IMG/VR virus record: IMGVR_UViG_3300008963_000004
Span: 1-54,374 of that record
DNA: 54,374 bases
Reading direction: 5' to 3' (one strand)
Source: a virus
Taxonomy: Duplodnaviria > Caudoviricetes
Shown: piece after piece, positions 1-54,374 of the stretch
Position numbering within the stretch: position 1 is the stretch's first letter
Layout: every line of letters begins with the position of its first letter
Notes under the pieces: generated by a model
What the model was told of the DNA's origin: nothing
The model's input: only the letters and a program-made list of their open reading frames with translations
Databases searched by the model: none
Position numbers and translations under genes: made by a program

Positions 1-2
1 AT

Positions 3-1082
3 AATGTAAGTAAAAAAGAAATAGAAAATAGATTTATTGTAAACAAAAAAGAATGGGATACTGTAGCCAGTACTCCAAAACCCTACAACAAATTTAATAT
101 AAACAGTTATGAAGATTATTTGCAGGCGTTTGAACAAAGCGAAACCGAAATGTTTTGGCTTATAAATCCAGATATTAAAATTAGAAATGATTTTAATTGG
201 AATTTTTATATCAGCCATCATAATCGATACGAAAGACAAACCAATCATGTTTGGCTTAATGGAAAATACTATGATGGAATTTTTTTAACTACTAAACAAA
301 CAGAACTATCCAAAAGAGAAATTGATTTTAGATTTTTAGCAAACAAAAAAGAACACACTACTGTAGCTAGCGATCCTTTGCCCTATGACGTTGTGTTTAT
401 AAGTTATGCAGAACCAAATGCAGATAAAAATTATGAATTGTTAAAACAAAGATATCCTTATGCTAAACGTGTACACGGCGTCAAAGGAATTCATCAAGCA
501 CATATAGAAGCAGCAAAATTAGCAAATACAGATATGTTTTGGGTAGTCGACGGCGACGCAGAAATTTTAGACAGTTTTAATTTTGATTATCAGATAGCAT
601 ATTACGACATTGACGGCAAAGACACTGTGCATGTTTGGAGAAGTTTTAATCCAGTAAACAATTTGGTTTATGGATATGGTGGTGTAAAACTTTTACCAAC
701 AGAGTTGACGTTAAATATGAATACACAAACATCTGATATGACAACCAGTATCAGCGACAAGTTCAAAGCAGTTCCAGAAATGAGCAATAGTACAGTGTTT
801 AATACAGATGCATTTAGTTCATGGAAAAGTGGTTTTAGAGAATGTTGCAAATTAGCCAGTAGGTCGATTTCTAGACAAATTGATAACGAAACTGAATTTA
901 GATTAAATGCATGGTGCACCAGAGGAGCCGATAAAGATTACGGACGTGAAGCCATACTTGGTGCTAGACAAGGCAGAGAATACGGTGAGCTAAATAAAAA
1001 TAATCCAGAGGCATTAAATTTAATAAATGACTTTGAATGGCTGTATAATCTTTTTAAAGAATCATGTCAATTAAACGTATAA
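3..1082 (+). CDS. Glycosyltransferase-like repeat protein, 5'-partial
   Basis: Frame is open from position 3, so the 120 start is an artefact. Internal repeat SKKEIENRF..NKKEW..VAS.P / SKREIDFRF..NKKEH..VAS.P. C-terminal YDVVFISY..DMFWVVDGD (DxD) domain. Confidence 0.55.
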   Translation, partial: NVSKKEIENRFIVNKKEWDTVASTPKPYNKFNINSYEDYLQAFEQSETEMFWLINPDIKIRNDFNWNFYISHHNRYERQTNHVWLNGKYYDGIFLTTKQTELSKREIDFRFLANKKEHTTVASDPLPYDVVFISYAEPNADKNYELLKQRYPYAKRVHGVKGIHQAHIEAAKLANTDMFWVVDGDAEILDSFNFDYQIAYYDIDGKDTVHVWRSFNPVNNLVYGYGGVKLLPTELTLNMNTQTSDMTTSISDKFKAVPEMSNSTVFNTDAFSSWKSGFRECCKLASRSISRQIDNETEFRLNAWCTRGADKDYGREAILGARQGREYGELNKNNPEALNLINDFEWLYNLFKESCQLNV

Positions 1083-1488
1083 CAGTTTCCAATTTGGTCA
1101 TGTTTGCTTTGTTGCGCAATGTATTATTCAATCCATAATGCAATGGTTTAGGCCATTTATGTAAACTGGCCCATGCATAACCATTGTGTTCGTGGTTTAA
1201 TTCTGGTAAAAATTCATGTTCGACTACACAAAGATATGTGTGAAAATTAAAGGATCTGTCATCTGATATAAAAGTTTCTAAAGGAACTGCTTTTTTTATG
1301 TTAGGCAATGATCCTATTTCTTCCTTGATTTCTCGTTGTAATCCTTCCCATGGAGTTTCTTGATCTTCAGTGGTTCCGCCTACTAAACCCCATAGATTTT
1401 TTTGTTTACCTTGAGTTCTGTGTAAAAACAAAAATCTCTTGGTATCAAGTGCATAAAAAAGTGCGCCGCTACAAATAATTTTGTTCAT
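1054..1488 (-). CDS. NUDIX hydrolase
   Basis: Nudix box GG-x5-E-x7-REIKEEIG. Confidence 0.9.
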   Translation of the reverse strand: MNKIICSGALFYALDTKRFLFLHRTQGKQKNLWGLVGGTTEDQETPWEGLQREIKEEIGSLPNIKKAVPLETFISDDRSFNFHTYLCVVEHEFLPELNHEHNGYAWASLHKWPKPLHYGLNNTLRNKANMTKLETVIRLIDMIL

Positions 1489-1501
1489 ACAAATATATAT
1501 A

Positions 1502-3454
1502 CTATAAAATAATATCCCATGTTCCTCTTGGGTACCAACCGTCTACAGTAAGTTGCCAATATGATCCAGTCCACCAATATTGTTGGTTTTTAGCTAGGTT
1601 GGTTATTATTACTTCGTCGGTATCTTGGTATTCACTAGAATCAAACACAATGTGCCACTTAGACCCGTCCCATTCTACTATATCGTAAATATCAGCTACA
1701 AAATCAGTACCGTCTGTGTTTTTCCATGCATCCGGCCCATCTTCGTTTAAACTAAGAACATATCTAATTTTGTCTCCGGGTTGATACTCGTTATCTAAAA
1801 ATATAGTGTAAATACCATTGATATTTTGTGCTGAACTAGAAACCAATTGATCATTTACATAAACTTCGTGATATGTAACTTTTTCGATCATATTCCAATT
1901 ATTTGAATACTGATATACCCTGTTGTCAGTAGTTAGTAAAAATAAATCACCATTTTGAGGATTGTTTGGAAATTCACTTCCTGAATTAATTCCGCTAGAC
2001 GAAATTATTTGATTTTCAAAGTAATCAATTTCTGTATCAATTCTTGCACTGGATTGATCTGCTACAAACTTGTTTTCTGATTTAAATCCTAAAGGTCCGA
2101 CTAACAGTAATCTAAGTCCTGTAGATTTTTTTTGTTCAGGATTAAAACCTCTAGGGTTTATTATATAATCCACAGTACCATCATTTCTAGAAATACCGTT
2201 GATGTCAGTATCTGCAGGCAATGTGTCTTCGTCCCAGTTTATTAAGATTTCGGTTTCATTGTCAGGATTAAGTTCAAACGTTCCAAGAATAGGAGTAACT
2301 AAATCTCTAGATCCGGAACGCTTTAATCTTATTTGACTTATACCCGGTTGCAATACTGCCGAACCTTCAGCATTTAATACTCCTTTCCAATTTATTGTAC
2401 CTACAGTCGACGACAAGCTATCTGCAAGGAATGCACTTTCGTTTTCCACATACAATGCATAATTTCTGTAACTGATAGCAAGAGGATTCTCGAGATTAAT
2501 TTGATTGTTTTGATTTACTTTTACTATTTTGTTAATATAGATGCTGCGATTGTCTACAGTTGTGCCATCTTCTAAAATAACAGTTCCATCAGGCTTTTCG
2601 ATAGCACCATCAGGATATTGTATACTCCCGTCTGGTAATGTAACTGCTCCTGGCAATGGTCCGTTGTTGTCTATGTTTATATCGTCATTTCCTGTAAAAT
2701 CGTCGGGTAATGTAGTTTCGTTTGGATCAACAGCAACATCATCAGCTGTATCAGGATTAAAGCCTTCCAGTGCAATAGTTCCGGTATCGAGATCAAATAC
2801 ACTGGTTATAATATCTGTTATAACTCCTAACTTTTTAACTTTAGCAGGAGGGCTTATATAAATTGGTGCAGTAAAACCTAAAGTACTAACATCAATATCG
2901 CTTTCAGTCCCCATAGGAATACTTCTACTGGTCCATGTAATATTATCTAATTGTAGAACACTTAAACTGGTCCAGTCAATATAGTTGTCAGTGGTTTGAA
3001 ATTCCAAGTCTGGATTAAAAATCATTAATATTTGTTCTAATATTTGTAATTTTTGTTCAGTATTTGTGCTCCAAATATCAATATTGATACCGAGTGTGTA
3101 CGGTGTAGGGTGTAATCTTTCTACAGTGTAACTATTCCCTTGTGTATTTTCATATTCATTTGTATTATCGTTATATTGGCGTTCTCTTACATTAATTTTG
3201 CTTACAAAACTGCTATCGCTGAGTCTATTTCTATCCATTTCTAGATTGGTAATGTAAACTCCTATTCTAGGTGCACTGGGAATTTTGTTCTCTGAGTTTT
3301 CATTTATAATATTTGCAACTTGTCTAGTAATATCACCATACATAACAGGCACAGTTCTTAGCTGATTATCACCGTCTTTGTATTCAAAATTACTAAAAGC
3401 TCTCACAATTTGTGTAAGATATCTTCTTATTTGTCCATCGTAAAAAAATTTCAT
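1502..3454 (-). CDS. Tail completion/sheath-stabilising protein (T4 gp15-like N-terminus) with long C-terminal extension
   Basis: FFYDGQIRRY..F, VPVMYG, PTPY.L.I.IDIW..N.EQKLQILEQIL..FNP; lies in the neck/tail cluster. Confidence 0.7.
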   Translation of the reverse strand: MKFFYDGQIRRYLTQIVRAFSNFEYKDGDNQLRTVPVMYGDITRQVANIINENSENKIPSAPRIGVYITNLEMDRNRLSDSSFVSKINVRERQYNDNTNEYENTQGNSYTVERLHPTPYTLGINIDIWSTNTEQKLQILEQILMIFNPDLEFQTTDNYIDWTSLSVLQLDNITWTSRSIPMGTESDIDVSTLGFTAPIYISPPAKVKKLGVITDIITSVFDLDTGTIALEGFNPDTADDVAVDPNETTLPDDFTGNDDINIDNNGPLPGAVTLPDGSIQYPDGAIEKPDGTVILEDGTTVDNRSIYINKIVKVNQNNQINLENPLAISYRNYALYVENESAFLADSLSSTVGTINWKGVLNAEGSAVLQPGISQIRLKRSGSRDLVTPILGTFELNPDNETEILINWDEDTLPADTDINGISRNDGTVDYIINPRGFNPEQKKSTGLRLLLVGPLGFKSENKFVADQSSARIDTEIDYFENQIISSSGINSGSEFPNNPQNGDLFLLTTDNRVYQYSNNWNMIEKVTYHEVYVNDQLVSSSAQNINGIYTIFLDNEYQPGDKIRYVLSLNEDGPDAWKNTDGTDFVADIYDIVEWDGSKWHIVFDSSEYQDTDEVIITNLAKNQQYWWTGSYWQLTVDGWYPRGTWDIIL

Positions 3455-4608
3455 GAATTATCTGCCTTTGCACGCAATGCTTTACTGATAGGCTGTCTTT
3501 CTTCAACTTGTTCGCCACCGATGTTATTAACATTATCATTATTAATAAACGAACCTTTTTGTGTATTTTTAGTATCAGTATGTGTCATATTAGTTCTAAC
3601 TGCATCTTCAACTTTTTTCCATACTTCGCCGTCATACCTGAACAATCGATTAGGAATAAAATCAGTTCTTAAAAAATAATCACCAGGTGCATTTTCAGCA
3701 GGAAACCCAGTTCCTGATCCAAAAGGAGATCCATTTGGCGGAAATCCGTCACCTACAAGATAGCCTGGATATCCACTGCGCAATGGAGTCTGAAATACAG
3801 CATCACTAGTAATCACACCATCGGCTGTTAATTGATCAGTGTCAGCACTTACCAAAGCAATTTCATTGTTTTCATCTAAAACAATAGTATAAAAATGACT
3901 GGTATCATAACCGCTTAATGGTGCATCGTTTTCTGCTTGATTAATTACAGCAGAATTAATCTGTAATTCTGTTTCGTAAGTGGATAGTACATCTCTAAGA
4001 GTTTGATCGCTTCCTTCCTCGACAGGTAAGTCAAGAATATCTTTGTATTCCTGACTGTCATAAATTTGTTTTAATTTCAGTCGGTATAAATGAGGATACC
4101 AAGTTTGACTGTATCCGTCGGCTGCACGATTTACATCTTCAACTACATAAAATCTTTTCAATGCTACACTGAGATCATTTAAAGCATATTCGTCTTTTAA
4201 ATGCGGTAATTCTACAACATCTCCGCTGAGTATTTTTCTACCTATGGTTTTTACACTGCTGTTAATGTGTACAGTAAGAAACAATGTATCATTGCTTAAA
4301 AATAAACCAAATTGACTGAGGTCAAAATCTGCATCTTGAACATTATAATGACCTCTAATGGTATAAACATCTTCGTCATACTTTCTATCTCTATTTTCTA
4401 AAAATAGCAAATCCTGTATATTAGTTTCATTTACTGCATCATAAACTGGTTGATCAGCTGACGAGTTTTCTTCAGAAGTAGTTTTAGGGCCAAGATATTT
4501 GTGAAGGACAACATCTGTACCTCCAACGGTAAATTGTTCAAATATAACTTTATCCATAAAGTCGTAATCTTTGCTTTTTTCTGACCTATATAAACTGAGA
4601 CGTGGCAT
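3451..4608 (-). CDS. Neck/head-closure protein (T4 gp14-like)
   Basis: DLLFLENRDRKY, LSQFGLFL, GDVVELPH; adjacent to the gp13-like and gp15-like genes. Confidence 0.65.
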   Translation of the reverse strand: MPRLSLYRSEKSKDYDFMDKVIFEQFTVGGTDVVLHKYLGPKTTSEENSSADQPVYDAVNETNIQDLLFLENRDRKYDEDVYTIRGHYNVQDADFDLSQFGLFLSNDTLFLTVHINSSVKTIGRKILSGDVVELPHLKDEYALNDLSVALKRFYVVEDVNRAADGYSQTWYPHLYRLKLKQIYDSQEYKDILDLPVEEGSDQTLRDVLSTYETELQINSAVINQAENDAPLSGYDTSHFYTIVLDENNEIALVSADTDQLTADGVITSDAVFQTPLRSGYPGYLVGDGFPPNGSPFGSGTGFPAENAPGDYFLRTDFIPNRLFRYDGEVWKKVEDAVRTNMTHTDTKNTQKGSFINNDNVNNIGGEQVEERQPISKALRAKADNS

Positions 4609-4677
4609 AGTTATATTTATGCTACAATTAATTTACTGTATTTTATGATTTATACTATCTAATCTTGATACTTTTAC

Positions 4678-4685
4678 GATAAATA
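4678..4685 (+). promoter_or_regulatory. T4-like late promoter box GATAAATA (representative copy)
   Basis: The same or a near-identical box precedes starts at 6085, 9444, 10169, 12316, 12821, 15156 (GATAAGTA), 16748, 19471, 24286, 25776 and 36861, and on the minus strand near 4613, 42823 and 43484. Resembles the T4 gp55 TATAAATA box. Confidence 0.75.
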
Positions 4686-4701
4686 CTGCACGGAGTATAT
4701 T

Positions 4702-5463
4702 ATGGCAGATACCAACACTGAAAAAAAAGAAATTTTTGATTACGTTAATGCATTCTTAGGTGGAGGAATGATTGATGTTGAATTGGATCCTATTCATTAT
4801 GAAACTGCTTTAGACAAAGCATTAAGCAAGTACAGACAACGCAGTGAAAACAGTGTTGAAGAAAGTTATTTAACATTGCCTATTGAACAGGATAAAAATG
4901 AATATATATTGCCACAGGAAATAATCGAAGTTCGTAAAATTTACAGACGCAGCGTCGGTAGTCGATTGGGTGCTAGTGCTGATGGCGGCAGCTTATTTGA
5001 GCCGTTTAATTTAGCATATACTAATACTTATCTTTTAGCAGGTAGTGGCATTGGCGGACTTGCTACTTATGATATGTTTGCACAACAGCAAGAACTGGTT
5101 GGAAGAATGTTCGGTAGTTTTATGGAATTTACATGGAATACCAGTAATAAAAAATTAACTCTGTTGCAGCGACCAAGAGCAGAAGAAGAAATATTGTTAG
5201 AGTCATATAATTATAGACCAGACTTTGAACTTTATAGAGATTACAAAGTTTATCAATGGATAAAAGATTATACATTGGCAAATTGCAAATATATGCTAGG
5301 CGAAGCAAGAAGCAAATTCAGTACCATTGCAGGTCCTGGCGGCGGCACCACTTTGAATGGCGATACATTAAAGTCTGAAGCACAACAGGAAATGGAAAAA
5401 TTAGAAGACGAACTTGCAACAGCTCTTGCTGGCGGTGTGGGTTATAGTTTTCTTATAGGATAA
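4702..5463 (+). CDS. Neck protein (T4 gp13-like head-tail adaptor)
   Basis: LGGGMIDVELD, WIKDY.LA.CK..LGEARSKF..I.GPGGGTTLNG. Confidence 0.8.
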   Translation: MADTNTEKKEIFDYVNAFLGGGMIDVELDPIHYETALDKALSKYRQRSENSVEESYLTLPIEQDKNEYILPQEIIEVRKIYRRSVGSRLGASADGGSLFEPFNLAYTNTYLLAGSGIGGLATYDMFAQQQELVGRMFGSFMEFTWNTSNKKLTLLQRPRAEEEILLESYNYRPDFELYRDYKVYQWIKDYTLANCKYMLGEARSKFSTIAGPGGGTTLNGDTLKSEAQQEMEKLEDELATALAGGVGYSFLIG

Positions 5464-5486
5464 AATTATATTATATAATAAAAATA

Positions 5487-5515
5487 TTGACAAATGATCG
5501 ATCTTATAATAATAT
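5487..5515 (+). promoter_or_regulatory. Sigma70-type promoter, probably leaderless transcript
   Basis: TTGACA-17-TAATAT, with ATG 5 nt later and no SD. Confidence 0.6.
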
Positions 5516-5520
5516 AAATT

Positions 5521-6033
5521 ATGAAATTAAAGTTATTGATAATCGGCCATGGAAGACATGGTAAAGACACTGTATGTGAAATTTTAAGAGACAAATACAA
5601 TTATAGCTTTGAGTCAAGCAGTCGTTTTTGTTCTCGGAAATTTATTTTCAATGATCTAAAGGACAAATATGAATATGATAACGAAGAACAGTGTTATGCT
5701 GACAGGCATAATCACAGAGCAGAATGGTATGATGCTATCTGCAATTATAATGTTCCTGATGCAAGCCGTTTAGGTAGAGAAATATTTCAAGAACATGATA
5801 TCTATTGCGGACTGCGCAACAAAAAAGAATTTCATGCAATGCGTAATACAGGCGTTTTTGATTATGCCATTTGGGTTGATAGGTCAGACCATTTACCCAA
5901 AGAAGCAAAGACAAGTATGAGTCTTGAGCAATGGATGGCTGATTTTACCATTGATAATAATGGAACATTGCAAGAACTCGAATTTAATGTTTCTCAACTG
6001 CTTAAAAATATTGACTCATATTCAGTAAATTAA
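5521..6033 (+). CDS. Deoxynucleoside monophosphate kinase-like P-loop protein
   Basis: IIGHGRHGKDT P-loop; ADFTIDNNGTL C-terminal motif. Confidence 0.7.
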   Translation: MKLKLLIIGHGRHGKDTVCEILRDKYNYSFESSSRFCSRKFIFNDLKDKYEYDNEEQCYADRHNHRAEWYDAICNYNVPDASRLGREIFQEHDIYCGLRNKKEFHAMRNTGVFDYAIWVDRSDHLPKEAKTSMSLEQWMADFTIDNNGTLQELEFNVSQLLKNIDSYSVN

Positions 6034-6127
6034 AGTTAATACACGCATTTTTAACGGTCAAACCCCTATTTTCTCTAAATCTCTGCTAAATAACAATAAC
6101 AGAGATGACTCATAGGAGAAAATAACA

Positions 6128-9100
6128 ATGGCATTAGTATCACCAGGTGTTCAGGTAAATGTAATAGACGAAAGTTTTTACACGCCAGCTGAACCAGGAA
6201 CAACACCAATAATTTTTGTTGCGACAGCAGAAAACAAACTCAACGGAGCCGGCGACGGTATTGCGCCAGGCACACTCAAAGAAAACGCTGAACGAGTATT
6301 TTTATTGAGTTCTCAAAGAGATTTAGTCGAAACTTTTGGTGATCCAGTATTCAAAACAGATGCTAACAATAATCCAATTCACGGCGGCGAGCAAAATGAA
6401 TATGGTCTACAAGCTGCGTACAGTTTTCTCGGCGTAAGTAATCGTGCATATGTTGTGCGTGCAGATACAGATCTTAATGCACTGACTGCTAGTGCAACTG
6501 AACCAGTCGGCGATCCTGCAGATGGTACTTGGTGGTTAGACACACAGAATACTCAGTGGGGCATATTCCAATGGGACGGTGCTAGCATTGTCACTGAAAC
6601 TGGCCAAACATTTCAAAATCAAGATACTATAGTTATAACTGACCAGAGTCAAACTACAGGAAGTTCTCCATTTGCTCCAAAAGCTTCAGTAGGAGCAATC
6701 GGCGAGTATGCTGTAGTAGCTGTTACTAATACTATTAGAATTTGGTACAAAAATGCAGAAGGCAACTGGGTAGAAGTAGGTTCACCTGAATGGAAAAGCA
6801 GTTGGCCAAGTGTAGTAGGGTCAACTAATCCTAATGACAGTACAAGTATTACAGATGTTAATGACACATTTACACTTAACGGTAATACTATTACCACTAC
6901 CGGTACAACATTACAGGACTTGGTTGACGATATAAACGGTGAAGGAATTCAAGGCATCAGTGCTGCAATAGTTGATGCTGCATTGGTTATTTATAACGAT
7001 GGTTCAGGACAAGATACAATTGTATTATCAGATGGAACAGGAACTCCGTTAGAAGCAGCTGGTGTTGAACCAGGTACATATTATGCTCCAAAACTTCAAA
7101 TTAGCGAACACACCGATGTTCCAGAATACAAAACCAACGACGTTAATCCTAGACCAACCGGCAGCCTATGGATAAAAACCACTGAACCGAATCTTGGTGC
7201 TAAATGGTCAGTCAAAATTTTCAATGGAGATACTGGTTTATTTGAATCTCGCACTACTCCTTTGTATGAAACAAATCATCAAGCCTTGTTTGCATTGGAT
7301 CGTAGCGGCGGCGGCACCAATATTTTACCGGGCAATGTTTATGCAAGTTATAATGTTGCAGAGGATACTCTTGAACTAGCAACATTTAAAATTTTTGTTA
7401 GAAGCTCATCAGGTCCTACTACAATAACATCTTCAAAAATAGAAGGTATCACAGCAGGTACACGTAGTTTTAGCATAAGAGAAAGTTTAGTTGGGTCAAG
7501 AGATCTAACACAAGGTAAATCAATTGAAGTTGAAACGAATAACGATGCAACAGATGCAGAAGCTATTGCAGCAGCTATAAACAGTGCTAATCTTGTTAAT
7601 GTTTCTGCAAGTGTTGATAGCCAGAACAGAGTTGTTATATCTCACAAAACCGGAGGCGAAATACGTCTAGTTGATACCAATGGATTGCTTGCTTTAGCAG
7701 GGTTTGATCCTGCTACAACTGTGAATCTTTATTATACACCGGGTACAGACAATACTACTGATCCTGCAGAATTTACAGGTAGCCTGTGGCAGCCTTTAGA
7801 ATATGTGGCCAGTGATGATACTCCATCAAGTATCCCTGAAACTGGTACGCTTTGGTATAGCAGTATCATTGACGAAGCGGATATTATGGTTCATAATGGA
7901 AATACATGGGTCGGATTATTGCATGATACTTCGCCATATTACAATATTGATTCCTCACTTGCACCAGATCCTTCTGGACCTTTTGTGCAAGCAACTGAAC
8001 CTACTGGAGCAGATCGTACTGTTGGATCTGCACTTGTAACGGGCGATATTTGGATTGATACATCTGATATTGAAAATTATCCGACTATATATCGTTACAA
8101 CAGTGTACTAGGAAAGTTTGTACAGCTCGATTCAACAGATCAAACCACCGAAAATGGTGTTTTATTTGCAGATGCAAGATATAATACCACAGGAGCAAAT
8201 TCAAGTGAAGCAGGATTAATTGAAAATCTACTAACAAGTGATTATCTAGATCCAGATGCTCCTGATCCTGCTCTTTATCCAAAAGGCATGCTATTGTGGA
8301 ATTTACGTAGAAGCGGATTTAATGTAAAGCGTTTTGAACGCAACTATATTGATGTTAATGCAGAAAATGTTAGATTTAATAATAACGAAGACATGACTGG
8401 TTACTACCCACATCGTTGGGTTACTGAAAGTGCCAACGATGCCGACGGTAAAGGCAGCTTCGGACGTAAAGCACAGCGTAAAGTAGTTGTTCAAAGTCTA
8501 CAATCATTGGTAAACAGCAACAACGACATTCGAGATACTGAATCAAGACTTTTCAACCTTATATCTTGCCCTGGGTATCCTGAACTGATTGGCGAAATGA
8601 TCAGTCTAAACAACGATCGAGGTTTAACTGGATTTATTGTAGGAGATACACCATTTAGACTTACTCCAGATGCTACATCATTAAACGAATGGGGATCAAA
8701 TGCAAATAATGCAGTTGAAGATAGCATTGAAGGTTTAGTAAGTACAGACGAATACCTAGGTGTTTATTATCCATCGGGCTTTACCAGTGATAATGCAGGT
8801 AATAACATAGTTGTTCCTCCAAGTCATATGGCTCTAAGAACACTGGCATTGAATGACCAAGTAGCATTTCCATGGTTTGCACCTGCTGGCACAAGACGCG
8901 GTAGTGTAACAAATGCAACTGCTACTGGCTATATCGACAACGAAGGTGAATTTGTTAGTGTAGCACTAAATGAAGGACAGCGAGATACTCTTTATCAAAA
9001 AAATGTTAATCCGATCACTTTCTTAACAGGCGCTGGTTTGGTTATATTTGGTCAAAAAACTCGTGCAAGAAATGCTTCTGCACTTGACAGAGTAAATGTT

Positions 9101-9403
9101 GCTAGATTGGTAATATATCTGCGCAGTCAGTTAAATCAACTTGCAAAACCTTTCTTATTCCAGCCAAATGATAGAGTAACTAGAGACGAAATTAAACAGC
9201 AAACTGAAAGTCTACTGGTTGAATTGGTAGGATTAAGAGGATTGTTTGATTTCTTAGTAGTTTGCGACGAATCAAACAATACACCAGCAAGAATTGACAG
9301 AAATGAGTTGTATCTAGATATTGCAATTGAACCAGTTAAAGCAGTTGAATTTATTTACATTCCATTGAGAATTAAAAACACTGGAGAAATCTCAGGTCTA
9401 TAA
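6128..9403 (+). CDS. Contractile tail sheath protein (gp18-like) with large central insertion
   Basis: MALVSPGV, WFAPAG.RRG, NPI, FGQKT, SALDRVNVARL, CDESNNTPARID, PVKAVEFI. Confidence 0.95.
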   Translation: MALVSPGVQVNVIDESFYTPAEPGTTPIIFVATAENKLNGAGDGIAPGTLKENAERVFLLSSQRDLVETFGDPVFKTDANNNPIHGGEQNEYGLQAAYSFLGVSNRAYVVRADTDLNALTASATEPVGDPADGTWWLDTQNTQWGIFQWDGASIVTETGQTFQNQDTIVITDQSQTTGSSPFAPKASVGAIGEYAVVAVTNTIRIWYKNAEGNWVEVGSPEWKSSWPSVVGSTNPNDSTSITDVNDTFTLNGNTITTTGTTLQDLVDDINGEGIQGISAAIVDAALVIYNDGSGQDTIVLSDGTGTPLEAAGVEPGTYYAPKLQISEHTDVPEYKTNDVNPRPTGSLWIKTTEPNLGAKWSVKIFNGDTGLFESRTTPLYETNHQALFALDRSGGGTNILPGNVYASYNVAEDTLELATFKIFVRSSSGPTTITSSKIEGITAGTRSFSIRESLVGSRDLTQGKSIEVETNNDATDAEAIAAAINSANLVNVSASVDSQNRVVISHKTGGEIRLVDTNGLLALAGFDPATTVNLYYTPGTDNTTDPAEFTGSLWQPLEYVASDDTPSSIPETGTLWYSSIIDEADIMVHNGNTWVGLLHDTSPYYNIDSSLAPDPSGPFVQATEPTGADRTVGSALVTGDIWIDTSDIENYPTIYRYNSVLGKFVQLDSTDQTTENGVLFADARYNTTGANSSEAGLIENLLTSDYLDPDAPDPALYPKGMLLWNLRRSGFNVKRFERNYIDVNAENVRFNNNEDMTGYYPHRWVTESANDADGKGSFGRKAQRKVVVQSLQSLVNSNNDIRDTESRLFNLISCPGYPELIGEMISLNNDRGLTGFIVGDTPFRLTPDATSLNEWGSNANNAVEDSIEGLVSTDEYLGVYYPSGFTSDNAGNNIVVPPSHMALRTLALNDQVAFPWFAPAGTRRGSVTNATATGYIDNEGEFVSVALNEGQRDTLYQKNVNPITFLTGAGLVIFGQKTRARNASALDRVNVARLVIYLRSQLNQLAKPFLFQPNDRVTRDEIKQQTESLLVELVGLRGLFDFLVVCDESNNTPARIDRNELYLDIAIEPVKAVEFIYIPLRIKNTGEISGL

Positions 9404-9411
9404 TATCATAA

Positions 9412-9441
9412 AGTAGGGGGTTAATTTTTTATTCCCCTACT
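9412..9441 (+). terminator. Hairpin after the sheath gene
   Basis: AGTAGGGG..CCCCTACT inverted repeat. Confidence 0.5.
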
Positions 9442-9470
9442 ATGATAAATATTATTGAAGGAGAACATAG

Positions 9471-10100
9471 ATGGCAATCTCAACACTGACAAAAATTACT
9501 GTGCCGTTAGCAAATAATACCAGTGCTAATACTCAAGGCCTGTTGATGCCCAAGTTACAATATCGTTTTAGAATTACATTGGAAAATTTTGGAGTATCAA
9601 ACGAAACACAAGAACTTACGAAGCAAGTAACTGAAGCAACTAGACCTACTTTACAATTTGAAAACATTGAATTAAATGTTTACAATAGTAAAGCAAATAT
9701 TGCTGGCAAGCATACATGGAATGAAGTAAATGTTACTTTAAGAGATGATGTAAACGGTAATGTTAGCAAACTAGTCGGTGAACAATTACAAAAGCAATTT
9801 GACTTTTTTGAACAAAGCAGTGCTGCATCAGGCATTGATTATAAATTCACTGAGAGATTGGAAATTTTAGACGGTGGTAACGGAGTAAATGAACCAGCTG
9901 TGCTAGAAACATGGGAACTGTACGGTTGTTATTTGACCAATGTTGATTATGGTAGTTTATCATACGCTACTAGCGATCCTGCAACTGTTGCATTAACAAT
10001 CAAGTATGATAATGCAATTCAAACGCCACAAGGCGACGGTGTTGGCGCAGCAGTTCCAAGAAATCAAAGCAGTCTAGTAACAGGCGGCGGATCATCATAA
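9471..10100 (+). CDS. Tail tube protein (gp19-like)
   Basis: Follows the sheath gene; AGKHTWN.V.VTLRDD, ETWELYGC, YG.L.Y. Confidence 0.85.
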   Translation: MAISTLTKITVPLANNTSANTQGLLMPKLQYRFRITLENFGVSNETQELTKQVTEATRPTLQFENIELNVYNSKANIAGKHTWNEVNVTLRDDVNGNVSKLVGEQLQKQFDFFEQSSAASGIDYKFTERLEILDGGNGVNEPAVLETWELYGCYLTNVDYGSLSYATSDPATVALTIKYDNAIQTPQGDGVGAAVPRNQSSLVTGGGSS

Positions 10101-10122
10101 TAGATATTTGATACTTTTTATT

Positions 10123-10149
10123 ACAAGGGGCCAATGTGCCCCTTGTTTT
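10123..10149 (+). terminator. Intrinsic terminator
   Basis: ACAAGGGGC-caatgt-GCCCCTTGT followed by TTT. Confidence 0.7.
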
Positions 10150-10180
10150 ATATGTAGATTTTACTCTCGATAAATACAGT

Positions 10181-11512
10181 ATGTCATATTTCTCTAAATA
10201 TCTAAATTTTTTTAACGGTGACAAAGGTATATTAGGCGATTATACCCACGCATCAGATTTGTATATTCGTAATAATTTAAGACTTGCTCCTAAAACTAAA
10301 TTTTTATATCATGTAGTCTTTGATATCAATGCTAATGCTATTAACAGTTTAGGCAGAAGTGTAGCAGGGGTGTTAGATACTAGAGAGTTTAATTTGTTAG
10401 TACAATCTGTTGAACTGCCCAGTTTTAGTGCAGATGTAGACACTAAAAATCAATACAATAGAAAGAGATTAATACAAACTAAATTTAATTACGAACCTAC
10501 AACATTAAATTTCCATGATGATAATGCAGGCTTAACTACTCTGCTATGGGAATCATATTTTAGATATTATTCACAGGATCCTAATTATGCAAGATTAGAC
10601 AGTACAGGAAATCCTTCTACAACTGTGCCTAGCAGTTACAGCAAAAATCCAGATAATATCTATGCAGGTGAAAACTCCAATAGATTTAGATACGGTTTAG
10701 ACAGATCAAGAATTACTAATGCACCTTTTTTTAATAGTATTACAGTATATCAGTTGCATCCGCAAAATATAAAAAGCACATTTACTAGTTTTACACTGAT
10801 AAATCCTTTAATTATTAGTTTGCAGCATGATCAAATGGATCAAGATGTTAACGGATTTTCAAAAACAACAATGCGTATTCAATACGAAAATGTAATCTAT
10901 GGAAGAGGATTAACTGACAGAGATAATCCTGCCGGATTTGCTAATCCTGATCACTATGATGTAACACCAAGTCCGTTGCAATCAAATTCTCCAATTGAAT
11001 CGCTGTCAGGATTAGAATCACTAATTGGTCTCTTTTCAAGTCTCTTTAACGATGAAAGATCTGCTAATTTTATACAAGCTCAGCTTAATACTGATCGGCG
11101 TTTGGCCAAGGGTGTTCCAAGTGTTATTGATACACAACAGCAGAGATTGTTACAACAACAAGAGAGCAGTCAACGATTACCTGAAAATATAGTAATTAAC
11201 AAAAGTGTAAATAATTCTGTTACGGTGTCTACACAAGCAGATGTAGATATTGTAAATAATTTATTTGTTCAGCCTACTAGACAAGCACAAAATATTTTAG
11301 AAGAAAATCAAATTGCAAGACAAAATTTTGCATTTTTTAGTGCAACTATAAATGATCCAGGAGTAAATGAATTATTACCTAGTCAATTTCCGACAAATGG
11401 AAATTTTCAAGATAAACGTGCGGCATGGAATGAATTGCCTGACAGTTTAAAAGAAAACATAGGTAATTATGCTGCTGAAAATTTTGTCGAAATAAGGAGT
11501 AAATTTAGATGA
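10181..11512 (+). CDS. Tail tube-like baseplate/tube-initiator protein
   Basis: LVQSVELPSF, NQYNRKR, YEP.TL.FHDDN, TLINP.I. Start moved to ATG 10181, just after the late box. Confidence 0.55.
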   Translation: MSYFSKYLNFFNGDKGILGDYTHASDLYIRNNLRLAPKTKFLYHVVFDINANAINSLGRSVAGVLDTREFNLLVQSVELPSFSADVDTKNQYNRKRLIQTKFNYEPTTLNFHDDNAGLTTLLWESYFRYYSQDPNYARLDSTGNPSTTVPSSYSKNPDNIYAGENSNRFRYGLDRSRITNAPFFNSITVYQLHPQNIKSTFTSFTLINPLIISLQHDQMDQDVNGFSKTTMRIQYENVIYGRGLTDRDNPAGFANPDHYDVTPSPLQSNSPIESLSGLESLIGLFSSLFNDERSANFIQAQLNTDRRLAKGVPSVIDTQQQRLLQQQESSQRLPENIVINKSVNNSVTVSTQADVDIVNNLFVQPTRQAQNILEENQIARQNFAFFSATINDPGVNELLPSQFPTNGNFQDKRAAWNELPDSLKENIGNYAAENFVEIRSKFR

Positions 11513-11883
11513 GCTCAATCAACAGCGAGAGTATCGATCAAAAACAAGACAGTGCATCTGAAGTAAAAGAATTTTTTGACAAATATCTAGTTAAAAAAAT
11601 CAGTTTAACCAGTAATCAAGTTAATTCAGTAATCGGTTTTTTTGAAAAAAGAGGTTTTGGCAAACAAAGTGCTATTGCAATTTCTACAGTGCTATTACAA
11701 CAGGCAGACGTAGACGGAGTTAATGTATTTAAATTATTAGATACATTAAAAGGGTTAAACGAAGTACAACTTAATAATCTTGTGTCTACAATATTAAATT
11801 CCAATAGGAGTAGATTCAGTAGCATTGGATATCGCACAAATCTGCCTGCACAAACCAGAGAACAGAGAAATATACGAGTATAA
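11509..11883 (+). CDS. Hypothetical protein
   Basis: Coupled ORF in the structural operon. Confidence 0.6.
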   Translation: MSSINSESIDQKQDSASEVKEFFDKYLVKKISLTSNQVNSVIGFFEKRGFGKQSAIAISTVLLQQADVDGVNVFKLLDTLKGLNEVQLNNLVSTILNSNRSRFSSIGYRTNLPAQTREQRNIRV

Positions 11884-12320
11884 TGGCACAATTTGCACAA
11901 GGAAAATACACATTAAAAAATCCTGACAAATATATAGGAAACAAAACTCCTACATATCGCAGTGGTTGGGAATTTGCTTTTATGAGGTTTTGTGACAATA
12001 ACGAATATATAACAAAATGGGCCAGCGAAGCAATACGTATTCCTTATAGAAATCCTTTATCAGGAAAATATACAATATATGTACCAGACTTTTTTATAGT
12101 TTATGTTGATCGTAATAACAAACAGCATGTAGAGCTAATTGAAGTTAAACCAGCTAATCAAACTATTAAAGAAAAAGTAGGAAAAAGCAAAGTAAATCAA
12201 GCACATTGGATTGTAAATCAAGCTAAATGGCAAGCTGCTAGAGAATATTGTCAACAAAAAGGAATGGTTTTTAGAATTGTAAACGAAGGTGATATTTTTC
12301 ATCAAGGAAGACGTAGATAA
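11883..12320 (+). CDS. Head completion nuclease (T4 gp4 / TnsA-like)
   Basis: NPDKYIG, YRSGWE, WASE, YVPDF, IEVKP, NQAKW.AA. Confidence 0.9.
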   Translation: MAQFAQGKYTLKNPDKYIGNKTPTYRSGWEFAFMRFCDNNEYITKWASEAIRIPYRNPLSGKYTIYVPDFFIVYVDRNNKQHVELIEVKPANQTIKEKVGKSKVNQAHWIVNQAKWQAAREYCQQKGMVFRIVNEGDIFHQGRRR

Positions 12321-12349
12321 ATAATATTAGTGTATAATGGAAATCACAT

Positions 12350-12829
12350 ATGACAAAAAATTTAGAAAACATGCTTAATCTTCCAGAAGATAATAAAAAA
12401 CAAAAAAAATCAACACCTGATGTAGAGCAACATGAATCCACTTTTAGAGACATTGCTGAATTTGATAAAATTAGTAATGCATTGCCTGCTGTAAAAGGTC
12501 TTGGTGATATGGCAGACAATGAACTTAACGAAGTAGCCGATAAAGCAATGACTGCATACGATGATTTAATGGATCTAGGAATGAATGTGGAAGCACGTTA
12601 TAGCGGCAGAGTTTTTGAAGTAGCCGGAACAATGTTAAAAACTGGTCTTGATGCTAAAGTTGCAAAACTGGATAAAAAACTAAAAATGGTCGAATTACAA
12701 CTTAAAAAAGAAAAACAGGACAAAGATTCATCAAAAAGTCCAGGCGGTATTCAAGAAGGCGATGGTTATATAGTCAGTGATAGAAACAGCTTGCTCGAAC
12801 AGCTAAAAGGCATTGATAAAGATAAATAG
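12350..12829 (+). CDS. Possible terminase small subunit
   Basis: Helical, R.FEVAG.MLK, C-terminal DRNSLL; upstream of TerL. Inference. Confidence 0.45.
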   Translation: MTKNLENMLNLPEDNKKQKKSTPDVEQHESTFRDIAEFDKISNALPAVKGLGDMADNELNEVADKAMTAYDDLMDLGMNVEARYSGRVFEVAGTMLKTGLDAKVAKLDKKLKMVELQLKKEKQDKDSSKSPGGIQEGDGYIVSDRNSLLEQLKGIDKDK

Positions 12830-12849
12830 TACTATATTAGGAATTTATT

Positions 12850-13413
12850 ATGAAAAGTTTTATTGATTTTTTAGCCGAAAGTAAAAAAACATATGAATTT
12901 AAAATCGGTGTTGCAGGAGAATTACCTGAAGAATTCACTGATCATATGGAAACTGCACTACAAAAATTTGGTATACAAAAATTATCTCCGGGTAAAAAAA
13001 CACCAATTCAAGAAAGACCGCTGGATTTCCCTCAATTGCAAAATATGGAAGTTACTTATTATCAAGCTGAAGTTACATATCCAACTACACCTCATGTATT
13101 ACAGGAATACATAGGAAATGTGTGCGGAGTAGAACGCAGCCATGTTATCGTAAGATCACCAGATGAACCACAAGAACTATATCAAGAGGATCAAAGTGAT
13201 ACAGATGAAACATATGAAGTTAAATTGACCAAAGAAGAATTAGAAGGTATCAGTGCTCAGGAAAGTGTCGGCGAAGATAGAGTTATGAATTTATTAAAAG
13301 AGCTAGAATCTGCAAGAAAAGAAAATACTGTTGATCCAACAAAAGATGTTAAATCAGGTGAAAGCAAAGACATAGGTGATACTCAAAATACAAAAAGCAC
13401 ACTAGGAGCGTAA
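12850..13413 (+). CDS. Hypothetical virion protein
   Basis: MKSFIDFLAES N-terminus typical of T4-like head proteins; late box upstream. Confidence 0.55.
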   Translation: MKSFIDFLAESKKTYEFKIGVAGELPEEFTDHMETALQKFGIQKLSPGKKTPIQERPLDFPQLQNMEVTYYQAEVTYPTTPHVLQEYIGNVCGVERSHVIVRSPDEPQELYQEDQSDTDETYEVKLTKEELEGISAQESVGEDRVMNLLKELESARKENTVDPTKDVKSGESKDIGDTQNTKSTLGA

Positions 13414-13414
13414 A

Positions 13415-15124
13415 ATGAAAATTTCAGAAGTCAAAATTGTGCTAGAGAATCCACAATTTAACAGAGAAATTCGCAATCAAATTAGAGAGTTACGCAATCA
13501 ATTTCCCAGAGGATCTGATGAACGAACTCGGTTGAATAACTATATGAATAGTATCAGAAGAACTACTCCTTCTGAAATAACTCGCGAGTATGCTAGACTA
13601 GCTATGGAAAGAGACTATACTCCAGACACTTCTTTGAGTAGCGCCGATGAAGTATGGAATCAAATTAGAGATGCACGTAATGAATTACCTAGGAGGTCTG
13701 ACGAACGTGTTCGATTGAGCAATATTATGAATCGAATCAATAGAGAAACTACTCCTCCGGAAATAGCTGCAATGTGGCTTGATCGCGCTGGTCTAGGTGG
13801 AAATCAAACACCAGACCCAGATGCTGATGATCCACGAGGACGTGATCAAAGAGATGTACCTGCACAGCAACAGAGTGGCGATCTGACACCAGACCCAGAT
13901 GCTGATGATCCACGAGGACGTGATCAAAGAGATGTACCTGCACAGCAACAGAGTGGCGATTCGACACCAGACCCGGATGCCAGTGTTACACGCCGCCCTC
14001 CAACTAGACCCGGTCAAGAGCGCAGCGGACCGAGATTAGATCAAGTTAGAAGAAATTTACAACGTGGCAGCAGAGGTCAAGCAGTTAGAGTTGTTCAGCA
14101 AGCATTAGGTATTCCTGCCGATGGCATTTTTGGTCCGCAAACACAGCGTGCGGTAAGACAATTTCAACAAAATAATGGGCTACAAGTCGATGGTATAGTA
14201 GGACGACAAACACTTGCAGCATTAAGAAACTTTGCGCAATCCGGTAATGTCGGAAATGTTGATGTTACTCCGGGAAGAATAAGTGCAGCACCGCAAACCA
14301 GTCGTAGACCACAACAAAGACCAACGCAAAATTCAAGCAAAATAAACAATGGTCCTTTACTAGCAGAAAGCAATAATAACATGAGCAATATATCAAGAAT
14401 ACTAGAATTAGCCGGAACAAACAAAAAATCACTTAATGAATCACAATCGTTGGAAGAATGTCCACCAATGGAAGCCGGCACTGTGTCAGATAGCACAGGC
14501 TCTCCTGTTACAATGAATGTGAATTTGTCAGCATCAGGCAAAGAACACGTTGACGATTTGCTATCAATGATGAAAGCAGCAGGACTAAACAGTGCAGAGC
14601 CAGTATCCTCTAAAACTATTTCACAGATGCCTGACTTAGAACCTTGTCCTATATGTGATAAAATGCACGATCCAGAAACTGGAGGATGTTCATCTGATAG
14701 TTCAGAAATGGGCGATTATATAAGAATGTTATCTCAAGAAGCCGAAGAGGACGGCGGTTTTGAAGATGCTACTACAGAACCAGATGAAGAATACAGTGAT
14801 ATAAGTGCTAGTATACCCAGCGGGGATGATTTAAATAGAAGCAAAAAGCCTTATTCGCCAACCGACGGCGGCGATAATCCAATGGCACTGGAACAACAAA
14901 TTAAAAATAAATTAGCAGCAGCACTTGCTGAAAAAAAAGCAAAACCAGATTATATCGATTTAGATGGAGACGGCGACACCAAAGAGCCAATGAAAAAAGC
15001 TGCCAAGGATGCAGAGGACAAAGAAGTCAGCGAAGACGACGACGATCCATGCTGGAAAAACTATAAGATGGTAGGAACTAAAAAGAAAAATGGCAAAGAA
15101 GTTCCTAACTGTGTTCCTAAATAA
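13415..15124 (+). CDS. Mosaic virion protein with peptidoglycan-binding domain
   Basis: LQRGSRG.AV..VQQALG..ADGIFGPQT..AV..FQ..NGL.VDGIVG..T (PG_binding_1-like); C-terminal KPDYIDLDGDGD and CWKNYKMVG.KKKNGKEVPNCVP. Confidence 0.75.
   Translation: MKISEVKIVLENPQFNREIRNQIRELRNQFPRGSDERTRLNNYMNSIRRTTPSEITREYARLAMERDYTPDTSLSSADEVWNQIRDARNELPRRSDERVRLSNIMNRINRETTPPEIAAMWLDRAGLGGNQTPDPDADDPRGRDQRDVPAQQQSGDLTPDPDADDPRGRDQRDVPAQQQSGDSTPDPDASVTRRPPTRPGQERSGPRLDQVRRNLQRGSRGQAVRVVQQALGIPADGIFGPQTQRAVRQFQQNNGLQVDGIVGRQTLAALRNFAQSGNVGNVDVTPGRISAAPQTSRRPQQRPTQNSSKINNGPLLAESNNNMSNISRILELAGTNKKSLNESQSLEECPPMEAGTVSDSTGSPVTMNVNLSASGKEHVDDLLSMMKAAGLNSAEPVSSKTISQMPDLEPCPICDKMHDPETGGCSSDSSEMGDYIRMLSQEAEEDGGFEDATTEPDEEYSDISASIPSGDDLNRSKKPYSPTDGGDNPMALEQQIKNKLAAALAEKKAKPDYIDLDGDGDTKEPMKKAAKDAEDKEVSEDDDDPCWKNYKMVGTKKKNGKEVPNCVPK
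13808..13980 (+). repeat. 78-bp in-frame tandem repeat (~2.2 copies)
   Basis: ACACCAGACCC.GATGC begins at 13808, 13886 and 13964. Confidence 0.95.
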
Positions 15125-15168
15125 TATCAATAGCACTACTCGACGCTGTTTTTTTGATAAGTATTGAT

Positions 15169-16749
15169 ATGAGTAAAAGTCTCGACGGGGTATTAACAAA
15201 AAAAGCAAATCAACAGGAAACATACACAGAACAGCAGATTGAAGACCTTGTTAAGTGTATGGATCCTGATGATGGATATATGTATTTTTCAAAAAAATTT
15301 GCATATATACAACATCCAGTTAAAGGAAAACTGTTGTTTGAACCTTTTGAATATCAAGAAAGGTTAATGCATAGTTATCACAATTATCGTTTTAACATCA
15401 ATATGATGCCACGTCAAACAGGTAAGACAACATGCGCTGCTATCTATCTAGCTTGGTATGCTATGTTTCATCCTGATCAAACTATACTTATTGCTGCACA
15501 CAAATACACCGGGGCACAAGAAATTATGCAACGTGTACGTTATGTTTACGAATTGTGTCCAGATCACATTCGTGCTGGTGTTATCAGTTATAACAAAGGT
15601 TCAATAGATTTTGAAAATGGCAGTAGAATTATAAGTCAAACAACCACAGGCACTACTGGACGTGGTTTATCAATCTCTTTGTTATACTGCGACGAGTTTG
15701 CATTTGTACAACCTAACATTGCAGATGAATTTTGGACTTCAATATCGCCAACATTGGCAACAGGCGGTAAAGCTATTATTACCAGTACACCTAACAGCGA
15801 CGAAGACACATTTGCTCAAATTTGGAAACAAGCTGAAGACCGTTTTGATGAACATGGAAACGAATCACAAACAGGAAGAAATGGGTTTCATGCATTTAGA
15901 GCACACTGGAAAGAACATCCAGACAGAGACGACGAATGGATGAAAGCTGAAATAGGACGAATAGGCGAGGAAAGATTTAAACGTGAATACGAATGTGAAT
16001 TCCTAGTTTTTGATGAAACACTGATCAATAGTATAAAATTGGCAGAAATGGAAGGCATTGACCCACAGATGCACATGGGTCAAGTTCGCTGGTATAAAAA
16101 ACCGGACCCTCGTAAAAGTTATGTAGTTGCACTTGATCCTAGTATGGGCACAGGCGGTGATTTTTCAGCTATACAAGTATTAGAACTGCCTACCTACGAA
16201 CAAGTTGCTGAGTGGCAACATAATCAAACTGCAATACCAGGACAAATAAGAATACTAAGAGATATTTGCAGTTATCTTAAAGAAGTTTTAAAAACAGACA
16301 CCAGTATATATTGGAGTGTTGAAAATAACGGTCTAGGAGAAGCAGCACTGTTGGTTATACAAGATTTCGGTGAAGAAAATATTCCAGGATTGTTTATTAG
16401 CGAACCCATACGTAAAGGTCATGTAAGAAAATTTAGAAAAGGATTTAATACCACACATGGTAGTAAAACTACTACTTGTGCAAGATTAAAAACCATGGTA
16501 GAAAACAATCAAATTATATTACACAGTAAACCATTGATAAGCGAATTAAAAGCATTTGTTGCTGCTGGTAGCAGTTTTCAGGCAAAGCAAGGTTATACGG
16601 ATGATTTGGTTAGTTCACTGCTTTTGGCACTGAGAATTATCAATATTATGAAAGACTGGGATATAAATGTGTATAACACGTTTACACAAATAGAATTAGA
16701 AGACGATTATGAACCACCGATGCCAATATTTGTAAGTTCAAAATATTGA
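15169..16749 (+). CDS. terL: Terminase large subunit (gp17-like)
   Basis: MPRQTGKT Walker A, LLYCDEFAF Walker B, ITSTPN, ALDPSMG and DDLV nuclease motifs. Confidence 0.95.
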   Translation: MSKSLDGVLTKKANQQETYTEQQIEDLVKCMDPDDGYMYFSKKFAYIQHPVKGKLLFEPFEYQERLMHSYHNYRFNINMMPRQTGKTTCAAIYLAWYAMFHPDQTILIAAHKYTGAQEIMQRVRYVYELCPDHIRAGVISYNKGSIDFENGSRIISQTTTGTTGRGLSISLLYCDEFAFVQPNIADEFWTSISPTLATGGKAIITSTPNSDEDTFAQIWKQAEDRFDEHGNESQTGRNGFHAFRAHWKEHPDRDDEWMKAEIGRIGEERFKREYECEFLVFDETLINSIKLAEMEGIDPQMHMGQVRWYKKPDPRKSYVVALDPSMGTGGDFSAIQVLELPTYEQVAEWQHNQTAIPGQIRILRDICSYLKEVLKTDTSIYWSVENNGLGEAALLVIQDFGEENIPGLFISEPIRKGHVRKFRKGFNTTHGSKTTTCARLKTMVENNQIILHSKPLISELKAFVAAGSSFQAKQGYTDDLVSSLLLALRIINIMKDWDINVYNTFTQIELEDDYEPPMPIFVSSKY

Positions 16750-16762
16750 TAAATAAAATACA

Positions 16763-19357
16763 ATGATTAAACTAGACGTAATAGCTGAAGAATTGTTTAA
16801 TAAAATTCGCACTCGCTTTCCTGAAGTAACTCTTGGCGATAGCGACGGAACAATAACCAATGAACCTTCTCAAGCAAGATTTTTAGATTTTAAATATGTA
16901 ATCGGTGATGATAAAAATTTAGGAAATGTAAGTATAAGTCTTGACGAAGAAGATGGAATGACTTTAATTTTCAGTAAAGATATAGTCGACGAAGCTTATG
17001 GTGTTGCTAAAGATCATTGGTATAATTTTTTAAAAGATATGCGTAGATTTAGCAAAAAACGTCTAATGAAATTTGAAGTAAGAGATATTAATAGATCAAA
17101 TCTAACCAAAAGAGATTATCAATTTTTAGCACAAAACCGTCCTGGAGATAGAGCAATGGCTGAATCAAGAATGTATGGCACATCAAAAACAAGTTATCAA
17201 AAAATTGGCAATGCTAGATTAGCAATTAAGCACAGTGCACCAATAAACAACGAAAGTGCCAATGGTAGAACACAAAAAATTAAAAGTATATATGTAGAAT
17301 CACCGGATGGCGAAAGATTTAAGTTTCCTTACAAGCATCTCAGTGGTGCTAGAGCAATGGCTAGACATGTCAGCGAAGGCGGTACTGCATACGATGAGTT
17401 TGGTAAGCATATCAGTAGTTTAAGTGAAGAACTTGGCAAACTAAGAAAGTTTAATCAATACTTAACAAAAAACAGCGTAATGGCTGAAACATTAAATGAC
17501 TATACTGGTGTTGTAAAAGAACGTGTTGAAGAAATTAAAAAAGAAATATCAAAGTTGCAAAAAGAATCTTATTATAAAGAGGCATTTGAATCATTTGAAC
17601 CAAAAAGTTTTAGTGAGGTTCCAAAAGACGTCGAAGAAACTTGGATAGATCAACTTACTATTAAACAATTTAATGAAGAACTCAAAGATATTTTTCCTTA
17701 TGTGTATAATCTCATAGGTGAAAAATACATACAAGAAGTGACACTGGAAGATGTTATAAACGAAAATAATACAAAAACACACACAGTGTCTCGTGGCGAG
17801 ACAGTGTATAGCATTGCAAAACAATATGGCGTATCAGTTGAAGACGTAATCGAAGTAAACAATCTAGACGACAGGGCCACTATATATCCAGGACAAGATT
17901 TAGTAATACCAGTACAAATAGGCGCAGGTGCAACAAGAGAACTTTCTCCGTCAGGACAGCCCACTGGCAGCACACGAGGTGTAAATCCTATGGAAGAATT
18001 TGAAAATATCATGAACAGCATTGTAGAACATTTTGTAGAAGACACTGTTGAACATGGGCAACTTTATGTAAAATTTAGACCTAAAAAGACTCCAGGTGCT
18101 ACAGGCGGCATGGAGTATCTTACAGGATTTGCAGACTTTGCTCAGGATCCTGCACAGGTAAAAGAAAAGACAGCATTACGAAAATTTACAACACTTAATA
18201 GCATGGAAAATATAGCAAATGCTATCAAAAAGATGATGAACGACGAAACATTTGTTTCAGCAAAGCAGATTGTTCTTTATAGAGATAGGCCAGGATTAGA
18301 AAAGAAACATCCACATTTAGAGGAATTTTACAATTGGATTGAAACCAGCTATACGGGTGATAAAATTAAAATTGAAGAACCAGCAGAAGATCTAGACAAA
18401 CCTGAAAGAGAAAAGGGCGCTGGCAAAAAAAGACTTCCAAAAGGACATGCAGCTTCAGGAGAAATGGATGTTACGGCTCCTGAAAAGAAAATGACTCGTT
18501 ATTTTTCTATCGATAATGATAGACTTTTAGATTTTTTAAGAAAACAAATGCCAGATTTTATGAACAAACATTACAGAGCTAACATAAAAATGTTTGTAAT
18601 GAACGATCGAGATTATCGTCAGTTTGAGAAATTTTTACAATCTGAAAAAGTTGTAGATAATTATGGTCCAACTAACATTGATGTTGATCAGGAACGTAGT
18701 TTTTCCGAAGATACCCACAGTGAATCCCCTGACACAATGTCATCTGAGAAAGAAAGTAAAACACCACTAGGCGAATTTGAAAATATCATGAACAGCATTG
18801 TAGAACATTTTGTAGAAGACACTGTTGAACATGGGCAACTATTTGAAAACACAAACAATATTATACAACCAACTAGTTTATCACCTAGAGAGTTACAACA
18901 ATTCAATAGGGCTGTAGACCAATGGTTAGCTACTCGTCCATGGAGCATGGATGTAGATGAATTAAACCAAATAGTTGATTTTTTTAATCGTGCATCAAGA
19001 CTTAGCAAAACTCCTCCGCTTCTTCCAGCGGTTTTAGATTTCATTCAAAACCATCCAGGCAGAGATGCTCCAACTGAATCCCCTGACACAATGTCATCTG
19101 AGAAAGAAAGTAAAACACCACTGGGCGAATTTATTCTCAGTTATTTTGACAGAGAAACAGGACAATTTCCTAAAGGCCCAACAGCAGTACTTACTATGGT
19201 TGAAAAAGAGTACGGTGACAAATACGTATCGCATGCAAAAAACTTCATGGAAAAAGTTAACGATCTTGTTGCTAAAAAATCCGTATATAGCGAAAACAAA
19301 TCAAATAAAAAAACATCAGAAGTTGGTAGAATTTCAGCGTTAGCTGGATTAAAATGA
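16763..19357 (+). CDS. Large virion-associated protein with LysM domain and internal duplications
   Basis: HTVSRGETVYSIAKQYGVSVEDVIEVNNL...IYPGQDLVIP LysM; late box at 16748. Confidence 0.7.
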   Translation: MIKLDVIAEELFNKIRTRFPEVTLGDSDGTITNEPSQARFLDFKYVIGDDKNLGNVSISLDEEDGMTLIFSKDIVDEAYGVAKDHWYNFLKDMRRFSKKRLMKFEVRDINRSNLTKRDYQFLAQNRPGDRAMAESRMYGTSKTSYQKIGNARLAIKHSAPINNESANGRTQKIKSIYVESPDGERFKFPYKHLSGARAMARHVSEGGTAYDEFGKHISSLSEELGKLRKFNQYLTKNSVMAETLNDYTGVVKERVEEIKKEISKLQKESYYKEAFESFEPKSFSEVPKDVEETWIDQLTIKQFNEELKDIFPYVYNLIGEKYIQEVTLEDVINENNTKTHTVSRGETVYSIAKQYGVSVEDVIEVNNLDDRATIYPGQDLVIPVQIGAGATRELSPSGQPTGSTRGVNPMEEFENIMNSIVEHFVEDTVEHGQLYVKFRPKKTPGATGGMEYLTGFADFAQDPAQVKEKTALRKFTTLNSMENIANAIKKMMNDETFVSAKQIVLYRDRPGLEKKHPHLEEFYNWIETSYTGDKIKIEEPAEDLDKPEREKGAGKKRLPKGHAASGEMDVTAPEKKMTRYFSIDNDRLLDFLRKQMPDFMNKHYRANIKMFVMNDRDYRQFEKFLQSEKVVDNYGPTNIDVDQERSFSEDTHSESPDTMSSEKESKTPLGEFENIMNSIVEHFVEDTVEHGQLFENTNNIIQPTSLSPRELQQFNRAVDQWLATRPWSMDVDELNQIVDFFNRASRLSKTPPLLPAVLDFIQNHPGRDAPTESPDTMSSEKESKTPLGEFILSYFDRETGQFPKGPTAVLTMVEKEYGDKYVSHAKNFMEKVNDLVAKKSVYSENKSNKKTSEVGRISALAGLK
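17996..18840 (+). repeat. 68-bp perfect direct repeat A (17996-18063, 18773-18840)
   Basis: Encodes EFENIMNSIVEHFVEDTVEHGQL twice. Confidence 0.95.
18721..19132 (+). repeat. 58-bp direct repeat B (18721-18778, 19075-19132; 1 mismatch)
   Basis: Encodes ESPDTMSSEKESKTPLGEF twice. Confidence 0.95.
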
Positions 19358-19463
19358 CATGATCACTTATCAAAACCAAAACACTATATATTAGCTGACC
19401 AGTTGGATAACTGGATTAGACATAATAAACGTATAGATTTTGACAAATTTAATAAAAAATAAA

Positions 19464-19492
19464 TTGACAAGATAAATAATATTGTGTAGTAT
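19464..19492 (+). promoter_or_regulatory. Sigma70 promoter overlapping a late box, upstream of the SSB gene
   Basis: TTGACA-17-TAGTAT with GATAAATA inside the spacer. Confidence 0.65.
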
Positions 19493-19560
19493 TAACACAG
19501 TGCTGCACATATTAAGGCACAAAACACATAGAATTATAGGCAATAAAGGAGGCAAATACT

Positions 19561-20562
19561 ATGGCTAGTTTAGCAGAAATCAGAGCCAAGCTCAAAGAAC
19601 AGGAAACACGTTCACAAGGTGGTTCCACAGGTGGCGACAACGCAATTTACGCATTTTGGAATATGAAAGAAGGCGACCAGGCAACTATTCGTTTTCTTCC
19701 CGATGGAAACCCTGACAATACATTCTTTTGGGCAGAACGGTTAATGATTAAGTTGCCATTTGCAGGCATTAAAGGCGAAACTGATTCTCGTCCTGTACAA
19801 GTACAAATTCCTTGCATGGAAATGTATGGCGAAACCTGTAATATACTCAATGAAGTGCGTGGATGGTTCAAAGATCCTAGTCTCGAAGAAATGGGTCGTA
19901 AATATTGGAAAAAGCGCAGCTATATTTTCCAAGGCTTTGTTACAGAAAATCCTCTCACAGAAGATACAACTCCAGATAATCCAATACGTAGATTTATTAT
20001 CGGACCTCAAATTTTTCAACTTATTAAAGCAGCATTAATGGATCCAGATATGGAAGAATTGCCAACAGATTACACTGCTGGTGTTGATTTCCGTCTTTCA
20101 AAAGGTACCAAAGGTGGTTATGCTGACTACTCAACATCTAACTGGGCACGTCGTGAACGTCCTCTATCAGATGAAGAAATGTCAGCAATTAACACACATG
20201 GACTGTATAATCTAAGCGACTTCCTACCTAAAAAGCCTGAAGAAACAGCTATTAAAGTAATGCAAGAAATGTTTGAAGCAAGTGTTGACGGCGAACCATA
20301 CGATCCAGATCGTTGGAGTCAATATTTCCGTCCTGCAGGAATGGCAGCTAGAACTGGCGATCCGTCACAGACAGCAAGTCCGCAAGCAACTGCAACCAGT
20401 CAAAGTGCACCGACAACGACTGAAAACACTGTAGCAGAATCAACAAGTACACCAGCAGCTCAAGGCGCAACAGAATCAGCTTCAACTACTGATACTAACA
20501 CAAGCGACAATGCTGGCGTACAAAATGTGTTAGATTTAATTCGCTCTCGTCAGAACCAATAA
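19561..20562 (+). CDS. Single-stranded DNA-binding protein (gp32-like)
   Basis: ATIRFLP, YWKKRSY, G.DFRL.K..KGGYADYSTS, low-complexity tail; upstream of uvsX. Confidence 0.85.
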   Translation: MASLAEIRAKLKEQETRSQGGSTGGDNAIYAFWNMKEGDQATIRFLPDGNPDNTFFWAERLMIKLPFAGIKGETDSRPVQVQIPCMEMYGETCNILNEVRGWFKDPSLEEMGRKYWKKRSYIFQGFVTENPLTEDTTPDNPIRRFIIGPQIFQLIKAALMDPDMEELPTDYTAGVDFRLSKGTKGGYADYSTSNWARRERPLSDEEMSAINTHGLYNLSDFLPKKPEETAIKVMQEMFEASVDGEPYDPDRWSQYFRPAGMAARTGDPSQTASPQATATSQSAPTTTENTVAESTSTPAAQGATESASTTDTNTSDNAGVQNVLDLIRSRQNQ

Positions 20563-20570
20563 TCAACACA

Positions 20571-20608
20571 TGCAAAGGGTTGCATCTTGAATGCAACCCT
20601 TTGTATTT
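20571..20608 (+). terminator. Hairpin/terminator between SSB and uvsX
   Basis: TGCAAAGGGTTGCAT-cttga-ATGCAACCCTTTGTA. Confidence 0.65.
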
Positions 20609-20635
20609 ACAAGCTTTATATTTTAGGAGAAATTA

Positions 20636-21721
20636 ATGGCAACTAAATCATTTGATCCAACGAAATTTCGTAATTCGTTGACCAAATCTATAACAGGTAT
20701 GAGTGCTGGATTTAATGATCCAACTGATTGGATAAGCACTGGAAATTTTGCACTAAATTATCTTATTAGCGGAGATTTTCATCGCGGCATTCCTTTAGGT
20801 AAAGTAAGCTGCTTTGCAGGCGAATCGGGTGCAGGTAAAAGTTTCATTTGTTCTGGTACTTTGGTACGTGAAGCACAAAAACAAGGTATTTTTGTAGTAT
20901 TAATCGACAGTGAAAATGCACTGGACGAATCATGGTTGCAGGCACTTGATGTAGACACTTCTGAGGATAAATTGCTCAAACTCAATATGGCAATGATAGA
21001 CGATGTTGCAAAAACTATAACATTGTTTATGAAAGATTATAAAGATACGCCTGAAGAAGAACGTCCAAAGGTATTATTTGTAGTTGATTCATTGGGCATG
21101 CTTATGAGTCCAACTGAACTTAATCAGTTTGAAGCAGGTGATATGAAAGGCGACATGGGTCGCAAGGCCAAAGCACTAAAGGCACTGGTAACCAACTGTG
21201 TCAATATGTTTGGTGCACACAATGTTGGTCTAGTAGCAACTAATCACACATATGCAAGCCAAGATATGTTTGATCCAGATGATAAGATTGCAGGAGGTCA
21301 AGGTTTCATTTATGCATCAAGTATTGTTGTAGCAATGAAAAAGCTAAAACTAAAAGAAGACGAAAACGGCGTAAAAAGTTCAACTGTTCATGGTATCCGT
21401 GCCAAATGCAAAGTAATGAAAAGCCGTTATGCAAAACCTTTTGAAAGTGTAGAAGTGCGAATTCCTTATGAAACAGGCATGGATCCGTACAGCGGCCTAT
21501 TCGATCTGTTCGAAGCCAAAGGCTTATTAGAGAAAAAGGGCAATCGTTACAGCTATATTACCAGCGACGGTAACGAAATTATTGAATTTCGCAAAAATTG
21601 GAAGGGCGAATTGTTTGATAATGTAATGGCTGATTTGCCAAGAAAAGAAGAAGAACTACTAAATATAGTCGAATCTGAAGAATCAGAGGATGATTATATA
21701 GAGGAGCATGAAGCCGAATGA
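20636..21721 (+). CDS. uvsX: RecA-like recombinase UvsX
   Basis: GESGAGKS Walker A, IDSENA, VVDSLG, GDMGRKAK, NHTY. Confidence 0.95.
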   Translation: MATKSFDPTKFRNSLTKSITGMSAGFNDPTDWISTGNFALNYLISGDFHRGIPLGKVSCFAGESGAGKSFICSGTLVREAQKQGIFVVLIDSENALDESWLQALDVDTSEDKLLKLNMAMIDDVAKTITLFMKDYKDTPEEERPKVLFVVDSLGMLMSPTELNQFEAGDMKGDMGRKAKALKALVTNCVNMFGAHNVGLVATNHTYASQDMFDPDDKIAGGQGFIYASSIVVAMKKLKLKEDENGVKSSTVHGIRAKCKVMKSRYAKPFESVEVRIPYETGMDPYSGLFDLFEAKGLLEKKGNRYSYITSDGNEIIEFRKNWKGELFDNVMADLPRKEEELLNIVESEESEDDYIEEHEAE

Positions 21722-21936
21722 ATGAAGAATTTGTTGCTGATATTTGGATGATGATGAAAGAATATCTAGATAAGAAACATGTTGAATTAGCAGCTGAAAG
21801 ATTTGTAGATGCTATAATTGATTATGGCATAAGTGACGAAGATCTCAAAGAAATGTTAGGAACAGATACACATCTTGATGCAGCAATTCAATATTATCTT
21901 GAAATGGATATTGATTTTGATAACGAGGATGATTAA
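21718..21936 (+). CDS. Small acidic hypothetical protein
   Basis: Translationally coupled between uvsX and uvsY. Confidence 0.65.
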   Translation: MNEEFVADIWMMMKEYLDKKHVELAAERFVDAIIDYGISDEDLKEMLGTDTHLDAAIQYYLEMDIDFDNEDD

Positions 21937-22391
21937 TGGGATGGTATAGTAGCGTTTCTCGTGACATTGGAAAAATTCCTGACGCTATTGCATATTTTGA
22001 AAATGAATTACAACAAGCTCGTATGGAAGTAAAACTTGTCGGTAATGTCGAACGTGCATCTGCAGAACTGCCTGGTATAGTCGAACACAGATTTAATCAA
22101 CTTCAAGAAATAGAAGCAATACTTGAATATCTTAATATAGAGTTGCGCAAATTGCGCAGCTCTTTCTTTAAACAGTATTTAGAAAACTATCAACGTGCTC
22201 TAAGCAGTCGCGATGTTGAAAAATATGTTGACGGTGAAAGTGATGTTTGTGATTACGAAAAAATCATAAACGAATTTGCGCTAATGCGTAACAAATGGTT
22301 AGGTGTACTGAAAGCACTTGATCAAAAGCAATGGCAAATTACAAACATTGTTAAACTACGTGTAGCAGGAATGGAAGATGCTACATTATAG
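21936..22391 (+). CDS. uvsY: Recombination mediator UvsY
   Basis: Helical; KYVDGE, KALDQKQWQI.NIVKLR.AG. Confidence 0.8.
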   Translation: MGWYSSVSRDIGKIPDAIAYFENELQQARMEVKLVGNVERASAELPGIVEHRFNQLQEIEAILEYLNIELRKLRSSFFKQYLENYQRALSSRDVEKYVDGESDVCDYEKIINEFALMRNKWLGVLKALDQKQWQITNIVKLRVAGMEDATL

Positions 22392-22402
22392 GAATTTTTA
22401 AA

Positions 22403-22957
22403 ATGAGCAATATAAGCAATGAATATAAAAGTCAAATTAAAATATTATATTCTCAAAACAAAATGGGCAAAAATAGTAAAAGAAAAATACCCAAACTGTT
22501 TAATATGCCAGAGTTTTTAGAAAAATACAACCCAAATAGTATTATAGATTATGGTTGCGGATCTGGCGGAGTTGTTAATTATCTGTCAGAAACTTATAAT
22601 CTTGTAGAAGGTTATGACCCTTGTGTAGAAAGATACACTGTTTATCCAGACAAAGAATATGATGTTTTAGTTTCTATGGATGTATTAGAACATATAGAAC
22701 CTAAATTATTAGATGAGAATTTAAAGTCTATAAGTAAATTATTTACAAAAGCTGCATATTTAGATATTCATACTGGGTCATCACCGACAGTTCTTCCCGA
22801 TGGAAGAAATGCTCATTTAATACAAGAACAACCTGATTTTTGGCGTAAAAATATTTTAAAAAATATGAATGTAAAAATTGTAGATGAGTTTTGGAGAGAT
22901 CCGGTAAAAAAAGACGCTAAAATTTTAAATTATATTTTTATAGTTGAAAAAATATGA
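22403..22957 (+). CDS. Class I SAM-dependent methyltransferase
   Basis: IIDYGCGSG, YDP, DVLEHIEP, LPDGRNAH. Confidence 0.85.
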   Translation: MSNISNEYKSQIKILYSQNKMGKNSKRKIPKLFNMPEFLEKYNPNSIIDYGCGSGGVVNYLSETYNLVEGYDPCVERYTVYPDKEYDVLVSMDVLEHIEPKLLDENLKSISKLFTKAAYLDIHTGSSPTVLPDGRNAHLIQEQPDFWRKNILKNMNVKIVDEFWRDPVKKDAKILNYIFIVEKI

Positions 22958-23541
22958 AAATAATAATGTCATGTTCGTCTTCTCCAGACTTTATAAAAAA
23001 ATGGAAAAGATGTATAAATTCACAAAAAAAATATTGCCAATTACATGGATATGATTATGTAATTGATGACCGCCCTTTATTAGAAGGGCAAACTAATTCA
23101 GAATGGACTTGGAAGAAACATTATACATTAGATCAATATGAAGAAACGCATGACATATTTGTTGCAATTGATGCTGACTGTGAAATCAAACCTAACACAC
23201 CGCCGATTGAAAGTTTTTTAAACAAAAATAGCATATATTATGTATTAGGGGTTTCTAAAAGACCAAATGCAGGATTTATGGTTTATCGAAATGATTCTAT
23301 AAGAAAATATTTTCATACTGAACTTATAAAAAGACGTTTGCAAAAAGTTCCGTCAAAATTTAAGGTTAAACCATCTGGCGATAATGGACATGTAATATGG
23401 ATATTATCCGAAATGTCGGAAGGACTGCAAGAACTTCCTTTGGAATGGAATTGTAGTCAACCTAAATATAAAGATAGTGCATATATATTGCATTATACAA
23501 ATCATCTAAGAAAATATTATAATGATTTACGAAGTTCATAG
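22954..23541 (+). CDS. Glycosyltransferase (GT-A, GT34-like)
   Basis: Y...HGYDY, W.K, IDAD, NAG, LP.EWN, ILHY. Confidence 0.65.
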   Translation: MKIIMSCSSSPDFIKKWKRCINSQKKYCQLHGYDYVIDDRPLLEGQTNSEWTWKKHYTLDQYEETHDIFVAIDADCEIKPNTPPIESFLNKNSIYYVLGVSKRPNAGFMVYRNDSIRKYFHTELIKRRLQKVPSKFKVKPSGDNGHVIWILSEMSEGLQELPLEWNCSQPKYKDSAYILHYTNHLRKYYNDLRSS

Positions 23542-24280
23542 AAAAGTATACAATAATATAGGAGATTACTACTGTAATCCGAGTAAATATTTTAATTTTT
23601 CAGAAGTCACCTCTGGTGAAATAATGTATAATGATTTTCCTGTAAAAGACAACATTTTAATTATTGGCGGCGGTGGACTTATTCACAAAAAATTTCAACT
23701 ACATATTCAAAATATATTAAATAAATCTCCTAAATTCAGCGTATTATGGGGTATTGGACATAATTTTGGAAAAAAACATGTAAAAAAACAAGGCAGCAAT
23801 GTTTACTATCCTAAATGGATTGACGAAGTTGATTTAGTAGGAATTAGAGATTGGATTCCTGGTCAAGAAAAATACTACCTTCCTTGTGTTAGTTGTATGC
23901 ATAATACATTTAATAAGTCATACAAAAGTCAATATGAATTTGTGTATTTTACACATGCTTTTAAATCTAAATATACTCTTAACAATTATCCTCATATGTC
24001 AAACAACGAAATGAACTTTGACAAGGTTATAGAATTTTTAGGTAGTGGAAATACAGTCATAACAGACAGTTATCACGGAGCATATTGGGCACAGTTATTA
24101 GGAAAAAATGTAATTGTATCAAGCTGGAGTGTTAAGTTCGATCACATGAAATATCCACCAAAATTTATAAACTCAATTAACGATACTCCGATTATTATTA
24201 ACAATAGACTCGATGGGTTTTTAGAAGAATGTAGACATCTAAATGAAGTTTTCTATCAAAAGTTTTTAAGCTGTTTATAA
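23522..24280 (+). CDS. Polysaccharide pyruvyltransferase-like protein
   Basis: NIGD, IIGGGGL, WGIG, GIRD, VITDSYHG..WA.LLGK. Confidence 0.7.
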   Translation: MIYEVHRKVYNNIGDYYCNPSKYFNFSEVTSGEIMYNDFPVKDNILIIGGGGLIHKKFQLHIQNILNKSPKFSVLWGIGHNFGKKHVKKQGSNVYYPKWIDEVDLVGIRDWIPGQEKYYLPCVSCMHNTFNKSYKSQYEFVYFTHAFKSKYTLNNYPHMSNNEMNFDKVIEFLGSGNTVITDSYHGAYWAQLLGKNVIVSSWSVKFDHMKYPPKFINSINDTPIIINNRLDGFLEECRHLNEVFYQKFLSCL

Positions 24281-24297
24281 CACTTATAAATATCTAC

Positions 24298-25080
24298 ATG
24301 AACAAAGTAGTTTTAACCACGGGAGGCTTCGATCCTCCTCACTCGGGACATATCGAATACTTCAAAGCAGCACGAGAACTTGGTGATCATTTAGTAGTCG
24401 GTCTCAATTCAGATGCATGGTTAACTCGTAAAAAAGGCAGGCCGTTTATGCCCGTCGAAGAACGAGCTGCTATTATCAAAGAGTTAGAGTGTGTTGACGA
24501 AGTTATTACATTTAACGACAACGATGACAGTTCTTGTGCAGCTATTATGCAGGTTTTACAAACCAAAAGTACCAGCTGGAAAATTGTTTTTGCCAACGGT
24601 GGCGATAGAGACAGTGCTAAAAATACGCCAGAATTCGAAACATATGGCGATCATCCTGACGTAGAATTTCGCTGGGGTGTCGGCGGCAAAAACAAAAAGA
24701 ATTCCAGCAGTTGGATTCTAGATGAATGGAAAACTCAAAAAACCGAACGAGATTGGGGATACTGGAGAGTGCTAGACGATAAGCCTGCAAAAGGTTATAA
24801 AGTTAAAGAATTGGTAATTTATCCAGGTAAGAGTCTTAGCAATCAGCGACATTTTAAAAGATCTGAACACTGGCATGTTCTTGAAGGCGAAGTAAAGATG
24901 GACACAGAATATCAAGGTAGAAACGAAACAGTTCATCTTTTTCCTGAAAACGTTCACGGTTATCTAATTGAAAAAATGGTTTGGCACCAAGCTAGTAATC
25001 CAGGAAATAAAAATGCTCACATACTTGAAATACAATGGGGTACTGAGTGTATTGAAAATGATATTGAAAGGAAAAATTAA
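24298..25080 (+). CDS. Cytidylyltransferase fused to a cupin (mannose-6-P isomerase-like) domain
   Basis: GGFDPPHSGH, VGLNSD, FANGGDR; C-terminal RDWG, SLS.QRH..RSEHW, WH...NPG, EIQ.G. Confidence 0.85.
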   Translation: MNKVVLTTGGFDPPHSGHIEYFKAARELGDHLVVGLNSDAWLTRKKGRPFMPVEERAAIIKELECVDEVITFNDNDDSSCAAIMQVLQTKSTSWKIVFANGGDRDSAKNTPEFETYGDHPDVEFRWGVGGKNKKNSSSWILDEWKTQKTERDWGYWRVLDDKPAKGYKVKELVIYPGKSLSNQRHFKRSEHWHVLEGEVKMDTEYQGRNETVHLFPENVHGYLIEKMVWHQASNPGNKNAHILEIQWGTECIENDIERKN

Positions 25081-25784
25081 TGAAAATATTTGTAGGATGG
25101 GACAGCAGAGAAGACATTGCATACCAAGTGTGTAAACACAGCATTGTAAGCAAACAACCCGAAGCAGAAGTGGTTCCTTTAAAGCAGCACGAACTTAGAG
25201 AAAAAAATCTCTATTGGAGAGAACGAGATCTTATGGCCAGTACAGAATTTACCTTTACTAGATTTTTACTTCCAGAATTAACCGAGTACAAGGGCTGGGC
25301 GTTGTTTATGGATTGTGATATGATACTCACTACAGACATCAAAGAACTATTTGATCAAGCAGATGATCAGTATGCTGTGATGTGTGTACAACATGATTAT
25401 ACTCCCAGAGAAGGTGTTAAAATGGATGGCCAAAAGCAAACAGTTTACCCAAGAAAAAATTGGTCAAGTGTAATGTTAATCAACTGTGGTCATCCTAGCA
25501 ATCGTGCATTAAACCGAGAACTTGTAAATGATCCTGAAATCGGCGGTGCATATTTACATCGATTCAGCTGGCTAGATGACAGTGAGATTGGAGAACTAGA
25601 TCACACGTGGAATTATCTAGTTGGTGTTTATGATGATATTAAAAAACCCAAACTGATACACTATACCGAAGGCGGTCCCTATTTTAAGGATTATTTTTAT
25701 TGTGACTATCATCAATTATGGAAAGATGAATACAAAGGTATGACTGGGAATATTTTTACCGAAGATAATGTTTTAGATAAATAA
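25080..25784 (+). CDS. Glycosyltransferase (GT8-like)
   Basis: IFVGWDSRE, STEFTFTRF, FMDCD, YPRKNWSS, WN.LVG, HYTEGGP. Confidence 0.8.
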   Translation: MKIFVGWDSREDIAYQVCKHSIVSKQPEAEVVPLKQHELREKNLYWRERDLMASTEFTFTRFLLPELTEYKGWALFMDCDMILTTDIKELFDQADDQYAVMCVQHDYTPREGVKMDGQKQTVYPRKNWSSVMLINCGHPSNRALNRELVNDPEIGGAYLHRFSWLDDSEIGELDHTWNYLVGVYDDIKKPKLIHYTEGGPYFKDYFYCDYHQLWKDEYKGMTGNIFTEDNVLDK

Positions 25785-25806
25785 CATTATACTAACGGAG
25801 GCCTCT

Positions 25807-26496
25807 ATGTATTATGTTTATGAACTGATTGATCCTAGAACTAACATTCCTTTTTATGTAGGAAAAGGTACAGGTAGTCGAGCAAATATGCATTATAAAG
25901 AATCAGAATGGTGGTATAATAAAAGAAAGGCTGGAAGAATTAAAAAGTTATTAGATTTAAATTTAAATTATAAAGTTAAAAAAGTTTTCTTTACAGATAA
26001 TGAAGAAGAAGCAAAGATTTTTGAAAAAAGATTAATAGAACAATATGGCAGGATAGGATTTGAGGATGAAGGAGTTTTATTAAACTTAACATTAGATTCA
26101 AATCCTCCCAGTCGAAAAGGAAATCCTGGAACATTTAAAGGTAAAAAACATACTGAAGAAACCAAAGAAAAATTAAGAGAACATAATAAAAAACAATTTG
26201 AAGATCCTAAGCAGATTGAGTTAAGAAGAAATAAAACAAAAGAACTTTGGAAGAACGATGAATATCGTGCTAAACAAAAAATAGCAAAGAAAAATCAAAT
26301 AGCAACTAAGCCGGCTAGATATAAAGTATATTTTCCAGACGGAAGTACTAAAATAATAATTAATCTATCAAAGTGGTGTAAAGAAAACAATTATCCTTGT
26401 GGTACATTAAGAGATACCCTGCCGCAAAGGAAAAATGATATTCCTTCTAGGGGTAGAGCAAAAGGAATGTATATAAGGATATGTAATGATACTTAA
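25807..26496 (+). mobile_element. Free-standing GIY-YIG homing endonuclease with NUMOD3-like motif
   Basis: YYVYELIDP...FYVGKG...R...H, E..LI..YG, LLN; FKGKKHTEETKEKL. Confidence 0.85.
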
Positions 26497-26557
26497 TTAT
26501 ATAAATTGTCCTCTAGCAGAATACTGGAAAAACGAATTGTTTGATATGATGAAATGA
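26495..26557 (+). pseudogene. Stranded original 3' end of the GT8-like gene
   Basis: NYINCPLAEYWKNELFDMMK* parallels DYFYCDYHQLWKDEYKGM; its TGA overlaps the next ATG. Confidence 0.65.
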
Positions 26558-27336
26558 TCTGTTTAAGTAAGAATCTTACTGATGAATATGTAAACTTATT
26601 TGCAAAAGGTGCAAATTTACCTATAAGAGATTACAGCGACGATATAGGTGATTCACCTGTGCTTATTCGTAGCATTGCAAAAAGAAACTTGATTCAACAG
26701 AGATTAAAAGACAATCAAACGTTTTATTATATGGATAGCGGGTATATCGGGAACTATCCAGGAGAAATAAATCCGCGCGGAATCAAAATATTTCACAGAA
26801 TAGTAAAAAACGGACTACAACACAATGAAATAATACCAAGACCAGCTGATCGTTGGGAACGATTAAAAACAAAAGTGCATAAACAAAAACGCAATGGCAA
26901 TCATATATTATTAGTATTGCCCAGTGAAAAACCATGTAAATTTTACAACATTGATTTAGAAACTTGGACATCAGAAACAATCGACAAAATCAAAGAAAAC
27001 ACAGATAGGCCCGTAGTTGTTAGGAAAAAACCTTCAAGGTCAGAACGTATAAAACAAAAGTCAATATACCAAGATCTTGAAAAATGTCATGCAATGGTTA
27101 CGTTTAATAGCATTGCTGCTGTTGAGAGTGTAATCTATGGAGTACCTGCATTTACACTTGCTCCAACTGCTGCCGACCCTGTGTGCGACAAGGATTTAAC
27201 ATTATTAGAAAATCCTACACTACATCATATAGATAAATTACATGCCTGGGCTCATCATTTAGCATATGGACAGTTTCACATAGACGAAATGAAAAATGGC
27301 ACAGCTTATAGGATATTAACAAATGAAAACAGTTAG
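26554..27336 (+). CDS. Capsule-biosynthesis-like (KpsS/GT-B-like) protein
   Basis: TDRPVVVRKKP, VTFNS.AAVES...GVP.F; paralog of 27323 and 29840. Confidence 0.55.
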   Translation: MICLSKNLTDEYVNLFAKGANLPIRDYSDDIGDSPVLIRSIAKRNLIQQRLKDNQTFYYMDSGYIGNYPGEINPRGIKIFHRIVKNGLQHNEIIPRPADRWERLKTKVHKQKRNGNHILLVLPSEKPCKFYNIDLETWTSETIDKIKENTDRPVVVRKKPSRSERIKQKSIYQDLEKCHAMVTFNSIAAVESVIYGVPAFTLAPTAADPVCDKDLTLLENPTLHHIDKLHAWAHHLAYGQFHIDEMKNGTAYRILTNENS

Positions 27337-28234
27337 AGTTTACTATGCAGGTATTCCTAAAAAAAATACCAAGCCAGAAAAAAGAAATGTTTTAAAATAT
27401 TTTCATCAAGGTGTTCCATATAATCAAAGCAAAGAAATTGAAAAAATGCAGTGGGAACCGAGTGATCTTGCAGTGATGCAAGGTTGGGTTCATGAAAACA
27501 GTGAAAGTGTACCTCATCTAAATTTTCGAAAAACAATTATACATGAACAGAGAAGAATCGGAAAACACACATTAGCTATTGATTCAAATCTATTTTTGTA
27601 TAGAGATCCAAACAATACAAAAAACTATTTGAGATTTAGTTTAGATGATGTATTTCCTACCACAGGAAATTATTTTACTGATAACATAGATCCCTGTCGT
27701 TGGCATAAAATTAAAACAGACATAGGGTTTGATTTACAGCCATGGCGTACCTCAGGCGAACACATTTTAATCTGTTTACAAAGAAACGGCGGCTGGAGTA
27801 TGTCGGGACTTGATATTATGAAATGGTGTAATCAAACCATTGAAAAAATAAAACAACACACTGATAGACCTGTTACGGTTAGAGCACACCCGGGCGACAA
27901 ACGAGCAAAACAATATTTAAAATTAAAATATCCTAATGTAAAAATATCTAAAAACTCTAATATATTAGAAGACTTCGAAAATTGTTGGGCAACAGTTACA
28001 TATAACAGTTCACCTGGAGTTGCAAGTGCTATAGAAGGAATACCGGTTTTTGTTACAGATAAAAATCCAAAACGCAGTCAGGCATTTGATGTAGCAAATG
28101 TCGATCTTATAAATATCGAAAATCCTAAAACAGTTGAAAGACAACAGTGGGTAGAGAAACTTGCAATGAGTCATTACAACTTTGAAGATTTAAAAAATGG
28201 TACAGCATGGAATACAATTAAGGATTACATATGA
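27323..28234 (+). CDS. Capsule-biosynthesis-like (KpsS/GT-B-like) protein
   Basis: HILICLQ, TDRPVTVRAHP, VTYNSSPGV.SAIEGIPVF. Confidence 0.55.
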   Translation: MKTVRVYYAGIPKKNTKPEKRNVLKYFHQGVPYNQSKEIEKMQWEPSDLAVMQGWVHENSESVPHLNFRKTIIHEQRRIGKHTLAIDSNLFLYRDPNNTKNYLRFSLDDVFPTTGNYFTDNIDPCRWHKIKTDIGFDLQPWRTSGEHILICLQRNGGWSMSGLDIMKWCNQTIEKIKQHTDRPVTVRAHPGDKRAKQYLKLKYPNVKISKNSNILEDFENCWATVTYNSSPGVASAIEGIPVFVTDKNPKRSQAFDVANVDLINIENPKTVERQQWVEKLAMSHYNFEDLKNGTAWNTIKDYI

Positions 28235-28956
28235 CAAAATATGCAGCAATAACCAGTATGGATCAAAAATATTATGATCATTGCGGAAAATCTATGCTAA
28301 GCAGTTACAAAAAATTCTGGTCAAAAAATATTCCTTTGTATGTTTACAACGAAGACAATTTTAATATAAAAATCAAAAATGTAGAATCAGTTGGATGGAA
28401 TTTATCAAACGATTATTGGGATTTTCAAAATAGACACACTAACACAAAAGTAAAAACTTTTGCCAAAAAAGGATTTCCGATTATAGATGCAATGCAGAAC
28501 ATCGAGTGCGACAGACTAATCTGGCTTGATGCTGATACAATTCTTCAACGCGAAATTCATTTACAATTGTTAAATTTAATTGCACCCGATGATGTGCTTA
28601 GCACACACTTTTCTGTATGGCACGTCAAAGACAATATTGAGTATCACAGTTGTGAAACAGGATTCTTTATATTAAATCGTCGCCACAAAGGATTTGAAGA
28701 CTTTTACGACACATATAGAGATATCTATATAAATGACAAAACTGATGGATTGAGAAGATTTTATGATGGTGAAGTATATGGTAAAACTGTTGAACTTATG
28801 CAAGACAAAGGTTATAAAGTTTTGAACTTAAATCCTGGTAAACATAAAACCCCTATACCAAGAAGCATTCTTTCACCTTATGTTACTCATTACAAAGCAG
28901 GTCTTAAAGATACGCTCGACAATAATATTCTTGAAGAAAGACACAATCTTGATTAG
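28231..28956 (+). CDS. Glycosyltransferase-like protein
   Basis: LIWLDADT, CETGF, H.K; paralog of 28953-29801. Confidence 0.65.
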   Translation: MTKYAAITSMDQKYYDHCGKSMLSSYKKFWSKNIPLYVYNEDNFNIKIKNVESVGWNLSNDYWDFQNRHTNTKVKTFAKKGFPIIDAMQNIECDRLIWLDADTILQREIHLQLLNLIAPDDVLSTHFSVWHVKDNIEYHSCETGFFILNRRHKGFEDFYDTYRDIYINDKTDGLRRFYDGEVYGKTVELMQDKGYKVLNLNPGKHKTPIPRSILSPYVTHYKAGLKDTLDNNILEERHNLD

Positions 28957-29801
28957 TATTTCCAATAACTTTCAGTTCTGTTAATCATTAGATCTTTTGG
29001 CAAACTTTTGCCTTTGTTTTTACGATCGCCTTTCATGTGATCAATCCATTTTCCTAATTTGGTATTGATTAAAGGGTGGCCCCCGCCTCCGGTTTTAGCT
29101 TCGCGCAAATACATTTCAGCTGAATAGTCTAGAACGTTTGGTGCACTCTGTTTCATTTGGTTTACAATGTGTCCAAATACATAACTATCATGCCATTCGT
29201 CTAATTCAAAAATGCCTTGATCTGCATCTTCGTACATTCTTTCAAATTCAGCTAAAAATTCTTTACAAACTGGATCATTTAAATTTAACCCGTAAAATCC
29301 GCATTCAGGCCAAGTTTGTGATCCCCGGCCCCGTCCTACATAGGTCACCCAACTGGTGCTGGGTAATAGTTCTAAGAACTCCTCGTAACTCCAATCACTG
29401 TGTACCACAGTGTCTGCATCCATCCATACACACCAATCTTTGCCTACTTTACTACATGCATCAAATACAGCATAAACTTTATTAGCAAATCTTATTGCAT
29501 CCCATTTGAATGTTTTGTGATAATCTCTAGGACGTCTGCGCTTAATATCATCGGGCGGTATGCCATTTGCTTTAGGAACATCTCTCCAATGCTGTTTGAA
29601 TGCATTTAATTTAGGCAACGCAGTTTCTGCGTTGAGTATTTCTATTCTAGACGGATCAGGATTAACTGGTTTGCAATTTTCTGCATACACAATCAGTTTG
29701 ATTCTTTTATCAACATGCCGGGCAAAACTTTCTAAAAATCGTTCTCCGTACAGTGAATATCCTTCGGGATGGAATGTTGTTACCACAGTTATAGCAGGCA
29801 T
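28953..29801 (-). CDS. Glycosyltransferase-like protein
   Basis: RFANKVYA, VWMDADT, ECGF, EWHDSYVF, DHMKG. Confidence 0.7.
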   Translation of the reverse strand: MPAITVVTTFHPEGYSLYGERFLESFARHVDKRIKLIVYAENCKPVNPDPSRIEILNAETALPKLNAFKQHWRDVPKANGIPPDDIKRRRPRDYHKTFKWDAIRFANKVYAVFDACSKVGKDWCVWMDADTVVHSDWSYEEFLELLPSTSWVTYVGRGRGSQTWPECGFYGLNLNDPVCKEFLAEFERMYEDADQGIFELDEWHDSYVFGHIVNQMKQSAPNVLDYSAEMYLREAKTGGGGHPLINTKLGKWIDHMKGDRKNKGKSLPKDLMINRTESYWKY

Positions 29802-29839
29802 TTATGTTTCCTTTGTAAATAGTATACGGATATTTACTC

Positions 29840-30688
29840 ATGAAGTTTAGTTTATTTAAAAAATATGGTGCACAGAATTCAAGACCTGTGTTTGAAGCAT
29901 TTGAAAATAGTTTGATTGCAGCTGGTCATACAGTTTGTAATGATGATATGTACAGTGATGTTGCTGTTATATGGAGTGTATTATGGCATGGTAGGATGTC
30001 TAGAAACAAGTCTGTGTGGGATCATTATCGTAAAACTGGCAGGAATGTTATAGTATTAGAAGTAGGTGGTATACAAAGAGGTACAACCTGGAAAGTAGGT
30101 TTAAACGGAGTTAATCGTGATGCCTACTTTGGCACCACAGGCAACAGCTCAGATCGTGTTCAAAAGTTAAACTTGCACAAAAAACCATGGCGTTCCAGTG
30201 GCGATTATATATTAATATGCGGACAACACAATAAAAGTCTTCAATGGGAAGGACAACCGCCAATGAGTCAATGGATAATGGATACCATTGATATTATACA
30301 AAATTACAGTGATAGACCTATTGTGTTTAGACCCCATCCGAGATGTAGACTAGATGCAATTGAATTACAATATAAAAATGTATATCGTCAAGAACCAATA
30401 AAACAAGCAAATAGTTACGATACTTTTGACATGCATTTTGATAATGTGTATGCCACTGTTAGTTGGAATAGTAATCCAGGAGTGCATAGCGTAATTGAAG
30501 GCATACCTGCTTTTGTAGGACCTGCATCCTTAGCTTATCCTGTTGGCAATAGCGATTTGAAAAAAATTGAAACTCCATTGATGCCAGATAGAACACAATG
30601 GTTAAATGATTATGCATGGACCGAGTTTACAATAGAAGAAATTGCACAAGGAATACCCCTTGAAAGATTGACAACCGCACTTGTTTAA
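29840..30688 (+). CDS. Capsule-biosynthesis-like (KpsS/GT-B-like) protein
   Basis: YILICGQ, SDRPIVFRPHP, VSWNSNPGV.SVIEGIPAF. Confidence 0.55.
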   Translation: MKFSLFKKYGAQNSRPVFEAFENSLIAAGHTVCNDDMYSDVAVIWSVLWHGRMSRNKSVWDHYRKTGRNVIVLEVGGIQRGTTWKVGLNGVNRDAYFGTTGNSSDRVQKLNLHKKPWRSSGDYILICGQHNKSLQWEGQPPMSQWIMDTIDIIQNYSDRPIVFRPHPRCRLDAIELQYKNVYRQEPIKQANSYDTFDMHFDNVYATVSWNSNPGVHSVIEGIPAFVGPASLAYPVGNSDLKKIETPLMPDRTQWLNDYAWTEFTIEEIAQGIPLERLTTALV

Positions 30689-30696
30689 GCTATAGT
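30668..30696 (+). promoter_or_regulatory. Sigma70 promoter, leaderless
   Basis: TTGACA-17-TATAGT, with ATG 6 nt later. Confidence 0.7.
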
Positions 30697-30702
30697 TAGG
30701 TT

Positions 30703-31941
30703 ATGAATAAGAATCTGTATACCATTGAAGACCTTCTTGAAATTTTGTCTGGACTCAAAGGCAACAGCAGGATTCAAATAGAATCCAGCGATGCGAATAT
30801 ATTGCATAGCATTGCAAGACAAGTATTTAAAGGTGTTGCTTTAACTGACAGGCAATTTGAACTTTGTAAACAAAAATTAGTCAAATACAAAGATCAATAC
30901 ACTGCATTAGAGTATGACTTCGATAATGCAATCGAAAATCTGCGACTGCCTCTGAGGCAAATTGATCGTACTAAATCTGTTACTATTATAGATGATGCTG
31001 ATCTAAAAATTCCTCGTACAGTTTACGAATATTACAAGAACAAATGGAAATGGATTAAAATTAAGTTTCCGTTTAGAAAAAAAGACATAATTGCTATTAA
31101 AAAAATTGTAGAACAGATATCTCGTAATGAATATTTTCATAAGCCCGGATCGCATGAGCATTTTATTAGATTTACAAATCTAAATTGCTATCATGTTTCA
31201 TCTGCTTTGCAAAACAGGAATTTTTCTATTGATACTATTGTGTTGGACTGCTCACAGGAAACTAAAAAGATTTTAGAAAATCCAGATGATTATCAACCAA
31301 AAATAGTCAACAACAGTTTTAAAAATATTCCTAAAATTACTGTTGAAGCTATAAAATCAAATGTTGATGATCTTAATAACGATTCTTTGATTGCGCTGGA
31401 CCGGCAAATAAGATTTTCTTATACTATGCCAGACAACAATACTGAGTCTTATTCGGATCTTACTAATTTAGTTGTACATAGAGAAAAGTCTTCTGTGTAT
31501 ATCGATCCTGAGCAGTATAGTTTAACAGAAATTGCCAACACGTTAAACTCCTTAAATAGATTTCCACTATTGATTGCACTTGACGAAGAAAACAGTTTTG
31601 AACAGATTACACAATCTTACAATGCCTTTAAAAACATCATTGAAAATACGCAACAAAGTGTTCTATTTAGAATAGACAATACTGATACTAAAAATAAAGA
31701 ACTCAATAACTTTGTTAAAGACAATTCTTTAAATAATTGGGTTGACAATAATACTAAAATAGTTTATATTAAAAAGAAAAAATTGCCAAAAATTTTACTA
31801 ACCAGTGATTTTGTTCCAGTTACTATGCTAACACTTACTAGCTATAGAATGAACAAATATGTAGAAACTTATACAAAGTTTAACTGTGATCTAATTGTTA
31901 ATCATGACAAACAACCTAGTATTTTTGGCAATATATTTTAA
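30703..31941 (+). CDS. Hypothetical protein
   Basis: Long ORF with its own promoter, upstream of uvsW. Confidence 0.65.
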   Translation: MNKNLYTIEDLLEILSGLKGNSRIQIESSDANILHSIARQVFKGVALTDRQFELCKQKLVKYKDQYTALEYDFDNAIENLRLPLRQIDRTKSVTIIDDADLKIPRTVYEYYKNKWKWIKIKFPFRKKDIIAIKKIVEQISRNEYFHKPGSHEHFIRFTNLNCYHVSSALQNRNFSIDTIVLDCSQETKKILENPDDYQPKIVNNSFKNIPKITVEAIKSNVDDLNNDSLIALDRQIRFSYTMPDNNTESYSDLTNLVVHREKSSVYIDPEQYSLTEIANTLNSLNRFPLLIALDEENSFEQITQSYNAFKNIIENTQQSVLFRIDNTDTKNKELNNFVKDNSLNNWVDNNTKIVYIKKKKLPKILLTSDFVPVTMLTLTSYRMNKYVETYTKFNCDLIVNHDKQPSIFGNIF

Positions 31942-31949
31942 GGAAATAA

Positions 31950-33443
31950 ATGCCAAGTTGTAAGTTAATTATTGAAGACGAAGTTAATATCAAATTTGAA
32001 GGTTTACCAGTTGATATCAGAAGAAAAATTTCCAATGCATTAAAATATGAACTTCCTTATGCAAAACACATGCCTCAATACAAACTAGGAAGATGGGATG
32101 GCAAAGTTGGATTCTTTGGCATAGGCGGTCATGGTTTTATTAATCATTTAGATATTATTACAGGTATTTTAGAATCAAACAACATAGTAATATCAGAAAT
32201 CGAAGATAAAAGAAAGTCATTTAATCTTGATTTTAAATCTATAAAAGAAGATTTTTGGAAAAATACCTGTTGGCCAAAAGGACACCCTGCCGAAGGAGAA
32301 CCTATTAAACTGAGAGATTATCAAGTTGAAGTAATCAATAATTTTTTAAAAACTCCTCAAGCTCTGCAAGAAGTTGCCACTGGTGCAGGAAAAACCATTA
32401 TCACTGCAACACTATCAAAAATCTGTGAACCCTATGGTCGAAGTTTGGTAATTGTTCCAAACAAAAGTCTAGTCACACAAACCGAAGAAGACTATCGCAA
32501 CTGCGGACTTGATGTTGGTGTTTACTTTGGTGATAGAAAAGAGTTAGGCAAGACACACACAATATGTACTTGGCAAAGTCTTAACACACTTGAAAAGAAA
32601 AGCAAAGATATAACGGAACCTTATAGTACAAGATTACTTAAAGATCCAAATAATGTCACTCTTGATGAATTTTTAGAAAATATAAACTGTGTTATTGTTG
32701 ATGAGGTGCACCAAGCAAAAGCTGATGTGTTGAAGAAACTGCTCACACAGAACCTTCGCAATGCTCCTATACGCTGGGGATTAACCGGCACAGTACCTAA
32801 AGAAGATTTTGAGTTTCAAGCAATACATGCCAGTCTTGGGCCAGTAGTAGGGCATGTAAGCGCAAAAGAATTACAAAACAAAGGTGTATTATCCAATTGT
32901 CATGTAAATGTATGTCAGCTAATTGATACAGTTGCACACAGAAGTTATCAAGAAGAGCTTAAATATCTTGTTACAGATAAAAGCAGGATTGAATATATTG
33001 CAAAAATGTTAAATACTGTTAAGGAATCAGGTAATACATTGATTCTTGTTGACAGGATCTCAGCAGGCGAAATGTTACATGAGTTAATTCCGGATTCGGT
33101 ATTTGTCAAAGGTGATGTAAAACTAAACGACAGAAAAGACGCTTATGATGAAATTAACAAAGGTACAAACCACGTTGTTATTGCTACTTATGGTGTTGCT
33201 GCTGTCGGTATTAATATACCTAGGATTTTCAATTTGGTTCTTTTTGAACCTGGTAAAAGTTTTGTCCGAGTTATTCAGTCCATAGGCAGAGGCGTAAGAA
33301 AAGCAAAAGATAAAGATTTTGTACAGATATGGGATATTACTAGCACATGCAAATATGCAAAGCGTCATTTAAGAGAACGTAAACGATTTTATAAGGAAGC
33401 CGAGTACCCATTTACTATAGAAAAAATAGATTGGCAAAAATGA
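31950..33443 (+). CDS. uvsW: SF2 DNA helicase UvsW
   Basis: LRDYQ, ATGAGKT, DEVH, LTGT, GINIP, QSIGRG.R. Confidence 0.9.
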   Translation: MPSCKLIIEDEVNIKFEGLPVDIRRKISNALKYELPYAKHMPQYKLGRWDGKVGFFGIGGHGFINHLDIITGILESNNIVISEIEDKRKSFNLDFKSIKEDFWKNTCWPKGHPAEGEPIKLRDYQVEVINNFLKTPQALQEVATGAGKTIITATLSKICEPYGRSLVIVPNKSLVTQTEEDYRNCGLDVGVYFGDRKELGKTHTICTWQSLNTLEKKSKDITEPYSTRLLKDPNNVTLDEFLENINCVIVDEVHQAKADVLKKLLTQNLRNAPIRWGLTGTVPKEDFEFQAIHASLGPVVGHVSAKELQNKGVLSNCHVNVCQLIDTVAHRSYQEELKYLVTDKSRIEYIAKMLNTVKESGNTLILVDRISAGEMLHELIPDSVFVKGDVKLNDRKDAYDEINKGTNHVVIATYGVAAVGINIPRIFNLVLFEPGKSFVRVIQSIGRGVRKAKDKDFVQIWDITSTCKYAKRHLRERKRFYKEAEYPFTIEKIDWQK

Positions 33444-33946
33444 ATATATTACTAATAGACAACCAACCATATAACTTAAATACTATTCCAGAAGAAGTTG
33501 ACGATAATTTAAGATTTTCTGTTTTAGATAACAGCAATCCACAGGATCCTGATTTTTTCTTTATGCCTTTGATTTTTTTAGAAAGTTTTAACTCTCCTGC
33601 TGTAGTTTTAGAAATAGACGGAAAAGAACTAACCATGCCGCTAGACTGGCGTATTGCAGTAGGATGCAGTGAAGCAGGCAGTGATTTAGAAGTTTTAAGT
33701 TTAACCAGTTTAAATCAGCGAGGATTTGAGGCATTCTTATTTAATCCATTAACCAGTTACAAAGCTGAATTTGCTCATATCGAAATAACAAATTTTTACA
33801 ATGATGTTAAATGGTACTTTCCAAAAATGAAAAATGGTCAACTGTTAAGTGTACCAATTGAAAGCAAAAAAGATTCGTTGTGTGCACACTTTGTTAAAGA
33901 CATAAGTAGGCAAAGTGAATTAATTGACTTTGGTAAGCTTTTGTAG
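33440..33946 (+). CDS. Hypothetical protein
   Basis: ATGA overlap with the uvsW stop. Confidence 0.65.
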   Translation: MNILLIDNQPYNLNTIPEEVDDNLRFSVLDNSNPQDPDFFFMPLIFLESFNSPAVVLEIDGKELTMPLDWRIAVGCSEAGSDLEVLSLTSLNQRGFEAFLFNPLTSYKAEFAHIEITNFYNDVKWYFPKMKNGQLLSVPIESKKDSLCAHFVKDISRQSELIDFGKLL

Positions 33947-34023
33947 AAACGTTGATTAATTTATAAAAAATTTTCTAATTGTATTATTGAAGTAAAAAAT
34001 TATATTAAATAAAGGAGACTAAT

Positions 34024-34302
34024 ATGTTTAATTGGATAAAACGACTTTTAGGATTTACAGAAGAAAAAAGAGAACCATTAGTTCTAACTGATCCTATAAA
34101 ATACGAAGACGAAATAAAAGTTCAAGAACGTCCACCTGAACCAAAGCCTACAAAACCTAAAAAGAAAACAAGTAAGAAAAAATCAGTCGATCTTGATTCA
34201 ATGACTAAAACACAACTTCTTGCAGAAGCAAAAAAGCGTGGTATTAAAGCCAATGCCAGTTTAAAAAAGAACGAGATTCTTGACCGACTCAACGCCCAAT
34301 AA
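34024..34302 (+). CDS. Small basic protein with C-terminal HeH/Rho-N-like motif
   Basis: LDSMTKTQLLAEAKKRGI...LKKNEIL; good SD (AAGGAG). Confidence 0.6.
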   Translation: MFNWIKRLLGFTEEKREPLVLTDPIKYEDEIKVQERPPEPKPTKPKKKTSKKKSVDLDSMTKTQLLAEAKKRGIKANASLKKNEILDRLNAQ

Positions 34303-34558
34303 ATTAATTCCAGGTGCAGCACTTATACATGAATGTGTTGACGGAGTTATATATACTAGATATAGAGATCCGCCTTATAATCAAATAGAACGGTGGATTT
34401 CTGGCGGCGACCCTGATGCAGTTGCTAATGCCAACGGCGAACTTTTAAGTTATTTTCAGTGGCAAGAAATATTTAGATTATCAGAAGAAAATCCAACGCT
34501 AAAAAAACAATTGGATCAACTTTTAAACACATATTACATTATAAAAGATCAAAAATAA
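34280..34558 (+). CDS. Hypothetical protein
   Basis: ORF in the operon; start uncertain. Confidence 0.5.
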   Translation: MTDSTPNKLIPGAALIHECVDGVIYTRYRDPPYNQIERWISGGDPDAVANANGELLSYFQWQEIFRLSEENPTLKKQLDQLLNTYYIIKDQK

Positions 34559-34618
34559 AAGGTTGGCAAATTAATATAAACCTTGTAAACTTTAAAACAT
34601 AATATAAGGAATTCAATT

Positions 34619-35083
34619 ATGTCACAAGAAAAATTAACATTAAAACAAATACTTGGGTGCATCGATATGAATTATAAAGGTGCATGGAATGAATTCACTG
34701 AGGAAGAACGCAAAAGTATAAATTTTTGGTTATTGAATAGGTATGTTAGCAGTGTCTCAGGAAGTAGAGAAAAACAAGAAGCTGCTATACAAAAAACAAA
34801 CAAATACTATAACAGACATTATCTTACTTTGCAAAAAAATCATAAACCTTTGCTGTGGAAATTGTTGTGTATATCAGGAGCGACAAATAATATTGAATAT
34901 CATCCATGGATTGGGTTAAAGCAAAAGAAAAATACCAATAACAAAACAATAAAATTGCTGATGAAAATATATCCTAATATGAAAATAGACGAGATAGAAA
35001 CACTTGCTAAAATATCTACAAAATCAGAAATCAAACAACTTGCAGAAGAGCATGGATACGAAAAGAAAGACATTGACATCTAA
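34619..35083 (+). CDS. Possible clamp-loader small subunit (gp62-like)
   Basis: F.LLNRY.S, N.Y.N, H..L.W, YHPWI resemble gp62-type proteins. Inference. Confidence 0.5.
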   Translation: MSQEKLTLKQILGCIDMNYKGAWNEFTEEERKSINFWLLNRYVSSVSGSREKQEAAIQKTNKYYNRHYLTLQKNHKPLLWKLLCISGATNNIEYHPWIGLKQKKNTNNKTIKLLMKIYPNMKIDEIETLAKISTKSEIKQLAEEHGYEKKDIDI

Positions 35084-35756
35084 GCCATATACCTGTGAAT
35101 ATTGTAAAAAATCGTTTACTAAAGAAAGTACAATAACTTCTCATTTATGTGAAAAAAAGAGACGAGCTTTACAAAAAAACGAAAGGCGGGTACAATTAGG
35201 ATACCAAGCATTCATAAGATTTTATCAATTAAGTGCAGGATACAAAGGTATAAAAACCTATGAAGAATTCTGCAACAGTAGTTTTTATAATGCATTTGTA
35301 AAATTTGGTAGCTTTTTATCAAATGTAAAACCGTTGTATCCAGAAAAATACATAGACTGGATTGTAACCAGTAATGTAAAGTTAGATAAATGGTGTCAAG
35401 ATGAATTATATGAAAAATATGTAATTGAATTAATTAAAAAAGAAAATGTAGAAACAGCATTAGAAAGATCAATAAAAACCATGGACACTTGGGCAAAAGA
35501 AAAAAACAGTGTGTGGAATCATTATTTTATATATGCGTCACCAAACAGAGTTACTTGGGATCTCAAAGATGGTAAAATATCACCATGGTTAATATTAAAC
35601 AGTGAAACTGGAAGAAATATGTTAAACAATTTCAATGATGAACAATTAAATTTGTTGAACAAAATATTAGATCCAAAACACTGGTCGTTAAAATTTAAAA
35701 GACATCCCAAAGATGTTGAACTAGTTAAACAAATTGTACAGGAAGCAAAACTATGA
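35052..35756 (+). CDS. Hypothetical protein with N-terminal zinc finger
   Basis: CEYC.K.F...H.C; G.ISPW. Confidence 0.65.
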   Translation: MDTKRKTLTSKPYTCEYCKKSFTKESTITSHLCEKKRRALQKNERRVQLGYQAFIRFYQLSAGYKGIKTYEEFCNSSFYNAFVKFGSFLSNVKPLYPEKYIDWIVTSNVKLDKWCQDELYEKYVIELIKKENVETALERSIKTMDTWAKEKNSVWNHYFIYASPNRVTWDLKDGKISPWLILNSETGRNMLNNFNDEQLNLLNKILDPKHWSLKFKRHPKDVELVKQIVQEAKL

Positions 35757-35944
35757 GAACATTAAAAGACGGAGTACAAGTGTACGAACTTGATAATCCT
35801 GTAGATCTAGTTATTAAAACTAAAGCGCCAATGAAATGGTTATTGATTGACAGAGAAACTGGCGAACAATACATAGGTAATACGCCACAAGAAAACAGAT
35901 ATCATTGGAGCAAAGTTCCAGAAAGGTATCACAAAGATGCCTGA
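35753..35944 (+). CDS. Hypothetical protein
   Basis: Coupled ORF (TKAP.KWLLIDRETGE.YIG). Confidence 0.6.
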   Translation: MRTLKDGVQVYELDNPVDLVIKTKAPMKWLLIDRETGEQYIGNTPQENRYHWSKVPERYHKDA

Positions 35945-36506
35945 TATTGATTTAGATTTTTCTAATAGAGACGAAATATTAGAAAAACTATTGCACAGAG
36001 CTGCTAAACTTCCTAATGGCAAAAAACACAACACTGGCATTTATGTTACAGAAATACCGAACAATCCAATTGATAATGTTGCAACAATAGATCACAAGAC
36101 AGCAGAGGATCGGGGATATTTTAAACTGGATTTTCTAAATGTAAGTATTTACAAGGACATTCGAAACGAAGAACACCTGCAAAATCTTATGAACAAAGAA
36201 CCAATCTGGGACTTGTTGTTGCACAAAGAATTTGTTGATCAATTATTTCATTTAAATGGCCATGATAATATTTTAAAGAAAACCAAACCCGATTCAGTGG
36301 AAAAATTAGCCGCGGTATTGGCTATGATTAGACCATCAAAAAGACATTTAGAAAATAAAAGTTGGAAAGAAATTTTCGAAGAAGTTTGGAAAAAACCAGA
36401 AAACGGTGAATACTACTTTAAAAAATCACACGGAATTGCTTATGCATTTGTTGTTGTTGTACACATGAATCTACTGTGCGAAAAAGCTATTGAGGCTTCC
36501 TCATAA
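35937..36506 (+). CDS. Miniature DNA polymerase III alpha (DnaE)-like catalytic core
   Basis: MPDIDLDF, H.TG, GYFKLDFL, KP.S...LA..LA.IRP, Y.FKKSH..AYA. Confidence 0.8.
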   Translation: MPDIDLDFSNRDEILEKLLHRAAKLPNGKKHNTGIYVTEIPNNPIDNVATIDHKTAEDRGYFKLDFLNVSIYKDIRNEEHLQNLMNKEPIWDLLLHKEFVDQLFHLNGHDNILKKTKPDSVEKLAAVLAMIRPSKRHLENKSWKEIFEEVWKKPENGEYYFKKSHGIAYAFVVVVHMNLLCEKAIEASS

Positions 36507-36855
36507 CTTGTACGCTTTTTCGTTTTACACGTTTCAGTGAAAGATTGTTGAGATTAACACATGGCCCTATACTGACCTTAACATCTTTGCTGTTCATACT
36601 GATCATACAATAATTTAATTCAACAATATCTTTCTTTAAGAAAATGTTGATGGGAATCATTCTATTTGATTCCCACCACCATATTTCGCCTAAATCCAGC
36701 AACAACTTCTTGTGCTCATCTGACTTCAGTTTGTCATAAACGTACATAGTAGTAATGGTATTATCTTGGTTAGAGATAATACCAACATATTCGTTGCCCC
36801 CGTATGCAACAACACTAATAAATGGAAAATTATTTTCAATATTTTTTAATAACAT
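36487..36855 (-). CDS. Hypothetical protein
   Basis: Intact ORF (WWWESNR.IPI) with a minus-strand TATAAGTA box at 36867-36874. Confidence 0.65.
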   Translation of the reverse strand: MLLKNIENNFPFISVVAYGGNEYVGIISNQDNTITTMYVYDKLKSDEHKKLLLDLGEIWWWESNRMIPINIFLKKDIVELNYCMISMNSKDVKVSIGPCVNLNNLSLKRVKRKSVQVMRKPQ

Positions 36856-36889
36856 ATTACGATAAATACTTATACAAAAGGTTTCAATA

Positions 36890-37897
36890 ATGCAAAAAAC
36901 TTACAGATATTTAGCAAAGAACAAAATTATTGTAGTAGCAGATTTGAACGGATTTGTAACGGAGTATAAACCAGTGTATCAAAGAACTTTAGAAGTTTAC
37001 AAAGGCATAGATAATTTATTATATTTTGAAGTAAAAAACCATGATCAAAAAAATGTAGACCTAGATGGATATACTCCTACTTTGGTGGTGTTTGACGAAA
37101 ACAATAATATGGTGTTAAAAAAATCAGGCACTGTTTTAGATGATACAGTAACAGTAAATACTGCAACAGAAGAACCAAAAAACAATACGGTATTAACATT
37201 TGCCAGCGTCGAAGGAATCGAATCAGGACAGCGTGTTACAGGATTTAACATACAAGACAAAACATTGGTATCTAATGTAAACAATACAACTGTAACTATT
37301 AACAAACCTATAATCAATGATATTCCTGTTGGAACTCCGATAACATTTCAAACCAAAAACAAAAAAGGTGTATTTACTGTTAACATAACTGAACACGAAT
37401 TGTTGAACCTTCGGAGTCAATATCTCAATTATGCAGTTTATCTCATTGACGAAAATTCGCAAAAAGTTTTAACTTACAGTGATTCACATTTTGGTGCAGA
37501 AGCAACAATAAATCTCAAAGATACTGTAATGCCAGGTCCAACAGATACATTTAGTATTTCTCAATTTTTAAGAAACGCGCCAAATGAAGATGTGTGGGTA
37601 AGCGAAAGTATAACAGCACAACCTGCATTAAACGGAAATACTGCATTGCACACAGCAGCAATATATAGTAAAAATTATATAGGTACTGTAACTGTACAAG
37701 GAACCTTACAACCGCAAGTTACTAACAATACAGTATGGGCTGATATTACTACATTATCATTGGATAATGAAACTGAACCAGTGCCTGTAAATTTCAATGG
37801 AGTATTCAGTCATCTAAGGTTTAAATTAGAACCACAAGAAGCTGACGAAGATTATATAATCGGCGACAAGGTATTTAAAATTCTATTGAGAAACTGA
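36890..37897 (+). CDS. Hypothetical beta-rich virion protein
   Basis: Late box at 36861; T/V/N-rich. Confidence 0.55.
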   Translation: MQKTYRYLAKNKIIVVADLNGFVTEYKPVYQRTLEVYKGIDNLLYFEVKNHDQKNVDLDGYTPTLVVFDENNNMVLKKSGTVLDDTVTVNTATEEPKNNTVLTFASVEGIESGQRVTGFNIQDKTLVSNVNNTTVTINKPIINDIPVGTPITFQTKNKKGVFTVNITEHELLNLRSQYLNYAVYLIDENSQKVLTYSDSHFGAEATINLKDTVMPGPTDTFSISQFLRNAPNEDVWVSESITAQPALNGNTALHTAAIYSKNYIGTVTVQGTLQPQVTNNTVWADITTLSLDNETEPVPVNFNGVFSHLRFKLEPQEADEDYIIGDKVFKILLRN

Positions 37898-37926
37898 TTG
37901 ACTATTGCTCAATGTGTTGTTAAAAT
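37898..37926 (+). promoter_or_regulatory. Sigma70 promoter, leaderless
   Basis: TTGACT-17-TAAAAT, with ATG 6 nt later. Confidence 0.7.
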
Positions 37927-37932
37927 AACAAC

Positions 37933-38922
37933 ATGAGTCTAGTTTCTGATCTTGTTATAGCATATATTTCTGGAAAGAAAAAGACTACACCCAGCGGCTG
38001 GACAAGTTTTGATGCTCCTTGTTGTATACACAATGGAGAAAATGCAGATAAAAGACAACGCGGCGGAATAATTACCAAAGACGATACATTCAGTTATCAT
38101 TGTTTTAATTGTGGATATAAGGCCAGTTGGCAACCAGGAAGAAATCTCAGTTACAAAATGCGAAAGCTGTTGCAATGGTTAAATGTTCCAGACAGCGAAA
38201 TTAATAAACTAGCATTGGATGTTCTTAAAATCAATGAAAATGTTTCAGTTTCGCGTAATGATATAGGGTTGCCGCAATTTGATTCAGTTTCGTTGCCTGA
38301 AGATGCTAGGTTAATAACAGATGATCCTTGTAACGAATCAGAATATTTGTTTAAAGTAAAACAGTACATGAAAAGCAGGCAAATGTGGATAGACCAAGAA
38401 GATTATGATTATTATTGGAGTCCTAGCCTGATGTACAGAGAACGTGTAATAATACCTTTTACATACAACAACAGAATTGTTGGATGGACTGCCAGGCGAG
38501 TTACAGACGGAAATCCTAAATATTTAATGGAAACACAGCCTGGGTATGTATACGGATTAGATCAACAGCGTCCTGAAAAAATCTTTTGTATAGTGTGCGA
38601 AGGTCCTATTGATGCACAATATATCGAAGGATGTGCACTAATGGGATCAGAAATATCCCAGCAGCAAGCACTGTTACTGAATAGATTAAACAAGGATATT
38701 ATTGTTGTACCTGATAAAGATAGCAAAGGTCAGCAATTGGTAAATCAAGCTATAGATTTAGGTTGGAGCGTTAGTATGCCAGACTGGGGTACAAATTGTA
38801 AAGATATAGGCGATGCTGTACTTAAATATGGTAGGCTTTATACACTGTACAGTATTGTCACTGCTGCCGAAAGCAGTAACTTAAAAATTAGATTGAGAGA
38901 GAAAAAATGGTTTCAATACTAA
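37933..38922 (+). CDS. DNA primase (gp61/DnaG-like)
   Basis: Zn ribbon CC..YHCFNCG, RVIIPF, GWTAR, PKY, TOPRIM EGPIDA and VPDKD. Confidence 0.9.
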   Translation: MSLVSDLVIAYISGKKKTTPSGWTSFDAPCCIHNGENADKRQRGGIITKDDTFSYHCFNCGYKASWQPGRNLSYKMRKLLQWLNVPDSEINKLALDVLKINENVSVSRNDIGLPQFDSVSLPEDARLITDDPCNESEYLFKVKQYMKSRQMWIDQEDYDYYWSPSLMYRERVIIPFTYNNRIVGWTARRVTDGNPKYLMETQPGYVYGLDQQRPEKIFCIVCEGPIDAQYIEGCALMGSEISQQQALLLNRLNKDIIVVPDKDSKGQQLVNQAIDLGWSVSMPDWGTNCKDIGDAVLKYGRLYTLYSIVTAAESSNLKIRLREKKWFQY

Positions 38923-39032
38923 AAAAGATTTGGCATATTTTAATATGGCCATATACTAGAATCAAAGAAAAGATTCAACTTCGTAAAAAATTAAAAGAAC
39001 TAAGAAAAAAGGATCCTTTTATATATCGATGA
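38907..39032 (+). CDS. 41-aa basic protein (not in ORF track)
   Basis: MVSILKKIWHILIWPYTRIKEKIQLRKKLKELRKKDPFIYR*; stop overlaps the next ATG. Confidence 0.65.
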   Translation: MVSILKKIWHILIWPYTRIKEKIQLRKKLKELRKKDPFIYR

Positions 39033-40531
39033 TTACTTGGGGAATATCAGCAAACAGTCATGATGCTGCATTAGCAGTATTCAATGATGATGGATTAGAA
39101 TTTGCCAGTCATAGCGAAAGATTCAGTGGAATAAAGAATGACCCTAATCTGCACAGTGATTTAATTGATTATGCTCGTCAATGGGGAGAACCAGACGAAG
39201 TTGTTTGGTATGAACGTCCTTTGGCTAAAAGCTTTAGACAACTTCGAGCAGGCCAAGGATTTAAATTTTTTGAAAACAACATCAAAGGTTATTTGCGTTC
39301 TTATGGAATAGACACTCCTATTCATTATATTGACCATCATTATTCACACGCTGCTGGTGGCTATTACACTTCACCGTTTGAAAAAGCCACTGTGCTTTGT
39401 TTGGACAGTATTGGCGAATTTGATACTATGACTGTATGGGATGCTACAGAAGAACAAGGTTTAAAAAAGATATTTTCGCAGAAATATCCTCATAGTATAG
39501 GATTGTGGTACAGTGCTATGACACAGAGAATAGGATTAAAGCCACAGGAAGACGAGTATATACTAATGGGTATGGCTGCATATGGCGATCCTCTTAGATT
39601 TTTTAATGAAATATTGCAGGATTTTTTCTATCCTGTAGACAGTAGCACTGGTTTGCATAGCTGGATACACATGTTACATGATACTCCTACAGTTAGATTG
39701 CGTCATAATTTACACAAAGGATGCATGTGGTGGAGGCCAGAACTTAACAACAAAAAAGATATCATAGATATAGCAGCCGCAGTCCAAGCAATATACGAAT
39801 ATCTGCTAAAATACATCAGTAACTGGGCTAGATCAAAATCGTCATCAGGCAATCTAGTTTTCGCAGGAGGTTGTGCACTGAATTGTTCGGCCAATAGTAA
39901 AATATACAAAGATTGGAACAATGTGCACATCATGCCCAATCCAGGCGACGCAGGCAGTGCAATAGGTGCAGTGCTTGCACACAAAAAACAATTCATGCCT
40001 ATGCCGCATGTTTTTACAGGTTATAACATTGTAGGAGATTATCCAGTTGAAGAAATTTTACACGAGTTGTTGGACACTGGTATTTGTGGTGTGGCCAACG
40101 GTCGAGCTGAATTTGGACCTAGAGCATTGGGCAACCGCAGCTTATTGGCAGACCCACGAAAAGATCATATCAAAGACACAGTTAATGCTATTAAACAGCG
40201 ACAGCAGTTTAGACCATTTGCGCCAGCAGTTTTGGAGGAACATGCATCTTCCTATTTCCACGGACCTGTCAGCCCATACATGCAATACACTGCAACTTGC
40301 ACGGATCCTGGATTACCTGCAATCACGCACAGGGACGGCACCAGTAGGGTACAGACAGTTTCTGCAAAAGAAAGCATGGGCTTTAGAAAACTGTTAGAAC
40401 GATGGTATGAAGAAACTGGCTGTCCTGTATTACTAAATACCTCGCTCAATATCAAAGGACGTCCTATGGTAAACACAGCCGATGATGCTAGAGAATTTGA
40501 AAACACATACGGAGTAAAAGTTTTTACATGA
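39029..40531 (+). CDS. Carbamoyltransferase (NodU/CmcH/TobZ family)
   Basis: HDAA, SERFS..K, HHYSHAA, MGMAAYG, GGCALN, GDAG, EFGPRALGNRSLL, RPFAP, H.DGTSRVQTV, LNTSLN. Confidence 0.95.
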   Translation: MITWGISANSHDAALAVFNDDGLEFASHSERFSGIKNDPNLHSDLIDYARQWGEPDEVVWYERPLAKSFRQLRAGQGFKFFENNIKGYLRSYGIDTPIHYIDHHYSHAAGGYYTSPFEKATVLCLDSIGEFDTMTVWDATEEQGLKKIFSQKYPHSIGLWYSAMTQRIGLKPQEDEYILMGMAAYGDPLRFFNEILQDFFYPVDSSTGLHSWIHMLHDTPTVRLRHNLHKGCMWWRPELNNKKDIIDIAAAVQAIYEYLLKYISNWARSKSSSGNLVFAGGCALNCSANSKIYKDWNNVHIMPNPGDAGSAIGAVLAHKKQFMPMPHVFTGYNIVGDYPVEEILHELLDTGICGVANGRAEFGPRALGNRSLLADPRKDHIKDTVNAIKQRQQFRPFAPAVLEEHASSYFHGPVSPYMQYTATCTDPGLPAITHRDGTSRVQTVSAKESMGFRKLLERWYEETGCPVLLNTSLNIKGRPMVNTADDAREFENTYGVKVFT

Positions 40532-40827
40532 TAACAGAAGAACAAGTAAGAGAAGCACTAAGAGACGTATACGATCCTGAAATTTCAATAAATGTACAGG
40601 ATTTAGGACTTATATATGAAGTAAACATCGACGGCAGCACTGTGGAAGTTGTACACACATTAACATCAATGATGTGTCCGTTTGCGGACGAAATTTGTGA
40701 AAACATCTATCTTGCTGTTGCTGCACTGGACGGAGTTGACAAAGTTATACCCAACTTGGTGTTTGATCCACCGTTTAGTATTGATCAAGTTCCTGAAGAA
40801 ACTAGAATACTAATGGGATGGTATTGA
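40528..40827 (+). CDS. SufT/PaaD-like DUF59 Fe-S assembly protein
   Basis: VYDPEI..N..DLGLIY, TLTS..CP, LVFDPP. Confidence 0.9.
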   Translation: MITEEQVREALRDVYDPEISINVQDLGLIYEVNIDGSTVEVVHTLTSMMCPFADEICENIYLAVAALDGVDKVIPNLVFDPPFSIDQVPEETRILMGWY

Positions 40828-40856
40828 TTGACAATTTTTGAAATAAAGCATAAATT
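40828..40856 (+). promoter_or_regulatory. Sigma70 promoter, leaderless
   Basis: TTGACA-17-TAAATT, with ATG 6 nt later. Confidence 0.7.
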
Positions 40857-40862
40857 AACAGT

Positions 40863-42284
40863 ATGAGCACAAGACAAAACACAGATTACGGATATGATAT
40901 ACAGCGAGTATATCTAGAAATGATGTTGACAGACGCAGAAACTTTTGTGAGATGTCAGTCAGTGTTTGACCAAAATGTATTCGACAGACGGTTACAGCCG
41001 GCAGCACAGTTTATCAATGAATACGTAACCAATCACAATGCCATGCCCACATTTGATATGGTAAATGCAGCAACACAAGCAGATCTCAAAGATCCTGGAC
41101 AGTTACAGGAAAATCACTATGATTGGTTGCTCACAGAGTTTGAAACATTCTCAAGACACAAAGCACTGGAAGCTGCAATTCTCAAAAGTGCTGATTTGTT
41201 GGAACGAGGAGAATATGGACCAGTTGAGGATTTGGTTAAAAAAGCTGTGCAGATTGGTCTACAAAAAGACTTGGGCACTGACTACTTTGCTGATCCAAGA
41301 ACCAGACTGGAAGCAATCAAAGACAAAAACGGACAGATCAGCACAGGCTGGGCAGCATTGGACAAAAAACTGTTTGGTGGTTTCAACAGAGGCGAACTGA
41401 ATATTTTTGCTGGTGGATCTGGTTCAGGTAAAAGTCTGTTCCTGGCCAATCTAGGAGTTAACTGGGCACTGGCAGGCCTAAATGTTCTGTATCTCACGTT
41501 TGAACTGTCAGAACAGTTGGTAAGCATGCGAGTTGACAGCATGGTTACAGATATACCCAGCAGAGACATTTTCAAAAGCATCGACGACGTTGAAATGCGA
41601 GTAAAAATGATTGGCAAAAAATCAGGTGCATTTCAAGTTAAGTACATGCCCACTGGCAAAACTGCCAATGACCTGCGCAGCTATATCAAAGAATACGAAA
41701 TCAAAACCGGCAAAAAGCTGGATGTTATACTTGTGGATTATTTGGATCTAATGCATCCAATTGGTCAAAAAATTTCAGCAGAAAATCTGTTTATCAAAGA
41801 CAAATATGTGTCAGAAGAATTGAGAAATCTAGCAATGGAACTGAACACTATTTTTGTCACTGCTTCGCAGTTGAACAGAAGCTCAGTTGAAGAAATTGAA
41901 TTTGATCACAGTCATATATCCGGAGGTATCTCCAAAATCAACACAGCTGATAACCTGTTTGGTATCTTTACCAGCAGAGCAATGAGAGAACGCGGCAGGT
42001 ATCAGTTGCAGCTGATGAAAACTCGTTCCAGTTCAGGTGTAAACAGCAAAATTGACTTGGAATTCGATGTGGACAGTTTGAGAATCACAGACATCGACGA
42101 AGACGACGAGGCCCAAGCTGAAAACAGCAACAGCACAGTTTATAACCAATTGCGTCGGCAGAACAGCAGTGATCAAACAGAAACAGACTTCACTGACACC
42201 ACAGCACCCACAGCGGACACTGCGCCTGTGCGAGCTGAAGCAGACAGCACTGCGTTGAGAAGTTTTTTGAACAATCTGCGATGA
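40863..42284 (+). CDS. Replicative DNA helicase (gp41/DnaB-like)
   Basis: GGSGSGKS, T.ELSE, VDYLDL, SEELRNLA, TASQLNR, TAD. Confidence 0.95.
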   Translation: MSTRQNTDYGYDIQRVYLEMMLTDAETFVRCQSVFDQNVFDRRLQPAAQFINEYVTNHNAMPTFDMVNAATQADLKDPGQLQENHYDWLLTEFETFSRHKALEAAILKSADLLERGEYGPVEDLVKKAVQIGLQKDLGTDYFADPRTRLEAIKDKNGQISTGWAALDKKLFGGFNRGELNIFAGGSGSGKSLFLANLGVNWALAGLNVLYLTFELSEQLVSMRVDSMVTDIPSRDIFKSIDDVEMRVKMIGKKSGAFQVKYMPTGKTANDLRSYIKEYEIKTGKKLDVILVDYLDLMHPIGQKISAENLFIKDKYVSEELRNLAMELNTIFVTASQLNRSSVEEIEFDHSHISGGISKINTADNLFGIFTSRAMRERGRYQLQLMKTRSSSGVNSKIDLEFDVDSLRITDIDEDDEAQAENSNSTVYNQLRRQNSSDQTETDFTDTTAPTADTAPVRAEADSTALRSFLNNLR

Positions 42285-42799
42285 TCACAGCACTGGCACT
42301 GTTCGCACTGCCAACGCTGTTTGAGGATCATAGCTGTCATAGCTTACACTGTTCTGTTGATTGCCACCCAGTATGATCCACAGTGTTTGACCATCTCTGT
42401 TTGTGAAAGAACCTGCGAAAATCCCACGTGCCCTTGCCAGCCTGCACTGCCTCTGGGAAACACCACAACGTCGCCGATTCTGGGTTCTCCTGTTCTGGGT
42501 TCACCCCAGTGCAGAAAACTGCGAGCCAGCAGAGGATGTGGGTGTACACTGTCACTGCCAGCTATGCTGTGCTGTGCAAGCACACTGTTTACAAAAGCAG
42601 CACACCAAGCTGTGGTCACAGGATCCACTGAGATGAATTCTCTCAGCAATTGTCTGTGATGGTGTTCGTTTTTGCCCAGATATTGATCAGCAGTGTGCAT
42701 CCATGGCACAGTGTGCTGAGATTTTGGTTCACTGAAAATCCCAGTGCCACAGCCACTGAGCAGCATAACAAAAAACAAATAACACAGACCAGCCCTCAT
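42285..42799 (-). pseudogene. Frameshifted TIGR02594-type (NlpC/P60-like) lipoprotein
   Basis: Lipobox LSGC, AWCAAFVN, ARSF..WG, GD.VVF.R, GHVGF. The conserved LGGNQ continues in another frame after GGGATTTTCG (~42418-42421). Confidence 0.75.
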
Positions 42800-43014
42800 G
42801 ATTTCTATCCTTGCCCTGTGTGTATTTAGTGGAAAATTCACAGAGCCTCAAAAGCCACGAAGTGGCTTGCGCAGCAAGCCGCAAAGCGCAAAAATTCACA
42901 AGGTCAGCGTCACAGTGCACAAACAATATAAAAACAGAATTTTGTCTCAACCTGGTCGTACGGTACCGTATGAAGCGTCGTACGACCCCGTACGGACCCA
43001 GACACTGTTTTAGC

Positions 43015-43479
43015 TCATTTTAAACGAAATCGCGCTTGCACTGATCGTATGTACACTGTGTTTCTACTGGGGTATTCAGTGTGCGGTCCAAGATCTATCA
43101 CAAAGCCTGTGCTGCTGTTCACAGAAATGTTGAGATCTCGCACAGTGTACACATGATGATCTTCAGCAGTGAGATCACTGAGATTGTCACTGAGCCAACC
43201 TTCACTGTCTCGCATGCGTATCAATCTGTCCTGTGTTCTGCCCAGTCTGCTGACATGCAAGTGTAATTGTGCAGCAAGCACAGTGGATGACAGATCAAAA
43301 TCTCTGTACAGTATGGCCTGAGTCTCCACAGTGTTCAAACGTCCCTGTGACACTGCTACACTGACGCAGGGCTCCAGAGAAACTGTGGCAGTGTCTGTGT
43401 TGAGATTGTCAAACTGTATCCTGTCTGTTTCTGCATATTCTGCGATTCTGGGTCGCAGCCAAGGTGTCCACTGTGCCAT
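43015..43479 (-). CDS. Hypothetical late protein
   Basis: ATG 43479 (MAQWTPW) directly after GCTAAATA. Confidence 0.6.
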   Translation of the reverse strand: MAQWTPWLRPRIAEYAETDRIQFDNLNTDTATVSLEPCVSVAVSQGRLNTVETQAILYRDFDLSSTVLAAQLHLHVSRLGRTQDRLIRMRDSEGWLSDNLSDLTAEDHHVYTVRDLNISVNSSTGFVIDLGPHTEYPSRNTVYIRSVQARFRLK

Positions 43480-43708
43480 GCAGTATTTAGCTGATCTGAT
43501 CAAAGTGAAAATTTTCACAGAGGAAACAGTGCAGATGAGGATTCTTGCGTAGAGTGAAATTCAGTTTGCAGAGAAAAAATCTCGTGCGCAAAAAATTTAG
43601 GGGTATAAAGTTTACAGGACCCCAGGGGTGTTTTTGCTGGAAAAAAACTCCGCGCAAAAAAATTCGGGTGGAGTACTTACAGATTCACGGTGGTGATTTT
43701 TTCTCCCC

Positions 43709-43823
43709 GTGAAAAACGTTTGTCAACGGAAAAATTTTTTTATTTTTTTATTTTTATACGCCGGCCGGTGAAAAAAATCGTTTGTCAACGAAAAAATTTT
43801 TTATTTTTAGATTTTTATACGCC
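43709..43823. repeat. Tandem ~59-bp imperfect repeat within an A/T-tract region
   Basis: GTGAAAAA..CGTTTGTCAACG.AAAAATTTTT.TATTTTT..ATTTTTATACGCC at ~43709 and ~43768. Confidence 0.85.
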
Positions 43824-43911
43824 CCGAGAGAAATTTTTTACACTTTTCAGTTGTTACACTCGCAGGTTGTGCGCATAAAAAAGCACACTCCGACTCAGAG
43901 TATGTTCTTGT

Positions 43912-43940
43912 GTTATAGCTTAAACTGCTGTGCTGCGCAA
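43912..43940 (-). promoter_or_regulatory. Sigma70-like promoter followed immediately by a terminator
   Basis: TTGCGC-17-TATAAC; hairpin 43884-43904 then T6. Confidence 0.55.
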
Positions 43941-43968
43941 GCACTGAATGCGCTTGCGCTGCTGTTTT

Positions 43969-44091
43969 TTAAGTATTTTGTTCCCATGTTCCCATGTGTG
44001 TTTGCAGTTTAAGTGCTGCGAGCTGTATGCGCGGGCACAGGCGCGGGTTAACAGTTGCTTTTGCGAGAGTGATGTAAAGCAGTTTACGCAT
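43969..44091 (-). CDS. 40-aa protein (not in ORF track)
   Basis: TTGCAA-17-TAAAAC promoter, GAGGAG SD; MRKLLYITLAKATVNPRLCPRIQLAALKLQTHMGTWEQNT*. Confidence 0.6.
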   Translation of the reverse strand: MRKLLYITLAKATVNPRLCPRIQLAALKLQTHMGTWEQNT

Positions 44092-44182
44092 AGTGTGCTC
44101 CTCTGTTGCTACACTGTTGTTTTAACAAAAACTGTGGTGCATTGCAAGCACTTTTTGCACTTGCAATGCAGTTGTGTTTGTG

Positions 44183-44323
44183 TTAAAGTATGCGCACGCT
44201 TTCCCACACGCGATGTCCCCCCATGCGCTTAACAAAGTAGTTAATTGCAGTGCGCTTGCTCTTAAACTTGCGCGCTACAGTTTCCCACTCGTTTGCGCTG
44301 TTAAGCACTTGCATAGTATACAT
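44183..44323 (-). CDS. 46-aa protein (not in ORF track)
   Basis: TTGCAC-17-TATAAC promoter, AGGAG SD; MYTMQVLNSANEWETVARKFKSKRTAINYFVKRMGGHRVWESVRIL*. Confidence 0.65.
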   Translation of the reverse strand: MYTMQVLNSANEWETVARKFKSKRTAINYFVKRMGGHRVWESVRIL

Positions 44324-44547
44324 ATTGCTGCTCCTGCTGCTGTTGCTATACATGTGTTATAGCTTAAACTGCTGTAGTGTGCAAGTGTTTTTTTAGAAAA
44401 AAGCAAAAAAATCTGTGCAAGCTGTGCGTGTATATACAGCCGAGCCAATGCACTTTTAGCGTGTAACACTCGCAGGTTGTATTAAAACACACGCTGCAAT
44501 TGCAGCGTGTGCTTTGTTTTATTGCAGCACTGCCTGGATCAGTTTGG

Positions 44548-44856
44548 TCAGTCTGCGTAAACTGTTCTGTGCTGTTCGATGCAGTCCTGCACCAGCTGTT
44601 CTGCGCGACTGTCCTTGCCGCCCACGTGCCAGTCATACCAGCCATCGGGCGTTGTTACTGTCTTCCAGTCGTATATCGTAACCAGCACACCGTTGATCAA
44701 CAGTGTCCATTCTGTGTTGACTTTGCCGTCACCGCTGGCATCCGTGTAAGTGGGCTCGCCAAATACCTCAGTGAGCTCTGCCAGCGTTGTGTGCACATAA
44801 CCCTGCAAGCTGGTGCCGCCTGGGTTGAGTTCTTCACTGTTTACGATGCTGTGCAT
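44548..44856 (-). CDS. Hypothetical early protein
   Basis: Own promoter and SD; FGEP, DGKV..EW, TIYDWK, WHVGG. Confidence 0.75.
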   Translation of the reverse strand: MHSIVNSEELNPGGTSLQGYVHTTLAELTEVFGEPTYTDASGDGKVNTEWTLLINGVLVTIYDWKTVTTPDGWYDWHVGGKDSRAEQLVQDCIEQHRTVYAD

Positions 44857-44863
44857 GTTGTTT

Positions 44864-44920
44864 TCCTCTCTTGTGTTGCCCTATGTGTGTGTTATAGCAA
44901 ACGCACAGAGCTGTGTCAAC
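44864..44920 (-). promoter_or_regulatory. Hairpin promoter/leader cassette
   Basis: TTGACA-17-TATAAC, then ATAGGGCAACACAAGAGAGG; spacer pairs with the +1 region. Confidence 0.85.
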
Positions 44921-44928
44921 TGTTGTTT

Positions 44929-45144
44929 TTAGATTTTTGCAGGATCGCCGTATGCACCTGCATCACACTTGCTGCGATAATACTGTGCAGTGCGGCGTGT
45001 AAGCCCGCACACAATAGGCTGTGCCTCGCCCCAGAAGATGATTGAGCCTTTGCCTTTGACGTCTGCTTTGCGGAATACTGCATAGCTTTCCGCCGAGTCA
45101 CCGTCATACTTCTTAACAGTAAACTTGCTTTTGTTCGTCGCCAT
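44929..45144 (-). CDS. Hypothetical early protein
   Basis: Own promoter and GAGGG leader. Confidence 0.7.
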   Translation of the reverse strand: MATNKSKFTVKKYDGDSAESYAVFRKADVKGKGSIIFWGEAQPIVCGLTRRTAQYYRSKCDAGAYGDPAKI

Positions 45145-45151
45145 CGTGTTG

Positions 45152-45209
45152 CCCTCTTGTGTGTGTTGCCCTACGCCGTTTTATAGCATAGGGCAACATC
45201 ACGGTCAAC
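45152..45209 (-). promoter_or_regulatory. Hairpin promoter/leader cassette
   Basis: TTGACC-17-TATAAA; 13-bp stem TGTTGCCCTATGC/GCGTAGGGCAACA. Confidence 0.85.
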
Positions 45210-45414
45210 CGTAATCTTTAAAATGTCCCAGCTGTTCGTTCTCTTCGTAGCCTGCCCAGTAAGCAGCAATCTCGTCTGCTGTCATGTCCTCCTGCTCGAC
45301 ACGCTCGCTCCGGCCAGTGCCGCCTTTGTAGTAGTGCGGACGAGGAAGACGCCCGTAGTAGCTGTCTGCTGAGCCGCGATCAAATGCTCCGCCGTGTCGT
45401 TGATCGTATGCCAT
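45205..45414 (-). CDS. Hypothetical early protein
   Basis: HGGAFDRGSADSYYGR..RPHYY, EIAAY.AGY; own promoter. Confidence 0.75.
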   Translation of the reverse strand: MAYDQRHGGAFDRGSADSYYGRLPRPHYYKGGTGRSERVEQEDMTADEIAAYWAGYEENEQLGHFKDYG

Positions 45415-45423
45415 AGCGTGTAT

Positions 45424-45484
45424 CTCCTCTGCTGTGTTGTTGCCCTATATGTGTGTTATAGCATCTCACAAAACAGTGTGCAAC
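45424..45484 (-). promoter_or_regulatory. Promoter/leader cassette (weak hairpin)
   Basis: TTGCAC-17-TATAAC, ATAGGGCAAC, GAGGAG. Confidence 0.75.
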
Positions 45485-45554
45485 CGAAAAATTAAACTGT
45501 TTTCGTTTGTGAGCACACAACCCACAGTTGTAACAACCCACAGTTGCAAGCCAC

Positions 45555-45584
45555 AAAAAAACGCAACCTGAAGTTGCGTTTTTT
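45555..45584. terminator. Bidirectional intrinsic terminator
   Basis: A7-CGCAAC-ctgaa-GTTGCG-T6. Confidence 0.75.
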
Positions 45585-45595
45585 CGTTGTGGTGT

Positions 45596-46102
45596 TTAGG
45601 TCCACTTCAGGCCATATGCTCTCAGCGCCGTCACGTTCTCCAGTTTGAAAGTGCGGATCACAACCTTGCGTTCAAGCCCGCCCTGTCCTGTGCTCTCACG
45701 TGCCTCCGGAAGCCCTTCAATCTCGCTTGCTTGCACGGGCTGCCCGTCCAGCATATACTGCACCTCGCCTGCCTTCAGGAAGATCACTTCCAGGTAGTGT
45801 TCGCCTTTGTGAGTAACGAACGGAGTGCCCTCAATGCGCTCGCCCCATGCGCGAGGGCTGAGTTGAAAGCTGTCTGCGTCCTTGCCTTCTGCCTCCAAGC
45901 GGCGCCGCACCATTTTGTCGTATGCGCTGCCGTTGGTGTTTGAAAAGCTCATTACCTGTGCGCCTGTCATCACCTTTGTGACGCGACCTTGCTGCGGATT
46001 CTTCTTGCCGCCTTTGAGCTTGACCGGTGTCGCCGTGTCCAAACCTACGAATGTGCCGCCTTCCAGTGCTGCGAACGCTCTCTGTGCAGTTTCCAGTTTC
46101 AT
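45596..46102 (-). CDS. Hypothetical early protein
   Basis: Own promoter; KLKGGKKNP.QGRVTK, PRAWGER; start at MKLET. Confidence 0.75.
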   Translation of the reverse strand: MKLETAQRAFAALEGGTFVGLDTATPVKLKGGKKNPQQGRVTKVMTGAQVMSFSNTNGSAYDKMVRRRLEAEGKDADSFQLSPRAWGERIEGTPFVTHKGEHYLEVIFLKAGEVQYMLDGQPVQASEIEGLPEARESTGQGGLERKVVIRTFKLENVTALRAYGLKWT

Positions 46103-46111
46103 TGCAATCAT

Positions 46112-46165
46112 CCTTTTTGTGTTGCCTTATGCGTTGTTTATAGCAAACGCACAGGGCAGTGTCAA
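46112..46165 (-). promoter_or_regulatory. Hairpin promoter/leader cassette
   Basis: TTGACA-17-TATAAA; TGCCCTGTGCGTT/AACGCATAAGGCA. Confidence 0.85.
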
Positions 46166-46167
46166 TC

Positions 46168-46299
46168 CTATTTTTTGACTTTTTCGATGATCAGTTTGGG
46201 ATCTCCGGGCAACTGTTGACGAATCATTGCCAATGCGTCCTCATGCCGGCTCACCACAGCCACAGTCTCGTCAGTCATATAGTCTTTGATTGCATACAT
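46168..46299 (-). CDS. 43-aa protein (not in ORF track)
   Basis: GGAG SD; MYAIKDYMTDETVAVVSRHEDALAMIRQQLPGDPKLIIEKVKK*. Confidence 0.6.
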   Translation of the reverse strand: MYAIKDYMTDETVAVVSRHEDALAMIRQQLPGDPKLIIEKVKK

Positions 46300-46302
46300 G
46301 AT

Positions 46303-46557
46303 TTACACTCCCCACAACACTCGCAGACTCTCAGCAGCAGCAAAACCATCGCCCAGTTCGTTCCAGGCATGCTCTGCATCTTCCAATGCCCGAGCACGAG
46401 CATCTACGATACGCTGATCCAGCAGCTCGTTGTGAGCGTCTTCGGCAACGCAGTCTGCGCTATACGTCAGTGCCTGGCAGATGTCGTCTTCGTCGCCGTT
46501 CCAACCAAACTCCAGCAGGTCCCGAAGCTGACGGTTTTCGACATGAGCAAAACGCAT
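46303..46557 (-). CDS. Hypothetical acidic early protein
   Basis: Start MRFAHVEN after AAGGAG; promoter TTGACA-17-TACAGT at ~46583-46611. Confidence 0.7.
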   Translation of the reverse strand: MRFAHVENRQLRDLLEFGWNGDEDDICQALTYSADCVAEDAHNELLDQRIVDARARALEDAEHAWNELGDGFAAAESLRVLWGV

Positions 46558-46642
46558 TTGTATCTCCTTTTTTGTTGTGTTCACTGTAGCGCATGCACGA
46601 AACAGTGTCAACCTGCTTGTGCATGCGCGTCAGTGGATTTTG

Positions 46643-47101
46643 TTACCAACTGGCTCGGTAGTAGAAGTCCCAGCCTTTGAGAGCATCCAGTGCTTCCTTT
46701 GTGAGGAATCCGTTCAGCCAACGCAGTGTGCGTTCCACATCGTCAAAGTAGTATTCGTCGTATGCCGTGCTGCCAAAGAAGAATCCGCTTTGCACAGGCA
46801 GCAGCTTTTCAGCTAGGGAGTGATCCTCTGATACCTGTTTGCAGATATCTCTGAGATCGTGCAGATCTTCTATGGACACAGATGACTCCTGGCATTCGTC
46901 GACGCCCTCTTGCACTGTATCCACAAACCAACGATGGATTGCGTTGGCCTTGCGCCAATACATGAACTCTGCGCTGACTTCGTTGATCCGTGCGCCAGCA
47001 GCTTCCGGAAACAGTCGTGCCACACCTGCGATTCGGTCCTGGTCTGCATCACCAAAGTCCCAAAGGTAACGCTTACCAGTGAAAAACATATCCAGTCCCA
47101 T
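46643..47101 (-). CDS. Conserved phage protein (MGLDM...YWRKANAIH.WF...YYRASW type)
   Basis: Motifs MGLDM, YWRKAN.IH.WF, GFFFGS..YDEYY; SD GAGGAG. Confidence 0.8.
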   Translation of the reverse strand: MGLDMFFTGKRYLWDFGDADQDRIAGVARLFPEAAGARINEVSAEFMYWRKANAIHRWFVDTVQEGVDECQESSVSIEDLHDLRDICKQVSEDHSLAEKLLPVQSGFFFGSTAYDEYYFDDVERTLRWLNGFLTKEALDALKGWDFYYRASW

Positions 47102-47112
47102 GTTGTGCTCCT

Positions 47113-47167
47113 CTCTTGTGTGTTGCCCTATGCGTTGTTTATAGCAAACGCACAGGGCTGAGTCAAC
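47113..47167 (-). repeat. Hairpin promoter cassette, identical 55-bp copy 1
   Basis: TTGACT-17-TATAAA; identical to 47607-47661. Confidence 0.95.
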
Positions 47168-47172
47168 CGTTT

Positions 47173-47595
47173 TTATGCGATTAAACGCTGTTCCCACTGT
47201 GCCCAATGATCAATGCGACCTGCGTTCAGCAGCTGATCAAGGTCGAAGTAGTAGTCAGGTTCGTCGTCGGGTGTGTCCAACACTCGTTTCCTTACGCCCC
47301 ACGGAGCAGGCTCAATGATCTCTTCTCTCTCTGACAATGTCTCAAGTTGAGCATCAGTGAATATATCTTCCTTTGTCATCTGATCACAAACTGGCAGATA
47401 TTGGCCATATGCGACAGTGATTAGAATACAACCCGTATCAGAACCGTCGTTGAACCAGTAAAGGTCCCAACCAGCATAGTCGCCCCAGGGTTCGTCGGTG
47501 TTGGCGTGACATTCTTCGATGAGGAACAGAATAACAGTGCCATCGTCAGGCTGTTCGTCTAGGTACTCTCGGGGTGAACCAGTGACTGCATACAT
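47173..47595 (-). CDS. Hypothetical acidic protein
   Basis: Flanked by identical 55-bp repeats. Confidence 0.7.
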   Translation of the reverse strand: MYAVTGSPREYLDEQPDDGTVILFLIEECHANTDEPWGDYAGWDLYWFNDGSDTGCILITVAYGQYLPVCDQMTKEDIFTDAQLETLSEREEIIEPAPWGVRKRVLDTPDDEPDYYFDLDQLLNAGRIDHWAQWEQRLIA

Positions 47596-47606
47596 CCGAA
47601 GTTTCC

Positions 47607-47661
47607 CTCTTGTGTGTTGCCCTATGCGTTGTTTATAGCAAACGCACAGGGCTGAGTCAAC
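47607..47661 (-). repeat. Hairpin promoter cassette, identical 55-bp copy 2
   Basis: Identical to 47113-47167. Confidence 0.95.
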
Positions 47662-48117
47662 TCAAAAGTTGGGTTCGAGATCGCCAAAATGTTTCTGATT
47701 GCAGCTTGCTTGGAACCGTGTAATCTCAAGTATCTGCTCATCACTGTTCGATGGAAACAGTTGACGCTTCTCTGCAAGGATCTTCTGGAAGCTGTCTGAC
47801 TCTTCGTCGTATGCAACCTCGCCCTGTGCCAATTTTGCAAGCATCGCTTCATCACGCTTGCGCGCCGCTGTATCAGGTTTCTGCTTTGCTGGTGCTGCTC
47901 GCCTGCCTGCAGGACGGTCTTCTGTAAGCCTTTTTGCCACGAGGAATTCAGTTGCCTGTTCCTTGGTCATTGCCGAGCCCAGTTCCCAGAACTCTATGTC
48001 AGTGTGTCCAGCTTTGACCAGCACAGTCTCACGATTGAGATCGTTGGTGAAGCGGAAACGAGTGCGACCTTTTTCGCAAGTGCTGCGGCCTGCGCGAGTG
48101 AAAGTCTTGTTGCTCAT
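47662..48117 (-). CDS. Hypothetical early protein
   Basis: FRFTND..R..VL.KAGHTDI..EL..AMTKE.A; own promoter. Confidence 0.75.
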   Translation of the reverse strand: MSNKTFTRAGRSTCEKGRTRFRFTNDLNRETVLVKAGHTDIEFWELGSAMTKEQATEFLVAKRLTEDRPAGRRAAPAKQKPDTAARKRDEAMLAKLAQGEVAYDEESDSFQKILAEKRQLFPSNSDEQILEITRFQASCNQKHFGDLEPNF

Positions 48118-48131
48118 TGTGTTTCCCTCTG

Positions 48132-48182
48132 TTGTGTGTTGCCCTGTGCAGACAACTTAGCATCTGCACAGAGCAGTGTCAA
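48132..48182 (-). repeat. Hairpin promoter cassette, identical 51-bp copy 1
   Basis: TTGACA-17-TAAGTT; stem TGCTCTGTGCAGA/TCTGCACAGGGCA; identical to 48378-48428. Confidence 0.95.
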
Positions 48183-48189
48183 CTGATTT

Positions 48190-48363
48190 CTACGTTTTCA
48201 GTCCCAGACGCTGATTGAAAATTGAGTTGATTTTGCGAGCAACAAGATCTTTCACCCACTCCGGAGCAGGATCAGACTCCATAGCATCAAGCGCCTCGTA
48301 GAGTTGCATATCAGTGAGATTTTCGAGCCGCTTCAGCTCAGCGTCAAGAGCGGTCTGTGCCAT
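48190..48363 (-). CDS. 57-aa protein (not in ORF track)
   Basis: MAQTALDAELKRLENLTDMQLYEALDAMESDPAPEWVKDLVARKINSIFNQRLGLKT*; GAGGG SD. Confidence 0.75.
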   Translation of the reverse strand: MAQTALDAELKRLENLTDMQLYEALDAMESDPAPEWVKDLVARKINSIFNQRLGLKT

Positions 48364-48377
48364 TCTCTGTTTCCCTC

Positions 48378-48428
48378 TTGTGTGTTGCCCTGTGCAGACA
48401 ACTTAGCATCTGCACAGAGCAGTGTCAA
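48378..48428 (-). repeat. Hairpin promoter cassette, identical 51-bp copy 2
   Basis: Identical to 48132-48182. Confidence 0.95.
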
Positions 48429-48758
48429 TATGGAAAATATTCAATCTCAGCTTTGGTTTCAGGATCTCTCCATTCACTGAGAATACTATCTCGGTTCACT
48501 CCTATCTTGCGAAGTGTGAATTCATTCATATGAGCAATCACTTCAGTTGGGCACAGTTCTCCTTGTTCCGCCAACTCCGTGGGATTTTGCAAAGTGTAAA
48601 AACCCAAACGATAGGGTTTTCCATCCAACCATTTGCAAGTCGTTGATGCCGTCGAGCCGAGCTTGCTGCAAAAATTCAAAGCGATCCTGCTCAACCCACA
48701 GTTCAACTCCTTGGAATTTGACCATAACATATTCAGGTTTTTGAAGGAAAAAATTCAT
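48425..48758 (-). pseudogene. Probably frameshifted hypothetical gene
   Basis: Promoter TTGAAC-17-TAATGT and GAGGG lead to MNFFLQ (stop 48543); an overlapping frame runs on to 48425. Confidence 0.45.
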
Positions 48759-48790
48759 CCTGTTGCCCTCTGTGTTGCTGTGTGTTTACA

Positions 48791-49048
48791 TTAGCACTGA
48801 CGCGGACGAAGTTCAACCTCTAAATTCACTGCGTGTCGTGCTTCAGGCTTCAGCACATACTGGTCTCGTTTGCTGTATGCATACCGTATCAGTGACCGCT
48901 CGTCGTCGTTTAGATTATCTATCTTATCCAACATCTCCAGATCCACTGAGAGTTGACTTGCACGGTTTGCTACAATATCATCAGGGTCAACTTCTGCGAC
49001 GTTGCGTAGAAGCTGTTTGATTTTTTGGATTTCAGATACTGTGAACAT
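48791..49048 (-). CDS. Hypothetical protein
   Basis: ORF on the array strand. Confidence 0.55.
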   Translation of the reverse strand: MFTVSEIQKIKQLLRNVAEVDPDDIVANRASQLSVDLEMLDKIDNLNDDERSLIRYAYSKRDQYVLKPEARHAVNLEVELRPRQC

Positions 49049-49102
49049 TCTGCTTCTTTTTTTTGTGCTGCGTATGCGTTTAACAGCGGGGCCTCATAGT
49101 GT

Positions 49103-49128
49103 GTGCAGCGCAGTTGCCTGCGCTGCAC
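49103..49128 (-). terminator. Stable hairpin with GCAA tetraloop
   Basis: GTGCAGCGCAG-GCAA-CTGCGCTGCAC on the minus strand; no U-tract. Confidence 0.55.
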
Positions 49129-49136
49129 CTTGCTGC

Positions 49137-49388
49137 TTACCGAGCAAAGTTGATCACTGCCTGGCCTTTGGGAGTCAGCTTGGTGTTGTGCCGCGGGCGC
49201 CCACGCCCTTCCTGCTTCACAGCCACAAAGCCCACGTAACCAGCTTCAGCCAGCTGACGCTTGTGGTAGTAGCTGGGCTCAGCATAGCCTTCCATGCCTT
49301 TGATGCCTTTCAGTGCAGCCAGCAGCTTGTCCTTGCGATCGAAAATGCTGGGGGCGCCGCGCTTGGAGTTGGAGTTGGAGTTGGTCAT
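49137..49388 (-). CDS. Small basic possible DNA-binding protein
   Basis: L.EAGYV, GRGRP, KLTPKG (winged-helix-like tail); promoter TTGACA-17-TAAGTT at ~49440-49468. Confidence 0.6.
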   Translation of the reverse strand: MTNSNSNSKRGAPSIFDRKDKLLAALKGIKGMEGYAEPSYYHKRQLAEAGYVGFVAVKQEGRGRPRHNTKLTPKGQAVINFAR

Positions 49389-49580
49389 TTTGTATTTTCC
49401 CTCTTGTGTGTGTTGCACTAGCTCTTTGCTAGCATGTTTAACTTAAACTGTTGTGCCTTCAGTGTCAACAGTTTTTTTCGACGTTCGATGATTTTTTTGT
49501 ATCTCCTTTGTGTGTTTCTGTTTGTTCAAACTTTATAGCACAGCACTGAGCCGTGATCAACAAAAAAATTACCAAATGTC

Positions 49581-49780
49581 AAAAAAAGCCCTTGCTGCGA
49601 GGGAACACAGCAAGGGCCTAGTGTAGGAGCAGAGCGTGAGGGCAACGTTTGCTCCTAGTGCACAGTTGGTCGAGGGCGGACCAACCATGTGTTACAGCAG
49701 CACCTGAGGGCACAAGGGCTACTGTTGTGCAGCACAGGAGCAGTGCTCAACTGTGCTGATTCGCCGTGCTGTCCACGGTC
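49581..49780 (-). ncRNA. Candidate multi-hairpin RNA with anti-SD-like (CCCUC) loops
   Basis: Hairpins 49588-617, 49624-657, 49665-685, 49694-725 and 49730-758; ends in hairpin+U7 on the minus strand. Confidence 0.65.
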
Positions 49781-49786
49781 TTTTTG

Positions 49787-50797
49787 TTATCTGCTCATCA
49801 CAGTGTTTTCTGCAAACGCTTTCCAGTTCTGCGGGAACGCTTTTGCCAAGTCAGCAACTTTGAGAACAGTTCGAAGACTGAGTTCTCGCAGTCTGTGTTT
49901 GTGTTCGTCTACGAAATCAATGATTTCCATCTTGACATCCTGTGCTAAATCGTAATTATCCAGCATGCCGTCCTGAACAACTTGACGAATACGCAGCATC
50001 TTTTCTCGCTCTGTGTCAATGGTCAAGTCAATGTAGTGACAGCGCGATTCCAGTGCTTCCAGATGATCCTTCAACTTTTTGCTCTTGACACGATCAAACT
50101 TCAAGTTTGTGATAAAGATAGCCGAACCTTCAAAACGAAAGCTGTCAGGTACACCTTCATTGCGCAACTTGAAACTGTCTGTGTTCCAATGAATAGTGCG
50201 ATGCTTTTTTGAGTCCAGTGCTGCTTTCATGATGTTGAGACTGAGTTCATCTGAAAACACAGAATCACAGTCGTCGAACACAATCACATTGTCTCGGTCT
50301 GCATACTTGTAGAGTTTGACATACAAGCCGATTGCGCTCATTGCACCTTTCACGACTTCGTATTTCTTGGCGCCGCCCAGCGTCTCAACCATCTGATAAC
50401 GATCCAGCACTTCCTCTACACCGTGGCTCTTGCCAACACCTGGAGGACCTGATACGATCATTGCTCGAACATCGCCCTTCTTCACAGCTTTGGTCATTTC
50501 GTTGAGCATGCCAAAGCGAGTTCTCAGTCGTTCTACAATCTCGTCATCAGTCTCTTCGATCACTGGTTCCTTAACAGCAACAGCGGGGCCTTCAGTGACT
50601 TCGTAATCATCCTCACTGTCACAGAGGATCTTGATGTTGTGATCAGGAAAGCCAGGATGTGAACTGCCGTTTACAGTAACATAGCCACCGCGCTTGCCTG
50701 TTTTGAACCCTTCGACCAGCTCAAAGCTCATGCCGTTTACGTCGGTAGGAACTCCGCGCAGTTTGTAGCGTCCGTTGATGATAGTGATTGTGCTCAT
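49787..50797 (-). CDS. AAA+/P-loop ATPase
   Basis: GPPGVGKS, IVFDDCD, IFITN, ALESR, RELSLR; promoter TTGACA-17-TATACT. Confidence 0.85.
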   Translation of the reverse strand: MSTITIINGRYKLRGVPTDVNGMSFELVEGFKTGKRGGYVTVNGSSHPGFPDHNIKILCDSEDDYEVTEGPAVAVKEPVIEETDDEIVERLRTRFGMLNEMTKAVKKGDVRAMIVSGPPGVGKSHGVEEVLDRYQMVETLGGAKKYEVVKGAMSAIGLYVKLYKYADRDNVIVFDDCDSVFSDELSLNIMKAALDSKKHRTIHWNTDSFKLRNEGVPDSFRFEGSAIFITNLKFDRVKSKKLKDHLEALESRCHYIDLTIDTEREKMLRIRQVVQDGMLDNYDLAQDVKMEIIDFVDEHKHRLRELSLRTVLKVADLAKAFPQNWKAFAENTVMSR

Positions 50798-50846
50798 GCA
50801 TTTCCCTCTTTGTGTTCAATCAGTATACTGTGATTGTTCTCTGTTG

Positions 50847-51011
50847 TCAACCAAACAACAGTGCCAAAATAACGCCAAAGCCAATGATATACCCAACGAA
50901 CCCGATCACTTCGAACATGATGTGATCGCCCACTGAGGAACTGTGTGTGCAATGCGAGCAGTGCGATGCAAACATTGGCTTTTCCTTGTGACACTTTGGA
51001 CAGTATGCCAT
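50847..51011 (-). CDS. Zn-ribbon membrane microprotein
   Basis: CPKC..CSHC plus hydrophobic tail; promoter TTGACA-17-TATACT, AAGGAG. Confidence 0.7.
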   Translation of the reverse strand: MAYCPKCHKEKPMFASHCSHCTHSSSVGDHIMFEVIGFVGYIIGFGVILALLFG

Positions 51012-51137
51012 GATGTTCTCCTTGTGTTGTCCATTGCAGTATAGCAGCAATTCTTGTGTATGTCAACTCGCATAGCAGGAGGATCGTCAGCAAAGCGCGA
51101 GACCAACACTCTCAATGCGAGATCAACTCCTGCTAAC

Positions 51138-51214
51138 TGGCGCTCCCGGAAGGACTCGAACCCTCAACCTAGGCATTAGAAGTGCCTTGCTCTTTCCAGT
51201 TGAGCTACAGAAGC
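51138..51214 (-). tRNA. tRNA-Arg(TCT)
   Basis: Cloverleaf: TAGCTCAACTGGAAAGAGC D-arm, AGGCA-CTTCTAA-TGCCT, GGTTCGAGTCC, CCA end. Confidence 0.95.
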
Positions 51215-51219
51215 GTATA

Positions 51220-51305
51220 TGGTGCGGGCGGTGGGACTCGAACCCACAATCCATTAAGGCGACAGATTTTAAGTCTGTTGAGTATACCAATTCCTCCACG
51301 CCCGC
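51220..51305 (-). tRNA. tRNA-Leu(TAA)
   Basis: GCGGGCG acceptor, ACAGA-CTTAAAA-TCTGT, long variable arm, GGTTCGAGTCC, ACCA end. Confidence 0.95.
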
Positions 51306-51327
51306 GTCTTTCTCTGTCTACTTGTTT

Positions 51328-51356
51328 AATTTAGCGTCGTTCTGTTTCTTTGTCAA
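51328..51356 (-). promoter_or_regulatory. Sigma70 promoter for the tRNAs
   Basis: TTGACA-17-TAAATT. Confidence 0.7.
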
Positions 51357-51392
51357 GTTCTTTTGACGGATTGCTTCTGCTATCTTACGCTT

Positions 51393-51420
51393 GTGCTCTA
51401 ACCAATTGAGCTAATCCCCC
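51393..51420 (-). pseudogene. 5' fragment of a tRNA
   Basis: GGGGGATTAGCTCAATTGGTTAGAGCAC; no anticodon arm or T-arm. Confidence 0.8.
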
Positions 51421-51436
51421 GTTTGTCCTTTTCTGA

Positions 51437-51463
51437 TGTGTCTACCAATTCCACCACGCAGGC
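51437..51463 (-). pseudogene. 5' fragment of a tRNA-Leu-type gene
   Basis: GCCTGCGTGGTGGAATTGGTAGACACA; remainder missing. Confidence 0.8.
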
Positions 51464-51474
51464 TCTGTGCCTAT

Positions 51475-51693
51475 TTACTTGTTCTCCTTGTAAACAGGCT
51501 TTGGTTTCGGTTTGATGTTTGCCTGTGCTTGATCAATCATGTCGTTGAGCATAGATACTTGTTCTTTGACAATCATAAGCTCGCACTGTTGAACAGTGAT
51601 CATTTTGGTTGGCTTTACTGGAGTCTTGTCAGCAAAAGCTGGAAAAGCCAACATTGCCATAACACCAGCAGTGAGAATGATTTGATTTTGCAT
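51475..51693 (-). CDS. Small secreted protein
   Basis: Signal peptide ending PAFA-D; promoter TTGACA-17-TACACT. Confidence 0.7.
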   Translation of the reverse strand: MQNQIILTAGVMAMLAFPAFADKTPVKPTKMITVQQCELMIVKEQVSMLNDMIDQAQANIKPKPKPVYKENK

Positions 51694-51755
51694 TGTATAT
51701 CCTCTTCTACTCGCACAGTGTATGACAGGGCCGAAGCCCTGTCAACTGTTTTGTT

Positions 51756-52028
51756 TTATGCTGCGTCGACCACAGCAAGCATTGCAGCCGGCACGTTCCA
51801 AGTGGTGAAGCCTTCACGCACCTTCACGTTCTTGCGATTCACTTTGACAACTTCACCGGTGATCACACGCCCGCGAGCAGTGAATTCAACAGTGTCGCCA
51901 ACGTTAACCGAACGGATGTTCTGCATGGAGATGAACTGTCGCTGAAGCTTCACAGCGTCAATGATCTGCGCCAGTTCGTCGTTGTTGTTGCAGTTGCGAA
52001 TTGCAGTGATTGCAGTTTGAACACTCAT
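51756..52028 (-). CDS. Small SH3/KOW-like protein
   Basis: VGDTVEF...GEVVKVNRKNVKV....WNVPA.ML; promoter TTGACG-17-TATAAC. Confidence 0.75.
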   Translation of the reverse strand: MSVQTAITAIRNCNNNDELAQIIDAVKLQRQFISMQNIRSVNVGDTVEFTARGRVITGEVVKVNRKNVKVREGFTTWNVPAAMLAVVDAA

Positions 52029-52079
52029 TGTGTATTCCCTCTTTGTGTGTTGCTCTATGTGTTAGTTATAGCACCGGAT

Positions 52080-52271
52080 TTAGAACTCGTCAATGAGATA
52101 TTCTTCCTCAGGCTCATAAACCACACAGCCGTCAGCGTCATAGACTTCTACATCTCGTGAGCCTGAGTCAAACTCTTCGTCTGCTCGAGCACAGGCCGCT
52201 TCCAGTGTGCGGCACTCAGCGATCAGTGCTTCGTTGGCATAGCCTCGTGCGAAATAGACGTAATACATCAT
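52080..52271 (-). CDS. Hypothetical acidic protein
   Basis: Coupled ORF with SD. Confidence 0.7.
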   Translation of the reverse strand: MMYYVYFARGYANEALIAECRTLEAACARADEEFDSGSRDVEVYDADGCVVYEPEEEYLIDEF

Positions 52272-52534
52272 TCCATCTCCTCTAGTTGCTCGTAATGGGC
52301 TTCAAGCTCGCGCACCATTTGGTTGTGGGTTGGCGTGTTAAGGTGCACCAACCCCACATACATCGAATCGTTGAATCCAACTTCAGTGATATACACGTCT
52401 TTGAGGCCAAGGTCTATGTCCAGGAAGTTCTGTAGATAACGGAACTCGTGATAGTCATCCGCAGTGATCACACGCGGCAGATCCAGCGTGACCTGTGCAT
52501 CAGTCTTGATGTTGTCAGGATCGATCATCGTCAT
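52268..52534 (-). CDS. Hypothetical protein
   Basis: AAGGAG SD. Confidence 0.7.
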   Translation of the reverse strand: MTMIDPDNIKTDAQVTLDLPRVITADDYHEFRYLQNFLDIDLGLKDVYITEVGFNDSMYVGLVHLNTPTHNQMVRELEAHYEQLEEME

Positions 52535-52540
52535 TCTCCT

Positions 52541-52690
52541 TTAGTCGCACATTCCCATGAAAGCAGCAGCACCAGCGCCGTTGCCCAACAGCAGAGCCCG
52601 CGCCCCACATTCTTTGAAAGTAAATACAGCCATGCTCACAGCAAGCACAAACCATACAGCTATTACAAAGTATACCCAGCGTGGAAACAT
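52541..52690 (-). CDS. 49-aa membrane protein (not in ORF track)
   Basis: GGAGG SD; MFPRWVYFVIAVWFVLAVSMAVFTFKECGARALLLGNGAGAAAFMGMCD*. Confidence 0.65.
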   Translation of the reverse strand: MFPRWVYFVIAVWFVLAVSMAVFTFKECGARALLLGNGAGAAAFMGMCD

Positions 52691-52691
52691 G

Positions 52692-52844
52692 TCAATCCTC
52701 CAGTTTGCGAGTAGTGCCATAAGCCACAGTCAAAACAGCATTGGCTAGACAGATAGCCCAAAACTCCCAACCACCGCCTGGGAACGCTTGTCCTGCTGTG
52801 TAGCCAACAAGTCCGCCTTGGACGATTATAATAATGTTATTCAT
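52692..52844 (-). CDS. 50-aa membrane protein
   Basis: Start MNNIIII; two hydrophobic segments. Confidence 0.6.
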   Translation of the reverse strand: MNNIIIIVQGGLVGYTAGQAFPGGGWEFWAICLANAVLTVAYGTTRKLED

Positions 52845-52845
52845 A

Positions 52846-53166
52846 TCACACCCCCCGTCCGTAGTAATGTTTCTCAATCAGTGACCGTGCAGCATCGTAG
52901 TCGTCTTGGATCTTTGAGCTAACAAAGTAAAAGCGACGCGAGCCGTTGCCTCCAGGACCAACTCCAGCGTTCTCTCCGTCGCCGAATACTGCGGCGTTGT
53001 CGAGATAACGGAAGCCGCGATAGTTGCCAGTGTCAAACAGCACGCCTTCGACGAAGGTGCACATCACCTCCCGCTCCTCTGCGGTTGAGTTCTCCGAAGC
53101 GAGGAAATAGTTTACGCGGTGCAGCAGTGTGCCAACTTCTACAGTCTTGCGCTTAGTCTTAGCCAT
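52846..53166 (-). CDS. Hypothetical early protein
   Basis: RKTVEV, E.VL..TGNYRGFRYL; own hairpin promoter. Confidence 0.75.
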   Translation of the reverse strand: MAKTKRKTVEVGTLLHRVNYFLASENSTAEEREVMCTFVEGVLFDTGNYRGFRYLDNAAVFGDGENAGVGPGGNGSRRFYFVSSKIQDDYDAARSLIEKHYYGRGV

Positions 53167-53173
53167 TTGCAAA

Positions 53174-53231
53174 CCCTCTTGCTGTGTTGCCCTACCCTTA
53201 TACTATAGCACAAGGGTAGAGCAGTGTCAAC
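53174..53231 (-). promoter_or_regulatory. Hairpin promoter/leader cassette
   Basis: TTGACA-17-TATAGT; stem TGCTCTACCCTTGT/ATAAGGGTAGGGCA. Confidence 0.85.
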
Positions 53232-53237
53232 CAGTTT

Positions 53238-53480
53238 TTACCAGTGATGACTGCTGCCTAGATCACAGTAGTCCGCAGTGTAGGGGCTCCACTCCTCGTC
53301 CTCGTCCTCGTCCTCTTCATCCTCTTCTTCCCACATAAAGAACTCTTCGTTGTGTGCCATGTCAGCAACTTCGTCTTCGCTCATGTAGCCCAGCGCAGCT
53401 TGTGCAACCTGCTCCCAAGTCAGCAAGCCTTCATCAACAGCGTCGTAAATCCGGATTGTCATTTGACGTGCATTAGCCAT
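53238..53480 (-). CDS. Hypothetical protein with acidic tract
   Basis: Start MANARQ; L.YMSEDEV.DM...EE. Confidence 0.75.
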   Translation of the reverse strand: MANARQMTIRIYDAVDEGLLTWEQVAQAALGYMSEDEVADMAHNEEFFMWEEEDEEDEDEDEEWSPYTADYCDLGSSHHW

Positions 53481-53487
53481 TGTGTAG

Positions 53488-53546
53488 TTCCTTTGTATGT
53501 GTTGCCCTATACGCTTACAATAGCAAACGCATAGGACAGTGTCAAC
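53488..53546 (-). promoter_or_regulatory. Hairpin promoter/leader cassette
   Basis: TTGACA-17-TATTGT; stem TGTCCTATGCGTTT/AAGCGTATAGGGCA. Confidence 0.85.
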
Positions 53547-53547
53547 A

Positions 53548-53694
53548 TCAAACTTCAGTGTTGACGTCAATCAGTTCCATGTTCTTGATTTGATCCTCAT
53601 ATGTGAAGTCATAGTCCATCTCGGCAATTACTTCGCTGACGTCTGCGTCTTCCTCCAAATACAGTGCAACAGTAACGTGAATCATCCGGGCCAT
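53548..53694 (-). CDS. 48-aa acidic protein (not in ORF track)
   Basis: AGGAG SD; MARMIHVTVALYLEEDADVSEVIAEMDYDFTYEDQIKNMELIDVNTEV*. Confidence 0.7.
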   Translation of the reverse strand: MARMIHVTVALYLEEDADVSEVIAEMDYDFTYEDQIKNMELIDVNTEV

Positions 53695-53739
53695 ATCAGT
53701 CTCCTATGTCGTTGTGTGTGTCTGTGTTGTAGCATATGA

Positions 53740-53777
53740 CGGGCAGCGTGTCGACTCCATTGTCGACACGCTGCCCG
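53740..53777. other. Perfect 16-bp inverted repeat overlapping a TCGACA-17-TACAAC promoter
   Basis: CGGGCAGCGTGTCGAC-6-GTCGACACGCTGCCCG. Confidence 0.8.
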
Positions 53778-53783
53778 GAAGGA

Positions 53784-54311
53784 TCAGTAATAGTATTCGT
53801 CCTCTTCTTCCTCTTGGTCCTCTGCCAGCTGCTCGTCCTCACAGTAGTGGCACAGGCTGCTATACAGCCCGCCTCCGTCTACTTCGTCGCCGCACTCTTC
53901 GCAGAAGTTCTGCTCCGGCTCTTCGTATTCGAACATGTCTTCCGTGTTCTCAGCATTGACGAGCTCCGGCCGCTCCAGGATGTGCTCCACAGTGCTGTCA
54001 ATCATGCGCTCTACAGCAACCTGCAAGCTGTCGCCTTCGTAGCGCCCGTCATACAGCAAGCCTCGTGTGTATTCGTAGATGGTGCCGTGTGTCTCAGCGT
54101 CAATGACACCTTTATGGAGCAGGAAGTTCACAGCGCCACTGGTGTTGTTGCCCATGCCGTTGTTATACAGGTCGTGAGCAAGGCGTGTTGCTGAGCGCAG
54201 CATCTCGCCAGCTACAGTGTCGCAGTTGCCCATCAGCGGAATGAGCTCATCGCACATCCGATCAAAGTCTGCTTGGTAAGCGCCCTGCTTGTTCCAGTAA
54301 GTGTTCTGCAT
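53784..54311 (-). CDS. Hypothetical protein with C-terminal Zn ribbon and acidic tail
   Basis: YWN..G.YQ, GE.LR...RL.HD.YNNG.GN, CEECG..LCHYC. Confidence 0.75.
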   Translation of the reverse strand: MQNTYWNKQGAYQADFDRMCDELIPLMGNCDTVAGEMLRSATRLAHDLYNNGMGNNTSGAVNFLLHKGVIDAETHGTIYEYTRGLLYDGRYEGDSLQVAVERMIDSTVEHILERPELVNAENTEDMFEYEEPEQNFCEECGDEVDGGGLYSSLCHYCEDEQLAEDQEEEEDEYYY

Positions 54312-54320
54312 AGCGTGTAT

Positions 54321-54374
54321 CCCTCTCTGCTATGTGTTGCCCTATGTGTAAGTTATAGCAAACACATAGGGCAG
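54321..54374 (-). promoter_or_regulatory. Hairpin promoter/leader cassette (cut by window end)
   Basis: Perfect 12-bp stem TGCCCTATGTGT/ACACATAGGGCA around TGCTATAAC. Confidence 0.8.

Follow-up and report, generated by a model that had tools for sequence, protein, structure and literature searches.

The window is a 54-kb fragment (54,374 nucleotides) of an uncultured jumbo myophage, with an estimated completeness of 15% for the record. It encodes an SSB that is 56.6% identical to that of PA5oct-type jumbo phages, together with members of the tail sheath, TerL and DnaB families. Small orphan genes form a hyperplastic array in its early region, about 12 kb on the minus strand (42.3-54.4 kb), which contains about 22 sigma70-type promoter cassettes. 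None of the ten early proteins scanned reached the curated Pfam cutoff; sub-threshold AAA matches were obtained for one and other weak matches for two more. A recurring unit, in which a strong promoter of host type and an RNA hairpin occur together, joins these small genes.

Anatomy of the junction cassettes

The cassettes are composite junctions of about 65 nt. Each begins at the stop codon of the gene upstream, continues with a near-consensus sigma70 promoter (GGTTGACA-N17-TGCTATAA) and the conserved start region plus leader ((A)TAGGGCAACAC...), and finishes with the RBS and the ATG (Table 1). All ten hairpin cassettes of the original prediction exist on the minus strand, with the layout TTGAC(A)-N17-TAnnnn and 12 (up to 16) spacer bases pairing with bases 3' of the -10 box. 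Each folds into a hairpin of 12-16 bp with the -10 in or at the loop, at RNA minimum free energies (MFE) of -13.6 to -26.1 kcal/mol. In eight of the ten, z lies between -3.6 and -6.0 against dinucleotide shuffles, a set from which the copy at the contig edge (54312..54374) was left out, its z of -5.9 coming from the DNA fold. The proposed loop of 8-12 nt was slightly too wide, the MFE loops measuring 4-10 nt and containing all or part of TGCTATAA/TGCTAAGT. The quoted stem sequences were correct: eight distinct stems occur among the ten hairpins with pairing kept, the MFE stems comprising 15 G-U pairs, and C-A type mismatches are present in cassettes 46165 and 44919.

Hairpin placement differs among cassettes, being around the -10, within the spacer or around the -35. 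In the class enclosing the -10, the right arm always ends in the conserved TAGGGC, and the shifted-register right arm reaches into CAAC; the Shine-Dalgarno sequence is never part of the stem. The motif (a)TAGggcAAca is conserved over 116 cassettes, although the early proteins of the source phages are only 30-73% identical. Sigma70 promoter geometry predicts a transcription start within the right arm. Neighbouring cassettes are often identical (48428 and 48182; 47660 and 47166), with six near-identical copies in the related contig L004, so some counts reflect copying.

Table 1. Cassettes and separate canonical terminators of the early region, with hairpin positions and fold values (energies in kcal/mol)
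Feature	Coordinates	Strand	Details
Cassette, -35 missing (contig end)	54312..54374	-	Hairpin 54338-54373 encloses -10 TATAAC; RNA -21.1, DNA z -5.9; leader GGGCAACAC, RBS, ATG at 54311
Cassette	53695..53776	-	16-bp hairpin 53741-53776, -35 TCGACA in right arm; RNA -35.4, z -7.0; ATG 53694
Cassette	53481..53545	-	Hairpin 53503-53538, 16 bp, 4 G-U, -10 TATTGT at loop; z -4.9
Cassette	53167..53230	-	Hairpin 53188-53223, 16 bp, -10 TATAGT at loop; z -5.9; sole cassette between genes C and D
Cassette without left arm	52029..52093	-	z -1.0; upstream stop codon within spacer, gap -14; right side is default sequence TAACACATAGAGCAAC
Cassette	51694..51745	-	Hairpin within -35/spacer, 51723-51744, GACAGGGC-TTCG-GCCCTGTC; RNA -21.4, z -6.5
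AAA-ATPase gene cassette	50798..50850	-	Weak 6-bp hairpin, -10 TATACT in loop; -35 overlapped by upstream stop codon; -13.6 for -14..+50
Canonical terminator	49586-49619		
Cassette, no hairpin	48759..48816	-	Embedded in end of upstream ORF; gap -26, -7.8
Cassette	48364..48428	-	Hairpin 48386-48421, 14 bp, TGCTAAGT in loop; z -4.7; 101-aa ORF 48425-48730 taken as upstream gene
Cassette	48118..48182	-	Hairpin 48140-48175, stem as in cassette 48428; z -4.2
Cassette	47596..47660	-	Hairpin 47619-47652, 12 bp, 10-nt loop TGCTATAAAC; z -4.6
Cassette	47102..47166	-	Hairpin 47125-47158, stem as in cassette 47660; z -3.9
Cassette	46558..46628	-	Hairpin 46589-46628, GCGCATGCAC/GTGCATGCGC, -35 in loop; RNA -33.8, z -7.4
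Cassette	46112..46165	-	Hairpin 46123-46158, one C-A mismatch; z -3.7
Canonical terminator	~45556-45585		On upstream-gene side of cassette 45415..45483
Cassette without strong hairpin	45415..45483	-	Gap 112
Shifted-register cassette	45145..45208	-	Hairpin 45164-45198, GTTGCCCTATGC/GCGTAGGGCAAC; z -6.0; upstream stop TGA within -35
Cassette, degenerate hairpin	44857..44919	-	44878-44911, 10/12 pairs; z -1.9, DNA z +0.4
Canonical terminator	44488-44511		

Covariation and strand bias

Pairing was scored in a fixed register over 49 distinct cassettes from the window and its relatives, 17 of which formed at least 10 of 12 pairs, compared with 0 to 4 of 49 in slid registers. On these unselected 49, 55.4% of cells were paired, against 50.3 +/- 1.0% after shuffling (0/500 shuffles reached the observed value) and 35-41% in slid registers. 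The predicted covariation was borne out on the same set, with a score of 0.196 versus 0.144 (0/500 shuffles). Among the 17 paired cassettes, a set chosen for pairing, the outer five pairs (columns 9-13 with 38-42) are the most conserved, and the inner seven vary in sequence while pairing stays, each inner pair occurring as 3-5 standard types (CG 7, GC 6, AU 3 and UA 1 for the column pair 18-33). Pairing is kept while stems vary, both between copies and across 11 related viral contigs. Orthologous junctions retain a hairpin that differs in sequence or position: four different stems occur at the gene D junction in the window and contigs L005, L011 and L012, and the gene X junction carries GTTGCCCTATGC in the window versus TGCCGGCGGC in L009.

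The structure favors the sense strand, as had been proposed. Over 116 distinct cassettes, mean z was -2.00 for sense and -1.05 for antisense, with equal shuffle means; z fell below -3 for 38 sense and 9 antisense strands, and the sense strand folded better in 48 of 53 structured cassettes. On the opposite strand, G-T pairs turn into A-C mismatches. There were 27 G-T/T-G pairs versus 4 A-C/C-A, an excess that is only marginal (p 0.07) against the cross-partner composition null of 0.72. Sense strands also fold as DNA, at -7.8 to -12.9 kcal/mol, with z of -2.6 to -6.1 in seven of eight; for cassette 53545, DNA MFE was -7.9 for sense and -2.3 for antisense, the latter at z +0.13.

Upstream gene ends and known junction elements

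In the window, a strong hairpin overlies the promoter in all 13 cassettes lying at most 31 nt from the preceding stop codon and in none of the nine that are embedded in coding sequence or preceded by a long intergenic stretch. Twelve of the 13 stop-adjacent promoters reach dG <= -13.6 in the interval -14..+50, and the thirteenth carries a hairpin of -35.4 kcal/mol that begins further upstream than this interval. The best dG among the nine promoters in an ORF or behind >=112 nt of intergenic sequence was -11.2, none attaining -13.6. In the relatives, a core dG <= -13 was found in 35 of 63 abutting cassettes (56%) versus 5 of 28 others (Mann-Whitney 6e-5).

The hairpins enclosing the -10 are followed by AACACACAAGAGGG, without a U-run, and none of them appears in the list of terminator-like structures. 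Judged on sequence, E. coli rules do not class them as intrinsic terminators. Since canonical terminators occur separately in this region, the effect of the promoter hairpins is probably weaker than complete termination. Hairpins also lie at early-gene junctions in T7, whose early region is transcribed by the host RNA polymerase; there, RNase III processing hairpins operate on polycistronic transcripts, and the upstream message keeps a stabilising stem at its 3' end. These T7 sites have irregular stems of greater length that are not part of promoters, whereas those of the window are stems of 12-16 bp overlapping promoters.

The design, initially treated as new, is that of the promoter-early stem-loops (PeSLs) published for the T4-type phages RB49 and phi1 (Arbiol et al. 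2010, PMC2839356) and also reported in PST/T4 and nt-1/KVP40 (Comeau et al. 2014, PMC4122927); the window is thus a clear new example of a principle that is not new. PeSLs, like the window cassettes, are repeated intergenic units of about 65-100 nt. They comprise an A/T-rich stretch that holds the upstream gene's stop codon, a near-consensus sigma70 early promoter, a stem-loop that covers a -35 or -10 box or lies between the two, and a conserved leader with a Shine-Dalgarno sequence and the ATG. The published design includes marked G-T pairs and stem-loops that overlap the -10 box (PMC2839356), hairpin position varies among PeSL subclasses as it does in the window, and the units cluster among small orphan genes and flank gene indels. 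The phi1 junctions show the -10-in-loop form directly, e.g. GGGTGTAT-ATCATA-ATACACCC. However, outside the sigma70 boxes the window cassettes do not resemble PeSLs in sequence: blastn of one cassette against 50,697 phage records gave no match. The lineages also differ, the window belonging to a jumbo phage related to the PA5oct type and PeSL phages being T4-type. Window stems have mixed sequence, contain many G-U pairs and are clearly biased to the sense strand, in contrast to the G-run/C-run stems of phi1, where the antisense fold was more stable in 12 of 17 junctions folded.

In L005, five genes lie between two near-identical cassettes (9225 and 7333), themselves between the gene C and D orthologues, where the window has one cassette. 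The conserved cassettes would also double as homology patches for gene gain and loss. Lambdoid morons are single genes carried with their own promoter and terminator; as portrayed in PMC2839356, their flanks, unlike the window cassettes, do not form a repeated unit that is conserved, nor are they considered the driver of mobility.

Probable action on read-through RNA and alternative readings

The best reading, which we consider reasonably probable, is that the cassettes are PeSL-like junction elements and that their hairpin works on RNA read through from the gene upstream. As the cassette fills the entire intergenic gap, a stem-loop serving the upstream 3' end would have to be written into the promoter, one arm coming from the free spacer and the other from the region after the -10 and around the start, the remaining spacer half or the -35. 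The transcript made from the cassette itself would start inside or after the right arm, so the hairpin would form solely in sense RNA reading through from upstream. It would most likely attenuate or pause this putative read-through and/or give the upstream message a nuclease-resistant 3' end; the sole PeSL terminator assay in print covered one stem-loop, PeSL211/210. The read-through half of the original proposal fits both the sense-strand bias and the tie to the preceding gene's end.

The same proposal had the hairpin hide the AGGGC element of the leader. It would bury (U)AGGGC(AAC) in read-through RNA, and only own-promoter transcripts would present this element single-stranded at their 5' end, where it might be used by a factor, in 5'-end chemistry or for efficient translation of the gene downstream. 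The invariant end of the right arm in the -10-enclosing class, the inclusion of CAAC in the shifted register, the conservation of the motif despite protein divergence and a left arm that has evolved to match the element in two registers are consistent with such a switch. We nevertheless hold it to be unlikely, as many sister cassettes have hairpins confined to the spacer or the -35, so that the leader stays free (51745, 53754 and 9524 in L005), the Shine-Dalgarno sequence itself stays out of the stem, and TAGGGC in the right arm may merely reflect a fixed sequence for which the spacer is the sole free partner. Quite unlikely is a structure acting at the DNA level, in which a cruciform or ssDNA hairpin would gate or pre-open the -10, or mark a recombination hot spot. 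The folding of sense strands as DNA and the one cassette-flanked indel could be accommodated, but a cruciform requires both strands and the antisense is weaker, at chance in cassette 53545. Moreover, loops of 8-10 nt with 12-bp stems are expected to extrude poorly, a stem taking 12 of 17 spacer bases would ruin the -35/-10 spacing, gating would not predict hairpin absence at promoters not abutting a gene end, and homology alone could explain recombination. The early promoters of the N4 virion RNA polymerase are DNA hairpins with a 5-7 bp stem, a 3-nt loop and no -35/-10 boxes, read by the phage polymerase, whereas the window has consensus sigma70 boxes whose spacing extrusion would destroy. 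A T7-like RNAP (PF00940) gave no match in the window and two near-complete relatives, the control genomes being likewise unmatched.

That the palindromes are functionless by-products of templated (quasi-palindrome) mutation and copy-and-paste spread of cassettes appears very unlikely. The identity of neighbouring cassettes agrees with such spread, but orthologous junctions retain hairpins whose sequence and position are unrelated, hairpin occurrence follows the distance from the preceding stop codon, and one strand is favored. Finally, GCCCT(A/G)...(T/C)AGGGC could be an operator bound by a dimeric phage regulator that shuts off early promoters, which we regard as highly improbable. The conservation of the outer five pairs and the overlap with the -10, a classic repressor position, would suit a protein site; the two registers, the unrelated stems at orthologous junctions and the one-strand bias would not, and no DNA-binding family was found among the ten early proteins scanned. 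The inner seven pairs likewise speak against an operator, since they vary in sequence while pairing stays; all 17 cassettes carrying the outer repeat (those with >=10/12 pairs) also pair at >=5/7 inner positions.

The early block and its promoter cassettes

The record is one linear virus sequence of 54,374 bases with an estimated completeness of 15%. Its plus-strand part (1-42,284) encodes a tail sheath, a large terminase, an SSB, helicases and a DnaB-like helicase. The SSB, which is matched by 96 phage records, is 56.6% identical to that of PA5oct-type Pseudomonas jumbo phages, the nearest isolates, and the relatives include contigs of 330 and 382 kb. The early block (42.3-54.4 kb, minus strand) packs about 26 small ORFs of 41-336 aa into 12 kb, in an order partly shuffled with respect to relatives. 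None of ten early proteins scanned reached a curated Pfam cutoff, one of them giving sub-threshold AAA matches, and a megablast of 8.4 kb of the early region against phage records returned no match. In PA5oct, the annotation table and GC profile revealed tight packing of the genes around the homologue of the AAA gene. The G+C content splits sharply, from 30-40% in the structural and replication part (1-41000) to about 50% in the early cassette region (42300-54374). Cassette-rich stretches of five related viral contigs (L002, L004, L011, L012 and L014) are also close to 0.50, with flanks at 0.34-0.42, so the split looks like a lineage trait rather than a chimeric assembly.

Analysis of the early block revealed 22 or so intergenic sigma70-type promoters on the minus strand, lying in gene-junction cassettes that are named here by coordinate. 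The 116 related cassettes yield the consensus gGTTGACA-N15-gTGCTATa, and a strict scan requiring at least 10 of 12 matches listed nine window promoters. In 11 window cassettes, the stop codon of the upstream gene falls between 4 nt inside and 10 nt ahead of the -35. The A+T content is 60% in the upstream 22 nt versus 41% in the spacer, and the RBS and ATG follow 23-36 nt past the -10. The conserved ACATAGGGC around the start resembles the start region of T7-type promoters. Its use as a second promoter is unsupported rather than refuted: a PF00940 polymerase was found neither in the window nor in two relatives (93% and 100% complete), and control genomes likewise gave no match. Among the other promoter-like stretches (see the table), the one at 49469-49560 may be a cassette orphaned by a deletion. 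The record itself stops at 54374 within a cassette whose -35 is missing, which fits an assembly break at a repeat.

According to the original prediction, ten of these units hold their -10 box in the loop of a hairpin. On the minus strand they read GGTTGACA, a 17-nt spacer ending in TGC, a -10 of TATAAA or TAAGTT type, about 13 nt, then GGGCAACAC, the RBS and the ATG. All ten fold, 12-16 spacer bases pairing with bases past the -10 (RNA minimum free energies of -13.6 to -26.1 kcal/mol), and the stem sequences quoted for them are correct. The loops, of 4-10 nt, hold the extended -10 wholly or partly. Against dinucleotide shuffles, z ranged from -3.6 to -6.0 in eight of the ten; cassette 44919 carries a degenerate hairpin (z -1.9), and the copy at the contig end, folded as DNA only, gave z -5.9. 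These ten constitute one subclass among the cassette hairpins: z falls below -2 in 51 of the 116 cassettes, which belong to several position classes, and relatives display further forms, including a -35 paired with the -10 region.

Hairpins of other position classes and further features of the early block
Feature	Coordinates	Strand	Description	Energy (kcal/mol)	z
Cassette hairpin	51745	minus	inside the -35/spacer	-21.4	-6.5
Cassette hairpin	53754	minus	over the -35	-35.4	-7.0
Cassette hairpin	46611	minus	around the -35, which is held in the loop	-33.8	-7.4
Second promoter family	43880-44390	minus	other -35 and spacer (TTGCAC/TTGCGC ... AGCAGTTTAAGC TATAAC), without embedded hairpin; inner end of early region		
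Cassette-like promoter	49469-49560	minus	TTGATC-N17-TATAAA, leader and AAGGAG; no start codon before next cassette (49468)		
Overlapping ORFs	48425-48758	minus	different frames: 71 aa from cassette ATG 48758; 101 aa ending at 48425		
Intergenic stretch	49575-49790	minus	216 nt after the AAA-ATPase gene; six hairpins, canonical terminator at end	-97.1 (RNA MFE)	-6.8
tRNA-like stretch	51360-51470	minus	GGGGGATTAGCTCAATTGGTTAGAGC..., upstream of tRNA-Leu and tRNA-Arg		
88-aa ORF	52268-52531		skipped exactly by contigs in soil runs X2 and X4; two other letters at the joint		

Covariation and strand preference of the stems

An exact-pattern scan of IMG/VR located the cassette in 17 loci on 11 viral contigs, and whole-record scans of five of these added more. 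Scored at 12 pairing positions in a fixed register, the 49 distinct 47-mers showed a bimodal distribution of standard pairs, with 10-12 pairs in 17 of them and 1-8 in the others; slid registers left only 0-4 cassettes with at least 10 pairs. Each inner pair of the 17 occurs as 3-5 pair types, column 18-33 being CG in seven cassettes, GC in six, AU in three and UA in one. The covariation score of these 17, a set picked for pairing, was 0.549 versus 0.234 in shuffles (0/500 reaching it). Because of this choice, the count was repeated on all 49 cassettes, where 55.4% of positions were paired versus 50.3 +/- 1.0 in shuffles (0/500) and 35-41% when slid, with a covariation score of 0.196 versus 0.144 (0/500). 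The covariation announced for these stems thus rises above shuffles both in the 17 and in all 49.

The cleanest evidence for covariation comes from orthologous junctions, compared at three early genes of the window (C, D and X) that have orthologues in relatives. In front of gene D, the window, L005, L011 and L012 carry four different stems. The stem before gene X is GTTGCCCTATGC... in the window, and L009 has an unrelated one, TGCCGGCGGC..., at this place; before gene C, the stem encloses the -10 in the window and is of the spacer type in L005.

Selection on the sense strand had been proposed from the prevalence of G-T among the imperfect pairs. The 17 paired cassettes contain 27 G-T/T-G versus 4 A-C/C-A pairs, an excess with a p value of 3e-5 against an expectation of 0.5 and of 0.07 against a cross-partner composition null (0.72), so we relied on per-strand z-scores and not on the raw 27:4 count. 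Each strand of the 116 distinct cassettes was compared with its own dinucleotide shuffles, whose means were equal (-10.2 and -10.1). The mean z was -2.00 for the sense versus -1.05 for the antisense strand, z fell below -3 in 38 sense versus 9 antisense folds, and of the 53 cassettes with structure on one strand or the other, 48 folded better on the sense strand. The z-scores thus support the proposal, whereas the G-T excess is marginal against base composition. Folded as DNA, the stems have modest energies (-7.8 to -12.9 kcal/mol), one antisense arm being at chance level. Since the sense z-scores are also more negative than the antisense ones, sense RNA is the most plausible level of selection on the structure; selection in sense single-stranded DNA is also possible.

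Hairpins at the end of the upstream gene

Of the 13 window promoters at most 31 nt from the stop codon before them, 12 show a dG of -13.6 or lower between positions -14 and +50; the remaining one, 53754, has a hairpin that starts further upstream. This value was reached by none of the nine promoters situated inside the preceding ORF (52093, 48816) or at least 112 nt away from it, the best being -11.2. Two promoters at least 112 nt from the preceding ORF, 45483 and 44384, are each preceded by a separate canonical terminator. In relatives alone, a core cut of -13 kcal/mol was passed by 35 of 63 abutting versus 5 of 28 other cassettes (Mann-Whitney 6e-5). As the hairpin tracks an abutting stop, it is part of the upstream gene's end, and its place within the promoter follows from the cassette filling the entire intergenic space. 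The stop distance used for cassette 48428 assumes that ORF 48425-48730 is its upstream gene. The two overlapping ORFs in that stretch look like a single gene interrupted by a frameshift near GGAAAACCC, and no homologue was found in the loci examined.

Transcription from sigma70 promoters starts 6-9 nt past the -10. Starts predicted at this distance would fall within the right arm of the -10-enclosing hairpins, so that the cassette's own transcript could not form the stem and only RNA derived from upstream could. Acting on RNA arriving from upstream, the hairpin would attenuate transcription, make the polymerase pause or stabilise the 3' end of the upstream message. Full intrinsic termination is unlikely, because the -10-enclosing stems are followed by AACACACAAG (AACAC...) with no U-run and real terminators stand separately in the same region. 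A scan of the region gave 19 terminator-like sites with none of the -10-enclosing stems among them, and the 51745 palindrome was present only on the opposite strand.

These results confirm the hairpins as originally observed and partly support their interpretation, which was divided between a role in read-through RNA, such as hiding the AGGGC leader element, and cruciforms gating the -10. The sense bias and the tie to the upstream gene end favor read-through RNA, the acting RNA being predicted. Leader hiding is possible for the -10-enclosing subclass but would not be general, as other cassettes place their hairpin in the spacer or at the -35. Gating by cruciforms, which would act in DNA, is disfavored by the weaker antisense folds, one of them at chance level, and by the absence of the hairpin from promoters that do not adjoin a gene end. 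Disfavored as well are the readings of the repeat as the operator of a protein and of the hairpin as a by-product without function. An RNA-level origin tag, in which the hairpin would pair with the message's conserved first bases (UAGGGCAAC) and so set read-through copies apart from own-promoter ones, strikes us as improbable. If it existed, the two kinds of copies of each early gene would differ chemically and functionally, the conserved 5' end being exposed only on own-promoter copies, for instance to a phage or host factor. Such a factor would control translation, capping-like modification or decay, and the output of each orphan gene would be set by the gene's own promoter even under dense tandem transcription.

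Relation to promoter-early stem-loops

The available text of Arbiol et al. 2010 (PMC2839356) describes the promoter-early stem-loops (PeSLs) of T4-type phages as repeated intergenic motifs comprising a consensus sigma70 promoter, an AT-rich upstream region with a stop codon, a Shine-Dalgarno sequence (SD) with a start codon, and a stem-loop. It proposes a terminator or attenuator role for upstream transcription, and reports lowered lacZ expression for one stem-loop, as well as indels and mini-circles formed between PeSLs. PeSLs are extended to PST/T4 and nt-1/KVP40 in the available text of Comeau et al. 2014 (PMC4122927). The cassettes of the window share this design: a near-consensus sigma70 early promoter in a repeated intergenic unit, an A/T-rich stop-codon stretch before the -35, a 3' end with SD and start codon, a stable stem-loop at a variable position relative to the -35 and -10, small orphan genes in a hyperplastic region, and, in one clear case, a cassette-bounded gene indel between relatives. 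In this case, L005 carries five genes flanked by the near-identical cassettes 9225 and 7333; at the corresponding place, between the orthologous genes C and D, the window has cassette 53230 alone. The -10-in-loop form also occurs in phage phi1, where junctions such as TTGACA-TAACAGAGGGTGTATAT-CATAAT-ACACCC hold the -10 in the loop of GGGTGTAT/ATACACCC.

T4-type PeSLs nevertheless have no sequence relation to the window cassettes, and blastn of a 78-nt cassette against a phage collection returned no match. The lineage also differs, being that of PA5oct-type jumbo relatives and not T4-type. PeSL being an operational class, this mismatch weakens a claim of homology and not the likeness in design. 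Moreover, window-type stems are of mixed sequence and sense-biased, whereas in phi1 the antisense fold is the more stable in 12 of 17 folded junctions. In an Rfam search (E up to 1), only two tRNAs passed; two other weak matches were far below gathering scores and off the cassettes. Titles and opening abstract lines of the PeSL literature mention no such cassettes in PA5oct-like phages, abstracts on jumbo phage early promoters with stem-loops describe none of this design, and the available text of PMC10914365 reports phiKZ terminators, not promoter-embedded stems.

The cassettes are thus PeSL-like elements in a non-T4 jumbo-phage lineage; their design was already known from T4-type phages, and they open no new principle. 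A promoter and a stem-loop fused in a portable gene junction are therefore not peculiar to T4-type phages. That the design recurs, without any sequence relation, in an uncultured jumbo-phage lineage from soil and lakes argues for convergence, under pressure from the dense tandem transcription of early genes and from the modular exchange of genes. Three observations go beyond the available text of PMC2839356 and PMC4122927, namely compensatory change at orthologous junctions, a sense-strand bias that points to RNA, and a hairpin embedded in just those promoters that adjoin the stop of the preceding gene. Together, they make the function of the hairpin directly testable.

Among the public runs listed as carrying the early region, none is of RNA. 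Contigs of four soil DNA runs showed many joints at cassettes (for example 47171>53236, 46567>52043 and 44899>48791), some of them backwards. As the sides of these joints are short (20-53 nt) and the cassettes are repeats, they were not counted as evidence for recombination or mini-circles. The skip of the 88-aa ORF suggests a strain variant in which one gene is missing from a cassette-free five-gene operon (53166-52080). The intergenic stretch after the AAA-ATPase gene had no Rfam match and may be a structured non-coding RNA. The tRNA-like stretch, which received no tRNA call from ARAGORN or Rfam, may be a decayed or interrupted tRNA gene.

Follow-up and report, generated by a model that had tools for sequence, protein, structure and literature searches.

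Why should the transcript of a phage ATPase gene end in a row of hairpins whose loops repeat one C-rich motif, and why should this motif be complementary to the leaders of the early genes around it? The question is raised by a window of 54,374 nt (the whole stretch of viral DNA that was analysed), for which an earlier note had proposed, from the letters alone, a multi-hairpin RNA acting on the phage's own early genes. The array together with the leader complementarity suggests an RNA switch for early-gene translation. As to the specific proposal that the array is an anti-Shine-Dalgarno (SD) multi-hairpin antisense RNA directed at the phage's own early mRNAs, we regard it as about evenly poised between right and wrong.

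The array and its transcription unit

Folding of the minus strand from 49560 to 49800 gave six consecutive hairpins (Table 1) with a dG of -101 kcal/mol and z = -6.53, and none of 200 shuffles equalled this stability. Both strands were folded, as the earlier note had advised, and the plus strand of the array region gave z = -3.24. The CCCUC motif is exposed in the loops of four of the six minus-strand hairpins, with the consensus [U/C]-[G/U]-CCCUC. The plus-strand loop sequences and coordinates reported in the earlier note are accurate. Its count of five motif loops is right for four of them; the fifth (GGAGCAG at 49737-49743, or CUGCUCC when read on the minus strand) is lost, as most of it is taken up in a GAGC/GCUC inner stem in the minimum free energy (MFE) fold. 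The 11.5-kb high-GC part of the window has five GAGGG on its plus strand, four of them within the 110-nt stretch of the array, and the clustering of CCCUC/GAGGG in the array is not due to chance. The array ends, as had been claimed, in a hairpin followed by U7. With its 14 pairs, this hairpin ranks first among the terminator-like sites that the minus strand of the early region contains, and its loop is complementary to GAGGGAA(C). A GC-rich hairpin followed by a U-run, as in an intrinsic terminator, is found in this last hairpin alone and not in the array as a whole.

Table 1. Coordinates of the hairpin array, its transcription unit and the predicted target sites in the window
Feature	Position	Strand	Remark
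Sigma70-like promoter of ATPase-array unit	50822..50850	minus	TTGACA-17-TATACT, 11/12
ATPase SD GAGGGAA	50802..50808	minus	predicted target on same mRNA as array
AAA-type ATPase ORF	49787..50797	minus	336 aa, phrog_1250; array is its 3'UTR
Hairpin array	49576-49786	minus	six hairpins, the last a terminator with U7
Hairpin 1	49764..49778	minus	CCGUG-GACAG-CACGG; without CCCUC motif; plus-strand reading is weak hairpin + T5
Hairpin 2	49730..49758	minus	degenerate unit, inner GAGC/GCUC stem; CUGCUCC largely paired
Hairpin 3	49694..49725	minus	loop region UGUGCCCUCA, class a unit
Hairpin 4	49661..49689	minus	stem 11 bp, loop CGCCCUC, class b-like unit
Hairpin 5	49624..49657	minus	loop region GUUGCCCUCA, class c-like unit (...GCCCUCACGCUCUGC)
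Hairpin 6	49576..49619	minus	intrinsic terminator: 14-bp stem, loop GUUCCCUC, U7 tail
Motif CGAGGGAACA	49598-49607	plus	
Motif GAGGGCA	49638-49644	plus	
Motif GAGGGCG	49672-49678	plus	
Motif GAGGGCAC	49706-49713	plus	
Predicted target SD GAGGGCA, gene start 45144	45150..45156	minus	predicted -14.4 kcal/mol
Predicted target SD GAGGGCA, gene start 48758	48764..48770	minus	predicted -14.3 kcal/mol
Predicted target SD GAGGGAA, gene start 47595	47603..47609	minus	leader also has UAGGGCAAC at ~-29
Predicted target SD GAGGGAA, gene start 48117	48123..48129	minus	
Predicted target SD GAGGGAA, gene start 48363	48371..48377	minus	
Predicted target SD GAGGGAA, gene start 49388	49397..49403	minus	next cassette downstream of array
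Predicted target SD GAGGGAA, gene start 52028	52035..52041	minus	

The element lies on the same strand as the AAA-type ATPase gene and forms the 3' region of its transcription unit, in agreement with the earlier note. In the window the order promoter, ATPase, array and terminator runs entirely on the minus strand, as do the neighbouring genes. Of 70 related loci, 64 have a promoter-like site immediately before the ATPase gene and 57 have one after the array. Since such a site is present inside the end of the ORF (last 250 nt) in merely five of these loci, a promoter belonging to the array itself was ruled out, and the array is therefore the 3'UTR of the ATPase mRNA. In many relatives the stop codon sits in the loop of the first hairpin, and 38 of 48 distinct relatives have GAGGGNN as the SD of the ATPase gene itself.

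Searches of the ATPase against NCBIfam and PDB sequences returned no useful name, and no RNA-binding domain is recognisable in it. The homologues retrieved by protein search are all below 60% identity; the closest cultured one is 46% identical, and the array is absent downstream of the ATPase in both cultured homologues inspected (Cronobacter S13 and Pseudomonas PA5oct). Meanwhile, no conserved neighbour gene that might encode a protein partner was found, the neighbours being present in 0-30 of 80 loci. The array is always tied to the ATPase gene while the neighbouring genes turn over.

A hairpin family downstream of related ATPase genes

Sixty-two of 80 loci encoding a related ATPase have at least two CCCTC within 300 nt after the stop codon, and one further array, at locus L032, has been shifted by an insertion. 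The motifs number two to five per locus and are spaced by about 35-45 nt. The main clade of the ATPase tree comprises 53 rows, and every one has the array. The earlier note had made its proposal depend on conservation of the loop motif in relatives, and the motif is present in about 60 loci. The family is widely distributed among viral contigs from the environment, the relatives reaching 357 kb in length. One of them, G001, is complete at 357 kb, and the unit model R1 gave a single hit in it. In the window R1 scored 15.6 bits (E 0.25) on hairpin 3 and 35.3 bits on hairpin 6, but the latter is itself a row of the R1 training alignment.

The unit loops include GUGCCCUC (n=40), CCGCCCUCA (n=16), AAUGCCCUC (n=12) and similar sequences. 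In class a the loop GUGCCCUC is invariant and double changes occur at nine of ten stem pairs; in class b the loop CCGCCCUCA is invariant, with double changes at eight of ten. The pairing of 99-100% in these alignments is there by construction, because the rows were chosen for pairing; what is informative is solely how diverse the stems are. Within the arrays 106 of 187 CCCTC lie in loops closed by at least 5 bp, as compared with 51 of 196 at other places on that strand, and 254 of 827 on the opposite strand. Judged from these sequences, the array is a conserved RNA-hairpin family with invariant loops and covarying stems.

Some conserved positions go beyond what antisense pairing needs. The loop-closing U.G pair is kept in 12 of 13 cases and the GGA...UCC stem top in 10-11 of 11, CAC-GCUCUGC is conserved in class c, and loop length and register are fixed. 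These non-pairing positions hint at a structural or protein constraint. Of 58 distinct arrays, 31 have a U-run of at least five after their last motif hairpin. Hfq binds poly-U tails.

A scan of Rfam 15, which the earlier note had listed as a check, left the array unmatched at the gathering score, the only hits being two tRNAs elsewhere; at E up to 10 it gave only sub-threshold scores, namely 19.6 bits for atoC (against 50) and 16.5 bits for mmgR/suhB (against 41). Cultured phages gave no match to the 1.8-kb region at the nucleotide level. In the literature on phage sRNAs, jumbo phages, PeSL and cuckoo RNAs, with supplementary motif lists outside the scope, no description of the array was found.

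Early-gene leaders and their complementarity to the loops

The early genes share a stereotyped leader, (U)AGGGCAAC...GAGGG[C/A]AA-ATG, and AGGGCAAC directly follows a -10-like box in 8 of the 28 starts shown for the window. GAGGGCAAC is found upstream of starts 45144 and 48758, GAGGGAA upstream of 47595, 48117, 48363, 49388, 50797 and 52028, and AGGAGCA upstream of 44091, 44323 and 47101; these three motifs and AGGGCAAC all stand where the earlier note had placed them. The motif is restricted to the early block. In the window, the coding strand of the early region has 13 GAGGG in 11.5 kb, versus a single one in 42.8 kb of the late-region plus strand. In G001, 13 of 17 forward GAGGG[C/A]A fall between 6.4 and 21.3 kb, the block holding the array, and the leaders are confined to this GC-rich early block. 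A chimeric assembly as the source of the jump from 34% to 50% GC was ruled out, as G001 has an equal GC-rich early block. The early region is a hyperplastic block of shuffled small-gene cassettes with repeated promoter/leader modules. The other cassette terminators in the window lack the CCCUC motif.

For 19 early leaders, the best loop-leader energy after correction for accessibility is -7.9 kcal/mol at the median. The corresponding medians are -1.3 kcal/mol for 34 late leaders (Mann-Whitney p 2e-7), -4.2 kcal/mol for reversed early leaders (Wilcoxon p 3e-4) and -2.5 kcal/mol for coding windows of the same early genes (p 3e-5). The complementarity asserted in the earlier note is thus real and early-specific, exceeding the late, reversed and coding controls in predicted energy. 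An accessible seed against translation-initiation regions beyond controls, as looked for in trans-acting sRNAs generally, is present in prediction. Hairpin 5 gives the best predicted pairing to the GAGGGCAAC and UAGGGCAAC leaders. The pairing cores are short, and for the GAGGGAA leaders the predicted energy is no better than about -5 to -8 kcal/mol. Because GAGG is an ordinary SD core, a C-rich loop of any kind should match it to some degree. In addition, the match of the loops to generic host SDs (GGAGG/AGGAG) extends over no more than about 4 nt, so that a role directed at the host is weaker than one directed at the phage itself.

Across the related loci, the SD-positioned motifs include 271 GAGGGCA and 68 GAGGGCU; the loop UGCCCUC is found in 49 loci and AGCCCUC in 37 of 58. 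For 304 of 462 SD motifs the same locus holds a fully complementary 7-mer loop. When loop sets were permuted among loci, the motifs other than GAGGGCA were matched 50.0 +/- 6.6 times versus 63 observed (126 of 5000 permutations as high), a modest effect in a statistic that ignores the relatedness of the loci. The UUCCCUC loop occurs only in the window, the locus where GAGGGAA is the dominant SD (six genes). GAGGGCG, the complement of the class b loops, is a rare SD (13 of 462). Loop classes appear to mirror SD classes to a modest degree. The co-occurrence of the array with GAGGGCA leaders amounts to one change on the ATPase tree and is for this reason a single contrast, not many.

Possible roles of the array and comparison with known systems

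If the antisense reading is correct, the early ATPase mRNA of an uncultured jumbo myovirus would carry as its 3'UTR an array of two to six hairpins with the terminator last, and each hairpin loop would display [U/C/A]GCCCUC as a multivalent antisense site. The loops would pair over 6-8 nt with two leader motifs, the 5'-proximal (U)AGGGCAAC and the ribosome-binding site (RBS) GAGGG[C/A]AA. Because such pairing exceeds the 4-nt GAGG:CCUC match to 16S rRNA, the array RNA, building up either as the whole mRNA or as a 3' fragment that is processed and stable, would occlude ribosome-binding sites, and translation of the early-gene set, the ATPase mRNA included, would be damped or shut off. Autoregulation of the ATPase through its own GAGGGNN SD is predicted. 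We infer that the array RNA accumulates, that the pairing takes place in vivo, and that its outcome is repression and not activation or stabilisation. A search for RNA sequencing runs containing the array sequence listed none.

Other readings of the array have to be weighed against this one. The earlier note had allowed for transcription of the plus strand, with the GAGGG loops serving as an SD mimic or as a decoy for ribosomes or a GAGGG-binding protein. A weak hairpin with T5 at 49763-49785 (plus) would suit such an RNA, and over the family the whole-array MFE is alike on both strands (sense favoured in 28 of 53 elements, p 0.71, which makes it uninformative as a strand test). However, no promoter-like site was found on the plus strand between 48981 and 49932, all neighbouring genes and the promoter-to-terminator order are on the minus strand, and the fold in the window is weaker on the plus strand (z -3.2 versus -6.5). 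Moreover, the interior wobble positions of 31 distinct units are G.U on the ATPase-sense strand in 17 cases and A.C in three, and the closing U.G pair would become a C.A mismatch. Since the array of relatives begins at the ATPase stop codon, a plus-strand RNA would also run antisense into their ATPase ORF. A functional plus-strand RNA thus seems extremely improbable. The same wobble asymmetry indicates RNA and speaks against a role of the hairpins in DNA only, as cruciforms or single-stranded hairpins for replication or recombination, or as inverted-leader remnants of cassette shuffling. The shuffling of cassettes in the hyperplastic early block, where promoter/leader modules recur, is a setting in which such remnants might arise, in keeping with the PeSL concept as outlined in PMC4122927. 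It is nevertheless very unlikely that the hairpins are of this kind, as the array is kept in 53 of 53 rows of a diverged clade with compensatory stems and invariant loops, at a fixed place after one gene and once per genome (G001).

Two further readings accept a minus-strand RNA. In one, the hairpins are repeated sites for a phage or host RNA-binding protein, possibly the ATPase, that reads the [U/C]GCCCUC loop on its stem; the array would titrate, recruit or assemble this protein, in the manner of CsrB/RsmZ with CsrA or of the pairing of CcaF1 with CcsR, and the leader complementarity would play a secondary part or enter into a three-way competition. The conserved non-pairing positions (closing U.G, GGA...UCC, loop length and register), the class b loops whose complement seldom serves as SD, and an array invariably linked to the ATPase amid neighbours found in so few loci are all consistent with it. 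Yet no candidate RNA-binding protein was found, the ATPase lacks a recognisable RNA-binding domain and its S13 and PA5oct homologues lack the array, and the complementary motif as the hallmark of early leaders in the same block would be left unexplained; we consider a protein platform rather unlikely. In the other, the array works only in cis, protecting the mRNA from 3' exonucleases, terminating transcription at a PeSL-like boundary or folding back on its own GAGGG SD, with no action in trans. Such a role would fit an array that forms the ATPase 3'UTR throughout and lacks its own promoter, whose last hairpin is a terminator followed by the next early promoter, whose loops are complementary to the ATPase SD in most relatives, and whose first loop holds the stop codon in many. 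But neither stability nor termination needs invariant loops on freely changing stems, the terminators of the other cassettes do without the motif, and up to five or six loops are more than one SD needs, so that a purely cis-acting array is a still more doubtful explanation.

Returning to the antisense reading, we tentatively extend it to the clade, with a little less than even confidence. The jumbo-myovirus clade may combine a private extended leader (AGGGCAAC...GAGGGCAA) with one multivalent RNA whose extended anti-SD loops outcompete the ribosome at those leaders and time the early shut-off. The array RNA would build up from an early promoter until the ribosome is out-competed at exactly these leaders, and would thereby time the shut-off of a shuffling early-gene set. 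If this is true, any gene that gained the portable leader cassette would by that step alone become part of the regulon, and the retention of an identical leader across unrelated, fast-turnover genes of the hyperplastic region would be explained. Proteins are known to enforce the temporal programmes of phages, among them RegB, RegA, anti-sigma factors and new polymerases; the array would add an RNA-based layer to this control, as an RNA-only equivalent of T4 RegB/RegA. It would also be a natural multivalent anti-SD RNA of extended specificity and a useful design for orthogonal translational control. Should the array bind a protein instead, it would still represent a new structured RNA family in jumbo phages.

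Among known RNAs, the cuckoo RNAs of Alphaproteobacteria (CcsR1-4/RSs0680a-d, alpha-r14/C14) are the closest in architecture. They consist of two to four adjacent hairpins, as against two to six here, with variable stems in both, and every loop bears one C-rich anti-SD-like motif. The window has six adjacent hairpins and its relatives two to five motif hairpins with covarying stems, and the promoter-ATPase-array-terminator order read from the sequence may correspond to the cuckoo layout of co-transcription with an upstream gene and a terminator at the end. The analogy drawn in the earlier note is one of architecture and does not reach membership, as the loop motifs differ and Rfam gives no match. 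Cuckoo loops carry CCUCCUCCC, whereas those of the phage array carry [U/C/A]GCCCUC, and CCTCC is absent from the array in the window. In addition, cuckoo RNAs lie downstream of a DUF1127 gene and are complementary to the generic SD; the phage array lies downstream of an AAA ATPase gene, and its complement is a phage-specific extended SD/leader motif. CsrB/RsmZ sponges likewise repeat one loop motif per RNA on many hairpins, but their GGA motif is absent from the minus strand of the array and is found in two of the five named plus-strand loops. A CsrA sponge of this type was rejected, the minus-strand loops being of CCCUC type without GGA and Rfam giving no hit. ToxI-like tandem repeats were rejected as well, because Tandem Repeats Finder gave only TTGGAG x3.7 at 49363-49384, outside the array, and the stems are unrelated. 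The c4 RNA belongs to phages P1/P7.

In Staphylococcus aureus, UCCC loops of RNAIII and the Rsa RNAs contact target SDs first, according to PMC4615179. These RNAs resemble the phage array in bearing C-rich motifs in several hairpin loops. However, they are unrelated sequences in other organisms, while the phage array consists of 3'UTR repeats with its own early genes as predicted regulon. According to PMC3014915, the GGAG cut by RegB of T4 lies in the translation-initiation regions of early genes as well as in the SD of RegB itself. The logic proposed here is alike, in that an early factor hits the SD motif of many early mRNAs including its own and ends the early phase; RegB and RegA are proteins, whereas the agent would here be an RNA acting by base pairing. 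Searches for RegA (PF01818) and RegB (PF10715) in the window and two complete relatives gave no match, and the control genomes were equally silent, so that this result carries no weight against their presence.

The PeSL cassettes of T4-like phages place small early genes with fast turnover between a terminator stem-loop and a sigma70-like early promoter (PMC4122927, PMC2839356), much as the region around the array appears to do. As described, PeSLs are single terminator/promoter modules tied to recombination, and those descriptions do not include a multi-hairpin array complementary to leaders. A boundary possibly of this kind is seen at the 57 of 70 loci in which the terminator is followed by a promoter-like site, with the leaders repeated.

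Hairpin array and gene setting

The window, a 54,374-bp viral contig estimated at about 15% of its genome, has a GC content of about 34% over its first 42.8 kb, which hold the structural and replication genes of a large myovirus on the plus strand, and of about 50% from there to its end, where small ORFs lie on the minus strand. The complete relative G001 (L083+L011+L084) shows the same jump: its early block at 7.5-25 kb has about 50% GC, against 33-42% elsewhere in the genome, and is enriched in TTGACA and AGGGCAA motifs. Therefore, a chimeric assembly was rejected as the source of the jump, which is a family trait.

The array lies between an AAA-type ATPase ORF and the small gene that comes next, with its start at 49388. 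Six consecutive hairpins were predicted on the minus strand of 49560-49800 (dG -101 kcal/mol, z -6.53, 0 of 200 shuffles equally stable), and in the same test the plus strand gave z -3.24. The earlier note had listed five motif loops, and all of its loop coordinates are correct; four loops are displayed in the predicted fold (GUUCCCUC, (U)UGCCCUC(A), CGCCCUC and GUGCCCUC), but the fifth motif, CUGCUCC, is mostly paired, and its hairpin looks like a degenerate unit in this fold. The hairpin with U7 said to end the element was recovered as a 14-pair stem, the strongest terminator-like site on the minus strand of the whole early region. Of the five plus-strand copies of GAGGG in the 11.5-kb early part, four are within the array. 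The observation is real, and its support far exceeds what the sequence alone had offered.

The genes next to the ATPase in the window are poorly kept, being present in 0-30 of the 80 related loci. Two papers describe shuffled early-gene cassettes of T4-like phages, known as PeSL modules (PMC4122927, PMC2839356); the poor conservation appears typical of such cassettes, and the near-identical early modules of the window likewise seem to resemble this modular shuffling.

Features of the window and of related loci (related loci in their own coordinates)
Feature	Position	Strand	Remarks
Large-myovirus genes	1-42.8 kb	+	tail sheath, tube, terminase, helicases, carbamoyltransferase
Carbamoyltransferase gene (Carbam_trans_N/C, phrog_1601)	39029-40531	+	adjoins DnaB-like helicase; just ahead of switch to early block
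Early-gene cassettes	43000-54374	-	modules TGCTATAAA-N7-UAGGGCAACACACAA-GAGGGAAAC-ATG
TTGGAG tandem repeat (x3.7)	49363-49384		5' end of minus-strand ORF starting 49388; encodes Asn-Ser repeat straight after its start codon
Array terminator to next gene	49440-49560	-	two promoter-like boxes (TTGATC..TATAAA, TTGACA..TAAGTT); AAGGAG then A-rich stretch; possible additional short transcript or mini-ORF
Hairpin array	49576-49786	-	
AAA-type ATPase ORF, 336 aa	49787-50797	-	phrog_1250, E 1.7e-82
Strong sigma70-like promoter	50850-50822	-	TTGACA-17-TATACT
tRNA-Arg(UCU) and tRNA-Leu(UAA) genes	51138-51305	-	early block, directly upstream of ATPase unit
Promoter-like site	51356-51328		near tRNA pair
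Insertion, L032	~2190-2840		between ATPase stop and array
ATPase stop codon in loop, L002	~7000-7020		stem-AAUGCCCUC-stem
Isolated single hairpin, L002	~4738		-2264 from ATPase stop
Isolated single hairpin, L056	~4351		-2651 from ATPase stop

A conserved family 3' of the ATPase gene

An ATPase scan of viral contigs yielded 80 loci, of which 62 carry two to five CCCTC motifs, spaced by about 35-45 nt, on the sense strand after the ATPase stop; four loci have a single motif and 14 have none within 300 nt of the stop. Among the 14 is L032, whose intact array, nearly identical to that of L025, is shifted by an insertion of about 650 nt. One forward frame of the insert is open but has no start codon. 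This points to an ORF in the other orientation, which may be a mobile gene.

Folding of the relatives revealed recurring loop types, namely U-GUGCCCUC-G (40 units), GGA-CCGCCCUCA-UCC (16 units), AAUGCCCUC (12 units, often with the ATPase stop codon inside) and GAGC-A..AGCCCUCAC-GCUC. The stop codon lies within the first-hairpin loop in many relatives (L012 and L006 among them), so that a terminating ribosome would unfold the first unit. Long-stem units were placed in two anchored alignments; in both, loop sequences do not vary, and both sides changed in 9/10 and 8/10 stem pairs, respectively; the rows were picked for pairing, hence the 99-100% pairing is by construction and the stem diversity is the informative part. 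A less selected measure also supports diverse stems around a fixed loop: CCCTC sits in loops closed by at least five uninterrupted pairs in 106 of 187 array cases, compared with 51/196 elsewhere on the same strand and 254/827 on the opposite strand. The loop motif of the earlier note is conserved in relatives. On the ATPase tree of 63 distinct rows, the array is present in 53/53 rows of one clade (support 100/96) and in 0/10 on the other side. A few relatives have a lone hairpin upstream of the ATPase whose loop is exactly that of the array (GUGCCCUC or AUGCCCUC), thus single units can occur apart from the array.

A covariance model built from the class-a unit, one of the hairpin types sorted by loop, was searched in five large records; it matched once in G001 (357,559 bp) and once in the large related record G003, both inside the array, and gave no match outside the array in the five records. 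In G001, 13 of the 17 forward-strand GAGGG[C/A]A motifs fall within 6.4-21.3 kb, and three of those on the reverse strand are array loops. The array represents an RNA family that is conserved, structured and present in one copy; it is found in the early region of uncultured jumbo myoviruses that form a widespread clade, and its loops mirror the private early-gene leader of that clade.

According to one study, the alphaproteobacterial cuckoo family has two to four adjacent hairpins with variable stems and an anti-SD (Shine-Dalgarno)-like CCUCCUCCC in every loop, is co-transcribed with the upstream gene in Rhodobacter, and ends in a terminator-like hairpin (PMC4615179). This is the closest architecture; the array would work in a similar way but is not a member, because it departs from the family in loop motif, in host and in gene setting and is matched by none of the Rfam 15 models. 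A CsrB-type sponge was rejected, the array RNA having no GGA loops, and so was a ToxI-like tandem repeat. We found no description of the array in Rfam 15 or in the literature searched, and no cultured phage with it; among cultured phages, the closest ATPase homologue reaches 46% identity, and the two that were inspected lack the array.

Strand and complementarity to early leaders

Whole-array folding energy does not inform on the strand (sense more stable in 28/53 arrays, p 0.71). In a strand-symmetric count of stem-internal wobbles over units with at least six Watson-Crick pairs, where A.C stands for G.U on the other strand, the ATPase-sense strand has 17 G.U versus 3 A.C (binomial p 0.003; 31 distinct units, not fully independent). 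Of 70 loci, 64 have a promoter-like site just 5' of the ATPase, five have one in the final 250 nt of its ORF and 57 have one 3' of the array. Because of the wobble asymmetry and this promoter placement, the array is best read, at the sequence level, as the 3'UTR of the ATPase mRNA. In 31 of 58 distinct arrays, five or more T in a canonical run come directly after the last motif hairpin; in the remainder the U-rich tail is interrupted or additional hairpins are present there.

The leader motifs that the earlier note had placed upstream of early starts are correct. Early leaders are near-identical: a -10-like TATAAA, about 7 nt, (U)AGGGCAACACACAA, GAGGG[A/C]AA, a few nt and ATG. Each loop was paired with -40 to +15 around start codons, and the interaction energy was taken as duplex energy plus the opening cost of both sites. 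The proposed complementarity held against controls: the 19 early leaders had a median of -7.9 kcal/mol, versus -1.3 for 34 late leaders (Mann-Whitney p 2e-7), -4.2 for the early leaders read backwards (Wilcoxon p 3e-4) and -2.5 for coding windows of the same genes (p 3e-5). The strongest pairing is predicted for the GAGGGCAAC SDs (-14.4 and -14.3 kcal/mol) and the 5' UAGGGCAAC motif (-8 to -11.6); for GAGGGAA SDs the energies are only about -5 to -8.

In the 58 distinct arrays, SD-positioned motifs are GAGGGCA (271), GAGGGCU (68), GAGGGAA (26), GAGGGUA (22) and GAGGGCG (13), and the loop classes are UGCCCUC (49 loci), AGCCCUC (37) and CGCCCUC (18). A perfectly complementary 7-mer loop is found at the same locus for 304/462 SD motifs. 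For motifs other than GAGGGCA, 63 have a matching loop versus 50.0 +/- 6.6 (126/5000 as high) when loop sets are swapped among loci, a permutation that ignores kinship. The UUCCCUC loop occurs in the window only, which is also the locus with GAGGGAA as commonest SD. At least one sense-strand GAGGG[C/A]A is present in 62/67 array-bearing loci and none in each of 13 array-less loci, a co-occurrence that amounts to a single evolutionary contrast on the ATPase tree.

Proposed mechanism and alternatives

The anti-SD of the 16S 3' end is CCUCC. Early SDs would pair with it through GAGG only, versus 6-8 nt with array loops. In the proposed mechanism, array RNA transcribed from an early promoter would act as a multivalent antisense RNA, its loops binding two early-leader motifs, including those of its own mRNA, and occluding ribosome access; the outcome would be negative feedback or a timed shut-off of the early gene set. 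This anti-SD mechanism is the best-supported explanation but unproven, and we give it an even chance; the direction of regulation, RNA accumulation and pairing in vivo are what we infer.

Two alternatives are kept alive beside it. One is a platform on which the hairpins bind protein; it draws on positions conserved though unneeded for leader pairing (GGA/UCC at the stem tops, the closing U.G pair and, in class c, CAC-GCUCUGC) and on the class b loop, whose complement is a rare SD. The other is that the array acts in cis alone, on the stability of its mRNA, on termination or on an autoregulation confined to the ATPase. The plus-strand decoy that the earlier note had left open is disfavoured by promoter scan, wobble-pair asymmetry and gene order.

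Under the antisense mechanism, T4 would offer a functional parallel, reaching the early shut-off proposed for the array through RegB, which cleaves at GGAG both in the SDs of early genes and in that of its own gene, and through RegA (PMC3014915). Among 48 distinct relatives, 38 have GAGGGNN as the SD of the ATPase gene itself.
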